Shown here: piece by piece, positions 1-64,000 of the stretch
Position numbering within the stretch: position 1 is the stretch's first letter
Layout of the letters: every line of letters begins with the position of its first letter
Source: a virus
Strand: one strand, 5' to 3'
DNA: 64,000 nt
Virus record (IMG/VR): IMGVR_UViG_3300045988_179014
Location: 32,001 to 96,000 of that record
The notes under the pieces: generated by a model
Database searches by the model: none
What the model was told of the DNA's origin: nothing
The model's input: the letters and a program-made list of their open reading frames with translations, nothing else
Made by a program: the position numbers and the translations under genes

Positions 1-64
1 TGATGCTTCTTTTGGGATATCTTCTGCTGTTGAGAATACCTACGATGATGTCAATGATGGGGAT

Positions 65-1357
65 GTGGGCGTTGATGGTTTTGGGGTTTTGTTGGGTGGT
101 TTGTTGAGTGATGACGAAACTGATGAGAGTGTTTCGGTTGTTGTTGATGGTGCTGGGCGGGAGCGTGTTGGTGAGGGTGCTCCGGGGGTTGGGGTGCACC
201 GGAATGAGTCTGTTGGCGGACGTGAGAAGACTGAGGTTGTTCGTGGTGCGGTGAGGATGAATGTGCGGGAGTTGGGGTTTTTCCGTAATTTGTCTTCAAC
301 CAAGAGTGGTGTTTTGAATGATGAGTCGTTGGTTCGTGCGTTACGTGGACCGGTTTCGGGTAAGGAATCTGCTGGGGAACGTCGTGAGCGTTTGCGTTTG
401 CACGGTCAAGGGTTGCGGGGTCGGCGAGTGTTTGAGCGGGGGTCTCGGTTGAGGTTCAGTGGACGTGACCGTGAGGTGTTGCGGTTTCTGGCAATGTTCC
501 GGTATGCAACGGATTCTCAGTTGTCTCGTATGTTCTCTGTTGTTCCTCGTACCATGCTGAACCGTTTACTGAAGCTGCGGAAACAGGGTTTGGTTATTGA
601 CCGTAAAATGTATGGTGCTCGTCCTATTTGGTTTTTGACTGAGGCTGGGTTGTTGTTGTCTGGTTTGGATTTGCCTCGGGTGACTGAATCCAAGTTGACT
701 TTTTCCATGTTTCCACATCAGTTCACTGTTAATCATGTGGCTGCTAATTTGTGGGGGGCGAATGTGAACGTGTTGGGGTTGAAGGATTTTCCGGCAAAGA
801 ATCGGGTTGATGGTCAGGGTGTTGTAACGTTTGGCGAGGAGCTTGTTTCAGAGTTGGAGATTCAGTCTTCATTCGGAAAGATTAAAATGTTCGACAAAGC
901 TGAGGTGTATCGCCCTGGTTTGTTGAAGTCTATTGCGAATGAGTTTCAGGTGTGGGAGGAGTCTGGTGGGGTTTCGTTTGGGCCTTCTCCGGAAATGGTT
1001 TTGGGTAATGAGTACATGTGGGCTTTGATGCCTCCTACTATTGTCGGGTTGGCATATCATGTGCCGGATTTGGTTGTGAAACGTGAACGTGCTGCTGATG
1101 GGTCGCCTCGTAGTATTGCTGTTGAAGTGGAAATCAACAACAAACCTACACACAATTATGAGAAAACTTTGCGTGCTTATCGTGATGATATGAGATTGTA
1201 TGAGAAGGTTGTGTGGGTGTGTAAAAACATTGGTCCTGCTCGGAAACTTGAAAACATTGCCAAGGAGATTGGTTTGTGGCAGGAGGGGCGGATTGAGATT
1301 TTGCCTATTGTTACTGCGGATGGTGTTTTCAAGGAGAGGGATTTGTGGACAATTTGA
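65..1357 (+). CDS. Replication-relaxation family-like winged-helix protein. The reading frame is open to the window start, so the true 5' end may lie upstream.
   Basis: The segment GRDREVLRFLAMFRYATDSQLSRMF...RTMLNRLLKLRKQGLVIDR resembles the winged-helix core of plasmid replication-relaxation proteins. The N-terminus is low-complexity and G/V rich. The frame has no stop back to position 2. Confidence 0.4.
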   Translation: MGVDGFGVLLGGLLSDDETDESVSVVVDGAGRERVGEGAPGVGVHRNESVGGREKTEVVRGAVRMNVRELGFFRNLSSTKSGVLNDESLVRALRGPVSGKESAGERRERLRLHGQGLRGRRVFERGSRLRFSGRDREVLRFLAMFRYATDSQLSRMFSVVPRTMLNRLLKLRKQGLVIDRKMYGARPIWFLTEAGLLLSGLDLPRVTESKLTFSMFPHQFTVNHVAANLWGANVNVLGLKDFPAKNRVDGQGVVTFGEELVSELEIQSSFGKIKMFDKAEVYRPGLLKSIANEFQVWEESGGVSFGPSPEMVLGNEYMWALMPPTIVGLAYHVPDLVVKRERAADGSPRSIAVEVEINNKPTHNYEKTLRAYRDDMRLYEKVVWVCKNIGPARKLENIAKEIGLWQEGRIEILPIVTADGVFKERDLWTI

Positions 1358-3072
1358 GCAAGTTTTCAAAGAGTTGGAGGATGTTGTCCATGTTGGGTTC
1401 TGATGTGAGTAATCCTTTGTTGGATGATGAGGATGAAGTTTATCCAGTTGTTGAAAATCCTGTTGTTGAGCGGTCTGGAATGTCACAGCGGGGTTCATCA
1501 ACTCGTGGTGGGGAATCCATTGTTGAGGAGCATTTACCAAAAGAGGATTCGTTTTTTGGTTATGGGGCTTTTTCTGGTTCGGGTGTTTCCTCTGCTGTAA
1601 TTGATGCGAATGATAACACGTTTGATGATGTGGCACGTTTTGAACAGGATTTTCCGGATGGCCATGGGAACTGGGTGGAATCTGTTCATAGGATGGATAA
1701 ATCTTTTGATGATGTGTCTGATACTGTTGTAGCGGGATTTGATTCTTCTTCTACTGACGATTTCGTTGACAGTGTTGGTGTTTCTGATGGGTTGTCAAGC
1801 GATGATGCTGAACCATTGTCTTTTGGTGGGGATTCGTTGGAGGATTTGTTGGGTCCGGTTGATGGGTCTGATGATGTTGCTGCGTCGGAGGATTTGTATG
1901 ACAGTATGGATTCCATTTTAGCGGCTGCTGATGGGGCTTTGAATGAGGATGATTCCAGTTATTATGCTGTGACTGATGATGACGATGAGTTGGGTGGCTT
2001 GTCATTGGATGCAATTATTGGTCAGGCGATTGAGATGGAGGCGTCGGATATTCATCTTTCATCGGACGACATGGTTGCGTTCACTATTCTGGGGGAGATT
2101 CATCGGATACCGGATTGGGGGGTTTTGAATTCGGTTCAGGTTCAGCGAATTTATACGTCTATTGCATCGCACGTTTCTCAGGACGATTTTGCGAAAGATT
2201 TGGAGTTGGATACGTCATATGTTGTGAAGACTGGTAGGCATCGTGGGCGTCGTTTGCGTTTGTCGGTTGGTAGGTCTTTTCACAATGTTTTCATGGTTTT
2301 TCGTGTGATTGCTGATGTGATTCCGACGCCTCAGGAGTTGGGTGTTTCTGGGAGTTTGTTGGAGTGGTGTAATTTGCCTAATGGTTTGGTGATGATGAAT
2401 GGTCCGACTGGTACGGGTAAATCAACTACTTTGGCTTCGTTGTTGCGGCAGATTCAGTTGACTCGTCCTGCGAAGATTATCACGATTGAGAAACCTATTG
2501 AGTTTGTGTATGGCACTGATGGTAAGGCGTTGGTGACTCAGCGTGAGGTTGGTGGTCGTGATACTCGAACTTTTGCTGGGGCTTTGACTTCTGCGATGCG
2601 TCAGGCTCCGGATATCATCATGTTGGGTGAGGTTCGAAATCAGGTTGAGGTGAATGAGCTGTTGCGTGCTGCTGAGACTGGGCATTTGGCGATTTCCACG
2701 ATGCACACAAATTCGGCTCCTGCTACTGTGAACCGTATCAAGGGTTTGTATCAGGGGGATGACCAGATTCGTATTTTGGGGTCTTTGTCTGAGGTGGTTC
2801 GTGGTTTTGCGAATCAGGTTTTGTTGAAGACTCCTGATGGTAGTGGCAGGTTTGCGGTGCGCGAGGTCTTGGACGTTGATGAAACTGTGTCGCGTATGAT
2901 TCTGCGTGGGGATGTCGAGGGTATCAAAAACTATCAAATGTCCAATGGTATCACGATGGAACATGAGTTGGTGAAAGTTGTGTTGGATGGTCGTGCGAAT
3001 CGTGAGGAAGCCCGTAGAGCAACTTCGAATGTGGCTCGTTTTGACCATTTGTTGAAACAAGCTATGCAGTGA
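1345..3072 (+). CDS. PilT/PilU-like type IV pilus retraction ATPase with a long acidic Ser/Asp-rich N-terminal extension.
   Basis: Walker A GPTGTGKSTT, Asp-box APDIIMLGEVRN and His-box AISTMHTNSA match PilT/GspE family signatures. It overlaps the upstream gene by 13 nt. Confidence 0.75.
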   Translation: MDNLSKFSKSWRMLSMLGSDVSNPLLDDEDEVYPVVENPVVERSGMSQRGSSTRGGESIVEEHLPKEDSFFGYGAFSGSGVSSAVIDANDNTFDDVARFEQDFPDGHGNWVESVHRMDKSFDDVSDTVVAGFDSSSTDDFVDSVGVSDGLSSDDAEPLSFGGDSLEDLLGPVDGSDDVAASEDLYDSMDSILAAADGALNEDDSSYYAVTDDDDELGGLSLDAIIGQAIEMEASDIHLSSDDMVAFTILGEIHRIPDWGVLNSVQVQRIYTSIASHVSQDDFAKDLELDTSYVVKTGRHRGRRLRLSVGRSFHNVFMVFRVIADVIPTPQELGVSGSLLEWCNLPNGLVMMNGPTGTGKSTTLASLLRQIQLTRPAKIITIEKPIEFVYGTDGKALVTQREVGGRDTRTFAGALTSAMRQAPDIIMLGEVRNQVEVNELLRAAETGHLAISTMHTNSAPATVNRIKGLYQGDDQIRILGSLSEVVRGFANQVLLKTPDGSGRFAVREVLDVDETVSRMILRGDVEGIKNYQMSNGITMEHELVKVVLDGRANREEARRATSNVARFDHLLKQAMQ

Positions 3073-4039
3073 TTCCATGTGTATAGCAATGTTGGCAATG
3101 ATGACTGTATGTTGACTTTGAGTACTGTTTGCAAATAATACGGCTTGGGTTAGTAATGCTTTAGGCGCAATAATTCTGGTGGATGAATGTCAACATTTTT
3201 CAACGAATGTTTCAATGTGGTTATGTTAATGGTTGTGGACAGATAGACATAATGGCTCTTCGTGAATTGAACAATTTTAAGTCATGTGCGGGTTGTCATA
3301 TTTTAAAACATGAAAATGGTTCCCAGCTTCAACCACGGAACCACGGAAACATGAACCAACAAACGTCACACTGCTCATCAATGAAAACATATTCCCAAAC
3401 AACAATCTGTTTATTGCATGTTCTTCTACTATGTGTTGTAACAATGTTTACACTAAACCCCACAATAATCACAAAACATGGATTGATACCTTATGTAGTT
3501 GGCCGGAGGGTCCCAGTTGTCAGTCAATAATAGACGTGATGGCTATATTCAGAGTGATTACAATTTAGCTCAGTTCTCATCTACACCGTTTTGAAGAATA
3601 GCTGTAAGTTTATATAATTCCAGTATGAAAGCGGCCAAACTGTAACAGCTCTACGGTCATTGTTGTATAACTCGTTTTTGGAGCACATCTGGACATCAAT
3701 GTTTCCTGTTGTTTTCAACTTTGTTTCAATCATGTGGATTCAGTTACGAGAATATGGTTCGGTGTTTTCATGTAGTCACTAATTCGTGCTTCTGTTTTTC
3801 ATTGTGTGTTGCGTATCGTATAAGGTTTATTACTATGGTTGTCTTCTGTTTTGTTGTAAGCAGGTTGTATGAAAATGTTGGGAGAATCGTTTGTGCAGGA
3901 CAGATTGGTTGCGAATTGACAATATTGGGGTTTTGCTTGTTTGGTTGATGGTGCTGGTATTGCGAAGTTCAGTTCATGGGTCTTGTTGAGTATGTTTGTG
4001 AGAAGAATTGGGACTTGTGGTTTTGTTGCGCTTCTTTGA

Positions 4040-4180
4040 TGGGTTGTTGAATTCTAGTTGTTGAATTCTAGTTGTTGATTTTTGGCGTTCTGATTTTATG
4101 GTTCTGTTGACAAGTATGTTGGTGGATATGTATGGAATTCAGGTTGGTGGTATGGTTTATCAGGTTCTATGTATCCAAAT
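4040..4180. repeat. Cluster of short direct repeats (iteron-like) inside the AT-rich ORF-poor region.
   Basis: Tandem ttgttgaattctag x2 at about 4040-4075. Repeated gttggtgg(a/t)atg motifs at about 4119 and 4142. A poly-C run lies at 4234-4241. Confidence 0.4.
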
Positions 4181-4374
4181 ATGATTGATTGCCTCAAACG
4201 GGCGATGAGACTGGTTTGTAGTAATGCAGTTCCTCCCCCCCCCTGTCACAGAAGCAGACATCTATATCCTATACAGTGGCGGGTTGACCTTTCATGGGTT
4301 TGTTCCTCTAGCACATAAGTCCGGATTCAACGAATACAGCTGGAATCAGGGCTTGTATGTGTTTTGGCTCAGAA

Positions 4375-4620
4375 TTATGTGGAGGAGGAAGACGGTAAGG
4401 TGTCAATTAAGTAGCCCAGAGAACTCAATGTGTCCATCAAGTGCGCGAGGATTTCTTTGAATCTGCTTTTGGTGGCTTCAACATTGGAAGCAGTGACTTC
4501 AATTCCAAAATCTCTCATGAAGTTGACCAAATACTCATCTTCATAATCGGATTGTCGTAGCATCCACCATACTGCTTCTCGTGATGCTTTATCAATCATT
4601 CTTGCTTGCTCTTCTGTCAT
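4375..4620 (-). CDS. Small hypothetical protein (81 aa), the only plausible ORF in the 3.3 kb AT-rich region.
   Basis: ORF with a purine-rich stretch (agagaaag) just upstream of the ATG. No recognisable motif. Confidence 0.2.
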   Translation of the reverse strand: MTEEQARMIDKASREAVWWMLRQSDYEDEYLVNFMRDFGIEVTASNVEATKSRFKEILAHLMDTLSSLGYLIDTLPSSSST

Positions 4621-6358
4621 GTTCTTTCTCTATATTGTTGGTTTGCTTGGTGTTAAATTCAGTATACAGCATGGTCTGTTTGGGGCTGTTCATATGGTTG
4701 GGAACTGATGGTTGAGAATGTAGTCTGTGTGACAAGGAGTTTTGAAAACAAATGTTGACATAATCAATTGAATCAGTCACCGGTCATCATGTATCAAACA
4801 GTTTAGTTCGGGTTCGTATTGGTCAGCTGAAGGAAGTAACATGTATCCAAATTGTCGTTCAACAGATGAATGAAGCAACAGGTGGTTTTACAGAACCAAT
4901 AACTTTTGAACATCACGAAAGGTCAATACAACGATTTATTGCAACCATGTCTAAATGTTTTCACTATAGACAGATGTTAATGGTTTCGCTTTGTCAATTC
5001 ATTATAGTTGGGTAGCGTGATTTTGGCAGAACGTATTACTGGCGTTTTAACCATCAGTAGGGCAATGATTGTTGACTTTTGGGGATACATGATTTTGCAT
5101 CATTCTTCCATACAATAGAGTTTGTTGTGTTAATTGGTATGAAGTCTCTAACATTGTGGGGCCCTATTTAAAGGAAACAATGGTGTTTTGTTCTATAAAC
5201 ACGGTTAGCTCTGTTATCCAACATGATGAAAATATGAAAACACTCTTCGGGTCATAGATGCTAGTAACACAAGGTTCAATGTTTCTGTCATCTGCAACAA
5301 CCAGTTCACGCTTCATCCATTGTATTCAATTTAATCAAACTCAATCAGTGAAGCACTTGTTTCATGATGTAATCATGTTTGAATATACAAAGAAGCATAA
5401 TCGTGAAGGGATGGCGTTCTTCCCCCATTTGCAAAAATAATGTACGCTATGAGACGGTCGATTCCGAAGAATACAACAGTAACATTGTTCATGATGCAAC
5501 ATTGAACCATGTGAAAGTAGCGTCTTCAGATGATGTATTTCGTTCAGGGTGAATTCATATCAAGGATTGGGGTTTCAATCTTCTCAAATAGTAATGCTGT
5601 CTGGTTAGCTTAATATGACCAGCCCATAATGTTTTCGTCAGTGTTCACTCTTGCGTTAACAGATTCTTGACAAGTTGAATACATTCGGTACTGGTTGTTT
5701 TTCCTCTTGGTTCTTGATTGTTCACTGTTCATTGACTTTGTTTGGAGCGATTGGGGCTGAAACCGTGTATGCTCAAGATAAGGTTTTTGGTGTTCATGTG
5801 TTTGAGATTCTGTTGTGCTTTTGAGTTGTTAAGGTTTGAAGATGTCATCGGATTACATTGCTTATACTGGTTGATAGATTGTTTGCAATGTTTTCTGTGT
5901 TGGTTTGTATTGTTGTGTTATTGGGCTATGTTGGTCGTATCAGTGATTATCTGCATAGGATGTCATGATTGAATGAGCATGGGGTGTTGTGGGAATACAT
6001 GATTGTGTTCTTTTGGAAGTAAGCGATTATGACTACTATGAGCTGTTTTCCCTGATTGCTTTTGGAGTCTGGAATCGCTTCCTGTAACGTCCCTAAAAAA
6101 CCTTGGTGGCATCAAGCATAAATAGGTACATAATGCCGTAATTGATTAAAATTTGTTTCAAAATGCTTACTGTGAACAAGGACATTGCAAATTGAGCTGA
6201 AAAGGCTTCTTGTTACGTTTGTTCATGTTGTTTGGTGTTTACAGATTATGTTTACAAATTTGCGGGTTGATAGATTTTTGTTGACATTGTTTTGATTCTA
6301 CAATGTGTATGAGCAATGATTAACCAATTTTCCCAGTGATGTTTCGTATGGAATAGAA

Positions 6359-6395
6359 TAATCCCCACCTCAATTTGGCATCTTGGGTGGGGATT
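6359..6395 (-). terminator. Putative rho-independent terminator downstream of ligA.
   Basis: 10-bp inverted repeat aatccccacc / ggtggggatt, followed on the minus strand by an A/T-rich tract, immediately 3' of the ligase stop. Confidence 0.4.
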
Positions 6396-6417
6396 GTATT
6401 ACTGTGGGGTCTTGAAC

Positions 6418-8535
6418 CTATTGTGTATATTGGGTTGTGAATTCTCTGGGGCTGATGAAACTGATTCCTAGGTCGTGTGCTTTTTGAATCTTGCTTGATG
6501 TTCCATTTGGGTTGGCTATCATGTGTGTGGTGTTGGCTTTTGGTGTTGAGTGGAATGCTCCTCCATGGGATTCAATATATGCGATTAGACTGTTTCGATT
6601 GGAGAACGGTTCTGGCACTGGTCCACTGATGGAGAATGCCAATCCATTGAGGTCTATTTTTGACATATTGGTGTTGTGGTTGGTGTCTGTATCAGTTGTT
6701 TCAATAGTTGTTTCAGTTTGTCCGAAAGTGACTCCGCCTGCTGCCATTGCTTCCAAAACGGGTTGACGGTCTTTGAGTCCTTGATGAATTGAGTGTGCTT
6801 TTACAGTTCCAAGACCGGGGATGTTTTCCAATTCTTCAATGTTGGCTTGTTGCAATGCTTCCAAAGTGGGATAACGATTGACCAGTATTCTTGCGGTTCG
6901 GTTTCCTAGTGTTGGAATGGCAAGTGCAGGAAGAATTCGTGTCAGTGGGAGATGGCGGGATTGTTCAATATGTTTCATGATGTGAGCAGCAGTTTTTCGT
7001 CCCAGTTTACGAATATTTCCAGTTGATGTTGTTCCTATTTCAGCATTGGCCAAATCGTCTTCAGTGAGATAATACAGGTCAGCTATACTGTTTATTTTGC
7101 CTGTTTCGTGTAAATACGCCAGTGTTGCTTCTGAGAGTCGGTCAATGTCCAAAACGGTTCTTCCTACAGCCGCTTTGAGAGCAGAAAAATCACGACTGGC
7201 ACATGCATTGTTGGGGCATAGCAATGTTTTGGGTGGCCATATGTTTCCAGGGTGTTCCAATTGTTTGTTACATACTGGACATATGATAGGTGTTTCAACT
7301 GGTTCGCTGTTTAGGGATTGGTTGATTACTGCAACAATTTGTGGAATGATTTCGTTGGCTTTTTCTACTATTACTGTACTTCCTACACGAATGTCTTTTT
7401 GTGCAATGAGGTGAAAGTTGTGAAGTGATGCTTGTGAAACTGTGCTTCCGTCCAACTTGATGGGGTCAAAAGTAGCGACAGGTGTGATTCGTCCAGTTTT
7501 ACCTACTGTAATATTAATACTTCGAACAGTGGTTGTGCCTTGTTCAGCAGGATATTTCCATGCAATCTGGGATACAGGATGATGGGATGTGGAGCCCATA
7601 CGGTTGTGCATTATGCTTTCATGATGAGGTTTCAGCACAATACCGTCAGTTGGAAAACTCAAGGTGTCTCTAATTTCTCCAAATGTGTCAATGGTGTTGT
7701 ATATTTCCTCATTTGTTTGTAAATTAGTGAATTGTATGGCGGGGGCTTCTTTGGTGGTTAACTGATTCACTGTGATGAAGTTGGTGTCTTCAGCCAGTAT
7801 GTCCACACCTGCTAGTGAACCATTGACAACAGTAGAATAGGCGGCAAAAGTTAGATGTATTTCATGAGGGAGCCCATATCCGGCTTTTTTGATTATTCCA
7901 CTGGCTGCATTACGAGAGTTCTCAAATGGCGCGTTACCAGTATTGATACGTGCTGTGTTCGCTTTATGAAATTGTTCTTGAGTGAAGAAAATTTCGCCGC
8001 GTACTTCAAATTTCTGTTTGATACTGGTCGTGTGTGGGAGTCCAGCAATATACAGTTTTTCTGTATTCAACAAGTAGCTGATGTTTTCTCCTGTTGTTCC
8101 ATCACCTCGGGTTGCCAACAAAACTATATGACCATTGTTGTAGTGGGCACTGAGCGCGATGCCGTCAATTTTTGCTTGAAGGTGAAATGTGGTTTCTCCG
8201 GCTTCACGGATACGACGAATTCTTGCATCCAGTTCGGTTCGAGTTTTGGCTTTGGCGAGGGATAGCATTGGAACATGATGAGTTACTGGTTCAGTATTCG
8301 GTCGGGTTGGTACGGCTCCTAAAAGCGGCTCCCCTTCCAATATTCTGGCTCCAATGGTTCCTGGTTCGAACAGGTCTGGAAACTGGTTCACGAAAGTCAT
8401 CAGATAGGTTTGTTTTGCATCAAATTCTGCATCAGTGAGTGGAGAATTCGTTCCTTCCAAATAGTACTGCTGTGATGCGTCTTGAAGTTCTTGGATAAGG
8501 CTTTGAACGGCTTCTCTGGTCATTGTTGTTCTCAT
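6418..8535 (-). CDS. ligA: NAD-dependent DNA ligase.
   Basis: Adenylation motif KIDG (AKIDGIALS), Cys4 zinc finger CPVCN...CPNNAC, HhH region and C-terminal BRCT-like end. Typical LigA N-terminus MRTT...QQYYLEGT. Confidence 0.9.
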   Translation of the reverse strand: MRTTMTREAVQSLIQELQDASQQYYLEGTNSPLTDAEFDAKQTYLMTFVNQFPDLFEPGTIGARILEGEPLLGAVPTRPNTEPVTHHVPMLSLAKAKTRTELDARIRRIREAGETTFHLQAKIDGIALSAHYNNGHIVLLATRGDGTTGENISYLLNTEKLYIAGLPHTTSIKQKFEVRGEIFFTQEQFHKANTARINTGNAPFENSRNAASGIIKKAGYGLPHEIHLTFAAYSTVVNGSLAGVDILAEDTNFITVNQLTTKEAPAIQFTNLQTNEEIYNTIDTFGEIRDTLSFPTDGIVLKPHHESIMHNRMGSTSHHPVSQIAWKYPAEQGTTTVRSINITVGKTGRITPVATFDPIKLDGSTVSQASLHNFHLIAQKDIRVGSTVIVEKANEIIPQIVAVINQSLNSEPVETPIICPVCNKQLEHPGNIWPPKTLLCPNNACASRDFSALKAAVGRTVLDIDRLSEATLAYLHETGKINSIADLYYLTEDDLANAEIGTTSTGNIRKLGRKTAAHIMKHIEQSRHLPLTRILPALAIPTLGNRTARILVNRYPTLEALQQANIEELENIPGLGTVKAHSIHQGLKDRQPVLEAMAAGGVTFGQTETTIETTDTDTNHNTNMSKIDLNGLAFSISGPVPEPFSNRNSLIAYIESHGGAFHSTPKANTTHMIANPNGTSSKIQKAHDLGISFISPREFTTQYTQ

Positions 8536-8800
8536 GGTGTAAAAAGGTGTTCCTAGGTGCTGTAAATGCGTCCAAGCGGCTTTATAAGGCCATTGAGGAC
8601 AAGTTTAGAAGAATATGGTGCAGCGAATAGGTTAATGTTTGATGTATGTTTTTGGTTTTGAATGGTTTAATTGCAATGATTGTGTCATTCTTGCTGTATT
8701 GTATCTGTTTGATGATGAATATAAATGTGGACATAGCAAAGTGGCACACAACCCCCTACCACTGAGGTGTGTGCCACTTTGGGGCTCCCGGAAAGGGAAG

Positions 8801-10201
8801 TCAGTTGATGTTTTCGCTGAGACGGTATCTTTTACCAATGACGGCACGAGCCAATCGTCTGACGGCATCACGAAGGTCTGGATGTTTCAGCACTGTTTCC
8901 ATGGATTGAAGATTAGCAGCATGGGCCAACAGTTTTGCATTATTGGGGATAACGGTCACTACGGGGAGACCTAGTGCGGAACGAGCAATCCGGTCTCCAC
9001 TCATGTTGATGTTGTCCATCGCTTTGTTGACGACAATACCGATTTTCTTCTTGGAGATGCCCATGCCTTGTTCAGCTTTGGATTTGGTTACTTCTTGAAT
9101 CCATCGGGTCATGGAGAAAACAGAATGAACCACGATATCACTGACGAAAATGATTTGGTCAGCTAGTGGGTAAGCAACTTTCTCCAGTAATGGGTCTAGA
9201 TAATTGACTGAGGTGTCCAAAATTACGTAATCATAGTGCCGTTTTAGGAATTGGATTAGTTCAAGATAGAATTCAGCTGGGGTGTCCATGGAAAGGCGTG
9301 GACGTTTCGGAGCCAACAATAGGTCAAGTTTTAGGCGGTCACTGTGAATAACTGTTTCCTGTAGTGTGTCTAAAGCAATACCACTGGAGCGCATGTGTAG
9401 TACGGTTGGTTTTAAATGACCCGTCAGGAATCCAATTTGACCATCACGCACGTCGAGGTCAAGAATAACAATCTTCAGGGGTCGTTCTTCCAATCCTTCA
9501 GCTACAGCGTTACTGGAAGCATGTGCCAAATATGTTCCCAGAGTAAGTGCAACCGTGCTTTTACCTGACCCGCCTTTACTGGAGGTAACTGCAACCACTT
9601 GCCCTAGATAGTTTTCATCAAGTTCATCTTCCCAATCGTATTTTGGAGGTTGCTGTGCATGAACGGGCTCCATGGAAGTTGGAGTAGTTGTTTGAACATC
9701 ATTGACTAGTTCAGGGTCTTGTCCACTTAGGATTGCCACTACTTCAGTGTTGTCGCTGTTGTAAAGGTAATTGTCAATTGCTCTGTCTAAGCTGGAGTTT
9801 GGTTTTTGGGGGTCAATAAAGTACAGTTCTCGGATGTCTCCTTGACCTATTGTTGCTGATTCAATTGAAACACGCTGACGAATTTGGTCTTGATATGCTG
9901 GATGGTAGGAGATTATGGCGAAGAAACAGTATGGTGTCATTGCGGCCACTAACTGTTCCAGTGCAAAGTCTTTACCTTCTGGGTCAAAGAAACTGTCCAG
10001 TGTGATGATTATTTGAACATCATCATCAATGGTTTGTGCTGATAGTCCATCCCATAATTCTTGAATGGTGTCAACTATGGCTACAAAGTTCCAGTTTGGT
10101 CGCTTGTTTACAAAGAATTGTCCTATTTGAGCAGGGCCGACAAAAATTGCTTTAGGTGTTGGCATTGGATTACCTTTTCTTTCTGGCAACGAGGAGACCA
10201 T
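8801..10201 (-). CDS. CpaE/TadZ-like pilus assembly protein (ParA/MinD-type ATPase with N-terminal receiver-like domain).
   Basis: Deviant Walker A SSKGGSGKSTVA in the C-terminal half. The N-terminal 150 aa resemble a pseudo-receiver domain, as in CpaE. Confidence 0.7.
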   Translation of the reverse strand: MVSSLPERKGNPMPTPKAIFVGPAQIGQFFVNKRPNWNFVAIVDTIQELWDGLSAQTIDDDVQIIITLDSFFDPEGKDFALEQLVAAMTPYCFFAIISYHPAYQDQIRQRVSIESATIGQGDIRELYFIDPQKPNSSLDRAIDNYLYNSDNTEVVAILSGQDPELVNDVQTTTPTSMEPVHAQQPPKYDWEDELDENYLGQVVAVTSSKGGSGKSTVALTLGTYLAHASSNAVAEGLEERPLKIVILDLDVRDGQIGFLTGHLKPTVLHMRSSGIALDTLQETVIHSDRLKLDLLLAPKRPRLSMDTPAEFYLELIQFLKRHYDYVILDTSVNYLDPLLEKVAYPLADQIIFVSDIVVHSVFSMTRWIQEVTKSKAEQGMGISKKKIGIVVNKAMDNINMSGDRIARSALGLPVVTVIPNNAKLLAHAANLQSMETVLKHPDLRDAVRRLARAVIGKRYRLSENIN

Positions 10202-10214
10202 GATTTAACATTGG

Positions 10215-11156
10215 TCAGCCTTCCTCGTCGTTGGTGGTAGACGAAGAATTGGTGGGGGTTGGAGTTGAAGAGGATTCTGTTGATGGGTTGCAGTCCTCTC
10301 CGTTGACCTTGGCGTTTCCATGTCCACAGTTTTCCACTTGTTCGACAGGGCGTCCAAAATTGTCACGTTTAACATTGGAGAAGGTTTGGTCAGTTACTTC
10401 ACCATTATCGCTCTTACCTGGCCAGATAGGTCCTTGGTTTTGTTCATAAGAAAACATTCCATTGTAAGAGGCAAGTTGTGGTTTGTCGTATTCGTTTTGG
10501 CGCGGGGAAAGAACCAAGCGCACGTTACCATTACCGTATTTCTGCATAATGTTTTGTAGTCGTGCAGCATCACCAGGAGTCATCCCCACAACATATTGAG
10601 TGGTTTGTCCTTTGTGTGCTTCTTCAGAATCGGCAGCTGAAGCAGATGATGCATTGTTTAGGTCAACAGTGGTGTCCAAAGCCAAAACGTTCACAAATGG
10701 GTAAAAAGACCCGTTTTCGGTGGTTACCATCATGTCAAAGTATGTTCCACGTTTGATACGACCACCAACAGCATTGTCAGCTGATACGGAAAAGTTTGTC
10801 ACTACCCATGAATCAGGAATACCAGTGGCGATGTCTTCCATCCCTCCCACGTTTGATTTGGTTAGGATGTCACCAGCCAACAAGGGATATTGAGTATACA
10901 AATTACCTGTTTGAATTTCTGCAAGTCCAATAGCAGCTTTAGGTGCAGTACCTTCTGAAGCTACCACAGGTTCCAACATGTCAGGAGTAACTTGAGTGCG
11001 TGTTGGAACATCTTCTTTGAGAACGTAGTAAGTTTCTGTTTGGAACAGTTTACTTGCCAGAATAGTTACGCCAACAAAGATAGCCAAGGCAACTAGCACA
11101 ATGGCACTGAGAAGTAGGACGTTTTTGTTTGTGCCCTTGGCTTTGATGTTCGCCAT
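10215..11156 (-). CDS. CpaB/RcpC-like Flp pilus assembly protein.
   Basis: N-terminal transmembrane helix (LLLSAIVLVALAIFVGVTILA) followed by a beta-rich SAF-like domain. It sits between the cpaE-like and ATPase genes. The C-terminus is Ser/Thr/Pro rich. Confidence 0.5.
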   Translation of the reverse strand: MANIKAKGTNKNVLLLSAIVLVALAIFVGVTILASKLFQTETYYVLKEDVPTRTQVTPDMLEPVVASEGTAPKAAIGLAEIQTGNLYTQYPLLAGDILTKSNVGGMEDIATGIPDSWVVTNFSVSADNAVGGRIKRGTYFDMMVTTENGSFYPFVNVLALDTTVDLNNASSASAADSEEAHKGQTTQYVVGMTPGDAARLQNIMQKYGNGNVRLVLSPRQNEYDKPQLASYNGMFSYEQNQGPIWPGKSDNGEVTDQTFSNVKRDNFGRPVEQVENCGHGNAKVNGEDCNPSTESSSTPTPTNSSSTTNDEEG

Positions 11157-11247
11157 GTTTAGTCATTTCCTTCCTACAAAACTATTTCTGTAGTAGTTGG
11201 TTATTTCGGTTAGCAATATCGGAAACAGTAGATTAATTCATGTATGT

Positions 11248-12432
11248 TCAATTGTTCGATACAGAATCCTGTTGTTTGGCCTCTGCCATTTTTCTGCGAC
11301 GTTCTGCACGCATTTTTTCCAAAGGATTTGTTTCAAAAGCTGTGGTCCATTTTTCTTTCCAATCAGACACATGTATTGTGGAATAGCGTCCCATCCAGTC
11401 ACGCATTAAACATTCCCCTGGATTCAAATTGGTTAATGCCGCTTCAAATCCTTCACCAGGGGGCAACTGCATACCTTCAACAATTTGTGTAGCTTCTTTA
11501 GGGTCAGTGTTGAATGCAAAACGTGTGGTAATGGTGTTTTTAATGTTCAAATCGCCCAAATCTCTATCGTTTTGTGTTATCAATACAAGTGCGAGCGCTC
11601 TTGAACGACCTAAACGAGCTGCTGCCTCAATACAGTCAGCTCCAGCCGAACTTGCAAGAACAGCCCATGCCTCGTCAATAATGAGGGTTTTCGGATTTTG
11701 TGATTCGTCATGATGCATAATACGACGGATAAAATCTGTAATCAGGAAAAAGACTGTGGCACTTAACCGAGAAATGTTCCCAATATTTGATTTCAGCTCT
11801 AATCCAACCATGGTCACCACAGTAAGTCCTGAATCAAGTTTTAAAGTGGCTCGACGTCTGTTGCCAGGAGCAAAACATAAACTGGCAAAAGGCAGTCGCC
11901 GGATAAGGTCCAAACTGGCTCCAAGGTTTCTGGCTTCATCTTTATCTGACATGAGCAATGCTTCCGTTACTGCCAACAAGGAAGGTACATCGCTTTCAAT
12001 TACATCTTTTACAATGGGGGATAATACCGTGAATTGTTCATCTTTGATTCCACCTACGAGCATGTCAATAACGTTGATGACCAAGTTTAATTGTTCACCT
12101 TTGTCGCTCGCCATGTAGAAGGGGTCTAATATGCCTTTTTTCTTTGGGTCACTCAGATTCCAGAAGTTGATATCTCCGATTTCATCTTTCAATGACATCA
12201 AAGAGATAAAATCACCTTTGGGGTCCAACACGATGGTGGTTTTCCCTAAAATTGAACAAATAGTCGTGAGAGTCAAGGCCAGGAAAGTTTTACCGGAACC
12301 GGGCTTGCCTGTAATGATTGTACCTGGTGGTTGATTGTTAAAAATGGCAGTGTGTGTGTCAAAGAAAACTGGTTGGGCGACGCCTTGAGTGGTTTCCCCG
12401 ATAAACATGCTGGTGGAGTAGTTGATGTCCAT
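11248..12432 (-). CDS. VirB4/TraC-like (AAA_10/DUF87-type) P-loop ATPase, short form.
   Basis: Walker A GKPGSGKTF. Walker B IIDEAW, the characteristic DEAW of VirB4/TrbE/HerA-type ATPases. It lacks a VirB4 N-terminal domain. Confidence 0.5.
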   Translation of the reverse strand: MDINYSTSMFIGETTQGVAQPVFFDTHTAIFNNQPPGTIITGKPGSGKTFLALTLTTICSILGKTTIVLDPKGDFISLMSLKDEIGDINFWNLSDPKKKGILDPFYMASDKGEQLNLVINVIDMLVGGIKDEQFTVLSPIVKDVIESDVPSLLAVTEALLMSDKDEARNLGASLDLIRRLPFASLCFAPGNRRRATLKLDSGLTVVTMVGLELKSNIGNISRLSATVFFLITDFIRRIMHHDESQNPKTLIIDEAWAVLASSAGADCIEAAARLGRSRALALVLITQNDRDLGDLNIKNTITTRFAFNTDPKEATQIVEGMQLPPGEGFEAALTNLNPGECLMRDWMGRYSTIHVSDWKEKWTTAFETNPLEKMRAERRRKMAEAKQQDSVSNN

Positions 12433-12494
12433 ACTGCCGTATCTCTCTTAATTGGTGATTATTGTCTGAATTGGTTTGAAGTTGATGGATGATT

Positions 12495-12998
12495 CTACTT
12501 TTTACGCTTTTTATTGCGGAAAGTTACATTACCGGAGGCTAAATCTTCCCGTTCTTTCATGTCAGCCAGCATTTGCAGTTCCCGACGTCGAGAAATCCAA
12601 ATTTCACTTTCCGTGAAGTACACAGTTCGGTCCAGTAAATTGTTGGCATTGAGGTCGGTCCATCCTTTGGGTTCTTTGATGTAATTGACTGTTGTTTTCA
12701 AATAATCAATCAGGCCTCGTCCACCCCATACTGGTTTTGCAGCCAGATTTCCTAAAATGATGGGTGGAGCAAATGCCAAAACAGCAAACAAGAAGTTGAA
12801 TTGAAGTCCCAAAAACACTATTACTGGCACTGTCCACAAAATAAGGAATGCGGTTGTGTAAGCAACTTTTTTCAGTGAAACAGGCTTCCGGAATTTGATG
12901 TCGCCCAGACTGTACATGTATAGTTCACGATTGAAAAAGTTTGTCATGTTGACTACATGAACATATTGAGGTTCCGTCATTCTCCTTGGCCCTTCCAA
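12495..12998 (-). CDS. Membrane protein with two predicted TM helices. Hypothetical.
   Basis: Hydrophobic stretches LILWTVPVIVFLGL and FLFAVLAFAPPIILG. No motif. Confidence 0.4.
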   Translation of the reverse strand: MEGPRRMTEPQYVHVVNMTNFFNRELYMYSLGDIKFRKPVSLKKVAYTTAFLILWTVPVIVFLGLQFNFLFAVLAFAPPIILGNLAAKPVWGGRGLIDYLKTTVNYIKEPKGWTDLNANNLLDRTVYFTESEIWISRRRELQMLADMKEREDLASGNVTFRNKKRKK

Positions 12999-13172
12999 TC
13001 TTTTTAAACATTAAATCATCCAATACCAATATCCACACATCAGACGTAATCAAAAGGCTTACTTATTCCAATAAGTAATTGTTTTGAGTTTTTACACCTG
13101 TCTCATTGGAACAGTTTTGGAACAATATTCGGATTACAAAATATACTGAGAACCATATGTGAGATTATGCCC

Positions 13173-13790
13173 TCAGAAGTAATTGTGGGTTTGGATTTCT
13201 GGCGTGGTTACATATTGTGTAGGGTCTACTGATTCAATGTCCAAAACAATGGTGTATGTGTCTTTAATTCCTGACAATCCCCCGTAATGGAATGCGGTTT
13301 CTACTAAATGACTGAAATCATCATCATCCCACCAACTGGCATCGCTGAGTCCATCAACAAGAGCTTTCACAGTAGGATAAAAGTTTGGTGGGTCTATTCG
13401 CCGTTTAGTAGGGGCCAGTATGGTAACTGTAATACGAAAATGATGAAACATGACGGGTACTTCAACTGGTTCCGTATTGTTACTACGAGAATTGAATTCA
13501 CGTATAACTTTTTGGATGGCTTCATCGATTTCTTCCGTACTGGCTTTCATCTTGTTCAGACGTTTGGTGATACGTGCTTTGCGTACAGAAAGTTCAGCAG
13601 CATCCAAAATTTGATTGTATCGTTCTTCTGCTAATTGTGGGTGGTCGTGATTTTCCAGCCCTTTTTTTGCACCTTGTTCGCGAATATAATTAGCCATTTT
13701 GGATTTGACCACGAATTGGTTTGGCATGCGATTCGAGTTGAGTGTTTCTTTCCCTGAAAAGTTGAAACGTAATTGTTTATGTGTTGTCAT
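13173..13790 (-). CDS. Hypothetical protein.
   Basis: ORF in an operon context, no motif recognised. Confidence 0.35.
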   Translation of the reverse strand: MTTHKQLRFNFSGKETLNSNRMPNQFVVKSKMANYIREQGAKKGLENHDHPQLAEERYNQILDAAELSVRKARITKRLNKMKASTEEIDEAIQKVIREFNSRSNNTEPVEVPVMFHHFRITVTILAPTKRRIDPPNFYPTVKALVDGLSDASWWDDDDFSHLVETAFHYGGLSGIKDTYTIVLDIESVDPTQYVTTPEIQTHNYF

Positions 13791-13814
13791 GTGTGGTAGT
13801 TTTCGTTTGTTAGG

Positions 13815-14765
13815 TTACAGGTTTTTGATGGCGTCGACTTGTCTTTTCACCAAGAACAATCCGCCAGCATAGAGTAGTCCGGTTGCTGCTAATGCCGCCC
13901 AGGACAAAGGCTCTTGGAACCAGAAGTCTTTAGCAGCACCATCAAAGAAGAAGCTGAACAGGAATGCACCAGGAATTGCTATAGTGGCTATAATCATGGC
14001 TGGCATAGCGGATTGTACAGCGCGATTGATTTCATCTTGAACTTTTCGACGTTGTTCCAGCACTTTTTGAATGTTAACCAGCTGACTTTCCATATTTGCT
14101 CCGCTTGTTGTTGCTTGAATGAGACAAGCAGTCAAAAATTGAAGGTCACGTGAAGCAGTTTTACGGGACAATTCCTCCAACGCTTCACGGAAAGACGAAC
14201 TGGCCAAGAGTTTGTGTTTTACAACAACCAAATCTTCGTACAAAGGTGAGGGCATGTTGTCAATAATTTTCAGCATTGCACGTTCGTAGGTGTCAGATGC
14301 TTGAATATTGGCTTTAAGTGCTGAGATGAAACCTGGTAGTTGATAGTTAATAGCGTTTGATTTACGGTTTGCCATTCCTCGGGTCAACATGATAATGCCA
14401 CCAGTTAAAGCGAATGCCAAAACTATACCGGCAATAGCGTTTTGAGTTACTAATCCTATGATGAGCGCTATTGTCACTATTCCAATCAGCACATCACGAC
14501 CAGCATTATTGTTTTCTTCCCCATAGCGAGACAATCCAGCACCACGAAACAGTTTCCCCCAATAGCTATTCCATCGTTGGGTGAGAGTTAGCTTGGGTTC
14601 TGGTTTTTCGCCATGCTCATCTTCAAGTAGTTCCTGAAGCTGTTCATCATAGTTTTTACGGCCAGCACTGGAACGAATATAGAAGAAAATGAGCACACCC
14701 AAGAGAACCAGCAAAACAGTAAATATGGCAGCTACTAGAATTGGAAACAGTTGTATGTTCATCAT
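13815..14765 (-). CDS. TadB/TadC-like inner-membrane platform protein (T2SS-F domain).
   Basis: Multi-TM protein with a GspF-like helical domain directly downstream of the cpaF-like ATPase (4-nt overlap). Confidence 0.55.
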   Translation of the reverse strand: MMNIQLFPILVAAIFTVLLVLLGVLIFFYIRSSAGRKNYDEQLQELLEDEHGEKPEPKLTLTQRWNSYWGKLFRGAGLSRYGEENNNAGRDVLIGIVTIALIIGLVTQNAIAGIVLAFALTGGIIMLTRGMANRKSNAINYQLPGFISALKANIQASDTYERAMLKIIDNMPSPLYEDLVVVKHKLLASSSFREALEELSRKTASRDLQFLTACLIQATTSGANMESQLVNIQKVLEQRRKVQDEINRAVQSAMPAMIIATIAIPGAFLFSFFFDGAAKDFWFQEPLSWAALAATGLLYAGGLFLVKRQVDAIKNL

Positions 14766-16537
14766 GCGTTTGGTAGCTCCTGTTCCACGATGCTGCTTAA
14801 TTCTTGAAGTTCTGCCCAGTCAAGGTCTTCTTCGATATCCAGCAGTTTATTGGCTCTTCTTTCAGGGCTAATATCACCGACTTTGACCCAATGCCCCGTC
14901 ACTTTGTTGTTTGCGTCCAAACCGTCATCAACGAATTTCCAGATTGGGTTCACAGGAAGCGTGAGTCGCCCGTTGATTTCCATTGGTTCGCGGCCAACTT
15001 CATCAACAGATATGATTCGTCTTGAACCATCCAGAGGAAAGTGTTTCAAGGAGACGATAAAATCAAAAGCGGAAGCAATGAGTTCCAAGGCCCCCTCTGT
15101 GGTCACCAATCCGCCTTGTGCAATAAGTGATGACAAACGTGGAATAGCCTCTTGTGAGCTGTTGGCGTGAATAGTGGAAGCACCAGCATGTCCAGTGTTC
15201 AGAGCTTGGCACAAATCATACGCGGCATCATCAGTAACCTCACCCACAATGATGACATCAGGACGCATTTGTAGTGATGCTTTGACCAAATCACGCATCG
15301 TCACACCATGGTCATTTCCCCGGTCCATTGCAGGCATACGACATTCCATTGCAGCAGCCAACAGTTTTTTAGGATTTGGTTTCATTTCAATATTGTCTTC
15401 TAGCGTCAAAATACGCACAGCAGGTTTGTAAAACCCTGTAATAGCATTCAACATGGAGGTTTTTCCACTGTGTGTACCTCCAGACACCAGAAAGCTGGCT
15501 CCTTTGTGAACCATGTTTCCAATGAATGACATCACTTCTTCTGAGGATGAGCCGCGACGTACTAGAGCACTGGGTGTCCAGAAAGTACTTGGGTGTCTAC
15601 GAATGGAAAAATTGGGTCCATCTGGAGCAATAGTTGGATGCACTGCAAACATTCTGCTTTTATCGTGTAAACGTCCTTTTACAAGAGGAGTTGTTTGACT
15701 GACGGTTTTACCAATGGCGCTATAGAGTCGGTCAATCAAATCCAACAAATGTTTACTGTTTTTGAATTTGCATCCTGGAACTTTTCGAACTTCCCCGCGA
15801 ATTTCCACTTGCACATCCCGAGGGCCATTGCACATGATTTCATCAATAGAAGAATCACGCCACAAGGGCTCTAAACGTCCAAATCCAACAACCTCATTAC
15901 ATATAAAACTGAGGATTGTCGCACGTTGTATCTCTCCCCATCCTTTACGGGAACGAGACATGTATTCAGACGCCAAACTCTGCACTTTGAAGAATGCTTT
16001 ATCTTGATATGCGTCATCAGTTGGATTGTCTTGTGCATCCCTGATTACATCTGATGCGCCAGAACCAGCCAATTCGTCACGAACATACTGGACCCCGTTT
16101 TGAATTTCATCCTCAAACACATCGAAGTACCCGTCTGGTGCTTTCATGAGAACCGCTGCGGTAATGTAACGAGATGCTTTGATACCGCCTGTTGGATAAC
16201 GTTTCTTCAATTCATTCATGTTATTCTGAATTGCCAACAGTGTGGGGTCATTGGCATCATTCAAATAATTGGATACATGACTGATTCTTCCTGCTTTTTG
16301 AGCTTGCTGAAAAGCAGTTTCCTCATCATCCTGGTCATCAATCAACGGGTTCCGATTTGCATTCATGTGTGGTAATGTATTGGGAATACGTGATGAGGCA
16401 TTGGTGATACTGGTGGGTAATCTACTGCTGCGCATATCGGATTCTTGCGTATCGGGTTTTTTGAGAGGGTTTAAAGACATTGTTTCAACTTCCAAGTGTT
16501 CCGAGCATTGAGAAAAGCGATGGTGCAAGCACAACAA
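14762..16537 (-). CDS. CpaF/TadA-like secretion ATPase (VirB11/GspE superfamily).
   Basis: Walker A VSGGTHSGKTSMLNA, Asp-box ILTLEDNIE, His-box GHAGASTIHANS and the IIVGEVTDD Walker B region. Confidence 0.85.
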   Translation of the reverse strand: MLCLHHRFSQCSEHLEVETMSLNPLKKPDTQESDMRSSRLPTSITNASSRIPNTLPHMNANRNPLIDDQDDEETAFQQAQKAGRISHVSNYLNDANDPTLLAIQNNMNELKKRYPTGGIKASRYITAAVLMKAPDGYFDVFEDEIQNGVQYVRDELAGSGASDVIRDAQDNPTDDAYQDKAFFKVQSLASEYMSRSRKGWGEIQRATILSFICNEVVGFGRLEPLWRDSSIDEIMCNGPRDVQVEIRGEVRKVPGCKFKNSKHLLDLIDRLYSAIGKTVSQTTPLVKGRLHDKSRMFAVHPTIAPDGPNFSIRRHPSTFWTPSALVRRGSSSEEVMSFIGNMVHKGASFLVSGGTHSGKTSMLNAITGFYKPAVRILTLEDNIEMKPNPKKLLAAAMECRMPAMDRGNDHGVTMRDLVKASLQMRPDVIIVGEVTDDAAYDLCQALNTGHAGASTIHANSSQEAIPRLSSLIAQGGLVTTEGALELIASAFDFIVSLKHFPLDGSRRIISVDEVGREPMEINGRLTLPVNPIWKFVDDGLDANNKVTGHWVKVGDISPERRANKLLDIEEDLDWAELQELSSIVEQELPNA

Positions 16538-17390
16538 TAAGAAGTGCAGGCATGAGAGTAGGTGTTAACGCAATAAAGATTTTGGATTCCAATTGGCCGG
16601 TTTTTTGGTGAATCAAGGCAAAAAACTCTTGTCGACTGGCATCCACTTGATTTGCTAATGTTTCCACCATTGGAGAGTTTACCGCTACGGCGCTTTGGAT
16701 TGCTCGAATGAATGAAATGATGCTCTCATTTGGTGCACGAGTAGCAAAATTGTCTAATACTTCATCCAATGTTTTACCCGTGTCCATTCCTTTAACCATG
16801 GTGCGGAATTCCTCTTTCAATACACTTTCCTCCATGGTGGGAATAATTTCACGCAATGATTGAGCAAAAGTACGTCCACCAGAAAGAGAAATAATGAGCA
16901 AATCCAATGCTTCTGGTAGTTCACGTTTGAATTCCAAGTCACGGCGTTTGGCTTCATCACGGTAGCGAATTCGGGGAAAGAAAAAACCAAATAATGTTAC
17001 CAGTGGAACCACAATCCACCATGCTAGACCAGTGAAAGGAGTGGTGGCGACCCAGAGGAACCATCCAGCAACGAAACCTATTATTCCACTCAAGTATTGC
17101 ATGAAAATGAATTCATCTGGTCTCAACCCCCATGGATTACCAGACTTTATCAACAATGTTTCAATTTGTGGATGCACACGATTACGACGATTTGCAACCA
17201 TGCCAGCGGGAAGTGCTTTGTAAAAATCATTCCCCAAAACATTCATTAACCGCAGCATTGGTTTTTTAGCGGCTTGTTCCTCATTGTTGGGGTTGAATGT
17301 ACGATTACCTTTAGGCACAAACAATGTATACAGTATCAACACAGACAGGAGTGATACCAACCCGCTTATTACCAGAATTGAGGTGTCCAT
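16485..17390 (-). CDS. Second TadB/TadC-like membrane platform protein.
   Basis: T2SS-F-like helical domain and a C-terminal TM segment PTLMPALLIVVLAPSLFSML. It overlaps the ATPase gene by about 50 nt. Confidence 0.5.
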   Translation of the reverse strand: MDTSILVISGLVSLLSVLILYTLFVPKGNRTFNPNNEEQAAKKPMLRLMNVLGNDFYKALPAGMVANRRNRVHPQIETLLIKSGNPWGLRPDEFIFMQYLSGIIGFVAGWFLWVATTPFTGLAWWIVVPLVTLFGFFFPRIRYRDEAKRRDLEFKRELPEALDLLIISLSGGRTFAQSLREIIPTMEESVLKEEFRTMVKGMDTGKTLDEVLDNFATRAPNESIISFIRAIQSAVAVNSPMVETLANQVDASRQEFFALIHQKTGQLESKIFIALTPTLMPALLIVVLAPSLFSMLGTLGS

Positions 17391-17497
17391 AAATGTCCTT
17401 TACGGTCAAAGAGCTTTATGAGCGAAATATCGAATGGTTAGGGCAAATATAAAAAGGGAGAGGTTATTATCCCTCTCCCTAGTGCTTAAGCGACAAA

Positions 17498-17797
17498 TCA
17501 GCCGAAACGTCCCTTGTAGGCGCCATCTTTCTTGAATGAATTGTCTTTGGAATGGTCAGTGTTCTTACAAATTTCAGCGGAATTAGATGATTTGTATGTA
17601 TTGGACCCTTCAATGCAGGTAGCAGTGTCAGCGGCCTTGTTTAGGATTGCGGTTGAGAACCAGTTGACCAATGTTAACGCAGCAATGGCGAATCCAGCGG
17701 TCAAAATGAGAGTCTGCACTAGGTCGCCACGGTCACGGTCGATTTCTGTAACCGCATCAGCGGCGAAAGACTCCTTAATGTTGTTGATAAAGGTCAT
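17498..17797 (-). CDS. Possible Flp/Tad-type prepilin.
   Basis: 99 aa. A charged leader ending in RG is followed by the hydrophobic segment DLVQTLILTAGFAIAALTLV. The Flp G/xxxxEY motif is only approximated (Q instead of E). Confidence 0.35.
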   Translation of the reverse strand: MTFINNIKESFAADAVTEIDRDRGDLVQTLILTAGFAIAALTLVNWFSTAILNKAADTATCIEGSNTYKSSNSAEICKNTDHSKDNSFKKDGAYKGRFG

Positions 17798-17955
17798 GGT
17801 CGTTCTGTCCTCGTGTGTAGAATAGGATTTTATGATGTTTTGTGTTCATGACAAGGCATCATGGCACAAATATCAATACGATGATTTCAATTCTGTCACA
17901 GAAAGTAATGGTCACTACCCTACAAAGAGATAGTGACCATTAAAAGCCGTTTTAT

Positions 17956-18951
17956 TTATGACAGCTTATCTATTTCAGACATACTCCACTTCCACATTTT
18001 ATATGCTTTTTCTTTGACGTTTTCCACCCAAGTTTTGAAGTGTTTACCGTCAGAGACAACATCACTAGAAAGAGGATAGCTGCTTTTAATAACTTCAAAA
18101 ATAATAGCACGAGCACGCACGTGGCTGCCTAACGACAAATCCGGTTTCTCAAGTGGTATAGTACGATTACTGTATACATCTATTTGCAGTTGATTGGCAA
18201 TACTGAGCATCGCCTTCGCTATCGCGATTCTTTCTTTTTCGCTGAAGCTGATGTTGTGTTCTCGTTCCCATTCTGTTACGTACCCATAATTTGTGATAAG
18301 GATACCAACGGAACGGTCACCAGGGTCGACTTTACCATCCGAGTTACGAGCAGACCACGGCATGGATTCAGGCGAGTTCTTTGAGGATGTGGATTGATTG
18401 GATGATGTTTTCTTGTTGTTGAGTTCGTCATTGCTCATGGTGTTGGCTGAATAAATTCCTCCAGGAGCAGGGTCTTCTTTCATATTGGTGCGAGCCATTG
18501 AACTAATAGTCCATTCAGACTCATCATCAAACCGAACAGCTGCAAGAGATTTGAAAATGTTGGATTTGGCTGCATTCATGTCACCAGGTGGAGCAACTTC
18601 TGACATTGGCAACGACCGGTCAACGCCTTCTTTACGATGGTTCTCCAATCGAAAATGAATAGGCTCATTGTTGTCATGAGCTTTTTTGACTTTGCTGAGA
18701 ATGGCTTGGTCAGGAACCCATCCAGAAGGCAAATATTGACTGTTGTCAACTTTGAATTTAATGTTGTGTGAATTTCCTTTTTTGGAAGTTTCGATTTCTG
18801 CTACATGACCGAAGCCGGTAATGACTTTGACTTCTGCTCGCACCCCTTTCTCATCTACTCCATCATAGGAAATAAAGGGTTTCCGGCTGAAGGTTTTCAT
18901 GTCGCCATTATTGTTGGTCATGCGATTCTCCTTGCTTACTTGGCGCGGCAA
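17956..18951 (-). CDS. Hypothetical protein.
   Basis: 331-aa ORF, no motif. Confidence 0.4.
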   Translation of the reverse strand: MPRQVSKENRMTNNNGDMKTFSRKPFISYDGVDEKGVRAEVKVITGFGHVAEIETSKKGNSHNIKFKVDNSQYLPSGWVPDQAILSKVKKAHDNNEPIHFRLENHRKEGVDRSLPMSEVAPPGDMNAAKSNIFKSLAAVRFDDESEWTISSMARTNMKEDPAPGGIYSANTMSNDELNNKKTSSNQSTSSKNSPESMPWSARNSDGKVDPGDRSVGILITNYGYVTEWEREHNISFSEKERIAIAKAMLSIANQLQIDVYSNRTIPLEKPDLSLGSHVRARAIIFEVIKSSYPLSSDVVSDGKHFKTWVENVKEKAYKMWKWSMSEIDKLS

Positions 18952-19051
18952 TTATAGTGTTCAGATACTTCCCTATTTTACCAAAACCCTCTAATACAGA
19001 CATCACATAAACTGTATAAGGGCCAATAAAGATAAAAAAATGACTGTTTAA

Positions 19052-19267
19052 TCATGGGGTGAAAAGTTTCCGAAACCAGCTTTGACCAGAAAACCAATCT
19101 GAAATACCTGTAATAATCCCAACAACACTATTCCAAATCCAAGTGATAACACTGAACGGATTCCAATGAAAGATTTTAAAAACGGCAACCAACAATCCTG
19201 CTAAAACAAGATATAACAAAATTCGTCCAGCTCCTTTAAATACACCGTTTCCGGTTCTTGTCGCCAT
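19052..19267 (-). CDS. Small membrane protein (71 aa).
   Basis: Two hydrophobic helices. Could be a pilin-like or holin-like peptide. Confidence 0.3.
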   Translation of the reverse strand: MATRTGNGVFKGAGRILLYLVLAGLLVAVFKIFHWNPFSVITWIWNSVVGIITGISDWFSGQSWFRKLFTP

Positions 19268-19321
19268 TTCTTACAATCTCCCTAATGAATTTAAATCATG
19301 TTGTTTTCTAACAAAGAATGA

Positions 19322-19909
19322 TTAATCTTCATCTGATGCATCTTCCATATCGTGGATGGCTTCTTGCAATCGAGCATAATCTTCCTCCTGTTTCTTTGCT
19401 CTCATACGGCGCAACTCTCGAAGCTGTTCCCGTTCCGCACGGTCAGGAGGTACACGCAAATGAGCCAGAAAACGGTTTGCGGAAGAGTTTAAATCCATAT
19501 CATCAATGTCAATTTGAAGTTTTGGTCTGCCATCTTCGTCCAACTCGCTTTTAGGAATCAGTTCATAGATTTTTCCAGTTCTTTTATCTCGAACCATATC
19601 AGGCCCTAATTCTGGCATGAACTCATATTTTAACTGTTTAGGTGTAGTATTGTGTTTAGATGTTTTAGTTCGTTTAGCAGATGAACCAGAACTGCTACGT
19701 GTCTTAGACGGTTTTTCAGCAGTTGGTTTAGAAGAGATACCATCAACTACCCTATCTGATTCATCTTGAGAAAGTTTGGAGGCATTCTGGGAGCGTTGAA
19801 GAGGCTTTCTGGGTACACGTGAAGACCCAGAAGGTCTTTGACTGGGAATTGGCATAATCAATAGCCTCTCTTCTACATTAAACAAACATTGATTAAGGCA
19901 AAATATCAA
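19322..19909 (-). CDS. Hypothetical basic Ser-rich protein.
   Basis: 195-aa ORF. N-terminus S/R/K rich, C-terminus acidic. Confidence 0.4.
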   Translation of the reverse strand: MIFCLNQCLFNVEERLLIMPIPSQRPSGSSRVPRKPLQRSQNASKLSQDESDRVVDGISSKPTAEKPSKTRSSSGSSAKRTKTSKHNTTPKQLKYEFMPELGPDMVRDKRTGKIYELIPKSELDEDGRPKLQIDIDDMDLNSSANRFLAHLRVPPDRAEREQLRELRRMRAKKQEEDYARLQEAIHDMEDASDED

Positions 19910-19919
19910 TGGTTTCTAT

Positions 19920-21311
19920 TTACGAACCAAGTAGAGAACCTAGCTCTTTGACTGATGTTATCGTATTGATTTGAATATTAATATGAGCGGTAAGATGCTT
20001 TTGAGCAAATTTTGGAATAATAATACGTTCAAACCCTAAACGTTCTGCTTCCTTGACTTTTTGTTCCACCATGAAAGAACCTCGAACCTGTCCTGTAAGA
20101 CTCAATTCACCAACAAAAGCGGTACGCGTTCTAAATGCTTTTTCTTTGAGAGAGGAAAGAATCGCAGCTGCCAATGCCAAATCCGTTAATGGGTCTTTAA
20201 CATGAATACCGGAAACAGTGCTCATGAAAACATCATTCTCATATAATCTGGTGTTACAGAATTTATCCAAAATAGCACATACAATTTGTCCTCGATTATA
20301 ATTAACTCCACTGAATTGTTTACGTGGTGTGGGCAAATTTGATGAAGTGACCAATGATTGTATCTCAACTGGGATTTGTCTTATACCCTCACTGATGAAA
20401 CTACACGCAGTACCAGGAAGTTTGATTTCATCATCTGTTTCAAGAAGAATGCCACTTGGGTCAGTTACTTCCTGAAGCCCGTTTTCTGCATGTTGAAACA
20501 CTCCCACTTCAGTAGTATCTCCAAAACGATTTTTGGTAGCTCGAAGAAACTTCAAGGGTGTTTCTGAATCCGATTCTAACATGAGTGCGGCATCAACTAT
20601 GTGCTGAATGGACTCTGAACCGGAAAACTCCCCTGACTTGACAATTTGGTTGATGAGAAACATGGTAATTCCCCGAGTTTTGGCCAAATGTGTCAAAGTG
20701 TGTGCTGCTTCTTTGGATTGAGCAACAGAACCAATGGAACTATTGATTGCAGTACTGGCCAGAGTTTGCAAAGAATCCACAATGAGAAAATCTGGTTTTT
20801 CAGCATCAATATGTCCTAATAGTGTTTCCAGATTGGTTTCATTGATGATTCGAATACTGGGATTGCTAACACCCATTCGCTGAGCCCGTAATCCAATTTG
20901 TTGTTCTGATTCTTCCCCTGATGAGTACAGAACTTTCCGGCCCAGAGCAGCAAATCTTTCTGCCATGGCCAACGCGAGGGTGCTTTTGCCGGCCCCTGGT
21001 TGTCCTGCACATAGAACAACTTCTGCATCCACAAAACCTCCACCCAAAACCCTATCCAATTCATTGATTCCCGTTTTGGTTCGTTGTATAGGAGTACTGT
21101 TTAATTCACTGATTGTAGCTGCTCTTTTTAATGGTTTCACAGCTCCAGAAGTTTTCAGCCCTGCACGAGATGGATTGGAGGGACCTTTTGGGGTTGTTGC
21201 TTCTTCCACAAATGTTTGAAATGACCCACAATTAGAACATTTCCCCATAGGTCTTCTAGTGTGTATTGTTTGACATTCAGTACATCTATAAACAGTGGTC
21301 GGTTTAGCCAT
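19920..21311 (-). CDS. radA: DNA repair protein RadA/Sms.
   Basis: N-terminal C4 zinc finger CTECQ...CSNCGS. RecA-like Walker A GQPGAGKST. KNRFG motif (ATKNRFGDT). Lon-protease-like C-terminal domain. Confidence 0.9.
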   Translation of the reverse strand: MAKPTTVYRCTECQTIHTRRPMGKCSNCGSFQTFVEEATTPKGPSNPSRAGLKTSGAVKPLKRAATISELNSTPIQRTKTGINELDRVLGGGFVDAEVVLCAGQPGAGKSTLALAMAERFAALGRKVLYSSGEESEQQIGLRAQRMGVSNPSIRIINETNLETLLGHIDAEKPDFLIVDSLQTLASTAINSSIGSVAQSKEAAHTLTHLAKTRGITMFLINQIVKSGEFSGSESIQHIVDAALMLESDSETPLKFLRATKNRFGDTTEVGVFQHAENGLQEVTDPSGILLETDDEIKLPGTACSFISEGIRQIPVEIQSLVTSSNLPTPRKQFSGVNYNRGQIVCAILDKFCNTRLYENDVFMSTVSGIHVKDPLTDLALAAAILSSLKEKAFRTRTAFVGELSLTGQVRGSFMVEQKVKEAERLGFERIIIPKFAQKHLTAHINIQINTITSVKELGSLLGS

Positions 21312-21420
21312 GTTAGCATTCTATCAACCAAGACTATTTTGTTACTGAATTGTTGTGGTTTTCACATATACAACAATCCGTGTTTTGAAGTATTGACTTA
21401 ATGATTGAACAGCTCTAATT

Positions 21421-21969
21421 CTAGGAAACATCTTCCAGTATTGTCACTGAACTGACATTGGAGTGAATATTTTGGTCTGACACATCATTGTTTATGCTAG
21501 AAACAGTGTTGAGTGCGAAACCTCTGAAACACAATGAACCAATAGCGTGCTTCGTTGCCTCAGTCAATTCTGCATCCTCAACTATCAACTTACGAAAACT
21601 ATCATAACTTGTTTTGTTGCCAACAAAGTATTGATTGATTATGTCATTGGTATTGGCGATAGAGTCAATGGCTTGAACAGGCATTTTCCCATAAGTGTTT
21701 AATGCAGCAAGAATACGTTCTTGTTCAGCTGTAAGAAGAGTTGATGTAGTAGTACCATGAGAGGTCGCGGTTGAACAAGAATTTTGAATTGGTTTTTCTG
21801 CTTTGTTCAATGTCTCGTCCAAATTGTTGGAATAGTTCGTGCTGTTGTTCTCGTCATGAAGATGATGACAAGTTTCCTCTGTTGTTGAACAAGGTTTTAC
21901 TTTTTGGTGATTGTTAGTGTGGTATTTCATCATGTTGCGCCTCCTCTCCATAATATCTTGTTTCGTCAT
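21421..21969 (-). CDS. Hypothetical protein.
   Basis: 182-aa ORF, Asn/Thr-rich, no motif. Confidence 0.35.
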   Translation of the reverse strand: MTKQDIMERRRNMMKYHTNNHQKVKPCSTTEETCHHLHDENNSTNYSNNLDETLNKAEKPIQNSCSTATSHGTTTSTLLTAEQERILAALNTYGKMPVQAIDSIANTNDIINQYFVGNKTSYDSFRKLIVEDAELTEATKHAIGSLCFRGFALNTVSSINNDVSDQNIHSNVSSVTILEDVS

Positions 21970-21975
21970 CTTTAT

Positions 21976-22863
21976 TCATTGTCCAATAGTCATGTCTAAA
22001 ATGATTTTTCCCAAAGATACTAAACTCAATACAAGAAAAGCAGGAACAAAAAGGTAATTCTCTACGGGTCCTCCTGCTTTGATGGGCAGGAAGCGTGTCG
22101 TCCACCAGAATTTTCCTCTTAGAACAGCTGATAAAGGAAACAGAATAGGGGCTCCTGCGGTGGTGAAACAATCCCCTAAAACATGGATGGCGCTCCCAAA
22201 AGCTACCGCAACACCGAGCCACCAGAAATCGGTTTCGACAGGAATATTGGTCATGATAAGCACAGCAATGATAGCTGAAACTGTTAATGCAACTATTTCA
22301 CCTATTGCAACAGATTTCTTGATTTTATCCATTGCCTCTTTCATCAAGGTGGACAATGTCAAATGTACCAGAACAGCAAGAATCAAAAAGGCAAAGAAAG
22401 CCCCCCAAGTAATGTTGCCCAAGAATGGAAGTGTTATGTTGCCTTCAATTCGCGTCAACATCCACACAATGAAACCCAGAAGTAAACACGCAGGAAGAGT
22501 GTGCCATGCTCCTCGGTGTGGATTAGGGTCAGGGTCATCACGTTTGGTGCGAATGGTTGTTTGCAAAACAGTTGATGTAGTTCGGAACAAACCACTGAGA
22601 ACAATACCAAAAGGACCTAAATCACTTTTGGCTCTGGATGATGTGTTGTCAAGGTCAGGGATGAGAACACTCCCTGTAGCGGCAAGAATCGCAGCAGCAA
22701 AAACCCAGCCATTGTGCGTATTGAGAACATTTCCCACAACGCCAGGAACAAAAGCAATACAGGCCAAGGTGATTCCAAGAGCACTGATGGCATGTGTATA
22801 GCCCATGAAACCATCATCAGATTTCGTTCTTGTTCCCATATGGTGCCGTAACAGATGCAACAT
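21976..22863 (-). CDS. Integral membrane protein, DUF457/YdjM-like putative metal-dependent hydrolase.
   Basis: Multi-TM protein with His/Asp-containing loops (GAWHTLPA, HVLGDCFTTAGAPILFPLS). The antisense 240-aa ORF on the plus strand is rejected. Confidence 0.4.
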   Translation of the reverse strand: MLHLLRHHMGTRTKSDDGFMGYTHAISALGITLACIAFVPGVVGNVLNTHNGWVFAAAILAATGSVLIPDLDNTSSRAKSDLGPFGIVLSGLFRTTSTVLQTTIRTKRDDPDPNPHRGAWHTLPACLLLGFIVWMLTRIEGNITLPFLGNITWGAFFAFLILAVLVHLTLSTLMKEAMDKIKKSVAIGEIVALTVSAIIAVLIMTNIPVETDFWWLGVAVAFGSAIHVLGDCFTTAGAPILFPLSAVLRGKFWWTTRFLPIKAGGPVENYLFVPAFLVLSLVSLGKIILDMTIGQ

Positions 22864-22950
22864 TTTTACAACCCTTCTTGTTGTGGGAAAATCATTGGAA
22901 AAATATCACAGAAATAGAATTCCAATTCATCCTGTTTCAACAAGTGTTTA

Positions 22951-25422
22951 TTACATTGTGAATACATCATAGCTTCCCAAAATTACATCCATTGTGAAAT
23001 CCACACCCCTGTATGAACGTTTTACAACAGGTGGAAGGTTTATAGTGTTGTGTGTTGCTCGGGAGACACATGCTGCAACATTTGTACCTGCATAAGCTGT
23101 TACCAGTTTTTCTTCTCCTGGTTTGAAGATTTGAGTTGCTACACCCATTGTGCCTTTCCCTTTAGGCGGAATCTCAGACAACAATGTACGTTTAATAGTT
23201 TTTCCAGAATAAGTCACTATCATATTCTCAGTGTTTTTAAGGGAATCGGCCCAACCAAAACTGATAACTGCATCATCGTCTGATTTCAGCTTCATGCCTC
23301 GCACACCACCAGCTTTGTGTCCAGTTTCTCGAACACTCTTGGCATCAAACACCAAAACATTACCAGCTTTGGAAACGAATACGAAATAGCTCCCTGTCAA
23401 TGCTCTACCAAGCCAACGACAATCCACCACTTCATCTTTTTCGTCCAATGTGATAACTGGAAATTCTTCACGGTTTGGAAAATCACATTTGGAAATTTTC
23501 ACTCCACCATTGCGTGTTCCCAAAGCTAAACCAACATCTGATTTCATTGGGTCTACTTTGGCCATTCCAACAATGTGAACACTTTTATCAAGTTCCAACC
23601 CCAAATCAACAGCATTAACAGCTCTATCAGTGCCCAAGAATGACAGAGGAACTTTGTGCCCTATACCATCACTGCTGACAATAACCAGACTATCTTTGGT
23701 TTTCATCTTGATTTGTTCAACAACTGGAGTGTGAAGAAGTTTTCTGCTGTTGGGTTCATAACCAAATGGGCTTTCGCTTTTCAGGAGTGTACCATTGGCG
23801 AATCGTGTCACATAGCAGGTCAAGTTCTTGTCACCATTACGATTGGCTGCGGCGACTTCTTTTGCTTGAGCTTTCACATCTTCAGAGGTCAGACCCAAGA
23901 TTTTGCTACGACGTGTGTCCCCAATGGTTTTCAACGTGGAGCGAAGGTCAGCATCCACACGCTCAATCAGCTTGTTCGCATCAGACATAACCGCTTGTTC
24001 ATTGGTTTTTTCCGTATCCAATTTCGCTTTCTCTTCTTTGATGGCCAACGAATCTGCTTTGGTAAGCCGACGTAACTGCATGGAAAGAATGTATTCAGCT
24101 TGTTCTTTGCTGATTTTGAAGGTTTTCTGCAATTTGACACATGCAGTCTCCGAAGTGTCAGCTTTACGAATAATGGAAATAGCCTTATCAATGTCAACCA
24201 GTACAGCTAACATTGCGTCCAGTTGTATTAATCGTTCCTCAATCTTACCCAGTCTGTGTTCAGCTTTTTGCATAGTGCAGGTTTTACGGAACTCAATGAA
24301 ACCGCGAAGCATATCCAAAATGGGGGATTGTACTGGATGGTTGTCCAACAGAACCGTATTGTTCACTGAGAATGGAATTTGCAGTGGTGTGGTTTTGAAC
24401 AGCTCATTGATTACTTGTAAATGGTTTGACCCTTGAGTGGTTTCAAACACCAACCGTAATCCGTGTTTCATATCAGTCAAATCTTTTACTGATGAAATGC
24501 CTTTTGTCAGCTTTTCGTTGGCAGGAACACTGACTTTCTTTCCACGTACTGTTTTCTCTTGTGAGGTTCTCAATTCAGACACTTTGGTCATGACTTGTTC
24601 TGCTGACACTCCATAAGGAAGTTCATGGAAAATGATTTTTACACGTCCGCGAGTCAAATGTTCAATTTTGTAACGTGCACGAATAATAAACCTGCCATTG
24701 CCAGTTTCATAATAGTTTTTGATTCCATCTATCTCCAGAATCTCCCCACCTGTTGGAAAATCAGGACCAGGCATTATTTTGAGCAATTCGTCAACAGTCA
24801 ATTCCGGATTGTGCAGTAGAGCAATACAGGCTTCCATGACCTCTGTGGGATTATGGCTTGGTATTTTGGATGCAAAACCAACGGCGAGTCCTTGTGTACC
24901 GTTGATGATGTCATTTGGCCAACGAACGGGAAGCAGTACAGGTTCCACTTTGGTTCCATCAAAATTGGGAACCAACTCAACAGCTCCTTCTTTGCTTTCT
25001 TGAAGAAGCTCCATTGCCGCTTTAGTGAGTCTGGCTTCCCAGTACCGTGGAGCGGCTGGTTTGTCACCTGTTACGAAACCTACTGTTCCCGATGGCTCAA
25101 TCAACGGAACACGGAGAGAGAAGTTCTGGGCCATTCGTGCCAAAGCGTCCGAGATTGAAGCATCACCATGAGGGTGGTAATTGTTGGCATCAGATGCAAC
25201 AATCTGAGCTTTCTTGTGACTAGAGTTGGGACCCAAACCTGAATCATACATGCTCCACAAAATACGACGATTAACAGGCTTCAATCCATCCTCAGCCAAT
25301 AATGCTCGGTCACGGATGGTGTAAAGAGCATAAACAATGTACTCATTAGGTAACCACTCATGTACTGGTTGACGAACAATTTCAGCAGCAATTTGATTTG
25401 TGGTCTTTTTCTCTTTAGCCAT
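22951..25422 (-). CDS. Type IIA DNA topoisomerase subunit A (GyrA/ParC-like).
   Basis: N-terminal DGLKPVNRRILW...YHPHGDASISDALARMAQNFS matches the GyrA breakage-reunion domain. 823 aa. No subunit B gene in this window. Confidence 0.85.
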   Translation of the reverse strand: MAKEKKTTNQIAAEIVRQPVHEWLPNEYIVYALYTIRDRALLAEDGLKPVNRRILWSMYDSGLGPNSSHKKAQIVASDANNYHPHGDASISDALARMAQNFSLRVPLIEPSGTVGFVTGDKPAAPRYWEARLTKAAMELLQESKEGAVELVPNFDGTKVEPVLLPVRWPNDIINGTQGLAVGFASKIPSHNPTEVMEACIALLHNPELTVDELLKIMPGPDFPTGGEILEIDGIKNYYETGNGRFIIRARYKIEHLTRGRVKIIFHELPYGVSAEQVMTKVSELRTSQEKTVRGKKVSVPANEKLTKGISSVKDLTDMKHGLRLVFETTQGSNHLQVINELFKTTPLQIPFSVNNTVLLDNHPVQSPILDMLRGFIEFRKTCTMQKAEHRLGKIEERLIQLDAMLAVLVDIDKAISIIRKADTSETACVKLQKTFKISKEQAEYILSMQLRRLTKADSLAIKEEKAKLDTEKTNEQAVMSDANKLIERVDADLRSTLKTIGDTRRSKILGLTSEDVKAQAKEVAAANRNGDKNLTCYVTRFANGTLLKSESPFGYEPNSRKLLHTPVVEQIKMKTKDSLVIVSSDGIGHKVPLSFLGTDRAVNAVDLGLELDKSVHIVGMAKVDPMKSDVGLALGTRNGGVKISKCDFPNREEFPVITLDEKDEVVDCRWLGRALTGSYFVFVSKAGNVLVFDAKSVRETGHKAGGVRGMKLKSDDDAVISFGWADSLKNTENMIVTYSGKTIKRTLLSEIPPKGKGTMGVATQIFKPGEEKLVTAYAGTNVAACVSRATHNTINLPPVVKRSYRGVDFTMDVILGSYDVFTM

Positions 25423-26088
25423 TCTTTCTCCATCGGATTATGCTCTGGTGTCAAACAACTCTAGTATTTTATCGAAAACAGCTTCCAACAGGACAAAACA
25501 ACCCAATACAGCCAGCAACGAAAAGCTCTCCTGTAACGCCCCTTGAATAGGTCAGATTCCACCTAGCTTATTCAGGGGCGTTTTTCGTGTTTTCAGGAAA
25601 TTTTACATGAAATCCTTGTTTATGATACCTACATCAGGAAGCAACAAAATCTTGCTTAAAACGACTCCTGATGTGCTTGGACAAGAACGTGTCAAACGTG
25701 TATTTCAAAAACATGGTAGATACCCAGAAAACGAAATAACCACTAATGAAGAAAAATTAAAACAACCATATGGTATTGAGTATGTCATATGAATTGTGAT
25801 TACACATTCATGAATACACAGTGAATCATGTCACAATCAAAAAATGGATGGCGACTGGTTTGTTTGTTGGTTTGCAAGGTTTTATCCTGTTTATTGTCTT
25901 GAACCAATTCGATTGACTAAGACAATTCAAATAAGTTCGTAAAGAACAGTAAAACTTGTGTACACATTCAACAATCAATGATGTAATATACAAAGTATTA
26001 ACAATTTGGAACGTCATGTGTATGGAAACAGAATGTTCATAAATTCCAAACAATGAACAACAAACTGGTTGTATTGTCACGAATGGTT

Positions 26089-26577
26089 TCAGCGGAAGTC
26101 ACGCATAGCATCCAAATTCAAACCGCTGGATAAACATGGTTGCACATTTGGTTTGTCTTCAACCACTGTGCCCAACATTGAAACCATCAAACTAGGAGGC
26201 ATGCCATTACTGCTTTCACGGAAAACTTCCATCAAATCGTTAGCACTCAAACGAAGGCCTTCTTGAGCTGCATTCTCCAAACCAGAAACCGCTTCTTTCA
26301 ACTCGGTTTCATCCACATCCAATGAATCCAACAGAAACAAAACAACATGTAGTGGCTGAACATATGGTGACAATTTATTAACAAACTGAACAAGCCCACT
26401 GGGTATTAGTCCATCAATAATTCGCAAACTGTCACGTTGTTCCAAGAGCTGTGATTCCTGCCCACTGATAGGAGAAGCAGGCGTTCCTTGTTCAATCAAT
26501 TTACGAAGAAAAACAGGTCGTAATTCTAGTTCGCTGAAATCATTCATGTTATTTGCCTTCTTGTTTTCTATCGGCAA
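26089..26577 (-). CDS. Hypothetical protein.
   Basis: 162-aa ORF. Confidence 0.4.
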   Translation of the reverse strand: MPIENKKANNMNDFSELELRPVFLRKLIEQGTPASPISGQESQLLEQRDSLRIIDGLIPSGLVQFVNKLSPYVQPLHVVLFLLDSLDVDETELKEAVSGLENAAQEGLRLSANDLMEVFRESSNGMPPSLMVSMLGTVVEDKPNVQPCLSSGLNLDAMRDFR

Positions 26578-26592
26578 ATATCAATGCTGAAA

Positions 26593-27165
26593 TCAGTCGA
26601 AGTTCTTAGAAACCCAATTCATGACATCACTCATGGAAAATCCGCGTCCCACCAAATGCCGTACAGCTTTTTGTCGTGCTTTAACTGTATCCAATTTTTG
26701 AAATGATGATGAATGAAGAAGTTTGCTCCCCACCCTGTTCAAAGCATCCAGTTCCGCTTCCTCATCTTTCAACACTTCATCCAAAGCATGATTGACTTGC
26801 TCCATGCTGAACTTTTGCTCATAAAGTTTGGAACGTATGACTGTTGCGCCTTTACCCTGTCTCAACAATGATTCCGCTCTATTGATTGCCAAAGAAAAAT
26901 CATCCAGAATCAGCAGGTCTTTCAACTTTTGGATACACTCTTCCACCATGTCATGTGATGTTGTGGTCCCATCAGATTGAGCAACTGATACTGATTCTTT
27001 TGGATAACCTTTCATATAGAGTTTTTCCCGAATTTGGTTACTGTTGCGACCATAATTCATTGTGTAGTATAAAGCGCTATTGTAGGCATGGCGACTCAAT
27101 TCATCATATTCTTCCAATGCCAATGGCCGGTCAAATAGAACATGTACTTTCTTGGCTCTTTTCAT
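26593..27165 (-). CDS. RecX-like regulatory protein.
   Basis: Helical-repeat sequence ALYYTMNYGRNSNQIREKLYMKGYPKESV resembles RecX three-helix repeats. It lies near radA. Confidence 0.4.
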   Translation of the reverse strand: MKRAKKVHVLFDRPLALEEYDELSRHAYNSALYYTMNYGRNSNQIREKLYMKGYPKESVSVAQSDGTTTSHDMVEECIQKLKDLLILDDFSLAINRAESLLRQGKGATVIRSKLYEQKFSMEQVNHALDEVLKDEEAELDALNRVGSKLLHSSSFQKLDTVKARQKAVRHLVGRGFSMSDVMNWVSKNFD

Positions 27166-27185
27166 GTTTTCATTTTCTCAAACAT

Positions 27186-27482
27186 TCACGACACTTTGGT
27201 CAGTTCATCCTGAAATGTAGCAGAAACATGTCCATGGCGTATTTTCTCAACTTGGTTACTGACAACTTGGGGGTCAAATGTTGGAGGGTTGGTATCAGAC
27301 AAACCCATAATGAAACCAATAACAAACAACACCAAAACATAAACTACAGGAATAACAATCCCTATAATCAAAACACGGCGCAGAAGCTTTTCTTTACGAT
27401 AAATGATGTTATCATTGTCAACAGATGTGGATACAGTATCAACATCAACAGTAGAAGACGAATGCTGTATAGAAGAATCCAT
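27186..27482 (-). CDS. Small membrane protein.
   Basis: 98 aa with one long TM segment. Confidence 0.35.
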   Translation of the reverse strand: MDSSIQHSSSTVDVDTVSTSVDNDNIIYRKEKLLRRVLIIGIVIPVVYVLVLFVIGFIMGLSDTNPPTFDPQVVSNQVEKIRHGHVSATFQDELTKVS

Positions 27483-27662
27483 TACAGTGAACCTCCAATG
27501 ATTGGTTACTGTTTAAACATATCCACCACATCATTTAGCAGTCAGTCGTATTTGTGCCTAATACCAAAACATTACAGCAGTTATTGGTTCTCAAGATGAC
27601 TTTGAATAGTCAGAAACCAGTTACAATCAAATGTTGGCACACTCGATTGTTTCGTTGTATAT

Positions 27663-28655
27663 TTATAGTAGTTCCACGCCTTTTAGCAGAACTTCAGTTT
27701 CAGGTTGAGCTGCAAACGCTTCCTGCATCTTTGCATACGGTTTGACCATCGCTTGAGGACAGGCACGAACCAAAGGACACCAACTGCAAAGAAAAGATGG
27801 ACTGAACTCAAACCAATTCGTTTCAATCATGTTGTCAAGACGGGTGTCAGCTTCCTCAACATTTTTGATAACCCGTTGCATCAATGCCTCATCAGTACAG
27901 TCAACATTCACAATTGTTCGTGCTACAGGGTAAATGAGTCGTGCTCCACTCACCTGAATCCCGTGTTGTTCCAGCAGCATTTTGTACATCAACTGTTGGC
28001 GCTGCTCAGCCAAACCCTCCTCAGATTTTGTTGTAGGGTTCCATCGCTTTGCCTTGCTCCCAGTTTTCCAGTCTTCAATGAGAACTGAACCATCATTCTT
28101 TCGAACATCCAACACCAAACGGTCCACAAACCCCACCACAGGTCGTTTTGCAGTCCCAATAGTCCCTTTGACGAAAACTTCCAAACCTTTCTGTACTGTA
28201 TCGGTTTTGTCTCCAATGGCAATATTGGCCACAATCACTTTTTGAGGGTCCCCACCCATTCTGTAATACCCATTCACAGCTTCACGGACCCAATTCAGTA
28301 CATCTTTATTGTCACGCAAATCCCTGAAATCATCACTGTCCAATGTTGCAGTTACCAGTTCTTTCACTTGAGCTTTGGTGCGCTGTTCAGGCTCCAATGC
28401 GAACAAATCTTCCATTATCTTGTGGAAAATGGACCCACGACGTGCAGCTGTATCTGACAATTCCTCAATAATCTCATCCTTGACAAAAGATTCAAACAAC
28501 CAGCGAGCAGCACAACTGGTTTCACCTACCAAAGCTGTTACCAACGAAGCGGAAAGATTCTTTTTCTCTAGTTTGTCAGACACTTTCTGTGATAATACAT
28601 GCAAACCGTGTTCATCCATAGACACCAAGGGCAAAGGGTTAAGAACGTCTTTCAT
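27663..28655 (-). CDS. PD-(D/E)XK nuclease of the Cas4/RecB-exonuclease type with an Fe-S cysteine cluster.
   Basis: Motif D...IEDWKTG (D-x-EDWK). N-terminal Cys (ETSCAAR) plus C-terminal CSWCPLVRAC cysteines, typical of a Cas4-like 4Fe-4S arrangement. Confidence 0.6.
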   Translation of the reverse strand: MKDVLNPLPLVSMDEHGLHVLSQKVSDKLEKKNLSASLVTALVGETSCAARWLFESFVKDEIIEELSDTAARRGSIFHKIMEDLFALEPEQRTKAQVKELVTATLDSDDFRDLRDNKDVLNWVREAVNGYYRMGGDPQKVIVANIAIGDKTDTVQKGLEVFVKGTIGTAKRPVVGFVDRLVLDVRKNDGSVLIEDWKTGSKAKRWNPTTKSEEGLAEQRQQLMYKMLLEQHGIQVSGARLIYPVARTIVNVDCTDEALMQRVIKNVEEADTRLDNMIETNWFEFSPSFLCSWCPLVRACPQAMVKPYAKMQEAFAAQPETEVLLKGVELL

Positions 28656-28921
28656 ACCAACATTTTACCTGCTGCAAACACCTAAACTAGCAAAAACCTC
28701 CATTTAATGAGCGTATTTGCTGCCCAATGTTCTTTCTTAAAGATTGTAGATAGTCAATGCCGACCGAACCACATACTCGTTTCATATGTTGTTGGAAAAC
28801 AAATGCAAATTAGCAGTATTCACCAATCCGAGAATAAGTTGTTTCATGTCATCAGATTCGTATTGTGAATAATTAGGAGAATTAGCAACATATCACTATG
28901 AATAACGAATTCAGTTATTTA

Positions 28922-29659
28922 CTATGCCAAAGTAATCAAAACGACTGTGAGCAAATTATAGGTCACGTGTAACGCATATGATGGATAAATGGAATCCGTC
29001 TTCCACAGAAACAATCCTGTCACCAAACCCATGACAGTACTCCATGCGATGACGAAAAAATCGCTAACCGTTGAGAACCCTTGAGTGTGAGCCAAACCAA
29101 ATGCCACTGAAGAAACAATTAAACCAACAATAGCGCCCTTTTTCTTATCACTGAAAGAATCCTGAACAAACCCCATTGTGTAGCCACGGAAGAAAACCTC
29201 TTCAACGAATGGTACAACAATTGGAGCCACCAGAAGCATGATGAAATAACGCCAGAAGCCATCCAACTGACCAATAGAAGCGGATGTATTACTGGATGCC
29301 AACGAAACACCCATACTCTTCAACACAATCGCAATACATTGAAGCAAAACTAGCATGAAAACACCAGCAAAAGCTCCAAACATGATAGTTTTCCACTGGA
29401 AGTTCTGAATTCTTAGTTTTTGTTTCCAATCAGAGACGACCTCAGCTGTATTCAAGCCAACATAAATAACCAGTACTTCAGCTGCAACAGTGGCTATAAC
29501 CGCTGTTCCTACATTGAGCATGTTTAAAATTGCAAACGGAACAACCATAACCGCGCTTGTCAATAAAAGCATTGGTAATGAAAAAAGGCCCAACAATCTG
29601 TTACGCATTGCATAATCTTTCACCACAACAACACGTGGCTCCTGAAGAGGTTCGCTCAT
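28922..29659 (-). CDS. CPBP-family (CAAX) intramembrane metalloprotease.
   Basis: Motifs EEVFFRG and FGLAH in a multi-TM protein. Confidence 0.65.
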   Translation of the reverse strand: MSEPLQEPRVVVVKDYAMRNRLLGLFSLPMLLLTSAVMVVPFAILNMLNVGTAVIATVAAEVLVIYVGLNTAEVVSDWKQKLRIQNFQWKTIMFGAFAGVFMLVLLQCIAIVLKSMGVSLASSNTSASIGQLDGFWRYFIMLLVAPIVVPFVEEVFFRGYTMGFVQDSFSDKKKGAIVGLIVSSVAFGLAHTQGFSTVSDFFVIAWSTVMGLVTGLFLWKTDSIYPSYALHVTYNLLTVVLITLA

Positions 29660-30206
29660 ATTCCTCGTACACCTTTCCTATGGATGAAACCACTGTACCC
29701 TGAACACACGGGTTTCATCATCTACCATCCTAGTTTATCAGGAACACAACAATTCAACCAACACAGAAACCATGAATGCAAACACAAACCCAAACAAGTA
29801 TGAGAAAAGCAACAAGAGTCCATGCGCTGTCAACCAACACCTAAAAAAGAGAACGTTGAGTCATTTAATCGGGTAAACATGACGTAACACCAACAATATA
29901 CAATCTAATAGCAAATTACATCAAAGATTAACCAACATGGAAACAAAACAAGTATGCGAATACGATTCGAGCTTGTGAAGGCGTGAACCTACTTTGACAA
30001 CGGAATTTGAGGACTGTGAGAATCAAGTAATTGTTAGTAGTGGATTAACAAGTGGTCAAAACAAGCAACAACTACATTGACCAAAAGATGAAACTCTCTA
30101 GTCAGATTGCTTTTACTTCTATGGGGAGGACACAATGATAAATACAACCCAAATAAGAACAACATCAAGTAATAAGTGTTGATTCATTCAGTTGTGTAGC
30201 ATTCAA

Positions 30207-31313
30207 TCAGTCATTGTTTTCAGCTATCAGGTCTTCTAGTTCCATGTCCCACGAATCCTCAGGACGGGAGAAGTCCTTCTTTTCCCCAAGACCCAACTCT
30301 GGTCTTCCCAGCTTGTCTTCAGAAGCGTCAGCTGTCACATCATCATTGAGACCGAATTCCTCCAAATCCAACTCGTCATCATCCATGTTGTTGGATTCCT
30401 CTTGACGGATTTGTTCAATCACGGAAGAATTGTCAACACCTTCCCGTGAATCCAAATCACCTTCCTCAAATTGAGACATGTCAACAACAGTAGCAAGTTT
30501 GGAACGCTTCTTACTGATAGGAGTTCCATCCGGGTTAAGTCCTTTACGGGCCAAATATTCATCAATCCAAGCTGGGTCAGCAAAAAGCCCTTGACCATGA
30601 TTACCAACACCATAAATACTAAGATAAAGACGGCCACGTGGGTTGGCTCTTACACGTAACCCCTCACTATTACCCAGAATCATGAGAGAAGCGTTGGTGT
30701 CAGTTCGTCCACAGTTGATACGTACACCCAAGTTGGCTTTGGTTTCACCTTTGAGAATCGTGGCATCAGGACGCTGAGTGGCAACAACAAGATGAACCCC
30801 AGCAGCACGACCAAGACGGGCAATGGAACCAAGAATCATGGCTGCTTCGCCTTTCAACTCATCATTGGCTTTACCTTCTTCGGTTTTCACTCCTTCAGGT
30901 GAGAGGAGCTCCCCCATTTCATCAACCATGACCATAAGCGCTTGCCCCTTTTCTGGCAGGTCGAGGAAGTTCTTGATTCCAAGTTGTTCCATCTCAGAAT
31001 AGCGTTTCATCATGGTCTGCTGTGCGAAACGCAATACCGTCAAAGCATCCTCCAGAGTAGTGGCAACACCTAAAACCACATTGCTGTAGGCACGAAAATC
31101 GCTTAGTTCCACTCGTTTGAGGTCAATTCCCAAGAACCGCCAATGTTCTGGACGAAGAATACACCCAAGAACAATGTTTCGTTGAACAACCGAATTGTGG
31201 GTTATCACTGAATGCCCATCATCACCACCCGCAGCGAACAACCGGTCTGGACTGTCCACGGAAATACAGCGTGATGGTACAGGGGTGATTTCTCGGGCTG
31301 ATTTTATTCGCAC
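30207..31313 (-). CDS. FtsK/SpoIIIE-like DNA translocase domain protein with a degenerate P-loop.
   Basis: LVVATQRPDATILKGETKANLGVRINCGRT and MVMVDEMGEL match the FtsK motor. The Walker A position reads AAGGDDGHSV, so the lysine is lost. Confidence 0.55.
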   Translation of the reverse strand: MRIKSAREITPVPSRCISVDSPDRLFAAGGDDGHSVITHNSVVQRNIVLGCILRPEHWRFLGIDLKRVELSDFRAYSNVVLGVATTLEDALTVLRFAQQTMMKRYSEMEQLGIKNFLDLPEKGQALMVMVDEMGELLSPEGVKTEEGKANDELKGEAAMILGSIARLGRAAGVHLVVATQRPDATILKGETKANLGVRINCGRTDTNASLMILGNSEGLRVRANPRGRLYLSIYGVGNHGQGLFADPAWIDEYLARKGLNPDGTPISKKRSKLATVVDMSQFEEGDLDSREGVDNSSVIEQIRQEESNNMDDDELDLEEFGLNDDVTADASEDKLGRPELGLGEKKDFSRPEDSWDMELEDLIAENND

Positions 31314-31394
31314 AGAAAATCCTCGTTTCAGATTTTGTCAGGATTCCAATGCCTCAAATATCAACGAATTCTTCTAATTGTTTTGATTTGTGTT

Positions 31395-33161
31395 TCAACG
31401 AGTCCATATAAAAGTTTTGGTTCCAGCATCATGAACTGGTAGATATCCTTCGTTCAGAAGAATTTGAGCATTACTGATTGGGTTTCCTGAAGAATCCTCC
31501 AAACTATAGCGTTCCCCAACCTTGAAACCAAGAATTCTGTCAGCTGATACACGTCTGGCTGTGTTGTCTCGGATGTATGCTGGTTTACTTGTATCATTGT
31601 TCATGCGCACCCAAGTAATGCTGGGTTTGTTGTGTTTCAATGCTTTCCATCCAGAGAATTTGGATTCCGTGTTTCCATGACTTGTGTTCATATCCACATA
31701 ACTGATAACAGATGTGGGGTTTTTAGTTCTGAAAAAATGCGTGTCACAACGACTGAAAGCACCTGGAATATGATGTCTTATCTTGCTGCACGACCTGATG
31801 GCCTCCCATTCTGCTGAAGTGTTGAAACGACTTTTACCATAAGTTTGAACATGTACCAGCATATCGTCATGAAACATTCCCAGACAGAAAGTTTGTTTGT
31901 TGGATGCTCCCAGCAAATGATTTTCTCGGAGAAAACGATTTGCTTCTGATTGGGTTATTTCTTTTACAACACATGTACGTCCATGAATACAGATTGGCAG
32001 TTTTCGTAGTTTGGATTGGATGATGTTTATGAAAATGCTCTCATCCATCCAATCAAACCATTGCAGCAGTATTTTGCCTTCTCGTGCAGCGGCTATGGCT
32101 CTTTCGCGGTGATAATTGGCAGGCCTGGGTTGATGTGAAGGTTTGTGACAGTCCACGGTTTTACAACGACCTGTCAAATGTACAAAGGAAACCGCAGAGT
32201 TGTGTGTGAATGATGGATTCAAGTCTATTAAAACGTTCTCGTAACCCAAATCAGCATGACGTTTTCCATTGTCAAAAGGAACTTCCAATTCCAAGGTTAA
32301 GCCAGTTGCTTCTTCCAGTTTGTGCTTCCATTGCTTGTTCAGTTTCGAAATTCGTTTACCATTCGCATTGGCTGCACGTTTTTGGATTTCTGGTAGTTGA
32401 AAAACATTCTCTACGCCATAACGTTCTATTACAGACATTTTTGCTTTGGTTTGAAATTCAGCTAGTTCGAAAGGATTCTGCACTCCGTATCGAGCTTTCA
32501 TAGTGGCCGCAATTTTTCGACGCACAGCAGGGGTTGTCAAAGGATGTGCTCCATATCGTTCTTGGAAGGTTTTTGTGCGTCTTGTTTGAATCTCTGGGTC
32601 CTGGGAAGGGTTTTCAACTCCACGTCTCCGCAGGTTGGTTGCGGTTTTCTTCGCTTTCACAACAGCGTTTTGCGATGGGTTCTCAACACCATACCGTTCC
32701 AGGTTCGTGGTTTTCCGTTTTTCCTTCATAATGTTTTCGGATGTAGCTTTCCACGCGCATGTTGTGGAACAAGTTTTTGCCGGTTTGAAAGGATTGGCAA
32801 TTTTGAACCGCTTCCCACATTCCGAGCAGTTGCGGTAATGGTCTTGTGAGCAGAAACGAGAAGTCGAACGGTCAGCCAGGAATGTTTTCCCACATAGTTC
32901 ACAAACGTTTTTCTGTGTTTTTGCTTTCACACGACTTAGAGCATGACTACAATCAGAGGAACAGGTTTTGGCTGGACGCTTCATTTCTTTGATTTGAAAG
33001 GATTTCCCGCAATACTCACATTCCTTGTAATGCGGTTTTGAACACCAACGGGTTTTCCGATTACTACGAATTTCCGTGTGACACCATTCACATCTCTGTA
33101 AACTGTTCTGTTCTTCTGCCACCATAGTAGTGATTATATCAATCAGCCAATCATGAATCAT
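31395..33161 (-). CDS. Multi-zinc-ribbon protein with four tandem RYGVENP repeats. Possible DNA-binding/nuclease-associated modular protein.
   Basis: Three N-terminal CxxC...C..DCxH modules, then four repeats of the type TKxxxxRYGVENPxQ, reminiscent of nuclease-associated modular DNA-binding motifs. C-terminal domain unknown. Confidence 0.45.
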   Translation of the reverse strand: MIHDWLIDIITTMVAEEQNSLQRCEWCHTEIRSNRKTRWCSKPHYKECEYCGKSFQIKEMKRPAKTCSSDCSHALSRVKAKTQKNVCELCGKTFLADRSTSRFCSQDHYRNCSECGKRFKIANPFKPAKTCSTTCAWKATSENIMKEKRKTTNLERYGVENPSQNAVVKAKKTATNLRRRGVENPSQDPEIQTRRTKTFQERYGAHPLTTPAVRRKIAATMKARYGVQNPFELAEFQTKAKMSVIERYGVENVFQLPEIQKRAANANGKRISKLNKQWKHKLEEATGLTLELEVPFDNGKRHADLGYENVLIDLNPSFTHNSAVSFVHLTGRCKTVDCHKPSHQPRPANYHRERAIAAAREGKILLQWFDWMDESIFINIIQSKLRKLPICIHGRTCVVKEITQSEANRFLRENHLLGASNKQTFCLGMFHDDMLVHVQTYGKSRFNTSAEWEAIRSCSKIRHHIPGAFSRCDTHFFRTKNPTSVISYVDMNTSHGNTESKFSGWKALKHNKPSITWVRMNNDTSKPAYIRDNTARRVSADRILGFKVGERYSLEDSSGNPISNAQILLNEGYLPVHDAGTKTFIWTR

Positions 33162-33595
33162 GGTTATTTTGTGATGGAAGTTGGGGGTTCTGTTAATGAT
33201 TGTCGTTTTACGTTACTGCCGGACTTTGTTGGGAAATGAGCGGTTTCAGTCATGTTGGTTGGTTGTGGTCTTCGTCAATTATCATGTTTCCGCCCAGACG
33301 TTTCTTGATGGTTCAGTCAGATTAGGGGGTGAGGTTGTTCCTTTGCGTTTAGGTCATCAACACACCCCAACCAGAATATTTCATGTTCAAACTTCTTACT
33401 GCTTTTATTAACTGTTTTAATTAATTGTAAATATGTACGAATAGTTCTTGTTGGTTGGTTGTGGTGTGTATCTCCCTACCCCACAAGTTTACTTTCCATG
33501 CGGTGTAAGATTTTTTCATACACTTGTTCGAATATTTTTGGGGTATTTTCAAAAGGGGGTGAGGAAATTAGGCAAAGAAAAGAAAATATGATAGC

Positions 33596-34234
33596 ATGAA
33601 AGTTATGAGTAATAGAATAGTTGTCAGTGATGTTGATGGTACTATTGTTCGGCGTTCACTGGTGTTAAACCATGCTGCCAAATTGCATGAGGAGGGCATA
33701 ATCGATTTTGGGGAACTGCCTTCTCAGTGGCAAGCTGACCCCAAGAACGAGGGACTAATCACGCAGTTGGCGGAACGTTATCGGGATAGTTTAACTGGTT
33801 TGACACTTGATGCCCTAGGGGTTGATGCATATGTTCAGGATGTGGTTATTGACCCTCAAAACTTCTATAGTACATTAGCTAGATTGCTAGAATTAAGGAA
33901 GTCTGGCGCGCAAGTGTTGCTAATTAGTGGTTCTCCAAGTTTTTTGGTGGAACGTTTTGCGGCTCATTTCGGGTTCCAAGGTATCGGTTCCGAGTATGTC
34001 ATGGATGAGTTTGGACGTTTCACCGGAGCCTGTGTTGGAATGTTTTCCAGCAAGGCCAAGCAGACGTTTCTGAAGTCACTTGGGCTGGAACAGTATGATG
34101 AGGTTCTGGCTTTTGGGGATACGGAATCTGACAGACCATTGTTCAACAGTGCTCATTATTCAGTGCTGGTGGAACCTAACAAGGCTACACATGAGGCTTT
34201 GGTAACAGTGGTTAATGAGGTGATTTATGATTGA
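33596..34234 (+). CDS. HAD-superfamily phosphatase (phosphoserine-phosphatase-like, subfamily IB).
   Basis: Motif I VVSDVDGTIV (DxDGT). Motif LLISGSP. Motif IV AFGDTESD. Confidence 0.75.
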   Translation: MKVMSNRIVVSDVDGTIVRRSLVLNHAAKLHEEGIIDFGELPSQWQADPKNEGLITQLAERYRDSLTGLTLDALGVDAYVQDVVIDPQNFYSTLARLLELRKSGAQVLLISGSPSFLVERFAAHFGFQGIGSEYVMDEFGRFTGACVGMFSSKAKQTFLKSLGLEQYDEVLAFGDTESDRPLFNSAHYSVLVEPNKATHEALVTVVNEVIYD

Positions 34235-34334
34235 CCAGAAAAACTAAACCCCTCCTGAGTTATAATCCGCATTTAAGTGAGGCTTTTGCTGTTGGGCTAT
34301 TATATTTAGCCATACAATAACTATGCAAAAAACA

Positions 34335-34412
34335 GGTTGCTAGTTGTTGATGTGTAACTTCGCTAGCTGTCAGCCCTCATAGTAGTATCATGCTAAAAAC
34401 TATTCTACATTA
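34335..34412 (+). promoter_or_regulatory. Conserved upstream element, copy 1 (contains gctagc palindrome). Putative promoter/operator.
   Basis: About 75 nt nearly identical to 35886-35962: ttgttgat..aacttcgctagctgtc..tcatagta..atcatg.taaaaactat. Confidence 0.4.
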
Positions 34413-34506
34413 GAAGTAGTATTTGGAAGGTGAAGATGAGAAAAAATTGCAACAATGATATGGGCTTTGGTGCTCGCTTCAGAGCCAAATTAGAAGCCGT
34501 TTTGCC

Positions 34507-35046
34507 TTGTATTCAAAAAACTTTCAAGACGCGATTGTGGCGTTTGGGACAGTTGGCGAGAAACATGCTAATATTCTCAATACACATACTGAGAATAATT
34601 TGGCCCCTAAGATTAAAGAGGTCCGAGAGAATTTAGAATTGTTGGCAGACGCATTGGAGCGCAATCAATCTGATTTCAGTCAACGTGTCAAGCTGGAGGT
34701 TCAGTATGCTGACCAGTTGACTAAAATGTCTCGGATTCTAGGTCCAGATTATTACATGCATATGGTTAGGCATCCACAGACTTGGGCCAATGTTGATGAA
34801 CGAATTCAACTTGTAAAAGATGCTCTGAAGGCTTTGAATGAACAAGTTCTTGAGAACATCCATCAAATTAATGAGAACCGAGAGTTTGAGTTTAAGGTGG
34901 CTTTACAGTCATTTTTAGGTTCAGACGAGATTGATACTGCAACCTCGAATCGAAATTTGACGGATTCTTTAAGAGATTCTGTTGACAGCATTATCTCATC
35001 AATCAAGTGTAAAAATGGTAACAATCGTTCCTGTTCTAAGTTGTAG
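34507..35046 (+). CDS. Paralog of the C-terminal domain of the 610-aa membrane protein (TTG start). May be a truncated or frame-changed duplicate.
   Basis: About 70% identical to residues 435-610 of ORF 35991..37823. An ATG at 34436 encodes MRKNCNNDM, matching the MSNRKNYDKD N-terminus of the long paralog but in another frame. Confidence 0.4.
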   Translation: MYSKNFQDAIVAFGTVGEKHANILNTHTENNLAPKIKEVRENLELLADALERNQSDFSQRVKLEVQYADQLTKMSRILGPDYYMHMVRHPQTWANVDERIQLVKDALKALNEQVLENIHQINENREFEFKVALQSFLGSDEIDTATSNRNLTDSLRDSVDSIISSIKCKNGNNRSCSKL

Positions 35047-35145
35047 AAGACATCAAATTAGCGCTGCGAAAAGAAGGGATTAACTGAAAAACTAGACGCC
35101 TCCTGAAGCCATAATCTCAGGAGGCGTCTAACTTAGTGTGGTGTT

Positions 35146-35718
35146 TTATAGCTGTGGAATATTTTCTTGTAGAGCAATGATAAAAGACCCATCAATGTCT
35201 AGAATGTCTTGAGCTTTAAACAGGTATCCATGATGCTCGTCATTGAAGTTCGGACCATATGAGGACCGTTTCAGTAAAACGCTGATGTCATCATTCTTGT
35301 TGAACATCTTCTCCCCTCTCAGGGAATCATGTTCTCCTTCATCGGTGATACGTGAGAAGAATCCACTTTCGTCCAGCACCAAAATAGCATCTGAATGAAT
35401 ATGGCCTTCCTGTACTGCATTGGAGATTTCTCGTTTCACTTTTGTGAGCAAATCCCATGGAGCCAATTTTTGAAGGATTTCGGACAAGACAACTTCTTCT
35501 TCAGAAATCAACACAAGTTTGTTACCTTGCAGTTTCACATCTTTGTATGTGTTGATGATTTCCAGCATAGTCTCTTGGACTGACGGGTGACGACGGTTAA
35601 TGTACTCAGCATTGTAGTAATTAACAAAATTGTCAACTGTTTGGATTATAGTTCCCTCTAGTTTTCCTTTTAGTGCTTGTGCTTGGTCCTCGTTTTTGGG
35701 GATGAAATGGCGAGTCAT
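35146..35718 (-). CDS. Hypothetical protein.
   Basis: 190-aa ORF on the opposite strand between the two paralogs. Confidence 0.4.
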   Translation of the reverse strand: MTRHFIPKNEDQAQALKGKLEGTIIQTVDNFVNYYNAEYINRRHPSVQETMLEIINTYKDVKLQGNKLVLISEEEVVLSEILQKLAPWDLLTKVKREISNAVQEGHIHSDAILVLDESGFFSRITDEGEHDSLRGEKMFNKNDDISVLLKRSSYGPNFNDEHHGYLFKAQDILDIDGSFIIALQENIPQL

Positions 35719-35885
35719 GCTGCTCCATTCGTGGTAGGGTAATCATTAAACTTGGTCAAAAACAATATCAACCTTTAAGCGAGTTTTTGGTGTCGAGTTT
35801 TTACATCAACAGTCTATACTTTTGGGAACAGTCATTGTTGACGTTTGTTTCATCCGACCATACAACAACCACACAAAATGATAGG

Positions 35886-35962
35886 GTGCTAATTGTTGAT
35901 ACACAACTTCGCTAGCTGTCTGCTGCTCATAGTAACATCATGTTAAAAACTATGATAGAATG
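35886..35962 (+). promoter_or_regulatory. Conserved upstream element, copy 2.
   Basis: See copy 1. It sits about 30 nt before the ATG at 35991. Confidence 0.4.
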
Positions 35963-35990
35963 GAGATAATTTGGTTGTTAGAAGGTAGAG

Positions 35991-37823
35991 ATGTCAAACA
36001 GGAAAAATTACGACAAGGACAATTACAGCACTATTAGTCTTATAGGTAGTTGGATGGTTATTCTTGTCACCATTCTTGTACCATTGATTTTTGTTATAGT
36101 GGGATTCCTCCGCTTCGCTGAAGTCTATGGAGTAACTAAAACTTCAGTTCGCGGATTACAAGAATATCAGGTATATAAACATAGCGGTGCCAGTTTAACA
36201 GAAGGAAAGGCTTTCGCTGCTTATATTCGTGGTACTGGAATTGGGGTTACGGTAATTCTTCCAAATCAATTAAAACATAACATGAACCTAAATGGACTGG
36301 CTCAAGAAATCTTGTCAGAAATGGGCGACCGCTATGACACTATTATAGTGGTGCAAGACGGTCCAGATTCGGATATTGTTGCCTATTACAGCAACAAACA
36401 AAAGGTAAGAGATGCATTTCTACATTTGAATATCTTTCAAAAAGATGTACCTGATGCGGGCGTTTTCTTGAATAGCAATAAGGCCTCTCTTTTGACAGCA
36501 TATGTAGATGCTGGTGGTGCGCCTGGAACCACTATAAAACAGCATGTAGAAGAACAGAAACAACAAACTCAATCTGCCACGCCCACTATCGAGCCAACTG
36601 CCGAATCCTCCGATGAGGCTAAGCGCAAGGAAGACGAGCGAATTAAACAAGAGGAAGAAGAGAAACGTCAAGCAGCTGAGGCCAAGAGAAAAGAAGAGGA
36701 AACTCAAAAGGCCAAGGACCCATCACGGCTAATAGCAAATTCTATTTCTGGACTGGAAACTTCTCAAATTTATGAGCAGCTGGATGCACAGTTGTCCCAC
36801 AAACAATTACTGGTTGATAAGATTGCAGGTACCAGCATTGGGATTACTGCGATTACAAGCGAGCAGTTGAATAATCGGAAGCTGGATGATGTTGCAAATG
36901 CCATTCAACAAAACACGCCCAAATATGACACCATTATTGTGGTGCTGGACGGTGCAGAAGATTCTATTGGTGTTTCAAGTTCTTTAAACGGTGTTGCAGC
37001 AAAAATCAGGGAGCTTTTGGGCGCAGAACCAGTTTCAGATGCAGGATGGGCACTTTTGAATGTCAGCAATGAATTGGTTGAAGTGCATCAAGAAGAACTC
37101 CGTATGATTCAGATGAACAAAGAACGAGAAGATGCTACGAAACGGAACCAGAGCCTTCTGTTCTTTGGCGGGGTTGCAGGAGCAGTATTGTTTGCTGGTG
37201 CTCTTGTATTGGGAGGTAAAAAGTTATTAAGAGTTTACCGTAAAAAGAAGGCTGAGAAAGAAGCTGCTAAAAACACACTCCAGAATCGGATAAAAAACCG
37301 TTTCGCGTCGTATTCAAAAGAGTTCCAGGATGCAATTGTTGCTTTTGGAATGGTTGGAGAGGAACATGCCAACATTCTTGGTACATATGCTGGAAACAAT
37401 TTGGCCTCTAGCATTAAGAAAGTTCGAGACAATCTGGAATTGTTGGCAGACGCATTAGAGCGCAATCACTCCGATTCCGGTCAACGAATCAAGTTGGAAG
37501 TTCAGTATGCTGACCAGTTGACTAAAATGGCTCGGATTCTAGGGTCAGATTACTATATGCATATGGTTCGACGTCCCCATGCTTGGTTTGATGTTGATGA
37601 ACGAATTCAGCTGGTAAAGGATGCTCTGAAAGCTTTGAATGAGCAAGTTATCGAGAACACTCATCAACTAAACGAAAACCGAGAATTCGAATTCAAGGTA
37701 GCCTTGCACTCATTCTTGAATTCGGATGAGATTGATACTGCAACCTCAAATCAAAAGAATTTGAAGGATTCATTGAAAACGTCTGTTGACAGCATTATCT
37801 CATCAATCAAGTGTGAAAAATGA
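35991..37823 (+). CDS. Membrane protein with two tandem TPM-like (phosphatase-fold) domains, a Lys/Glu-rich linker, a second TM segment and a C-terminal domain paralogous to ORF 34507..35046.
   Basis: N-terminal TM WMVILVTILVPLIFVIVGFL. Internal repeats ...GIGVTVILPN...DTIIVVQDG... and ...SIGITAITSE...DTIIVVLDG.... KEEE-rich linker. TM LLFFGGVAGAVLFAGALVLGG. Confidence 0.5.
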   Translation: MSNRKNYDKDNYSTISLIGSWMVILVTILVPLIFVIVGFLRFAEVYGVTKTSVRGLQEYQVYKHSGASLTEGKAFAAYIRGTGIGVTVILPNQLKHNMNLNGLAQEILSEMGDRYDTIIVVQDGPDSDIVAYYSNKQKVRDAFLHLNIFQKDVPDAGVFLNSNKASLLTAYVDAGGAPGTTIKQHVEEQKQQTQSATPTIEPTAESSDEAKRKEDERIKQEEEEKRQAAEAKRKEEETQKAKDPSRLIANSISGLETSQIYEQLDAQLSHKQLLVDKIAGTSIGITAITSEQLNNRKLDDVANAIQQNTPKYDTIIVVLDGAEDSIGVSSSLNGVAAKIRELLGAEPVSDAGWALLNVSNELVEVHQEELRMIQMNKEREDATKRNQSLLFFGGVAGAVLFAGALVLGGKKLLRVYRKKKAEKEAAKNTLQNRIKNRFASYSKEFQDAIVAFGMVGEEHANILGTYAGNNLASSIKKVRDNLELLADALERNHSDSGQRIKLEVQYADQLTKMARILGSDYYMHMVRRPHAWFDVDERIQLVKDALKALNEQVIENTHQLNENREFEFKVALHSFLNSDEIDTATSNQKNLKDSLKTSVDSIISSIKCEK

Positions 37824-37960
37824 TTATATAGTTGACAGTTTCAATACATGTGATTTATACTAGTTGTGATTGGCCTAAATTGTAGCGTCTTGGAAACGAC
37901 AGTTAAAGGCTATGCGGAAATAACAAAATTGAGTTTATTGAGTTTTCAGAAAGGCCCAAA

Positions 37961-39307
37961 ATGGCAACAACTGCTCCTGTTCTAAATTGCACTGAGGAGA
38001 TTAAGTCAACATCTCTGGAAGAAATGATTGGACAGAAGGACCTGATTCATGAGATTGGGTCGTCAGACGAAAACCCGATTATGGGTACTAATGAGGTAAC
38101 CAGAAAGTTCCGCAATCAACTTGAATCACAAGATTTGGAGCGGGTAAAAACTTTAGCTCCAGAACTTGAAAGAAAGTTCGTTAACAATTACAACGAAATT
38201 ATTTCCTTTGGGCAAGAAGTGTTGGACGGGGTCAATGCAATCAACGCCCGTCTCCTAGAGGAACAAGATGCAAAAATTCCCGAAGCAGACCATATTGTGA
38301 ATGGTATCCTTCGGGAGATTGATGGATATTCCGCCAAGTATTCATCAACAAAGGCAAAAACTTTTTTCGATAATCTGGTTAAGCGCTTCAGAGGGAGTGC
38401 GTACAATTTGAAAGCGATGTTACGCGACGCGAAGCCAATTGCGGCAAAACTACAAATGGCTGAAGCGGAACTACTCAAGATGGAACTTGAGCTAAAGACA
38501 AATGTCACCAGAGGTATGGAACTGCGAAAAGAGACTTTATACAGTATCTCCAGAATGGTGACGGTCATTGCTTTCTTCGAAGAAATCCTGGAGGTTTCTC
38601 GCAGTCGCGCAAAAAGTATGCAGGATAGGCTGAACCAAGTACAAAGCGACGATGAGGTTATTCGATGGAATGAACGAAATTACACCATTGAAGAGTTCCG
38701 TGAATTGTTGCAAACGCAAACAATCGCTATGGGAGAAATTGAAAAGTCTTGGTTCTCATGGCGGCAGAAATTCTTCCTGTATGCGACGAATATCGTTGCC
38801 ACCCGTAACATCATCAATGTCTCTATTGCTCTTCAGCGCACCTGCCATCGTGTTTACACTGATGCCATTCCAGCTGCCAGAAGCCAACTGGTGGTATGGC
38901 AGCAAGCAGAAAAAGCACGTGAATCTGCGCGTATGGCAAACGCTGCTAATGACGGAATTGACCGACTCATTGCTGGTGCCGCAGAAGGCGCCGCAGCAGG
39001 TGTTCGAGAGTCTGCTCATGCCAACCAACGCACTATGCTCTCCGACGAAACTATTCTGGCGCTCACAAAAGGTATTCAGGACCAGTTCAAGGCACTAGCA
39101 GAGGCAGAAGCGACTGGACGTAAAATGCGTCAACGAAATTTGGACGTCATTCGTCAAAGCGAGTTGGCTATTCGAACTGCGGCTGATGAATCTCAACAGA
39201 CCATTATCGCAAACGCACTTGCTGTGGTGAATTCGGATTCAAAAGCCCTCACCACCGGACAATCTGATACTCAAGAATCCTTGTTTACAGTATCATCCCA
39301 TCAGTAA
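37961..39307 (+). CDS. TelA/KlaA-like (toxic anion resistance family) helical protein.
   Basis: 448-aa all-helical protein with coiled-coil segments and overall TelA-like organisation. Weak, family-level call only. Confidence 0.4.
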   Translation: MATTAPVLNCTEEIKSTSLEEMIGQKDLIHEIGSSDENPIMGTNEVTRKFRNQLESQDLERVKTLAPELERKFVNNYNEIISFGQEVLDGVNAINARLLEEQDAKIPEADHIVNGILREIDGYSAKYSSTKAKTFFDNLVKRFRGSAYNLKAMLRDAKPIAAKLQMAEAELLKMELELKTNVTRGMELRKETLYSISRMVTVIAFFEEILEVSRSRAKSMQDRLNQVQSDDEVIRWNERNYTIEEFRELLQTQTIAMGEIEKSWFSWRQKFFLYATNIVATRNIINVSIALQRTCHRVYTDAIPAARSQLVVWQQAEKARESARMANAANDGIDRLIAGAAEGAAAGVRESAHANQRTMLSDETILALTKGIQDQFKALAEAEATGRKMRQRNLDVIRQSELAIRTAADESQQTIIANALAVVNSDSKALTTGQSDTQESLFTVSSHQ

Positions 39308-39325
39308 CACAAATAAATTTATTCT

Positions 39326-39374
39326 AATGCATCAATGCCCGCATTACAACTTATTTTGTAGGCATTGATGCATT
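39326..39374. terminator. Bidirectional terminator hairpin between convergent genes.
   Basis: Perfect 14-bp inverted repeat aatgcatcaatgcc / ggcattgatgcatt with a T-rich loop and flanks. Confidence 0.5.
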
Positions 39375-39437
39375 CTATTTATTTATTATTTAAATATTCA
39401 AAGAGCATCAATAACCATACGTTGAGCATTTTATGGC

Positions 39438-40223
39438 TCATCGGAATTTGTTCAATAAGTTCATATCAAACACTCTGCTATAAGGGTCAAAAGGTTTAAT
39501 ACAACAAACAGCTATTTGACTTACCAAGGTGCTATTGATGTGAGTTTTGTTTATTTCATCCAATTGTTGGTAGCGGTAATTCAAATAGTCTGGTAGTTTA
39601 TCCACAGTGTAGAGTCGATAAGGTTGTTTCTTCCAGTTTGCATCCATTTTGACGAAAGTCTTGTCAGCGTTGATACAAATGATGCTTGACACTTTGGCGC
39701 TGGGATGTAAATATTTCTTCCATAATGCTCGGGCTTGTGCTGCACGAACTCTTCCTCCTGGGAAAATGCGGTCAGAGCGTAAAATCTGTCCTTTGTCATT
39801 GATGGAGTATTTGCGTCGTTCTTTCCAACGTTTCGTGTCAATAAGAAAGACGTGATTACCTATGATGAGAACATGGTCTGTGTCTCCACCTTCAATCATG
39901 CCGCTTTCAGGGTCGATTTCTTCTTTTCCCATTCCTCTGATGTGAACCGAATCAATCAACACAGCATTTGGTTTGTCTTGAATCCATTGTTGAAGAAGCG
40001 AACTGGTGCTTCTCTCGCCTTCCAAACCGACACGAACCACTTTGTGTTTGAATGATGAATCGTAGTCTGGATTGTTTGCATGGTGAGTCAAGGACGCGCC
40101 AGGGGAGCCAAAATAGCGTATTCCATTGTTGAGCATTTGGACTATTTTTAAAGCTACGGTATTTTTGACACCATTGATGTTTGGATAGGGCGGATTTACC
40201 ACAACTATATTGGATTGAGACAT
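39438..40223 (-). CDS. NERD-like (nuclease-related domain) protein, paralog A.
   Basis: GGDTDHVLIIGNHVFLIDTKRW matches the NERD core (D..l..g..f.iE/D.K). The C-terminus KTHINSTLVSQIAVCCIKPFD is conserved with the next gene. Confidence 0.45.
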   Translation of the reverse strand: MSQSNIVVVNPPYPNINGVKNTVALKIVQMLNNGIRYFGSPGASLTHHANNPDYDSSFKHKVVRVGLEGERSTSSLLQQWIQDKPNAVLIDSVHIRGMGKEEIDPESGMIEGGDTDHVLIIGNHVFLIDTKRWKERRKYSINDKGQILRSDRIFPGGRVRAAQARALWKKYLHPSAKVSSIICINADKTFVKMDANWKKQPYRLYTVDKLPDYLNYRYQQLDEINKTHINSTLVSQIAVCCIKPFDPYSRVFDMNLLNKFR

Positions 40224-40235
40224 TTAAACAACACC

Positions 40236-41105
40236 TTAACGAAACTTGGCAAGAGTCTTCATATCAAAGACCTTGGCATAAGTATCAAAAGGTTTAATAC
40301 ATGACACAACAACTTGACTCACCAATGTGCTATTGATGTGTGTTTTGTCATAATCCTCAATCATTTTCCATTTTTCATTCAATAATTCTTCAAACCGTTT
40401 CAATTCTACTAAGCGGTAATCCTGTGTGTACCAGTTACGGTTTCGAAGTACAGAAACGTCTTCGGAATTGATACATACGATACCTGTCACAAATGCGTCT
40501 TCATCCAAATAGTTCAACCATTTGTGGATGGATTCTTTCATTGTTACCTGTCCACCTGCGAAAGGTTTGTTTGTCATAAGTGCATCGCCATCATCATTGA
40601 CTGAATAATTCTTCTTCTTTGGCCAACGCCTGGTGTCCATGATGATGACTTCAGTACCAACAAGAAGAATGTGGTCTGTGTCCCCGCCATCAATGATTCC
40701 GGTGTCCTCGTTCACTACTTCGTCTTTATCCCAGTCAGGCACACGAATGGAATCAACCATGACAACACCAGGTTTGTCCTCAATCCATTGTTTCAGGAAT
40801 GTTGTGGTGTCTCGTTCCCCGTCCAAGTATTCTTTGGCTTTGTTGGGTTGAACCCCTTTTTCTGCATATTCGGGATTGAAAGCTTGATGTGTCATGGCCG
40901 CACCTGACGAACCAAAATAACGCCTACCAGCTTTGAGCATTTTCTCAATACGAAGTGCTATGGAATGTTTGACCCCTTCAATATTTTTCAATGGTGGGTC
41001 AACTTGGATGTCTTCTGGTCGAACTGTTTTTTCTTGGATTTCCAGTTCTCCGGTCACTTCAATCCTCCGCTCACCCGAGGGAACAACCCTCCGGAAACTT
41101 GGCAT
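40236..41105 (-). CDS. NERD-like protein, paralog B (tandem duplicate of the previous gene).
   Basis: GGDTDHILLVGTEVIIMDTRRW and the same C-terminal KTHINSTLVSQVVVSCIKPFD block. Confidence 0.45.
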   Translation of the reverse strand: MPSFRRVVPSGERRIEVTGELEIQEKTVRPEDIQVDPPLKNIEGVKHSIALRIEKMLKAGRRYFGSSGAAMTHQAFNPEYAEKGVQPNKAKEYLDGERDTTTFLKQWIEDKPGVVMVDSIRVPDWDKDEVVNEDTGIIDGGDTDHILLVGTEVIIMDTRRWPKKKNYSVNDDGDALMTNKPFAGGQVTMKESIHKWLNYLDEDAFVTGIVCINSEDVSVLRNRNWYTQDYRLVELKRFEELLNEKWKMIEDYDKTHINSTLVSQVVVSCIKPFDTYAKVFDMKTLAKFR

Positions 41106-42595
41106 GTAGCGTGCACTTCTTGACTGTCATCAATATCGACGGAAACCGGGGATGCTTCACATTTTCCGGCTTCTTTGTACATGAACCACGACAATGGATT
41201 CCACCCTGGTTGCAATGTGTAAACTGTGAACTCTGGAACCACATCAGCAATGGTCTCACCAGTGTTGTAAATCACGCCCACTGCCTCATTTGTACTGCTC
41301 TCATATTCAAACTGTTGAAATGAAGCAGCTCCTTTGTCTGGTAGGTCGGTTTTGAACGAACCAGGCACAGAGAAATAATTCACCAAAGACAGAAGAATTA
41401 TTAGTGTTACCACTGGAAGAATCATGGCTACACGTTCCAAAGTTTTTGTGGCTTCCAATAATGGTTTCAAAAATTTACCGAAGAAAGGAATCTTGGTTAA
41501 TACTCCCAAAACAGCTTTAACTATTTTGAAAACAAATCCTGTCAGGAAAATATATGGTTTCTTTAGTTTAGCGAGAATCTTCTTGAAAACGTTATTGGTT
41601 TTGTCAGAGTTAGATTTTTGTTTCTTCAATGGTTTTGGCAACTCAGACTTGTCATCATCATGCATGTCAGTTTTGGATTCTTCTGACTCATCATGTATGT
41701 TGTCATATGAAGAAGAGGTATCTGGAATTTCTTCACCTTTCATGTCAGCACGAATCTGAGTTTTTATCAAGGCAATACGGTTTTTGAGACGGTCCATCAA
41801 AGTAGGTTTTGTGTCTACAGGCTCAGAAGATGATGGGATTGCTGTATCGTCATTTTCCGTATTGGAATCTTCCTCCATGTTTTCTGGAGAGTTGTCACCA
41901 TTTTCCGAGATGAAATCAGAAACATCCTCTTCTGTTGTTTCTTCCACAAATTCGTTATCATCAAACTCGGAATCAACAGTTTCTTCATTCAAGAAGTCAT
42001 CTGAATAACTGGGTTCCGTGTTTTCTGCGACAACATCATCCCAGCCAGAAGGATACTCGTTTGGAACAGATTGTGGACTTTCTTCTGTATCAGGTTGCCA
42101 TGAATCAGCTTCACTCAAATCCTCTATATTCTCGGAATCCGCGACATCTCGATTGCTGGAAGTGCCAGTATTGTCATCAATTAGGCTCAAAATGGCTTGA
42201 AGTTCATCTGACTCGTCTTGGTATGTATCATCCAAGACCTCTACAGTGGACCCAAGAGCCTCTGTGGCGCGATTTGAGGGGTTTTCGGGTTTGACCCTAA
42301 GGAAACCTCCATCCAAGCTCTCTGATGGCGTAGAAACCGTCTCAGGGTCAATCTCAAATGGTGTCTCTGTCACATCATCCAATCCCAACAACCGGTCTAG
42401 TTCATCTTCTTCCAAAGCAGATACAGATACCGCTGTCATGGATTCAGTCAGAGGCGGTAATGCTTCCTCTTCCTCAAACTCATTAGAAGACGAATATGAT
42501 GACGAAGGTTTAATTTGTCCCTCATCATCCTCCATCAACAACTCCTCCAATTGGTCCTGTGGGGTTGTCTTGGCATAATTGTGCGGGATGGCCAT
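41054..42595 (-). CDS. Highly acidic low-complexity protein with a C-terminal membrane anchor.
   Basis: 513 aa. Long D/E/S-rich stretches. C-terminal hydrophobic segments FLTGFVFKIVKAVLGVL and MILPVVTLIILLSLV. Confidence 0.45.
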   Translation of the reverse strand: MAIPHNYAKTTPQDQLEELLMEDDEGQIKPSSSYSSSNEFEEEEALPPLTESMTAVSVSALEEDELDRLLGLDDVTETPFEIDPETVSTPSESLDGGFLRVKPENPSNRATEALGSTVEVLDDTYQDESDELQAILSLIDDNTGTSSNRDVADSENIEDLSEADSWQPDTEESPQSVPNEYPSGWDDVVAENTEPSYSDDFLNEETVDSEFDDNEFVEETTEEDVSDFISENGDNSPENMEEDSNTENDDTAIPSSSEPVDTKPTLMDRLKNRIALIKTQIRADMKGEEIPDTSSSYDNIHDESEESKTDMHDDDKSELPKPLKKQKSNSDKTNNVFKKILAKLKKPYIFLTGFVFKIVKAVLGVLTKIPFFGKFLKPLLEATKTLERVAMILPVVTLIILLSLVNYFSVPGSFKTDLPDKGAASFQQFEYESSTNEAVGVIYNTGETIADVVPEFTVYTLQPGWNPLSWFMYKEAGKCEASPVSVDIDDSQEVHATCQVSGGLFPRVSGGLK

Positions 42596-42603
42596 AACAG
42601 TCC

Positions 42604-45360
42604 TTACATTGTGTCAGATAGGATGGAAGGGTCAAAAATACCAAAATCATAATTCTCAACCCCAACATACCGTTCAATAATCTCTTCCACCTTCTGTGTT
42701 TTTCCAGTTCGATATCCAGAATCCACATAGTTCAAGGTTTCAACCGCATCAGTGACCTCATCAGGTGAAGCGGCTATTTCGGCATTGTTGTATGACAGAG
42801 CAGGTGGCCATGTTCTTATCGATTCAGTGTTTTTCTTGGGAGTTCTCTGTTTTCCAACAATATGATTGCTTTCTCCTGCCAGAGTATGTTGTTGTTGAGA
42901 CGTTTTTAATGCGTTTTCAGCATCGACTCTAGGATGACGACCTGCTTTAGCATCTTCATCCATGATGTTCAACGCCGTTTCATACAAAGCAGTGTTGCGT
43001 TCAGACACTTTCCGTAAAGCTCCATACAATGCCACATGAATTGGGAAACGACCTGGAATCTTCTCACCCAAATTTTTTGGAAGTATTTGAGCAAGTTTCT
43101 TCTTCTGTGTTAAATTCTCTTTGGATGTCTTAAAGCGAATCCGAATAGGCATTGTTCCATCATCAGCCAACCGTAACGGACGAAGACTTGTGATTCTGGC
43201 GGAATAGGGATTGTCTCCTTTCCCTGGTCTGAAAGTTATTTCCATGACATAGACTGCGTTGAGTTCCAGTTCATCCAACGGTTTCACAGTATTGTCCAAA
43301 ACCATGGCGCGTGCTTCCTTGGATACATCATTGTCACCAGCTTCATATACTTTACGAATAGTGTCTTGTGCCACTGTCTTGTCCAATCCTTTTACAACAT
43401 CAGGAGACAATCTGGCTGTCATGTAATCCGTTCCATCGTCAATTGACAGTATGAGAGATTTTCCATTACGGTTGCTTTTTTTGACGATTTCAATAATAGA
43501 TGCCGTCAATCTGATACGACTGGTTTTACTGGTTTTCAACAGTTTGGCAATAGTTATTCCTTGGTTGAGTTGTCCGGCATGCTCCAAAGGATGTCCTGTA
43601 AGATACAGACCAACCATGTCCGCCTCTTTTTGAAGTTTGACTGTATGAGGATAATCAGGCCCATCCAAAGGTATCTCTGTTGGGTCGTCTTCTTCCAGCA
43701 TGTCAAACAATGAAGTACCTTTGGAGTTTTTCACTCTGACATCACCCATGAGATTCGTGATTTGCTCCACCACGGCTTTACGGCTGACTCCCATACGGTC
43801 AAATGCTCCTGCCATGGCCAAAGACTCATATACTTTACGATTGGTGAGACCCAATGGCATACAACGGTCCACAAAATTTTGAACAGATGTATATATTCCG
43901 TTTTTCTCACGTTCATCAACAATAATGCTGGCAACCTCATCAGACACATTGCTGACACCGCCGATACCGAACAAAATGTCTTTCCCACTATGATGTGCAA
44001 AATCAGGAGCAACTTTGATACCGGACAGGTTGATGTCAATAGTACCAACACTGATACCCATACGATTTGCTTCACGGAGAAACGAAAGCGTCTTTTTCTT
44101 GTCACCAACATTTTGTGCAATCAGAGCAGCCATGAACTCAATGGGATAGTTGGCTTTCAAATAAGCACTCTGATAAGCATTCATTGCATAAGCGACGGAA
44201 TGGGACTTGTTGAATCCATATTTGGCGAATTCTGCAATAGTGTCCCATAGTACGGAAATAGCCTCTTCTGGATAACCATTTGCCAAAGCCCCTTCAAAGA
44301 ATTTGGGTTTCATGGACATCATCACAGCCATTTTCTTCTTACCCATGGCTTTACGCAGGTCATCACCTTCCTGCAAAGTCATACCTGCAATGTCAGAAGC
44401 AATACGCATAATCTGCTCCTGATAAACACACAAACCAAAAGTATCACCTAGAATTGTTTCCAGAGGAGAATTTTTGAATGCCGGGTGAATGTAATCAATG
44501 TCTTCCCGCCCATTTTTACGGTCAGCATATTTAATGTGTGACAGCATGTGCATGGGTCCAGGTCGTGCCACTGCGGTACATGCAGACAAGTCATTGAAAT
44601 TGGTTGGTTTCATCAGTTTCAGAAGATTCCGGACCATGTCAGAACCAAACTGAAAAACCCCAATAGTGTTAGCATCTTGAAACAATTTATAGGTTTTGGG
44701 GTCATCCATTTTGCCATGAATGATGTCCAACATGTTAGGTGGAGTTTTCCCGGATTTGATGATGTACTCAACACTATGTTGAATAAGGTCTACAGTATCC
44801 AAACCCAGAAAATCCATTTTGATGAGACCCATGTCTTCAAGTTCCGGGTATGTCCATTGTGTGATTACTCGACCATCATCTTGACGCACTTGAAGTGGAA
44901 TGACGTCATGTAAAGGTTCTGATGAAATAATGATTCCACAAGCATGCACCCCAGTGGATTTGTTACGACCTTCAATATTTCGTGCACCTTCAATAATCGG
45001 CTGCCATTCAGGGGTTGATGTTGCTGCACGGAATTCAGCCGCTTCTGTATAACGGTCACTATCAGGATTGTAGATGTCCTCCAAACTGCATTCGACACCT
45101 TCAATGGGCGGGGGAACCAATGCAGCAATTTTCCCGGCCTGAACAAACGGAATGTTGTAAATGTTGCACATGGCTTTGATGGCGCCTTTTGCAGCCAATG
45201 TGCCAAACGTAATGATGTTGCAAACGTTGTCTTTACCATACAGATTCGTGACATACTCAACAGCTTTTTCACGAACAGTAGTGTTGAAATCACTGTCCAC
45301 ATCGGGGTTGGACCCTGCTTTGATGATTTCAATAGACTTGATTTTCTTCGTTGCCACCAT
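42604..45360 (-). CDS. dnaE: DNA polymerase III alpha subunit, polymerase core (C-terminal part of a split DnaE).
   Basis: Starts at the catalytic PDVDSDF (PDIDIDF) motif. Contains GLIKMDFLGLDTV, GFNKSHSVAYA and the fingers/beta-binding regions. Confidence 0.85.
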   Translation of the reverse strand: MVATKKIKSIEIIKAGSNPDVDSDFNTTVREKAVEYVTNLYGKDNVCNIITFGTLAAKGAIKAMCNIYNIPFVQAGKIAALVPPPIEGVECSLEDIYNPDSDRYTEAAEFRAATSTPEWQPIIEGARNIEGRNKSTGVHACGIIISSEPLHDVIPLQVRQDDGRVITQWTYPELEDMGLIKMDFLGLDTVDLIQHSVEYIIKSGKTPPNMLDIIHGKMDDPKTYKLFQDANTIGVFQFGSDMVRNLLKLMKPTNFNDLSACTAVARPGPMHMLSHIKYADRKNGREDIDYIHPAFKNSPLETILGDTFGLCVYQEQIMRIASDIAGMTLQEGDDLRKAMGKKKMAVMMSMKPKFFEGALANGYPEEAISVLWDTIAEFAKYGFNKSHSVAYAMNAYQSAYLKANYPIEFMAALIAQNVGDKKKTLSFLREANRMGISVGTIDINLSGIKVAPDFAHHSGKDILFGIGGVSNVSDEVASIIVDEREKNGIYTSVQNFVDRCMPLGLTNRKVYESLAMAGAFDRMGVSRKAVVEQITNLMGDVRVKNSKGTSLFDMLEEDDPTEIPLDGPDYPHTVKLQKEADMVGLYLTGHPLEHAGQLNQGITIAKLLKTSKTSRIRLTASIIEIVKKSNRNGKSLILSIDDGTDYMTARLSPDVVKGLDKTVAQDTIRKVYEAGDNDVSKEARAMVLDNTVKPLDELELNAVYVMEITFRPGKGDNPYSARITSLRPLRLADDGTMPIRIRFKTSKENLTQKKKLAQILPKNLGEKIPGRFPIHVALYGALRKVSERNTALYETALNIMDEDAKAGRHPRVDAENALKTSQQQHTLAGESNHIVGKQRTPKKNTESIRTWPPALSYNNAEIAASPDEVTDAVETLNYVDSGYRTGKTQKVEEIIERYVGVENYDFGIFDPSILSDTM

Positions 45361-45717
45361 GTAAAAACTCCGATTTGACCGTATTTTATCTACACATTAT
45401 TTTAACAAAGGAGATACAACCTACTATATTGGACTCAACCAAACACTAGACTATAATCAGTATTTAATATACGTCTTATTATAATCAAACTCTCCCAAAC
45501 GAATTTGATACGAAACCATTCATCGTATAAAACAACGAAACACTTCCTTCAATGCCGTTTATATTGATTTATGAACTGTAAAATGTTTTTAGATTGTGAA
45601 GAAGGGTTCCGTATTTATGGTAAATATATTTTTCTAATGCTTGGGAAACTATATGATTTTAGGTGTTTATTAAAATAATAATATAATGTACCCACATTGA
45701 AGTATAATTGTTAATTG

Positions 45718-46815
45718 TTACTCATTGTTGCGTGATTCCATTATTTTTTGAAGTTTGGACAATTTATCCAAACCTTTCACAATTGCAATTTCCAAATGAA
45801 TACGTGAATCTGCTCCGAGAGTCATGTGTCGTAATGACTCGCCGATTTCTTGAGCCATGATTTCAACACCTTTGCGACCAAGAAGCCCTTTTGCAACATT
45901 CTTGAGATTTTTCACAGGAGGAACAGCAACAAGTGTTTTGTCAGCTCCACAAATGAGAAGCAATAAATCACGCAAATCGGAGAACAGCTGCTCAGCCAAA
46001 TCCTGTCCTTCATATCCTTGTGAATGTGCTTCAGCTATCACCTCTAAACAACGACTCAGGTTTCGGGTTCCAAGCGCTTCCAACAGTTCAGCTTCCACAG
46101 GTGTTGCAATGTCTCCAGTGGATAGAATCCCCTCTAAAGCGCTGAGAGCATCACGTACCGAACCTCGCCCCTGTCGTACAGCTTCGTCGATTTGCGCTTG
46201 CTCTACAGCAATGTGTTCCTTCTCAAGAATGCTGACTAGAAAATCCGACATCACATTAGGTGTTACCAGACCAAAACGACGTGCTTGAATACGAGAATGG
46301 ATAGTGTCTGGTACTTTCTCCACTTCTGTTGAACACAAGATGAACAAAGCAGGCATGTCTTTGTCTTCCAGCGGAATCAGTAAAGCGTCAAAAGCGGCTT
46401 TCGACAGATTGTGCACTTCATCCAAAATCCACACTTGTCTTTTTACCGGCGCACTTAACCGAGCGCGTTGAACCAGTGTACGTACATCATCCACAGAACC
46501 GTTATTGGCCATGGAGATATAGTTCACCCCTAATTGGCTCCCTGAATCAATAGCAGTGCAAACATCGCACTGGTTACATGGGTTCCCTTCAGGTTGAATA
46601 TTCAAACAGTTGATTGCTTTGGCCAACAGGAGAGCGCTGGATGTTTTACCAGTGCCTCTAGGCCCAAAAAACCCATAAGCAGTCGGTAGAGCGTTCTTCA
46701 TCACTGCTGCCTGTAAACTGCGTGCTACTTTCTCTTGTCCCACCAAATCGCTCCATACGGCAGGACGGTATTTTTTGTACAACTCAACATGTGTGGACGA
46801 ATCTTGATTAGTCAT
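45718..46815 (-). CDS. dnaX: DNA polymerase III clamp-loader subunit gamma/tau.
   Basis: KYRP motif, Walker A GPRGTGKTS, zinc module CNQCDVCTAI, SRC-like sensor. Confidence 0.9.
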   Translation of the reverse strand: MTNQDSSTHVELYKKYRPAVWSDLVGQEKVARSLQAAVMKNALPTAYGFFGPRGTGKTSSALLLAKAINCLNIQPEGNPCNQCDVCTAIDSGSQLGVNYISMANNGSVDDVRTLVQRARLSAPVKRQVWILDEVHNLSKAAFDALLIPLEDKDMPALFILCSTEVEKVPDTIHSRIQARRFGLVTPNVMSDFLVSILEKEHIAVEQAQIDEAVRQGRGSVRDALSALEGILSTGDIATPVEAELLEALGTRNLSRCLEVIAEAHSQGYEGQDLAEQLFSDLRDLLLLICGADKTLVAVPPVKNLKNVAKGLLGRKGVEIMAQEIGESLRHMTLGADSRIHLEIAIVKGLDKLSKLQKIMESRNNE

Positions 46816-46831
46816 GGTTAAATTCTACCTC

Positions 46832-48322
46832 TCAGGATTCTTCAACTGGAACATCAAAAACTTCGTCACCAACAGACAATTGATGAATATAACGTTTCAC
46901 AGCTTTGGGTTTCCCTTCATCTGTTCGTTTGACCACACCTTTTTGTCCAGACACGATAATTCGTTCACTCGAACCATCTTCATATGTCAGTTGATAGGTG
47001 GCTCCACGTCCAGCCGATAAGAAGCGTTCAAAAATGAGGTCATGTTCAATGGGGTCAATTTCGGAAATTCCCAACTCATATGCGTGAATGGACCCACCAA
47101 TGGACCCACGACCCACACCAATGGAGGATGCCAAGATTTCATCTCCTTTGCCTTTGGTGGAGTATAGGTCACGGGTATGCACCAAATAGTCTCGCACCAC
47201 CAACATGTATCCAATGAAATCTGATGAGTGGATAACTTCAAACTCATGCTTATTGCGACGCATGGCTTCTTCCTGAATTTCTCGTGGTTTCCCGCCATAA
47301 CGTTGCTTGAAACCTTCCTTCAACAGATGACGGTAATATTCCACTTCATCATGGAATTCAGGTGGAATAACTGGTCGCGGTTTCAGATGCGGATTGAAGT
47401 TCAAGCTGATATCTGAAGCCATTTCAGTAATTGCCAACGAATTGGTCAAAGCGTCAGGAAACTCATCAGGTGGAAACAATGCTGCCATTTCTTGAGCTGA
47501 TTTCAGATAGTATTCATCCCCACTGAATGCGAATCGTCGTCCACCTTCATCATAAGTCGCATCAGACATTCGTGAACCAGATTGGACACACAACATTTCT
47601 TCATGTGCTTTGAAGTCTTTCTTGTGCGCATAATGGCAATCATTTGTCACCAACAGAGGCAATTGAAGTTTTCGAGCCATTTCCAATTGTTTTGGCAATA
47701 ATGCTCGTTCCAAATCAATTGGCATGTTGTGGTCCATTATCTCCATGAAAAGTTTGTCTTGGAAAACTTCTTTCAGCTGATTGGCATGGTTGTATGCTTG
47801 TTGGTCTTGTCCCAACAGGAATCTGGTGCTGATTTCTGATGATGGACAGCCTGTTGCCACCACCAATCCTTCAGCATGGTCTGCTAACATGCCAAAATCA
47901 ATTCGTGGTCTCTGGAAAAAATGTGCCGGGTCGTTTGAAAGAGTGGACAGTTTGAACAGATTTGTCAATCCCACATTGTTGTAAGCCCATACTGTAATGT
48001 GAAGATAGGCCCCACCTGCTGACACATCATTGGCCGCCCCGCGTTTACCATTATTGCCATAGAACACAGGTTCCAACAATTTGGCTCCTTCTGGATTCAC
48101 AGGCGCCATGTAAAATTCGCAGCCGGGAACGGGAATCATACCAGCGTCACGTACTTTCTTGATGAATCCATAAAGACCGAACACATTTCCATGGTCTGAT
48201 TGTCCCAACCCACGCATACCAAAATCTGATGCCACTTGAATGTATTCAGAATCCTTGGAATAACCATCCAACATGGAATTATGAGTATGTGTATGAAGTG
48301 AAACATATTCTGGTTCAGTCAT
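46832..48322 (-). CDS. dnaE: DNA polymerase III alpha subunit, N-terminal part (PHP domain plus start of palm), split from the core.
   Basis: PHP signature VSLHTHTHNSMLDGY. GVGRGSIGGSIHAYELGISEIDPIEHDLIFERFL matches the DnaE palm entry. It ends just before the position of the PDIDIDF motif that opens ORF 42604..45360. Confidence 0.8.
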   Translation of the reverse strand: MTEPEYVSLHTHTHNSMLDGYSKDSEYIQVASDFGMRGLGQSDHGNVFGLYGFIKKVRDAGMIPVPGCEFYMAPVNPEGAKLLEPVFYGNNGKRGAANDVSAGGAYLHITVWAYNNVGLTNLFKLSTLSNDPAHFFQRPRIDFGMLADHAEGLVVATGCPSSEISTRFLLGQDQQAYNHANQLKEVFQDKLFMEIMDHNMPIDLERALLPKQLEMARKLQLPLLVTNDCHYAHKKDFKAHEEMLCVQSGSRMSDATYDEGGRRFAFSGDEYYLKSAQEMAALFPPDEFPDALTNSLAITEMASDISLNFNPHLKPRPVIPPEFHDEVEYYRHLLKEGFKQRYGGKPREIQEEAMRRNKHEFEVIHSSDFIGYMLVVRDYLVHTRDLYSTKGKGDEILASSIGVGRGSIGGSIHAYELGISEIDPIEHDLIFERFLSAGRGATYQLTYEDGSSERIIVSGQKGVVKRTDEGKPKAVKRYIHQLSVGDEVFDVPVEES

Positions 48323-49544
48323 CAGTCAAAGACCCTTCTTCTGTCATGTTGGAATCATTCTCAGATGAATCATTATAATCTGAATTGTCTGATTCATCCA
48401 ATTCGTCATCACTCTTATTTGTCTTGCCAATACGAGCTAACGCCAAGTATTGTTTATCACTGATGGGATGAACAAATGGAGACAATTCACCATCGATGAT
48501 AGACAACAAATCCTCAGTTTTTTCATCATTCCCTGACAGCAATACTTTGGCTTTAATCAAACCAACTGGTAGTTTCTTCTTGGTGTCAGGTAAACCAGCG
48601 CCAATGATTCGTATTTTGTCTCGTGACCCTGATTTGTTTCTCATATCTAGTAGTACTGGAGTAATTTGCGCCCCACGTGCTCGCCAGAGAGGAGCTTTCT
48701 TCAACGCAAGATGTAATAACCATGGATTGATGTTTTTCCCTTTGTACCCAAGTGAATCATTTTTACGGCCAATGGTTCCAAAGGCTTCATCCATGCGAAC
48801 AGGGTGAAGTAAATAAGCTCTGTCACGCCATACCAGGACTGAACCTGATTCCTCGTCATCACGTAATACCATGGATTCCCAACCGGCTAGTTCAGCCCCA
48901 CGAATAATGGTTTCCGCCAAAGTGTCATCCAATACATTTGTTGGCATGTCAATTGTTTTGAATCTGGTTTTACGGGTCAATTTGTAGAAAAACAAAAAGA
49001 CCATCAAGGCCACTGGAATCCCCAGCAATGCACTCCATATGACCGGAACTCTAAAAGCAATCATGATGTATGCACTGGTGAAACCCAAGGTAGTAGCTAT
49101 TCCAATGGTTCCCCAACGACTGACACCACTAGCCATGAGATAGCTGAGAGACATCAGGAAGAAAAAACAGAACAAAGTAGCGGTCATCCAAACCAGACCA
49201 CCACCTGTACGAGGTTCCACGATACTGCCAATCTGGAATCCCCATGTTGATAGAAACAATGTAAGAATACCAACAAACAATACTTTGATAATCACTCGTG
49301 CATTCATGAAAATGAACACAATGGCGCAAAAAGCCAACACGGATAAAACAGATACCCACCAATTACCTGGATTGTCAACAAGAGTGATACCAGAAACAAG
49401 AATGAGCGCAATGGCGAACACAGTCAACAAGCTTCCATTGGCTTTTATTGTGTCCAAAACCGTGTCCACCCAAATGGGGCGCTGAACATGAGAAGATGAT
49501 TCGGTAATTGGTCTTTTTGTCATATTTTCTCCGTTATTCTTCAT
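48315..49544 (-). CDS. Polytopic membrane protein with a cytoplasmic C-terminal domain and acidic tail.
   Basis: At least six hydrophobic helices in the N-terminal 200 aa. C-terminus DDELDESDNSDYNDSSEND. Confidence 0.45.
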   Translation of the reverse strand: MKNNGENMTKRPITESSSHVQRPIWVDTVLDTIKANGSLLTVFAIALILVSGITLVDNPGNWWVSVLSVLAFCAIVFIFMNARVIIKVLFVGILTLFLSTWGFQIGSIVEPRTGGGLVWMTATLFCFFFLMSLSYLMASGVSRWGTIGIATTLGFTSAYIMIAFRVPVIWSALLGIPVALMVFLFFYKLTRKTRFKTIDMPTNVLDDTLAETIIRGAELAGWESMVLRDDEESGSVLVWRDRAYLLHPVRMDEAFGTIGRKNDSLGYKGKNINPWLLHLALKKAPLWRARGAQITPVLLDMRNKSGSRDKIRIIGAGLPDTKKKLPVGLIKAKVLLSGNDEKTEDLLSIIDGELSPFVHPISDKQYLALARIGKTNKSDDELDESDNSDYNDSSENDSNMTEEGSLTDD

Positions 49545-49605
49545 AATGGCATTTTAACTCTTGGTTCCAGGGAAGAAACATCTGGTCCACTGAAATCAAA
49601 CCCAG

Positions 49606-51360
49606 TTATAGCATGTCTTGATGGAAACGTGTATAAACATGTTTGACTTTACCCGAATCCCAAACTTTGCTCAAACCGTTCAATTCCGCCAATTCAGATT
49701 CGGTCAAATCATCCTGCCACAACAATTCCGGGTCCTTCATGAAACGCTGTTTACGGAAATTGAACTTGTGATATCGCGTGTTGCCATAAATGTAGCAATA
49801 GTCTGGTGGCAATTCTTTCTCAACCACAAACCCAGTCATGGTGTAAAGTTTTCCATCACTGATTTCATTGTCACTGAAAGTTTCCACAATGGATACATCA
49901 GGGTTCAATTCAAGAAAAGCGTGCAACAGTTTACTGAACCCACCAGGAATAATTCGTGATGTACAAAAACGGTGAAGAACAACAGTGCCTTGTTTGCCTT
50001 GTCGTGGGGAGAGTAACATAACTGCGACCAATTCTTCATCCGCGAACAAACCAAGATTATGTTTAGCTCCCACCCCTCCCTGTATGTGATGAGAGATGCA
50101 AAATTCTTTAGCCATAGAACTCTTGATTGTTTCCACATGACATTTTCGAGCACCCGTTTTAGGTAGTGAAGACAATCCTAGTTTCGTCAGTATCATTTGT
50201 TTCACAATTTCAGGATGTTGCTGCCAGTCATCTTCCCAGATTTGCAACAATTGGATTCCCGTTTTTCTGCATTCTCTCCATTTGTTGTAATGGTACCATT
50301 TGGTTTTTCCAGCGGTCTCAGAATGCCAATATAATCCATTGTATTCAATAGCAACATTGAAATCAGGTAAAAATATGTCCAGTTCTTTCCCGGACAGCAA
50401 TTTACGGTCATGACGAACCATAACACTGCCAGATGGAAGATGGGTTTGAATGAAATCCGCTATCTCGTCTTCGCCTTGGGAGCTTTGAGGATAACATTGA
50501 GGACATCGGGACTGATTTATGGTTCGATGAAAAATCAATGATTCCCATTCATGTCCTTGTTCGCACACCCAGCTACCACGCACACAGGAAGAAGGTAGAT
50601 AATTACTCAAAGGGTGGGAATTTTTAGTAGACCATTCAGCTGCTAAATGAGGGAACAATGAAGCTGCATCCGTTTTTCCGGGGTCTGCTTTGATTCCTCG
50701 ACAGTATGGACAAGCATCAATCATTTTGGTAGCAATACGTTGGTGAAGGCTGTATTGCCAACGATGGTTGCTATTTTTGCGACAAACCCATTCAACTTGT
50801 GTACGATACTCTGGTAAAGGCGACGCCCAAATTGTTTCAACAGGCCAAGGGTTTTCTGGTGAATATTCTTCTGCTATTTCAGGATATACGCTTTTCAGGT
50901 CATTTATACCAGTGACTTTCTTGTGTTTACTGCATAAAGGGCATCGACGACCCAACAGTATCAAAGCTTTTGGGGTTTGAGAATATTCATGACCTTGAGC
51001 ACATTGTAGTAAAAACCTCTGTGAACGATTTCCACGTGATACTTTACTAGGGTCCAACATATTATTTGGGTGAAGCAACGGAAGAATGTCAGGGTCAGTG
51101 GTGGCAACATCATTGAATCCTGTCAAAACGCGTCGTCCAGAACAATACGGGCACCCCAACCCTCTGTTGATTCTTAATCCCACAATCATGTCATATGAGT
51201 GGCCTCGCGGACATATCCATGCACATGTCTTACTGCTCCCAACCGATTCAGGGTCAATTGATTGTTCAGGGTCCCATTCTGACCAAACTTCTGGGTAGTC
51301 TTTGGGAAGATTGACAGGTTTGCTAGGCATGAAAAAACCTCCGATACAACGCTTAAACAT
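49606..51360 (-). CDS. Zinc-ribbon repeat protein with a C-terminal restriction-endonuclease-like (DUF559/Vsr-like) domain. Homing-endonuclease-like.
   Basis: Repeated W..EW....N....GH.W.......CP.C modules (CPYCSGRRV, CPLCSKHK, CPYCRG, CPQCY). Then ELDIFLPDFNVAIEYNGLYWH...IQLLQIWEDDW, resembling a PD-(D/E)XK DUF559 core. Confidence 0.5.
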   Translation of the reverse strand: MFKRCIGGFFMPSKPVNLPKDYPEVWSEWDPEQSIDPESVGSSKTCAWICPRGHSYDMIVGLRINRGLGCPYCSGRRVLTGFNDVATTDPDILPLLHPNNMLDPSKVSRGNRSQRFLLQCAQGHEYSQTPKALILLGRRCPLCSKHKKVTGINDLKSVYPEIAEEYSPENPWPVETIWASPLPEYRTQVEWVCRKNSNHRWQYSLHQRIATKMIDACPYCRGIKADPGKTDAASLFPHLAAEWSTKNSHPLSNYLPSSCVRGSWVCEQGHEWESLIFHRTINQSRCPQCYPQSSQGEDEIADFIQTHLPSGSVMVRHDRKLLSGKELDIFLPDFNVAIEYNGLYWHSETAGKTKWYHYNKWRECRKTGIQLLQIWEDDWQQHPEIVKQMILTKLGLSSLPKTGARKCHVETIKSSMAKEFCISHHIQGGVGAKHNLGLFADEELVAVMLLSPRQGKQGTVVLHRFCTSRIIPGGFSKLLHAFLELNPDVSIVETFSDNEISDGKLYTMTGFVVEKELPPDYCYIYGNTRYHKFNFRKQRFMKDPELLWQDDLTESELAELNGLSKVWDSGKVKHVYTRFHQDML

Positions 51361-51376
51361 TATACCGGAGGGTTCG

Positions 51377-51412
51377 TGGAGCTGACGGGATTCGAACCCG
51401 TGTCTTGACAGT
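51377..51412 (-). other. tRNA 3'-end fragment (T-arm plus acceptor 3' strand) with no matching 5' half.
   Basis: Minus strand reads ACGGGTTCGAATCCCGTCAGCTCCA. No complementary GGAGCTG within 150 nt. A 9-bp hairpin lies next to it at 51441-51482. Confidence 0.4.
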
Positions 51413-51841
51413 CATACACTTGAAATCTACAAACATAGTGACGGTTAAAAATTTTATGATAAACCTTCCTATAACCGTCACCAAAGTGTTGGAAGGGTGT
51501 TATCACAGTCCAAATAAGCTGGTTTCTTCACAGACTGATAGAAGAGCAGCGATTCCCTGAACGACACTGGATTCACAGGAACGGGAATCAGTTTCCTGTG
51601 CCAGTGGATTACACAGCTAGGGTGTAATCATCTTGGATAGCATTGGCAGCTATTTTTGCGAGCCTGTTTTACACCTCTTACTCAAAGGTGGTTTGCCTTC
51701 ATAATGTATTTAACTTTCAATCGATACCATTCAGCCCCAAGACTGAGAATACATCCATTATATCAACATTGGCGCAGAAGTCAAATGCTTGCAAGACCAA
51801 CCACACTTGCAAACAACATGATTCATTCTTGTGAAAACATG

Positions 51842-52576
51842 TCATTCATTTGTGGAAGAAGCGGATGGTGAACTGCTTGGGGCGTTAGCAGCTGCATTCT
51901 TCAAATTACGCAACATCTCTTCACCGTTAATCTTCCATTTGCCGTCAACATATGTCAATACCACAGCAGTCATTCCAGTGTTGTCAGTTCCAGTTGGCTG
52001 CTGTTGTCCATTCAACTTGAAAACTACATCCTGAAAATCAATACTGGCATGATTACCATTCATTCGTACTTTGTTTTCAGGAACGGAAACCTCTACTTTG
52101 TAGTTTTTCCCAGTTCCCGAAAGCATGGAAGATGATGCCATGGAGATAAGGTTCAAGTATGCACGGTCAGCATCGGAGGAAATATTGCTGTAATCATAAT
52201 GGTATGCCAATGGATTGAGTTCCTGAATACCATCTGCCAGCGTTTTTTGTTGTTCTTCAGTCAGACTGGCCAAAGCTTCATGAGGGTTCTTCGTTTTCCC
52301 TAGTTTTTCATAGCCTTCTTTCCCCAATGTATCCACCATTACTTTTTCCACTTTGGTGGTTGCTGCTTTTGCTTCATCGCTTTTCTCAACTAGTGTATTG
52401 TAGTATTCGTTGAGAAAATGTGATGCTCCAGCCGCGTTTTGCGTTCCGGCATCTGCTTGACTTGCACTGTTGATTGGAGCATTGGAAGTGGTGCAACCCG
52501 CAACTGTTAAAATGCCAGCAAGAAACGCTGTAGCAATCATTGTTCTGGGGTTTCTCTTTCGGATAATTCGTTTCAT
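51842..52576 (-). CDS. Lipoprotein, hypothetical.
   Basis: Signal peptide with lipobox LTVAGC at residues 23-28. Confidence 0.55.
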   Translation of the reverse strand: MKRIIRKRNPRTMIATAFLAGILTVAGCTTSNAPINSASQADAGTQNAAGASHFLNEYYNTLVEKSDEAKAATTKVEKVMVDTLGKEGYEKLGKTKNPHEALASLTEEQQKTLADGIQELNPLAYHYDYSNISSDADRAYLNLISMASSSMLSGTGKNYKVEVSVPENKVRMNGNHASIDFQDVVFKLNGQQQPTGTDNTGMTAVVLTYVDGKWKINGEEMLRNLKNAAANAPSSSPSASSTNE

Positions 52577-52788
52577 GAAGGTTTTCTCCCGTACCGTATT
52601 TTTCTTTCAAACAGTTTATCAAATCGAATATATTGAAACTGTATTGTTTGAATTTGGTATATTGTTGTTTTTGTTGAAAATTAGACGTTTTTGAGTGATT
52701 AAAAACCTGCCCAAATAATCCGAATAATGTTTCTGGATATTCAGACAGGTTTTGTTGTTTTCAAAAGTGTTGGCAATAGGACTTATTG

Positions 52789-53310
52789 TCAGGGTAGGCC
52801 ACGAGGAGCGTCACCATTCAAAACCCCTTCAATGTTTGGTTCGAAAAAGTTGGGTCCTTTCAGGATTTTTCCTAATGGTTTGGTAGTTCCGTCTGAAACG
52901 ATTGGTTTTCCATTTTCGTCCAGTTTGCTGAGATTAGATGCATGAACTTCTTGGAGAACTTTCTGAGACGGGATACCAGATTCAATGTCAAAACCTTCAA
53001 TAACGTATCGGAGGTCAGCTGTGGCATCAGCAGCAGCTACTACATCACGAGTTCCGTCATCAAGGTTTTTGGCTATACACCATGCTGCTTCCAACACATT
53101 ACTTGCGGTAGGACCATACACGGCTGCAACAAGTTCTCTGAACTCTTCTGCAATCAGTTCCATCTTCAAGTGCAGGCGTTCAGGAGGAATTACATCTGGG
53201 CGAAGTGAGGCTTTGGTGTCAGACGGGGGAACATGTTCTTTGGGATGGAAAATATCATAGAATTCCCGCACTAATTCATGTGAAGTACGATATCTTGGTG
53301 TATCAGTCAT
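52789..53310 (-). CDS. MazG-like all-alpha NTP pyrophosphohydrolase.
   Basis: ERLHLKMELIAEEFRELV...EAAWCIAKNL...DATADLRYVIEGF resembles the MazG/HisE-type EExxE and D-rich helices. The start is taken at the internal MTDTPRY because the longer ORF overlaps the upstream gene. Confidence 0.5.
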   Translation of the reverse strand: MTDTPRYRTSHELVREFYDIFHPKEHVPPSDTKASLRPDVIPPERLHLKMELIAEEFRELVAAVYGPTASNVLEAAWCIAKNLDDGTRDVVAAADATADLRYVIEGFDIESGIPSQKVLQEVHASNLSKLDENGKPIVSDGTTKPLGKILKGPNFFEPNIEGVLNGDAPRGLP

Positions 53311-53432
53311 AGATGAGTTTGTCCTTCCATATGAGTCAAAAATATTGTAACGAAAACCCCACCTCGTATTTGGAAGGTGGGGTTGTGTTAATAGCAAAAT
53401 GGGGAATATGGCCACGAAAATTGAGGAAGACC

Positions 53433-54479
53433 TTATTTGAGCAGACTTGCTATATCCATTAGAACTCGGTGGTCCGTGTTTGCATTCGCTGAAGTACAAC
53501 GAATAATATAATCCAAAGCCTGATTGATGGTCATGGCAGGAATATTACCCGGCCAGTAGACATTGTTGATAATAGCTGAACCTGAATCCGTAGGCATGAA
53601 AACCACAATAGCTTCAACATTCATCTTGGGGAAGAACTTTTGGAATCGTTCTTTGGCCATTTGCATGTTTTTGGTCATGGTTCTAGGTTTGTCCACCAGA
53701 TTCTTGGTAGCATTATCCACACAATAGAGTTTGGACCCATTATTGGTGTAAGTCACATCCCCAGACTTGTAAAACTTGGTATCCACAAGAATAATGGTGT
53801 TTCCATTGACTAGAATGCAGTCAATGTCCGTTTTGAATTTAGGGTCAGGTTTACGGATTGCAATTTCTGACGGCATGGCAACAGACCAGAAACTATGAAC
53901 CGTTTGAATGATACCATATCGAAAATCGGAATAATCAATCTTCTTAATACGTGCAGTAATCGCCAATGCCTTTGCAAAATTCGTTTCGCCCATTTGCCCC
54001 ATTTGTACACTGGACTGAGAAAAATTGGATGCATTAAGTCCACAACCAGGAACACCACGCATGTTCCTTACAGTATGGGTACTTGGCAGAGCAACGGTTT
54101 CCAGACAATGCGGTTCATAACCTGTTGAAATACCAGGATTAGTCGCTTTGTGAATGATGTTCTGACTCTGCGGCTCACCAGAAACCGTAGTGTTGGTTTT
54201 TGAAGAAAGGTCAATTAGGGCCTTTCTTCCTCTGAAAAGATTAAACAGAGGGAAAATGCGTATGGTACTGTGAAGCACATATCGTACAAATACCGCCAGA
54301 AGCACAGCCAGAATCAATCCAGTGTTAACGGAATGTCCAAATATGGCAAAGAGCAATGCAAATCTCCATGCTAGCATCCAAACCATTTTCAACAACTGCA
54401 TATGTTCCCCCTTAGGTATGGTTTTATTATAGCAGGTTACGTTAACAATGGTCAAAATAACAATCAAAATATTCGTCAA
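53433..54479 (-). CDS. Membrane-anchored NERD-like protein (third NERD-type gene in the window).
   Basis: N-terminal TM helices. Core DIDCILVNGNTIILVDTKFYKSG. Confidence 0.4.
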   Translation of the reverse strand: MTNILIVILTIVNVTCYNKTIPKGEHMQLLKMVWMLAWRFALLFAIFGHSVNTGLILAVLLAVFVRYVLHSTIRIFPLFNLFRGRKALIDLSSKTNTTVSGEPQSQNIIHKATNPGISTGYEPHCLETVALPSTHTVRNMRGVPGCGLNASNFSQSSVQMGQMGETNFAKALAITARIKKIDYSDFRYGIIQTVHSFWSVAMPSEIAIRKPDPKFKTDIDCILVNGNTIILVDTKFYKSGDVTYTNNGSKLYCVDNATKNLVDKPRTMTKNMQMAKERFQKFFPKMNVEAIVVFMPTDSGSAIINNVYWPGNIPAMTINQALDYIIRCTSANANTDHRVLMDIASLLK

Positions 54480-54772
54480 ACCATGAAACTTTTGTTATAC
54501 AATTGGATTCATTGAAACAACATGTGTGTATCAGAGACTATTAGAATTTGACTTGTTACCAGATTGTTTGATGTTTCTCAAAAACACTATGAAAGGTTCT
54601 ATTTGGCTTCCACAATTTTTAAGATAATACTAATATGGTTTAAGTCTTATACTTAAAGAATCGATTTACGGCTATTTATTGAACAAGAGTATCCATACAT
54701 TGCATCATTTACCGGATAGTGGCTTTTCGTCTCATTCTCGTTTTTGCCGTTGTAATTGATAACGAATTGATT

Positions 54773-55363
54773 TCACAATCCTTTTTTATCATCAAGCATT
54801 AACGTTTTGGGTCTTGGGCCATTCCAAGGCGGTAGTTGCGGATTTGCTTCATTTTGTGGAAATCGTGGAATCAAATACGCATGAATATGGGATATGGTGT
54901 TACTCAGAATGGCCAAGTTGACATGTTCCGTCTGAGTGGCTTGTTCCGTCTGAGTGGCTTGTTTGATTACTTTCATGGTTTGTTGTATCTCAGCCATGAA
55001 AGTATTTAAAACAGATGTGTCCAATTCATCTAATGATTCATGATGTTGTGTTAATCGAAGAATACATCTACCCGAGAATCTGTCATCATCATATAAACCC
55101 AATATACTGTTCTGGTATTTCCAAATGGGATGATAAAGTACGAATCTACAGTGGTCACATGGAGTGTCTGAAATCATCATTGAACCTTGGGTAGTGAATG
55201 CCTGTGGTTGAAATTGTTGGCCCAATTCTTGTAAGGACACCAAGAGAAATGATTGTTTGATGCGAATGGATATGTGATAGCAGCGGATACCCCGTGGAGA
55301 AACGCGCAAAGTTTGATGCGACACAACGCTAATTGAAAAGCTCGGTTCTGTGCATGACGCCAT
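54773..55363 (-). CDS. HIT-like (histidine triad family) protein. Possible frameshift with the overlapping ORF 55177..55509.
   Basis: ISHIHAYLIPRFP approximates the HxHxHxx triad (third His replaced by Tyr). An overlapping same-strand ORF in another frame could be the N-terminal part. Confidence 0.35.
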   Translation of the reverse strand: MASCTEPSFSISVVSHQTLRVSPRGIRCYHISIRIKQSFLLVSLQELGQQFQPQAFTTQGSMMISDTPCDHCRFVLYHPIWKYQNSILGLYDDDRFSGRCILRLTQHHESLDELDTSVLNTFMAEIQQTMKVIKQATQTEQATQTEHVNLAILSNTISHIHAYLIPRFPQNEANPQLPPWNGPRPKTLMLDDKKGL

Positions 55364-55584
55364 TGTGCCAATTTCTCGAACTCTTCATCCAATGCGGTCA
55401 CGAGCTGTTCATGAGGCAGGTTTGGATTAGGCCATGATAATTCAGGTGGCGGAACAGGCTGAATAGGGGCATTCTTTGCAAAACTGTGTAACCATGTCAT
55501 AATACTCATATAACCATTTTACGACATGACATGGTTGAGAAAAAGTAATGGGACCCAAGAGTATTCTCATTAGGTCCCGTATAG

Positions 55585-55658
55585 TTGCGGAGGCAGGATT
55601 TGAACCTGCGACCTCCAGATTATGAGCCTGGCGAGCTACCGAACTGCTCCACTCCGCT
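55585..55658 (-). tRNA. tRNA-Met (CAT), initiator-like.
   Basis: Cloverleaf with anticodon loop CUCAUAA. A1:A72 mismatch plus A73. D and T arms nearly identical to E. coli tRNA-fMet, but only one G-C pair among positions 29-31:39-41 of the anticodon stem. Confidence 0.8.
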
Positions 55659-55936
55659 ATGTGTTGTTAACAATATCAATATACTCAATATACTGAATAC
55701 AAAAGACATTGTATCAAAAGTACACAAATCCGTGTTCATGTTGAAGTTGTTGGTGAGGGGTGATGGGCTTGCACCATCATCTCTCAACAGTCCACTTTCT
55801 AGTGCGTTGAGCGGATTGTCTTTTCCGGAACTGGGTTAATTACTCCCAATTCGGCCCGGAAACACCTGTCCTAACTCCTGCATGTCTTATGCGCACTCAA
55901 CACGCAGCGATTGGACCAGCTTATCCCAACCCCTCG

Positions 55937-56024
55937 CGGAAGCGACACGATTCGAACGTGTGGCCTCTAAGAAAGAGACTCTGGTTTTCGAAACCAGCGC
56001 AATAAACCTCTCTGCCACGCTTCC
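55937..56024 (-). tRNA. tRNA-Ser (CGA).
   Basis: Acceptor GGAAGCG/CGCTTCC, anticodon loop TTCGAAA, long variable arm, T-loop TTCGAAT. Confidence 0.85.
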
Positions 56025-56098
56025 AAAATGTCAGGTTATCCCAAACAAATAAATTGTACCATATTATTCCAGTTCTACAACAGATGTTACTATAAAAC

Positions 56099-56584
56099 TC
56101 AAAAATGTGTTTCAAGTTGTCGCACTTTGATACCCACAGTCTTGAACATACGCTGTGCTGCTATGAACTCCCACCTGTTCCAATCAGGTTCAACAGCATA
56201 CACTACTTCTCGAATACCAACTTGGATGATTTCCTTGGCACATTCATTACACGGATACAAAGTCACATAAATGGTGGCATCTGTGAACTCGCGTAACGAA
56301 CCCCGAAAATTCAAAATAGCATTACGTTCTGCATGCACCACATATGGATACTTGTTCTCCAATGGGTCAGTCTCAGTTTTACACCACGGAAAGTCATGGT
56401 CATCAAACCCGTTAGGAGCGCCATTGTAGCCAATTGTGAGAATACGACGGTCCTGAGTCACCACACAGGCTCCTACTTGGGTTACAGGGTCTTTGGAGCG
56501 CTTCCCAGCTACCTCAGCCATCGCCATGAAAGTTTCATCCCATGTAGGAACTGTTTTACGAGCTTTACTCATCATTCCATCCAA
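56099..56584 (-). CDS. dCMP deaminase (ComEB/Dcd family cytidine/deoxycytidylate deaminase).
   Basis: Zinc motifs HAERNAI and PCNECAKEII. Confidence 0.85.
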   Translation of the reverse strand: MDGMMSKARKTVPTWDETFMAMAEVAGKRSKDPVTQVGACVVTQDRRILTIGYNGAPNGFDDHDFPWCKTETDPLENKYPYVVHAERNAILNFRGSLREFTDATIYVTLYPCNECAKEIIQVGIREVVYAVEPDWNRWEFIAAQRMFKTVGIKVRQLETHF

Positions 56585-57315
56585 CCGTAATTTTCAGAAT
56601 CAGTGGATTTATGTACTAATGAAAATAAAACACCAGTATATTCCAAAGTATTGTCACGTTTGCTTCCGTCAAAATGGAAGAATTTATGCACCAATGCAGC
56701 TAGAGTGATGTATGCTTCTTCCACAGTTTTACCATATGCGTTCAACTGTGGATTGTAGTAATGATTGGTGTATTCAGGAGCTATGTGTTCGCCAGCTTCC
56801 ACTTCCCACATATGGGGTTGATTGTTATGAGATGGGACAGGGAACAATTCCACCTGACGAGCATAGCCATTTTGATTCCAGCGCCAAGTAGATTGATTCT
56901 TGTCTCTAGTCCAAAAAGCTGGATGTTGGTCAATGAAACCATATGCTTTGAGAAAATCAGTAGGGTCTTTCTCCCACTCAGACGCCAACTCTAAAAACAT
57001 CTGATACTGATAACGTAATATTTGTTCTCTTTGCTGGTCAGTTACGGTAAAGCATAAACTCGTTCCATCAGTTTTCGTGGCTGGAGCATAGATACGTTGT
57101 TGGTCATGTTCAACTTCTGGGAGAGTCTCTGCAAATGCAAAATTCAGGTCTTTGGATACTGCCCAAGCATAGGCTTCAATAAATGTGTCAAAGTGTTTCC
57201 CAGAAATTGTATACTGTCCGTCCACGTATTCTAGATGTTGAATGGGGCGTGGAGTCGGAACCAAAGACCTCATCCACTCAGGAAGTTCAGGCAAAATCTC
57301 TTTGTTATCAGTCAT
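56572..57315 (-). CDS. Hypothetical protein.
   Basis: 247-aa ORF, Trp/Tyr-rich, no motif. Confidence 0.45.
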   Translation of the reverse strand: MTDNKEILPELPEWMRSLVPTPRPIQHLEYVDGQYTISGKHFDTFIEAYAWAVSKDLNFAFAETLPEVEHDQQRIYAPATKTDGTSLCFTVTDQQREQILRYQYQMFLELASEWEKDPTDFLKAYGFIDQHPAFWTRDKNQSTWRWNQNGYARQVELFPVPSHNNQPHMWEVEAGEHIAPEYTNHYYNPQLNAYGKTVEEAYITLAALVHKFFHFDGSKRDNTLEYTGVLFSLVHKSTDSENYGWME

Positions 57316-57464
57316 ATTTCCTACTTAGACATGTTCTGGCACACAATCAGTTTAACCAATTTTTAATGTTGAAATTTGTGGAACAATCAACACCAATCAG
57401 ACACAGTAACAGGATGGAACAGTTGATGGTTCGTTTAACATCAAACCATATGTCTATATGATTT

Positions 57465-57522
57465 ATATGGCTAAAAAACGACAAAAACTCCCATTATGTC
57501 TCAATTAATACATAATGGGAGT
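57465..57522 (-). terminator. Rho-independent terminator ending the minus-strand tRNA/ncRNA cluster transcript.
   Basis: 12-bp stem actcccattatg / cataatgggagt, followed on the minus strand by TTTTTGTCGTTTTTT. Confidence 0.55.
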
Positions 57523-57547
57523 CATAAATATTGCTACAACAATTAAA

Positions 57548-57580
57548 CCTACCCACCATGTTTCATGAGGTAGGTAGTAA
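57548..57580. terminator. Second strong hairpin, possibly a bidirectional terminator.
   Basis: cctacccaccatg ttt catgaggtaggtag palindrome with T-rich flanks. Confidence 0.35.
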
Positions 57581-57618
57581 TTGTTGTTTGTTGTATTTGC
57601 TAAACAACAGAGAACACG

Positions 57619-57726
57619 TAAGATTGGTATTTTAACGTGCTACCATTACACCAAGGTCCCATGTAGTGGAACCTGTAGGAATCGAACCTACACCTTTCCG
57701 GTTCAAAAGGAAGTAACCAATCTCCC
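57619..57726 (-). ncRNA. Y RNA-like element: a circularly permuted tRNA-like module (T-arm, acceptor stem closed by a 7-nt loop, D-arm) enclosed by a long terminal stem.
   Basis: Minus strand reads GAGATTGGT...GTAGGTTCGATTCCTAC AGGTTCC actacat GGGACCT TG GTG TAATGGTAG CAC...ACCAATCT. AGGTTCC pairs 7/7 with GGGACCT. The terminal 8-bp stem pairs 57621-28 with 57716-23. No canonical anticodon arm. The Ro60 gene is about 4 kb away on the same strand. Confidence 0.45.
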
Positions 57727-57870
57727 ACATCTGTTGATAGCATCAGTCCAGGAATCAATCCTTACCATTATAGGAGTTAGACTGAACTATTCAATTGTAT
57801 AAATTATATCATACATATACTTTTAGAGTATGAGTTCCATAGAGTATCTATCTATTGATGATGATTTTAG

Positions 57871-57944
57871 TAGCTGAGGAGGGATTCGAACCCTCGACCT
57901 TACGATTATGATTCGCATGCTCTAACCAACTGAGCTACTCAGCC
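57871..57944 (-). tRNA. tRNA-Met (CAT), elongator or Ile2 (lysidine) type.
   Basis: Acceptor GGCTGAG/CTCAGCT (G1:U72 wobble), anticodon loop ATCATAA, T-loop TTCGAAT. Confidence 0.85.
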
Positions 57945-57976
57945 AAGCGTGAGTTGAATTCTATATTATGTTATTG

Positions 57977-58050
57977 CGCCCTTGGCAGGATTTGAACCTG
58001 CGACCTTTTGCGTCGGAAGCAAATGCTCTATCCAACTGAGCTACAAGGGC
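57977..58050 (-). tRNA. tRNA-Arg (CCG).
   Basis: Acceptor GCCCTTG/CAAGGGC, anticodon loop TTCCGAC, T-loop TTCAAAT. Confidence 0.85.
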
Positions 58051-58144
58051 CAACTATATACTGTATACTAATTGGAGATGTGAAATTTCCATCTGTAACC
58101 TTAACTCTACTTAAGGTTGCTACACGAATTCTATAAGAAGAGGA

Positions 58145-58528
58145 TTAGGGAACTACATCATTTTTCCGAAAAACATTAATCCAATTTTCGCGAGAACCTG
58201 TGATGATGCCCTCGGAAAGCAATCTATCTACTTCTTCACTAATCCTTGCATCTCGTACTTGTGCTTTATGAATTGTCTCATAAGAACGGATATCATCAAT
58301 GGTTGGGGCTACATCTGATGCATAATCCCCACCTCGCATGAATGAATCTGACTGGATGGTTTCTACATTGAAAATTTGCCTGATTTTTTCATCAATCAGG
58401 TAGTGGTCACTCACAAGGGCTAATTTTCCATTTACATATAACGCTGACCAGTCCTCAGACCCTTCATATACAACATAACTAGTCATTTTTCCTCCGCATC
58501 TGTGTAGAGCGCATGGATGTTGTAGCAA
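58145..58528 (-). CDS. Hypothetical protein.
   Basis: 127-aa ORF between tRNA groups. Confidence 0.35.
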   Translation of the reverse strand: MLQHPCALHRCGGKMTSYVVYEGSEDWSALYVNGKLALVSDHYLIDEKIRQIFNVETIQSDSFMRGGDYASDVAPTIDDIRSYETIHKAQVRDARISEEVDRLLSEGIITGSRENWINVFRKNDVVP

Positions 58529-58535
58529 TATAGTA

Positions 58536-58793
58536 TTAGTTAGACTTTATTCTTCCAGAAAATTCGTTCCAAAGAGCTTCGACTTGAGCAAGATTTTTGG
58601 GACGAATATACTGACTTAGTTCGAAGCTGGGAAATGGTGTATTCATGGATAAAAATTCAACCCCAATAGCTTGACCATCAGGGTTAGCATCCAATAAAAC
58701 CTTGTCCGTTACCTGAACGCAATGCTCAGGCAATCCCGGTTTGAGAGTGACGTATAAACCATTATTACGTCTTTCTGCTTTAAAACGAGCCAT
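58536..58793 (-). CDS. Small DUF2283-like protein.
   Basis: 85 aa. ...NGLYVTLKPG...VLLDANPDGQAIGVEFLS... resembles the YDxxxDxLYIxL family. Confidence 0.3.
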   Translation of the reverse strand: MARFKAERRNNGLYVTLKPGLPEHCVQVTDKVLLDANPDGQAIGVEFLSMNTPFPSFELSQYIRPKNLAQVEALWNEFSGRIKSN

Positions 58794-58880
58794 TATACAC
58801 CTCCTGGATTTTTAGTATTCTAGACCCATAATCGACAAAAACCACATAGAGTTCAATCCATGTGGCTGTTTGTACTATAG

Positions 58881-58951
58881 CTGGGGTAGCAGGAATCGAA
58901 CCTACATTTCCGCATCCAAAGTGCGGCGTGATGCCGTTACACCATACCCCA
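58881..58951 (-). tRNA. tRNA-Gln (TTG).
   Basis: U1:A72 acceptor TGGGGTA/TACCCCA as in E. coli tRNA-Gln. Anticodon loop CTTTGGA. Confidence 0.85.
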
Positions 58952-58958
58952 ATAATAA

Positions 58959-59036
58959 TGGAGCCCCCTGTGAGATTCGAACTCACGACCTTTCGCTTAC
59001 AAGGCGAATGCTCTAACCAGCTGAGCCAAGGAGGCA
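58959..59036 (-). tRNA. tRNA-Thr (TGT), CCA encoded.
   Basis: Acceptor GCCTCCT/AGGGGGC, anticodon loop CTTGTAA, 3' TCCA. Confidence 0.85.
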
Positions 59037-59038
59037 TT

Positions 59039-59112
59039 GAAGACAGAGAACAATTCGTTGATAGTAATTAATATTGTTAATTGTGAAGTAACCATCAACT
59101 TCACTTCTGTCT
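59039..59112. repeat. Conserved structured spacer element, copy A.
   Basis: Core aattgtgaagtaaccatcaacttcacttct identical to 63633-63662. Outer stem gacagag/ctgtc shows compensatory changes relative to copy B (agatagag/ctatct). Confidence 0.5.
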
Positions 59113-59186
59113 TGGAGCGGATAACGGGATTCGAACCCGTACTAACAGTTTGGAAGACTGGTGTGCTGCCTTTGACACTACATCCG
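59112..59186 (-). tRNA. tRNA-Gly (TCC), CCA encoded.
   Basis: Acceptor GCGGATG/TATCCGC, anticodon loop CTTCCAA, 3' TCCA. Confidence 0.85.
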
Positions 59187-59346
59187 CAAGCGTACTGGTT
59201 GTTTCCTGGAGCCAGTACATAAAAACCGTATCACTTTGCGACAGTGACAGGAAACACGGTCGAACCCAACACTCAGATGCGGTTGAGTTGATGATTACAT
59301 CTGTTGGTTCTTTTTTAAATCAGGTCGCAACTGACCGCACCCAATG

Positions 59347-59419
59347 TGGACCAGAAGGGAATCGAACCCTCAGCCTCTTGTCTGCCAGACAAATGCTCTA
59401 CCAATTGAGCTACCAGCCC
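59347..59419 (-). tRNA. tRNA-Ala (GGC).
   Basis: G3:U70 pair present. Anticodon loop CTGGCAG. T-loop TTCGATT. Acceptor contains two further G-U wobbles. Confidence 0.8.
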
Positions 59420-59425
59420 TTATCG

Positions 59426-59498
59426 AGCGGACAACGGGACTCGAACCCGTAACCTTTACCTTGGCAAGATAATGCTCTACCAATTGAGCTATGTCCGC
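59426..59498 (-). tRNA. tRNA-Gly (GCC).
   Basis: Acceptor GCGGACA/TGTCCGC, anticodon loop TTGCCAA, T-loop TTCGAGT. Confidence 0.85.
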
Positions 59499-59606
59499 AT
59501 AACAACATTGATTGCAGAGTTTCTAAGAGCCAATGGGGGCCTTAGCGTTAGCGACGCCCATTCCCGACGCACCCTGCAATCAATGCGTTACCCAACCTAC
59601 GTTGGA

Positions 59607-59721
59607 GATGAAAGATTAACACCTTATGCCACTATTGGGAATCGAACCCAAGCCGCTCCTTTTCCGAGGAGTATTCTCCCATTAAAATATGGGACACAAA
59701 GGTTAATCTTTCATGATTGTT
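59607..59721 (-). ncRNA. Second tRNA-like element: a T-arm plus acceptor-like 3' strand with two upstream hairpins, all enclosed by a 13-bp long-range stem.
   Basis: atgaaagattaac (59610-22) pairs with gttaatctttcat (59703-15). Inside lies TTGGGTTCGATTCCCAA TAGTGGCA on the minus strand, with no matching 5' acceptor strand. Confidence 0.3.
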
Positions 59722-59804
59722 TTGGCAGTACCTATTCTGCCATTGAACTAAAACACTAAGTGAAGGTAACTGTCCGAAACCTGCCAATAACAGTTACCTT
59801 CCGA

Positions 59805-59877
59805 GCCGCCATCGGGAGTCGAACCCGAGACCTCTTTCCTACCAAGAAAGTGCTCTACCAACTGAGCTATAACGGCA
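59805..59877 (-). tRNA. tRNA-Thr (GGT).
   Basis: Acceptor GCCGTTA/TGGCGGC, anticodon loop TTGGTAG, T-loop TTCGACT. Confidence 0.85.
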
Positions 59878-59895
59878 GATAATTATTATTCCGAG

Positions 59896-59971
59896 CCATC
59901 TATGGGATTTGAACCCATGACTTCCCCATTACGAGTGGGGTGCTCTACCAAAAACTGAGCTAAGATGGCAA
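59896..59971 (-). tRNA. tRNA-Thr (CGT).
   Basis: Acceptor GCCATCT/AGATGGC, anticodon loop CTCGTAA, T-loop TTCAAAT. Confidence 0.85.
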
Positions 59972-59977
59972 CATTTG

Positions 59978-60052
59978 GCGCTCCTAGTAGGACTCGAACC
60001 TACACTCAATGGTTTAGGAAACCATGACTCTATCCTATTGAGCTATAGGAGC
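59978..60052 (-). tRNA. tRNA-Arg (CCT), CCA encoded.
   Basis: Acceptor GCTCCTA/TAGGAGC, anticodon loop TTCCTAA, 3' GCCA. Confidence 0.85.
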
Positions 60053-60066
60053 CCATAGATTGTTGT

Positions 60067-60140
60067 CTGGGAGGTAGGATTTGAACCTACGACTTCTCGC
60101 GTCCGAGGCGAGCGACCTACCAAACTGGCCTACACCCAGA
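60067..60140 (-). tRNA. tRNA-Pro (CGG).
   Basis: C1:G72 as in bacterial tRNA-Pro. Anticodon loop CTCGGAC. One U:U mismatch at 6:67. Confidence 0.7.
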
Positions 60141-60167
60141 TATTTGGTAATTTGCTGTTTACTAAGT

Positions 60168-60241
60168 GGCCCCGGTGGGACTCGAACCCACACTGTACAG
60201 GTTTTGAAGCTGTCCCCTCTACCAATTGGGGTACGGGGCCA
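60168..60241 (-). tRNA. Type-I (short variable arm) tRNA, most likely anticodon CAA (leucine codon UUG). Identity uncertain.
   Basis: Acceptor GGCCCCG/CGGGGCC, A73, D-stem CCCC/GGGG, T-loop TTCGAGT. The anticodon arm fits only as ACAGC-TTCAAAA-CCTGT with one C:C mismatch. The variable loop is only 5 nt. Confidence 0.55.
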
Positions 60242-60277
60242 TTGACCATAATATAAGTTCGTAGTTTTTATGATAGT

Positions 60278-60350
60278 ACCCCGAACGGGATTTGAACCCG
60301 TGTTACCGCCTTGAAAGAGCGGTGTCCTAGGCCACTAGACGACCGGGATA
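60278..60350 (-). tRNA. tRNA-Glu (TTC).
   Basis: D-arm GTCTAGTGGCCTAGGAC as in tRNA-Glu. Anticodon loop CTTTCAA. T-loop TTCAAAT. Confidence 0.8.
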
Positions 60351-61153
60351 TGTAGGAGAGTTAGAATTGCTCTCCTAATGACAACCTTTTGCTGGATTAT
60401 GGTTTCCCAGCGTTTCCACGATGTCCCCACCGTAGTTGCCGCGCCTGGTTGCTATGGACCAACCACTCCTTATGTCGTACACTACTCCACAGATTTGGTT
60501 TCGACAAGCGGTTGCAAGCCGCTCATCTGCACTACTTTCTTATGAACACAGTTTGACCTTGCGAGTCGCACCATGGCTGAGTTCCGGAATACGGCTCAGC
60601 ATTAAGACGCTTTCATATACAACAGGAAAAGGCTTTTGCTTTCTGCTAATCTCTCATTCCACGAATGAATATGGGGTATGACTAGAGATGTGCTTTTCCA
60701 TGAAGTTCCGCAACCTTTTGGGCTACAGAATGCTTCACACCTCTACTGCTTTCGTTGTCACACTACTTACAGTCTCGTTCTCATCTTGAACTCGCCAATC
60801 CAAGACTTAAACTCATGGTATCCGCTCTTGCTTGACAGGCTCGAACTAAATACCTCGCATCACAAGTCATTTATCCTTGTTGTTTGTCTTCTCTGTCCAC
60901 TTTGCGTAAGTGGCTGTGCTACACCGATTGGCTCTCGCACAGATGAAGCAACTCGGATAAATGGCATCCTACTCCTTTTGTAGAATGCGCCTTGGTGCAG
61001 TGCATGAAGTGCCTCTTGCGAGGTGGCAGGCTGTCAAACCCACCTTTCGCCATCTTGCGATGGTTTATGCGTCATGCCGCGTCGTCAGGGAAGAAGTTTT
61101 GACACTTCATGATACAGAAATCATTCATCTACATGATTCCCTGTTATGTAATG

Positions 61154-61228
61154 TGCCCTTGAGAGGACTCGAACCTCCAACCTTCTGAGTCTAAGTCAGA
61201 TGCCTCTACCAGATTGGGCTACAAGGGC
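61154..61228 (-). tRNA. Type-I tRNA with anticodon TAG (leucine codon CUA).
   Basis: Perfect anticodon stem TCTGA/TCAGA with loop CTTAGAC. 5-nt variable loop. A73. T-loop TTCGAGT. Confidence 0.65.
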
Positions 61229-61386
61229 ATTAATATTCCTTGGTATTCACTGATTACTCTCGCTATAAAAACAAGAATAATCAGTGAACCAAGTAGCTAG
61301 ACTTATAGGGGCTACCCCGGCTAGCACCATGCGTTAGGGAGACCAACCAAGTTGACCTCCCCCTCAATGAGGACCTGAATCCTCAG

Positions 61387-61473
61387 CGGAGACGGCAGGA
61401 TTCGAACCTGCGGAAGGGATTGACCTTCACCCGCTTTCCAAGCGAGCGCTTTAGGCCTCTCAGCCACGTCTCC
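61387..61473 (-). tRNA. tRNA-Ser (GGA).
   Basis: Acceptor GGAGACG/CGTCTCC, anticodon loop TTGGAAA, long variable arm, G73. Confidence 0.85.
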
Positions 61474-61640
61474 ATTTAAGACTCTCTCTGAAGTTATCAT
61501 TTTCATGGTAGTTGTTGCTACTACTTTACCAGCTTAACCCATGGATTCCAATTTGTCAAATCGAGGTATTCCTCCAAACTTGGTCCATTCTTCAGTTGGT
61601 TTTACCAGTTTAACACACCTTTGAAAGCTATGTCAACTAG

Positions 61641-61732
61641 TGGCGGAGGACAAGGGAATCGAACCCTTACCGGAGTTGAATCCGGCCCTGTTTTCAAGAC
61701 AGGTGCAGCAACCCAATATCTGCCTGTCCTCC
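61641..61732 (-). tRNA. tRNA-Ser (TGA), CCA encoded.
   Basis: Acceptor GGAGGAC/GTCCTCC, anticodon loop CTTGAAA, long variable arm, 3' GCCA. Confidence 0.85.
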
Positions 61733-61791
61733 ATGGAGTTGTTGAATCAGTATACCATAGATTACACATTGATTCAACAACCACTATTGTT

Positions 61792-63375
61792 TTACTTTTC
61801 CCAAGGCCAACCAGTATCGAATCCTCTTTCAATGAGAGGAATCGTCTGGAACCCCTTATCAGACAATCCACCAAACGTGAATCGTCCGGGTTTATTGACA
61901 GCTTGTGCAGCTTCGTATCCAGCAAGATTCCAGGTAAAGGTTGGAACATTTGTTGGAACAACACCTTCAAATACGTCCACTGTACCACTATTGTAGTAAC
62001 GATTGTATCCAAAATAACCGTTCTGCTCATCGGTCAATAGGATTACTCTATCATGACCATTGTAGGCAGTTTCCAACGCAATACGTGTGTCAGTACCTCC
62101 AAAAGGCGCTGGCATGGCTTCTGCTACTCGAAGTAGGTCGTTTGAACGAATTTCCTGTTTCGTTGCCGAATCGTTGTACGTCCATACTTCTGCATTTTCC
62201 GCTCGCAGTGCTAGAGCAGCTGCAAACATATTAGCTGCATCTGAACGCAGTAATGTGCCTCTTCTTGACATATACGTATACATGGAACCGGAATTGTCAA
62301 CCAGAATAAGTGTACGTCCTGCCAATTGAGGAATATTGGATAGAGCGCCATTCGCCCCTTGTTGAAGCGCACCTGCAAAATCAAGCGGAGCTGACCGGTA
62401 AGCAGCCAAAAATTCTATAGGCATGGTGCGAGAATTTGCTACCAGTTTTTCATCTGCCAAAATGCTGTTGATTTTAGCAATAGTAGCAGGGCCAACACCT
62501 GAATCTGCAATACGACGTAAGTTCATACGCAACGCTTGATACCCCATGAAGGGAACGAGATTATCCCATACTTCAGCAGGAATCTTCCCCAAAGCTCCTG
62601 CCACAACTTCATGAGTCAACCGCGCTTTTCGGATGACGCGTTCAGCTTCATTCCCCGTTAGAAGTTCAACCTGTGCAGTCTTACTCAATGCCAAGAATTC
62701 ACGTCGTGCTTTGATGATGGGAAGGTTGCTGTCATCAAAATCGCGATTGTATGCATCAGCAATAACTGCATTGAATAAAGCTTCTTGGTGGATATCCTTT
62801 GGTGTGGGATGTGTCAGGTTTAACACATCTCGAAGTGACACAGCACCATTGGAAGCACGTCCACGCCACTTCAAAAAGGAAGTCTCGGTAAATAGGGTAT
62901 TCAGTGCATCTCCAACCCCACGTTTGACACATGAGGGGATACGGCGTCCATATCGAGACATCCAATACGCCAATACATCTGACGCTTCATCAATACGACC
63001 AATAGTAGCTCGTATAATGCCACGGTTCTTTCCAGCCAGTCCAGCATCCAACCGTGCTTTTACTGTTTCCACCGCAATAATGGTTGGGACTGAACGCAAT
63101 CCTACAACATTCCGTAGCCAACCGACTAAACCATGAACCCAATCAGCATCCATGGCAACATTGGATACTAATTTACTAATACGGTCTTGTCGTTCTTCTG
63201 CGGTTTCATAAAATGTGTCCTCATTGAGTGAAGTTACTGCGGTCAAGAACAGCTCGGAACGAGGGTCACGCTTATACCCAAATCCCCCTTCAGGATTTTG
63301 AATAACTTGACCAGTTGTTGATAATGGTCCTACAACATTCCGAACCTTCGTATTAGCATTGTTTAAACGAGCCAT
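61792..63375 (-). CDS. rsr: Ro60-like protein: TROVE domain with C-terminal von Willebrand A (MIDAS) domain.
   Basis: TROVE-like helical HEAT region in the N-terminal 350 aa. C-terminal vWA with a DxSxS MIDAS motif (LILVDNSGSMY). Adjacent to the tRNA array and the Y RNA-like module. Confidence 0.75.
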   Translation of the reverse strand: MARLNNANTKVRNVVGPLSTTGQVIQNPEGGFGYKRDPRSELFLTAVTSLNEDTFYETAEERQDRISKLVSNVAMDADWVHGLVGWLRNVVGLRSVPTIIAVETVKARLDAGLAGKNRGIIRATIGRIDEASDVLAYWMSRYGRRIPSCVKRGVGDALNTLFTETSFLKWRGRASNGAVSLRDVLNLTHPTPKDIHQEALFNAVIADAYNRDFDDSNLPIIKARREFLALSKTAQVELLTGNEAERVIRKARLTHEVVAGALGKIPAEVWDNLVPFMGYQALRMNLRRIADSGVGPATIAKINSILADEKLVANSRTMPIEFLAAYRSAPLDFAGALQQGANGALSNIPQLAGRTLILVDNSGSMYTYMSRRGTLLRSDAANMFAAALALRAENAEVWTYNDSATKQEIRSNDLLRVAEAMPAPFGGTDTRIALETAYNGHDRVILLTDEQNGYFGYNRYYNSGTVDVFEGVVPTNVPTFTWNLAGYEAAQAVNKPGRFTFGGLSDKGFQTIPLIERGFDTGWPWEK

Positions 63376-63504
63376 GATAACCTCTCTTTACGGTTTATAC
63401 AGGGGATATCGCTGGTGTTTTGAATCCACTGAGAACCAGCAAAACAAATACTGTTTGCCATAATTCTGGTCAGTATTTGTTTATTACATCAGGGATTGAT
63501 TTTG

Positions 63505-63578
63505 CGACCCGTACCGGACTCGAACCGGCGACCTCTGCCGTGACAGGGCAGCGCTCTAACCAACTGAGCTAACGGGCC
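63505..63578 (-). tRNA. tRNA-Asp (GTC).
   Basis: Acceptor GGCCCGT/ACGGGTC, anticodon loop CTGTCAC, T-loop TTCGAGT. Confidence 0.85.
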
Positions 63579-63590
63579 ATATTTTGTATT

Positions 63591-63669
63591 ACAAGATAGA
63601 GAATAATTTGTTGATGGTGGGTTAATATTGCGAATTGTGAAGTAACCATCAACTTCACTTCTATCTTGT
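63591..63669. repeat. Conserved structured spacer element, copy B.
   Basis: See copy A. Outer stem aagatagag/ctctatctt. Inner stem gttgatgg/ccatcaac and hairpin gtgaagt/acttcac are mutually exclusive alternatives. Confidence 0.5.
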
Positions 63670-63726
63670 GTAGTTCTATAGTCAATTATTCAACACAAAT
63701 CAACATGTGTAGAAATATGTTGTTGT

Positions 63727-63811
63727 GTCCATGATGGGAGTCGAACCCACACGCCCTTACGGACACTGCGCCCTCAACACAGCCTGTCTACCAAATTTCC
63801 AGCACATGGAC
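63727..63811 (-). tRNA. tRNA-Leu (GAG), type II.
   Basis: Acceptor GTCCATG/CATGGAC, A73, anticodon loop TTGAGGG, long variable arm, T-loop TTCGACT. Confidence 0.8.
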
Positions 63812-63936
63812 AAAATAATATATTAATTAATCTTAATAATTCTATGTTATTGTAACAATACCTTATCTGTTTTCAATAAAGCTTGTACATTGAAAATTGC
63901 TTTATTGACCATTGTTCTTTTTTTTACTAGTTTGGG

Positions 63937-64000
63937 TACGGATGACTGGATTCGAACCAGTGACCTTTTCCGCGTCATGGAAATGCTCTACCAACTGAGC
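63937..64000 (-). tRNA. tRNA-Val (GAC), 5' end cut by the window edge.
   Basis: D-arm GCTCAGTTGGTAGAGC, anticodon loop ATGACGC, T-loop TTCGAAT, acceptor 3' CATCCGT + A73. Confidence 0.75.

What the first reader, a model, noticed from the sequence alone, without database searches (positions are those of the whole stretch)
57619..63375. Ro60 (TROVE-vWA) gene with a candidate Y RNA built from a circularly permuted tRNA module
The 527-aa minus-strand ORF has the TROVE plus MIDAS-vWA organisation of Ro60/Rsr. Within the same minus-strand tRNA array, at 57619-57726, there is an element with the following properties:
- The T-arm and acceptor 3' strand (GTAGGTTCGATTCCTAC AGGTTCC) come first.
- A 7-nt loop follows.
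- Then come the complementary acceptor 5' strand and a D-arm (GGGACCT TG GTG TAATGGTAG CAC).
- The whole module is closed by an 8-9 bp terminal stem (57621-28 with 57716-23) where a tRNA would have its anticodon arm.

Bacterial YrlA-type Y RNAs have exactly this layout: a tRNA mimic with the acceptor closed into a hairpin, and a long helix formed by the RNA ends that carries the Ro60-binding site. Both the Ro60 gene and this module sit in a phage-like tRNA array.
Basis: partly seen in the sequence, partly recalled or inferred. Interest (0 to 1): 0.7.

Follow-up and report, generated by a model that had tools for sequence, protein, structure and literature searches.

The report
Phage Ro60 gene with Y RNAs

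Summary
Window 57605-57736 (-) folds as outer stem, internal loop, inner stem, UUAC, V hairpin, T arm, closed 7-bp acceptor-like hairpin and D arm. All 35 proposed pairs are canonical.

A covariance model built only from similar elements beside rsr genes in other viral contigs, without the window, hits it full length (57 bits, E about 1e-12). tRNA-tRNA junctions score 35 bits or less. Across 31 copies the four helices are 96% paired, and 21 of 23 pairs show double-sided changes. The tRNA 15:48 tertiary pair covaries; the window has A:U.

The 527-aa ORF is a Ro60/Rsr protein (TROVE plus vWA/MIDAS; profile hits to Ro60 crystal structures).

New here: two shorter Y RNAs (63591-63669 and 59040-59113, minus strand). 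They share the stem, loop, stem and UACUUC module but lack the tRNA-like part.

Caveats:
- Rfam YrlA (RF02553) gives only 19.4 bits against a threshold of 69.
- The published CGAA motif is replaced by UGGGA/UGAA.
- There are no expression or binding data.

Verdict: a new member of a known kind (Chen 2014; Wang 2018; Thermus phage phiLo 2025). Interest is modest.

The parts
61792..63375 (-). rsr: Ro60/Rsr-type protein, 527 aa (TROVE HEAT-repeat ring plus vWA domain with a MIDAS DxSxS motif, LVDNSGSM)
   Evidence: The ORF is listed. Pfam TROVE scores 27.8 bits against a cutoff of 23. PHROG 850 'RNA-binding protein' scores 2.9e-40. There are 969 homologs carrying PF05731, PF13519 and PF25045. The family profile hits PDB 9KOP/9L5Y (phage phiLo Ro60) at 2e-41, 1YVP (Xenopus Ro60) at 2e-11 and 2NVO (D. 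radiodurans Rsr) at 4.5e-9. D360, S362, S364, T428, T430 and D449 are invariant in 32 homologs.
57605..57736 (-). Y RNA A: YrlA-class Y RNA with a tRNA-like (circularly permuted) domain, about 132 nt
   Evidence: Model R1, built without the window, scores 57.0 bits, E 1.1e-12, model positions 1-135. All 35 of 35 pairs are canonical. Family covariation is shown. RF02553 gives a full-length alignment at 19.4 bits.
57730..57736 (-). A: outer stem, 5' strand CAACAGA, pairing with 57605-57611 (UCUGUUG)
   Evidence: Read directly. Pairs are listed. The same outer stem is aligned by RF02553.
57724..57729 (-). A: 5' side of the internal loop, UGUGGG, at the position of the GCG[A/C/U]AG (CGAA-type) presumed Rsr-binding motif of relatives
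   Evidence: Alignment A5. Relatives have GGUGCG(A/C/U)AGG. L061 and the window's elements B and C have AGUGAAG.
57716..57723 (-). A: inner ('anticodon-stem-like') stem, 5' strand AGAUUGGU, pairing with 57621-57628 (ACCAAUCU)
   Evidence: Helix 1 of A5 has 8 of 8 pairs with double-sided changes. Compensatory changes are seen in L061.
57696..57715 (-). A: UAC-UU followed by the V hairpin (UUCC-UUUUGAACC-GGAA). U57716-U-A-C is the family's YUAY.
   Evidence: Read directly. (U)UACUUC is nearly invariant in A5 and A6. YUAY is described in PMC4201824.
57675..57691 (-). A: T arm, GUAGG-UUCGAUU-CCUAC. U57692 just before it is the position-48 equivalent.
   Evidence: Helix 2 of A5 is 100% paired, and the G53-C61 equivalent is invariant.
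57654..57674 (-). A: closed acceptor-like hairpin (AS), AGGUUCC-ACUACAU-GGGACCU, 7 bp
   Evidence: Helix 3 of A5 has 6 of 6 pairs with double-sided changes.
57637..57653 (-). A: U8-G9 equivalents and the D arm, GUGU-AAUGGUA-GCAC (A14, A15, G18 and G19 equivalents)
   Evidence: Helix 4 of A5 has 4 of 4 pairs with double-sided changes. A15:U48 fits the family's 15:48 covariation, which is 10 G:C and 10 A:U.
57612..57620 (-). A: 3' side of the internal loop, UACGUGUUC, ending in the family-wide UUCUC(U) block
   Evidence: Alignments A5, A6 and A8.
63591..63669 (-). Y RNA B: short Y RNA. Outer stem ACAAGAUAGA/UCUAUCUUGU, loop AGUGAA/AAAUUAUUC, inner stem GUUGAUGGU/ACCAUCAAC, apical loop starting UACUUC. 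No T, AS or D arms. It lies about 215 nt upstream of the rsr start and 12 nt before tRNA-Asp.
   Evidence: Model R2, built without the window, scores 33.8 bits, E 7e-7, full length. R1 scores 23.1 bits. Sequence is, the fold, and family covariation (14 of 17 pairs).
59040..59113 (-). Y RNA C: second short Y RNA with the same architecture, wedged between tRNA-Gly (59113-59187) and tRNA-Thr (58959-59035)
   Evidence: R2 scores 26.7 bits, E 6e-5, full length. R1 scores 28.4 bits. Sequence is and tRNA coordinates.
57473..57522 (-). Terminator-like hairpin: 13-14 bp stem ACUCCCAUUAUGU/ACAUAAUGGGAGU, 10-nt loop, then UUUUUGUCGUUUUUU. It lies about 80 nt after Y RNA A.
   Evidence: Sequence and fold. 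The simple terminator scan missed it because its loop limit is 3-8 nt. The terminator role is inferred.
57767..57794 (-). Sigma-70-like promoter match, TTGAAT-16-TATAAT, about 30 nt upstream of Y RNA A (weak evidence)
   Evidence: 10 of 12 matches, but such sites are no more frequent here than in shuffles (2 found, 3.1 expected).
55584..64000 (-). Context: minus-strand tRNA array (20 tRNA genes, plus one cut by the window end) in which rsr and the three Y RNAs are embedded
   Evidence: ARAGORN and Rfam.

Best explanation
The locus is a phage-borne Ro60/Rsr ribonucleoprotein module: the rsr gene plus three co-oriented Y RNA genes scattered through the phage's tRNA array.

Element A (57605-57736) is a YrlA-class Y RNA. 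Its two ends pair into an outer stem, an asymmetric internal loop and an inner stem. That module is shared with the two short RNAs B and C and is the presumed Rsr-binding site. Its middle folds into a tRNA-like L: V, T, closed acceptor-like hairpin and D, with an A15:U48 pair and the G18G19/T-loop elbow.

Shown here:
- sequence and structure homology to Rsr-adjacent YrlA-type RNAs;
- covariation in all helices;
- same-strand linkage to rsr in about 49 of 57 related viral loci.

Inferred by analogy with D. radiodurans, S. Typhimurium and Thermus phage phiLo:
- The stem-loop-stem docks on the outside of the Rsr ring.
- The tRNA-like elbow recruits a tRNA-binding or exoribonuclease partner, such as host PNPase. 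The RNP would then degrade, trim or quality-control structured RNAs during infection.
- The RNAs are probably cut out of the polycistronic tRNA transcript by RNase P and 3' tRNA-processing nucleases, because they abut tRNA genes.
For: 1. Independent model test. R1 was built from 8 copies next to rsr in other contigs. It hits the window at 57603-57733(-), full length, 57.0 bits, E 1.1e-12. The best tRNA-junction false positives score 35 bits.

2. Covariation. In 31 copies, 96% of cells are paired, 21 of 23 pairs have double-sided changes, 0 of 500 shuffles reach this, and slid controls give 38-47%.

3. tRNA tertiary signature. Positions 15:48 are 10 G:C and 10 A:U, with the window A:U. The window also has U8, A14, GG in the D loop and a UUCGAUU T loop. 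When re-permuted with a synthetic anticodon loop, ARAGORN calls the sequence a tRNA.

4. Linkage. All R1 and R2 hits in 57 rsr loci are on the rsr strand, mostly within 0.5 kb upstream. In L061 (Rsr 61% identical) the YrlA-type copy lies about 6 kb downstream of rsr and is syntenic with the window. It scores 58 bits and has compensatory changes in the T and inner stems.

5. The protein is Ro60/Rsr.

6. B and C are the only two window hits of model R2, which was also built without the window. Their family has 14 of 17 covarying pairs.

7. The published YrlA layout is the same. Binding of phage Ro60 to phage Y-like RNAs and to PNPase has been shown for phiLo.

8. The five differences between the window and L001 within A all fall in unpaired positions.
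Against: - Rfam YrlA RF02553 scores only 19.4 bits (gathering score 69, E 0.05 in a 151-nt search) and is not reported in larger searches.
- The published 5' motif GNCGAAN0-1G is not present. A has GAUGUGGGAG, and B and C have AGUGAAG.
- The plain MFE fold prefers an alternative that breaks the T and D arms.
- A lies 4.06 kb from rsr, just past the 4-kb criterion of Chen 2014.
- There is no transcript, end-mapping, modification or Rsr-binding evidence.
- The seed copies for R1 were picked with a regular expression modelled on the window's layout. The seed therefore shares the window's layout partly because of how it was chosen. Its location beside rsr and its flanking motifs were not selection criteria.
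- E-values from the shortened calibration are rough.
Confidence: 0.87

Rival explanations
1. A is not a gene of its own. It is debris of the tRNA array: the 3' part of one decayed tRNA followed by the 5' part of the next, or a D-armless pseudo-tRNA in which the V hairpin is really an anticodon arm.
For: tRNA-tRNA junctions in the same array give partial R1 hits of 23-35 bits. The Rfam tRNA model aligns 57667-57726 at 25.4 bits (gathering score 29), reading UUCC-UUUUGAA-CCGGAA as an anticodon arm. The analogous stretch of Gordonia phage VanLee is annotated tRNA-Arg in GenBank.
Against: - ARAGORN calls no tRNA between 57400 and 57869, and the tRNA score is below threshold with two mismatched acceptor pairs.
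- The two acceptor-like strands are perfectly complementary across a 7-nt loop, which independent neighbouring tRNAs need not be.
- The same permuted order is conserved with compensatory changes in 31 copies linked to rsr, including the syntenic L061 copy.
- The flanks carry Y-RNA motifs (UUACUUC, UUCUCU) shared with the non-tRNA-like elements B and C.
Confidence: 0.03
2. A is a true circularly permuted tRNA gene, as in the red alga Cyanidioschyzon merolae (from my own knowledge). Its transcript would be circularised and re-opened to give a decoding tRNA.
For: The 3' half precedes the 5' half. The re-permuted sequence is accepted by ARAGORN once a synthetic anticodon loop is supplied.
Against: There is no anticodon loop. 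Where it should be, the RNA ends in an 8-bp stem, a 6/9-nt internal loop and a 7-bp stem, and ARAGORN rejects the version with the native stem. There is no CCA or discriminator context in the 7-nt AS loop. The layout co-occurs with rsr rather than filling a codon gap. The permuted-tRNA pathway needs an archaeal/eukaryal splicing endonuclease (established knowledge).
Confidence: 0.01
3. A is the acceptor piece of a two-piece (permuted) tmRNA or another tmRNA-like element.
For: There are weak partial Rfam hits to cyano_tmRNA (20 bits, gathering score 70) and tmRNA_permuted (17.6 and 15.3 bits, gathering score 47). They cover only the T arm and the closed acceptor.
Against: The scores are far below threshold and cover only 38-43 nt. 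There is no tag reading frame and no pseudoknots. A complete standard tmRNA already lies at 51374-51738. The D arm, V arm and Y-RNA flanks are unexplained by this reading.
Confidence: 0.01
4. A is a genuine YrlA-derived RNA that no longer works with Rsr, because its 5' loop has diverged (UGUGGG in place of the GUGAAG/GCGAAG type). It would be a relic or would have been re-purposed, for example as a decoy for tRNA-binding host factors. B and C would be the working Rsr partners.
For: A's loop differs from B, C and L061 (AGUGAAG) and even from L001 (UGUGAG). A is the copy farthest from rsr.
Against: All stems are intact, and every window-versus-L001 difference spares paired positions. The 3' UUCUCU block and UUACUUC are retained. 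The position is syntenic in L061.
Confidence: 0.07

Closest known systems
YrlA of Salmonella Typhimurium and its orthologs (Rfam RF02553; Chen et al. 2014, PMC4201824; structure in Wang et al. 2018, bioRxiv 10.1101/312249)
   Same: The order of elements is the same: 5' strand, YUAY, V, T, closed acceptor-like stem, D, 3' strand. The tRNA-type T loop, the D-loop GG and the 15:48 pair are present. It lies on the same strand as rsr. RF02553 aligns it end to end.
   Different: It scores only 19.4 bits against RF02553. It has a V hairpin and a 7-bp AS, whereas Salmonella YrlA has a 6-bp AS. The CGAA motif is absent. It lies 4 kb downstream of rsr inside a phage tRNA array, not in an rsr-yrlBA-rtcBA operon.
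YrlA-like RNAs of actinobacteria and their phages (M. smegmatis YrlA and 22 phages in Chen 2014; found here in Gordonia phage VanLee and Arthrobacter phage Atuin)
   Same: It has a 7-bp AS like M. smegmatis YrlA, which is an RNase P substrate. The V arm and UUACUUC are present. Multiple copies occur per locus. In Atuin the Ro gene also sits inside a tRNA array with YrlA-type copies downstream.
   Different: The window's genome has low G+C (44% against about 60%). The Rsr proteins are only 36-39% identical. The 5' loop motif differs (GUGGGAG against GCG(A/C)AG).
Short Y RNAs: Salmonella YrlB, and Thermus phage phiLo Yrl1/Yrl2 bound to phage Ro60 (PMC12135203; PDB 9L5Y)
   Same: B and C have the stem, large internal loop, stem design described for Yrl1 and Yrl2, and they lie close to a phage Ro60 gene. 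phiLo Ro60 is the best PDB match of the window's protein family.
   Different: B and C carry UGAA rather than CGAA. My model R2 does not detect the published upstream phiLo RNAs, so homology to them is not shown.
D. radiodurans Yrn1 and metazoan Y RNAs
   Same: The two-module logic is the same: a Ro-binding helix formed by the RNA ends plus an effector-binding module.
   Different: No sequence homology was detected. Yrn1 lacks a full D arm, and metazoan Y RNAs have no tRNA-like domain.
Circularly permuted tRNA genes (Cyanidioschyzon merolae) and two-piece tmRNAs
   Same: The T arm and acceptor 3' strand precede the acceptor 5' strand.
   Different: There is no anticodon loop and no tag ORF. 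The acceptor is meant to stay closed. Only weak partial Rfam hits are found.

Membership tests
YrlA-class Y RNA | Encoded near a Ro60/Rsr gene (within about 4 kb in Chen 2014) and on the same strand | tested here: met
   It is on the same strand. It lies 4,056 nt downstream of the rsr stop (61792 against 57736), marginally beyond 4 kb. The syntenic L061 copy is about 6 kb downstream.
YrlA-class Y RNA | T-arm-like stem-loop with a tRNA-type T loop | tested here: met
   GUAGG-UUCGAUU-CCUAC. Helix 2 of A5 is 100% paired.
YrlA-class Y RNA | Closed acceptor-like stem-loop (AS) between the T and D arms | tested here: met
   It has 7 bp and a 7-nt loop. In A5, 6 of 6 pairs covary.
YrlA-class Y RNA | D-arm-like stem-loop with GG; U8, A14 and 15:48 tertiary-pair potential | tested here: met
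   UG-GUGU-AAUGGUA-GCAC with A15:U48. Across the family, 15:48 is 10 G:C and 10 A:U.
YrlA-class Y RNA | YUAY followed by a V stem-loop upstream of the T arm | tested here: met
   UUAC, then UUCC-UUUUGAACC-GGAA. UACUUC is nearly invariant in relatives.
YrlA-class Y RNA | The 5' and 3' ends pair to form the Ro-binding stem | tested here: met
   Outer stem 7 bp, inner stem 8 bp. The inner stem covaries at 8 of 8 pairs.
YrlA-class Y RNA | GNCGAAN0-1G motif near the 5' end | tested here: not met
   There is no CGAA in 57600-57760. The aligned position reads GAUGUGGGAG. Some relatives also have GUG in place of GCG (L010, L043, L045, L061).
YrlA-class Y RNA | Reaches the Rfam RF02553 gathering score (69 bits) | tested here: not met
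   It scores 19.4 bits, E 0.05. Clear copies beside the Ro gene of phage VanLee also fail (47 and 33 bits), so the threshold excludes divergent phage members.
YrlA-class Y RNA | Bound by Rsr in vivo; carries tRNA modifications (pseudouridine 55, dihydrouridine) | not testable with these tools
   This needs RIP or EMSA and modification mapping.
Ro60/Rsr protein | TROVE (HEAT-repeat ring) domain | tested here: met
   Pfam PF05731 scores 27.8 bits against a cutoff of 23. The family profile hits 1YVP, 9NEN, 2NVO and 9KOP.
Ro60/Rsr protein | C-terminal vWA domain with a MIDAS motif | tested here: met
   LVDNSGSM is present. D360, S362, S364, T428, T430 and D449 are invariant in 32 homologs. Homologs carry PF13519 and PF25045. 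The alignment to phiLo Ro60 runs through this region.
Short (YrlB / Yrl-type) Y RNA, for elements B and C | Stem, large internal loop, stem hairpin next to rsr that shares the Ro-binding motif of the local YrlA | tested here: met
   R2 hits score 33.8 and 26.7 bits and are the only two in the window. The AGUGAAG, GGUUACUUC and UUCUCU blocks are shared with YrlA-type copies. In this family, 14 of 17 pairs covary.
Short (YrlB / Yrl-type) Y RNA, for elements B and C | Sequence homology to the experimentally studied YrlB or phiLo Yrl1/Yrl2 | tested here: inconclusive
   R2 finds no hit in the region upstream of phiLo Ro60. There is only an 18.4-bit hit downstream of the gene. Salmonella YrlB was not available to test.
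Permuted tRNA gene | Anticodon stem-loop that can be reconstituted after circularisation | tested here: not met
   There is no 7-nt anticodon loop. ARAGORN rejects the re-permuted sequence with the native stem.
Two-piece tmRNA | Tag reading frame and pseudoknots; score above the Rfam threshold | tested here: not met
   It scores 15-20 bits against gathering scores of 47-70, over the T arm and AS only.

The most novel reading that the evidence does not exclude
In this phage clade the Y RNAs are working members of the tRNA operon. They sit flush against tRNA genes, with spacers of 0-12 nt in the window and in L061. RNase P and tRNA 3'-end processing would therefore release them ('tRNA punctuation').

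On this reading, Rsr with three alternative Y RNAs acts as a surveillance or decay device dedicated to the phage's own RNA island (tRNAs, tmRNA, GOLLD). It might, for example, clear misprocessed or host-cleaved tRNAs. It would use a recognition motif that has drifted from the canonical CGAA to UGAA/UGGGA together with its Rsr.
Probability: 0.2. Interest if true: 0.55.

Novelty: new member of a known kind. Interest (0 to 1): 0.3.

Why it matters
Ro60/Y RNA particles are conserved from bacteria to humans, where Ro60 is a major autoantigen. What the tRNA-like domain of bacterial Y RNAs recruits is still unknown.

This locus adds a divergent, unannotated lineage. It is a low-G+C large phage with one YrlA-type and two short Y RNAs interleaved with about 20 tRNAs, a GOLLD RNA and a tmRNA.

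It matters in three practical ways:
- It shows that Rfam's YrlA model and standard annotation miss such genes.
- It shows that the 'CGAA' motif is not obligatory.
- The tight packing against tRNA genes suggests a maturation route that can be tested.

It does not change the concept, which was published in 2014-2025.

Tried and rejected
- Rfam at gathering thresholds on the window and on six related loci found no Y RNA family. A 601-nt E-value search found none either. Only the 151-nt search showed RF02553, at 19.4 bits.
- Megablast of 57300-63500 against 50,697 phage records matched tRNA-sized fragments only, so there is no close cultivated relative.
- My regular-expression screens for T-AS-D modules gave many false positives at tRNA-tRNA junctions. 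I used them only to pick seeds.
- MAFFT of 20 copies, and of the 9 closest copies, misaligned the 3' halves. Covariation was therefore counted on the model-guided alignment A5, which leans towards the model structure.
- Plain MFE folding does not recover the T and D arms.
- The terminator scan found nothing because of its loop-size limit, although a 13-14-bp hairpin plus U-tract is visible. The promoter-like site is no better than chance.
- R2 did not recover the published phiLo Yrl1 and Yrl2.
- I considered and rejected four readings: a tRNA junction or pseudo-tRNA, a permuted tRNA gene, a two-piece tmRNA, and an attP-type tRNA fragment. The last does not explain the complementary 5' acceptor strand and D arm or the linkage to rsr.
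- The 52-aa mechanical ORF 57600-57758 (-) overlapping A was not pursued. The substitution pattern (compensatory changes in stems) is that of an RNA.

Full report
**What is there.**
On the minus strand, the stretch 57736-57605 reads as follows:
- CAACAGA, the outer stem 5' strand;
- UGUGGG;
- AGAUUGGU, the inner stem 5' strand;
- UAC-UU;
- UUCC-UUUUGAACC-GGAA, the V hairpin;
- AGGU;
- GUAGG-UUCGAUU-CCUAC, the T arm;
- AGGUUCC-ACUACAU-GGGACCU, the closed acceptor-like hairpin;
- UG;
- GUGU-AAUGGUA-GCAC, the D arm;
- GUUAAAAU;
- ACCAAUCU, the inner stem 3' strand;
- UACGUGUUC;
- UCUGUUG, the outer stem 3' strand.

All 35 pairs of this fold are canonical. ARAGORN tRNAs and a tmRNA on the same strand but nothing between 57400 and 57869. 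The 527-aa ORF is at 61792-63375 (-).

**The protein.**
- Pfam TROVE passes its cutoff.
- PHROG 850 'RNA-binding protein' scores 2.9e-40.
- There are 969 homologs, many carrying TROVE plus VWA_2 and PF25045.
- A profile of 32 homologs hits Thermus phage phiLo Ro60 (9KOP/9L5Y, 2e-41), Xenopus Ro60 (1YVP, 2e-11), human RO60 (9NEN) and D. radiodurans Rsr (2NVO, 4.5e-9).
- The MIDAS residues (D360, S362, S364, T428/T430, D449) are invariant.

It is a Ro60/Rsr ortholog.

**Is the RNA a Y RNA?**
Chen et al. 2014 describe YrlA as a 5' motif, YUAY, V, T, AS (closed acceptor) and D, on the rsr strand. Wang et al. [quoted passage not shown] The window element has exactly this order.

I collected 57 viral loci encoding relatives of the protein. 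I then built covariance model R1 from eight T-AS-D elements lying just upstream of rsr in six distant loci. The window and its 97%-identical relative L001 were left out.

R1's best hit in the 64-kb window is 57603-57733(-): full length, 57.0 bits, E 1.1e-12. Junctions of adjacent tRNAs reach at most 35 bits.

R1 finds full-length copies on the rsr strand in 26 of the 57 loci. It also finds them in the cultivated Gordonia phage VanLee and Arthrobacter phage Atuin.

On the 31-copy model-guided alignment, 96% of cells pair and 21 of 23 pairs have double-sided changes. No shuffle of 500 reaches this, and slid controls give 38-47%.

The tRNA Levitt pair covaries: 10 G15:C48 and 10 A15:U48, with the window A:U.

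Re-ordering the window's halves around a synthetic anticodon loop yields a sequence that ARAGORN accepts as a tRNA. The native order, and the native stem closed by a loop, are rejected.

1. Rfam does contain YrlA (RF02553, gathering score 69 bits). It is silent on the window in the gathering search and the 601-nt search. It gives a full-length but weak alignment (19.4 bits, E 0.05) when only 151 nt are searched. It also fails its threshold on the clear VanLee copies (47 and 33 bits), which R1 scores at 59 and 93 bits. The curated model is therefore too narrow for these phage lineages. The link from the window to RF02553 is transitive rather than direct.

2. The terminal stem is conserved with compensation (helix 1 of A5). 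L061, whose Rsr is 61% identical, has a 58-bit copy. Its T stem changes from GUAGG/CCUAC to GCUGG/CCAGC. Its inner stem changes from AUUGG/CCAAU to GUCGG/CCGGC.

3. L061's copy is syntenic. It is followed by a homolog of the window's 247-aa ORF (34% identity, E 2e-45) and then by a dCMP deaminase. No ordinary tRNA occupies the site. Within A, the window and L001 differ at five positions, all unpaired.

**Two more Y RNAs.**
R1 also gave short 'full-model' hits that delete the whole tRNA-like part.
- B, at 63669-63591: ACAAGAUAGA, AGUGAA, GUUGAUGGU, a loop starting UACUUC, ACCAUCAAC, AAAUUAUUC, UCUAUCUUGU.
- C, at 59113-59040, with the same plan.

Model R2 was built from ten such hairpins of other loci. 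It finds exactly these two in the window, at 33.8 and 26.7 bits. It finds one or more just 5' of rsr in 46 of the 57 loci, always on the rsr strand. With R1, 49 of the 57 loci have at least one Y-like RNA. Their family shows 14 of 17 covarying pairs.

A, B and C share the same module: an outer stem ending in AGA/UCU, a 6-nt over 9-nt internal loop, an 8-9-bp inner stem ending in GGU/ACC, then UACUUC, with UUCUCU on the 3' strand.

This module is the natural candidate for the Rsr-binding site. It corresponds to the 'stem-bulge-stem with CGAA' of phiLo Yrl1 and Yrl2, except that C is replaced by U (B, C) or the motif reads UGGGA (A).

**Organisation.**
- rsr and the three RNAs are co-oriented inside the tRNA array.
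- C fills the gap between tRNA-Gly and tRNA-Thr.
- B ends 12 nt before tRNA-Asp.
- In L061 the short RNAs abut tRNA-Gly and tRNA-Asp with no spacer, and the YrlA-type copy starts 2 nt after tRNA-Thr.
- A is followed by a 13-14-bp hairpin and a U-tract.
- A TTGAAT-16-TATAAT match upstream is no better than chance.

From this I infer co-transcription with the tRNAs and release by tRNA-processing enzymes.

**Mechanism.**
Shown: homology, structure, and linkage to rsr.

Inferred from D. radiodurans, Salmonella and phiLo:
- The paired ends dock on Rsr.
- The tRNA-like elbow recruits a partner. PNPase is the precedent, and elbow-binding tRNA enzymes are the published guess.
- The RNP then handles structured or damaged RNA during infection.

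Nothing here tests binding or expression.

**Rivals.**
Four other readings are each contradicted. These are a tRNA junction or pseudo-tRNA (sub-threshold tRNA hit of 25.4 bits), a true permuted tRNA, a two-piece tmRNA (15-20-bit partial hits) and an attP fragment. They conflict with the perfect closed acceptor, the absence of an anticodon loop or tag ORF, the covariation, and the rsr linkage.

A softer rival remains open at low probability: that A has lost Rsr binding because its loop diverged.

**Verdict.**
The element is a divergent, unannotated member of the known YrlA class, with two previously unnoticed short Y RNAs. It sits in a large uncultivated phage; the closest match is IMG/VR UViG 3300045988_187329.

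Novelty is at the level of a new member. Interest is modest. The mildly new points are the loss of the CGAA motif, the dispersal of the Y RNA genes through a tRNA, GOLLD and tmRNA island, and the tRNA-flush gene borders.

Noticed in passing
window 60357-60745 (-): A GOLLD RNA (Rfam RF02032, 222.8 bits, E 9e-62, full model) sits inside the same tRNA array, between tRNA-Glu and tRNA-Leu. The roughly 400 nt upstream of it (60746-61152) carry no called gene and may belong to it.
   Followed up: no
window 51374-51738 (-): A phage-encoded standard (one-piece) tmRNA with tag peptide ANAIQDDYTLAV (ARAGORN, and Rfam at 111 bits).
   Followed up: no
window 59040-59113 and 63591-63669; L061 9715-9798, 9873-9958 and 17548-17686: The Y RNA genes abut tRNA genes with spacers of 0-12 nt, both in the window and in a relative whose Rsr is 61% identical. 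This suggests their ends are made by RNase P and tRNA 3' processing.
   Followed up: partly
L060 (Gordonia phage VanLee NC_073474) 3704-3775, within the YrlA-like hit 3707-3840: The GenBank 'tRNA-Arg(tct)' overlaps the 5' part of a 93-bit YrlA-type RNA. The Rfam tRNA model scores it 26.9 bits, below its threshold of 29. It is probably a mis-annotated Y RNA. The window shows the same sub-threshold tRNA reading at 57667-57726 (25.4 bits).
   Followed up: partly
L059 (Arthrobacter phage Atuin OK040794) 7746-8331 and 5444-5518: The Ro-like gene lies inside a tRNA array. The unannotated gap after it holds three YrlA-type hits (84.5, 40.7 and 36.5 bits). There are also two weak short-form hits. None of these is annotated in GenBank.
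   Followed up: partly
L002 4932-4984, and the same place in L003-L009 and L034: A second kind of permuted element lies about 5 kb upstream of rsr: a T arm (GAGGG-UUCGACU-CCCUC) followed by a closed hairpin. It lacks the Y-RNA flanks. Its identity is unknown; it may be the acceptor piece of a two-piece tmRNA.
   Followed up: no
L061 5083-7874; L064 6905-9413: In closer relatives, rsr is neighboured by several genes of tRNA and translation maintenance. These are genes for a PolyA_pol/CCA-adding-type nucleotidyltransferase, a TilS-like ATP_bind_3 protein and an RF-1-domain protein. Together they look like a tRNA/translation maintenance island.
   Followed up: no
L058 (Thermus phage phiLo) 4472-4546: Model R2 gives a weak hit (18.4 bits, E 0.005) with GGGUACUUC and CCGACU blocks just downstream of the Ro60 gene, overlapping the annotated CDS phiLo_25. 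The published Yrl1 and Yrl2, which lie upstream, are not detected by R2.
   Followed up: no
window 42604-48322 (-): DNA polymerase III alpha appears split into two ORFs: PHP plus the N-terminal part at 46832-48322, and the finger/HHH part at 42604-45360. A clamp-loader-like gene (45718-46815) lies between them. The window also encodes an NAD-dependent ligase, GyrA, a RadA/KaiC-like ATPase and a T2SSE ATPase.
   Followed up: no
L011-L028, L036, L037 and L039 at about 9880-9968: Many rsr-carrying viral contigs have only the short Y RNA form directly 5' of rsr. No YrlA-type copy was found within 10 kb on either side of rsr. Eight loci (L028, L030, L032, L035, L051, L053, L055, L057) gave no hit with either model.
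   Followed up: partly
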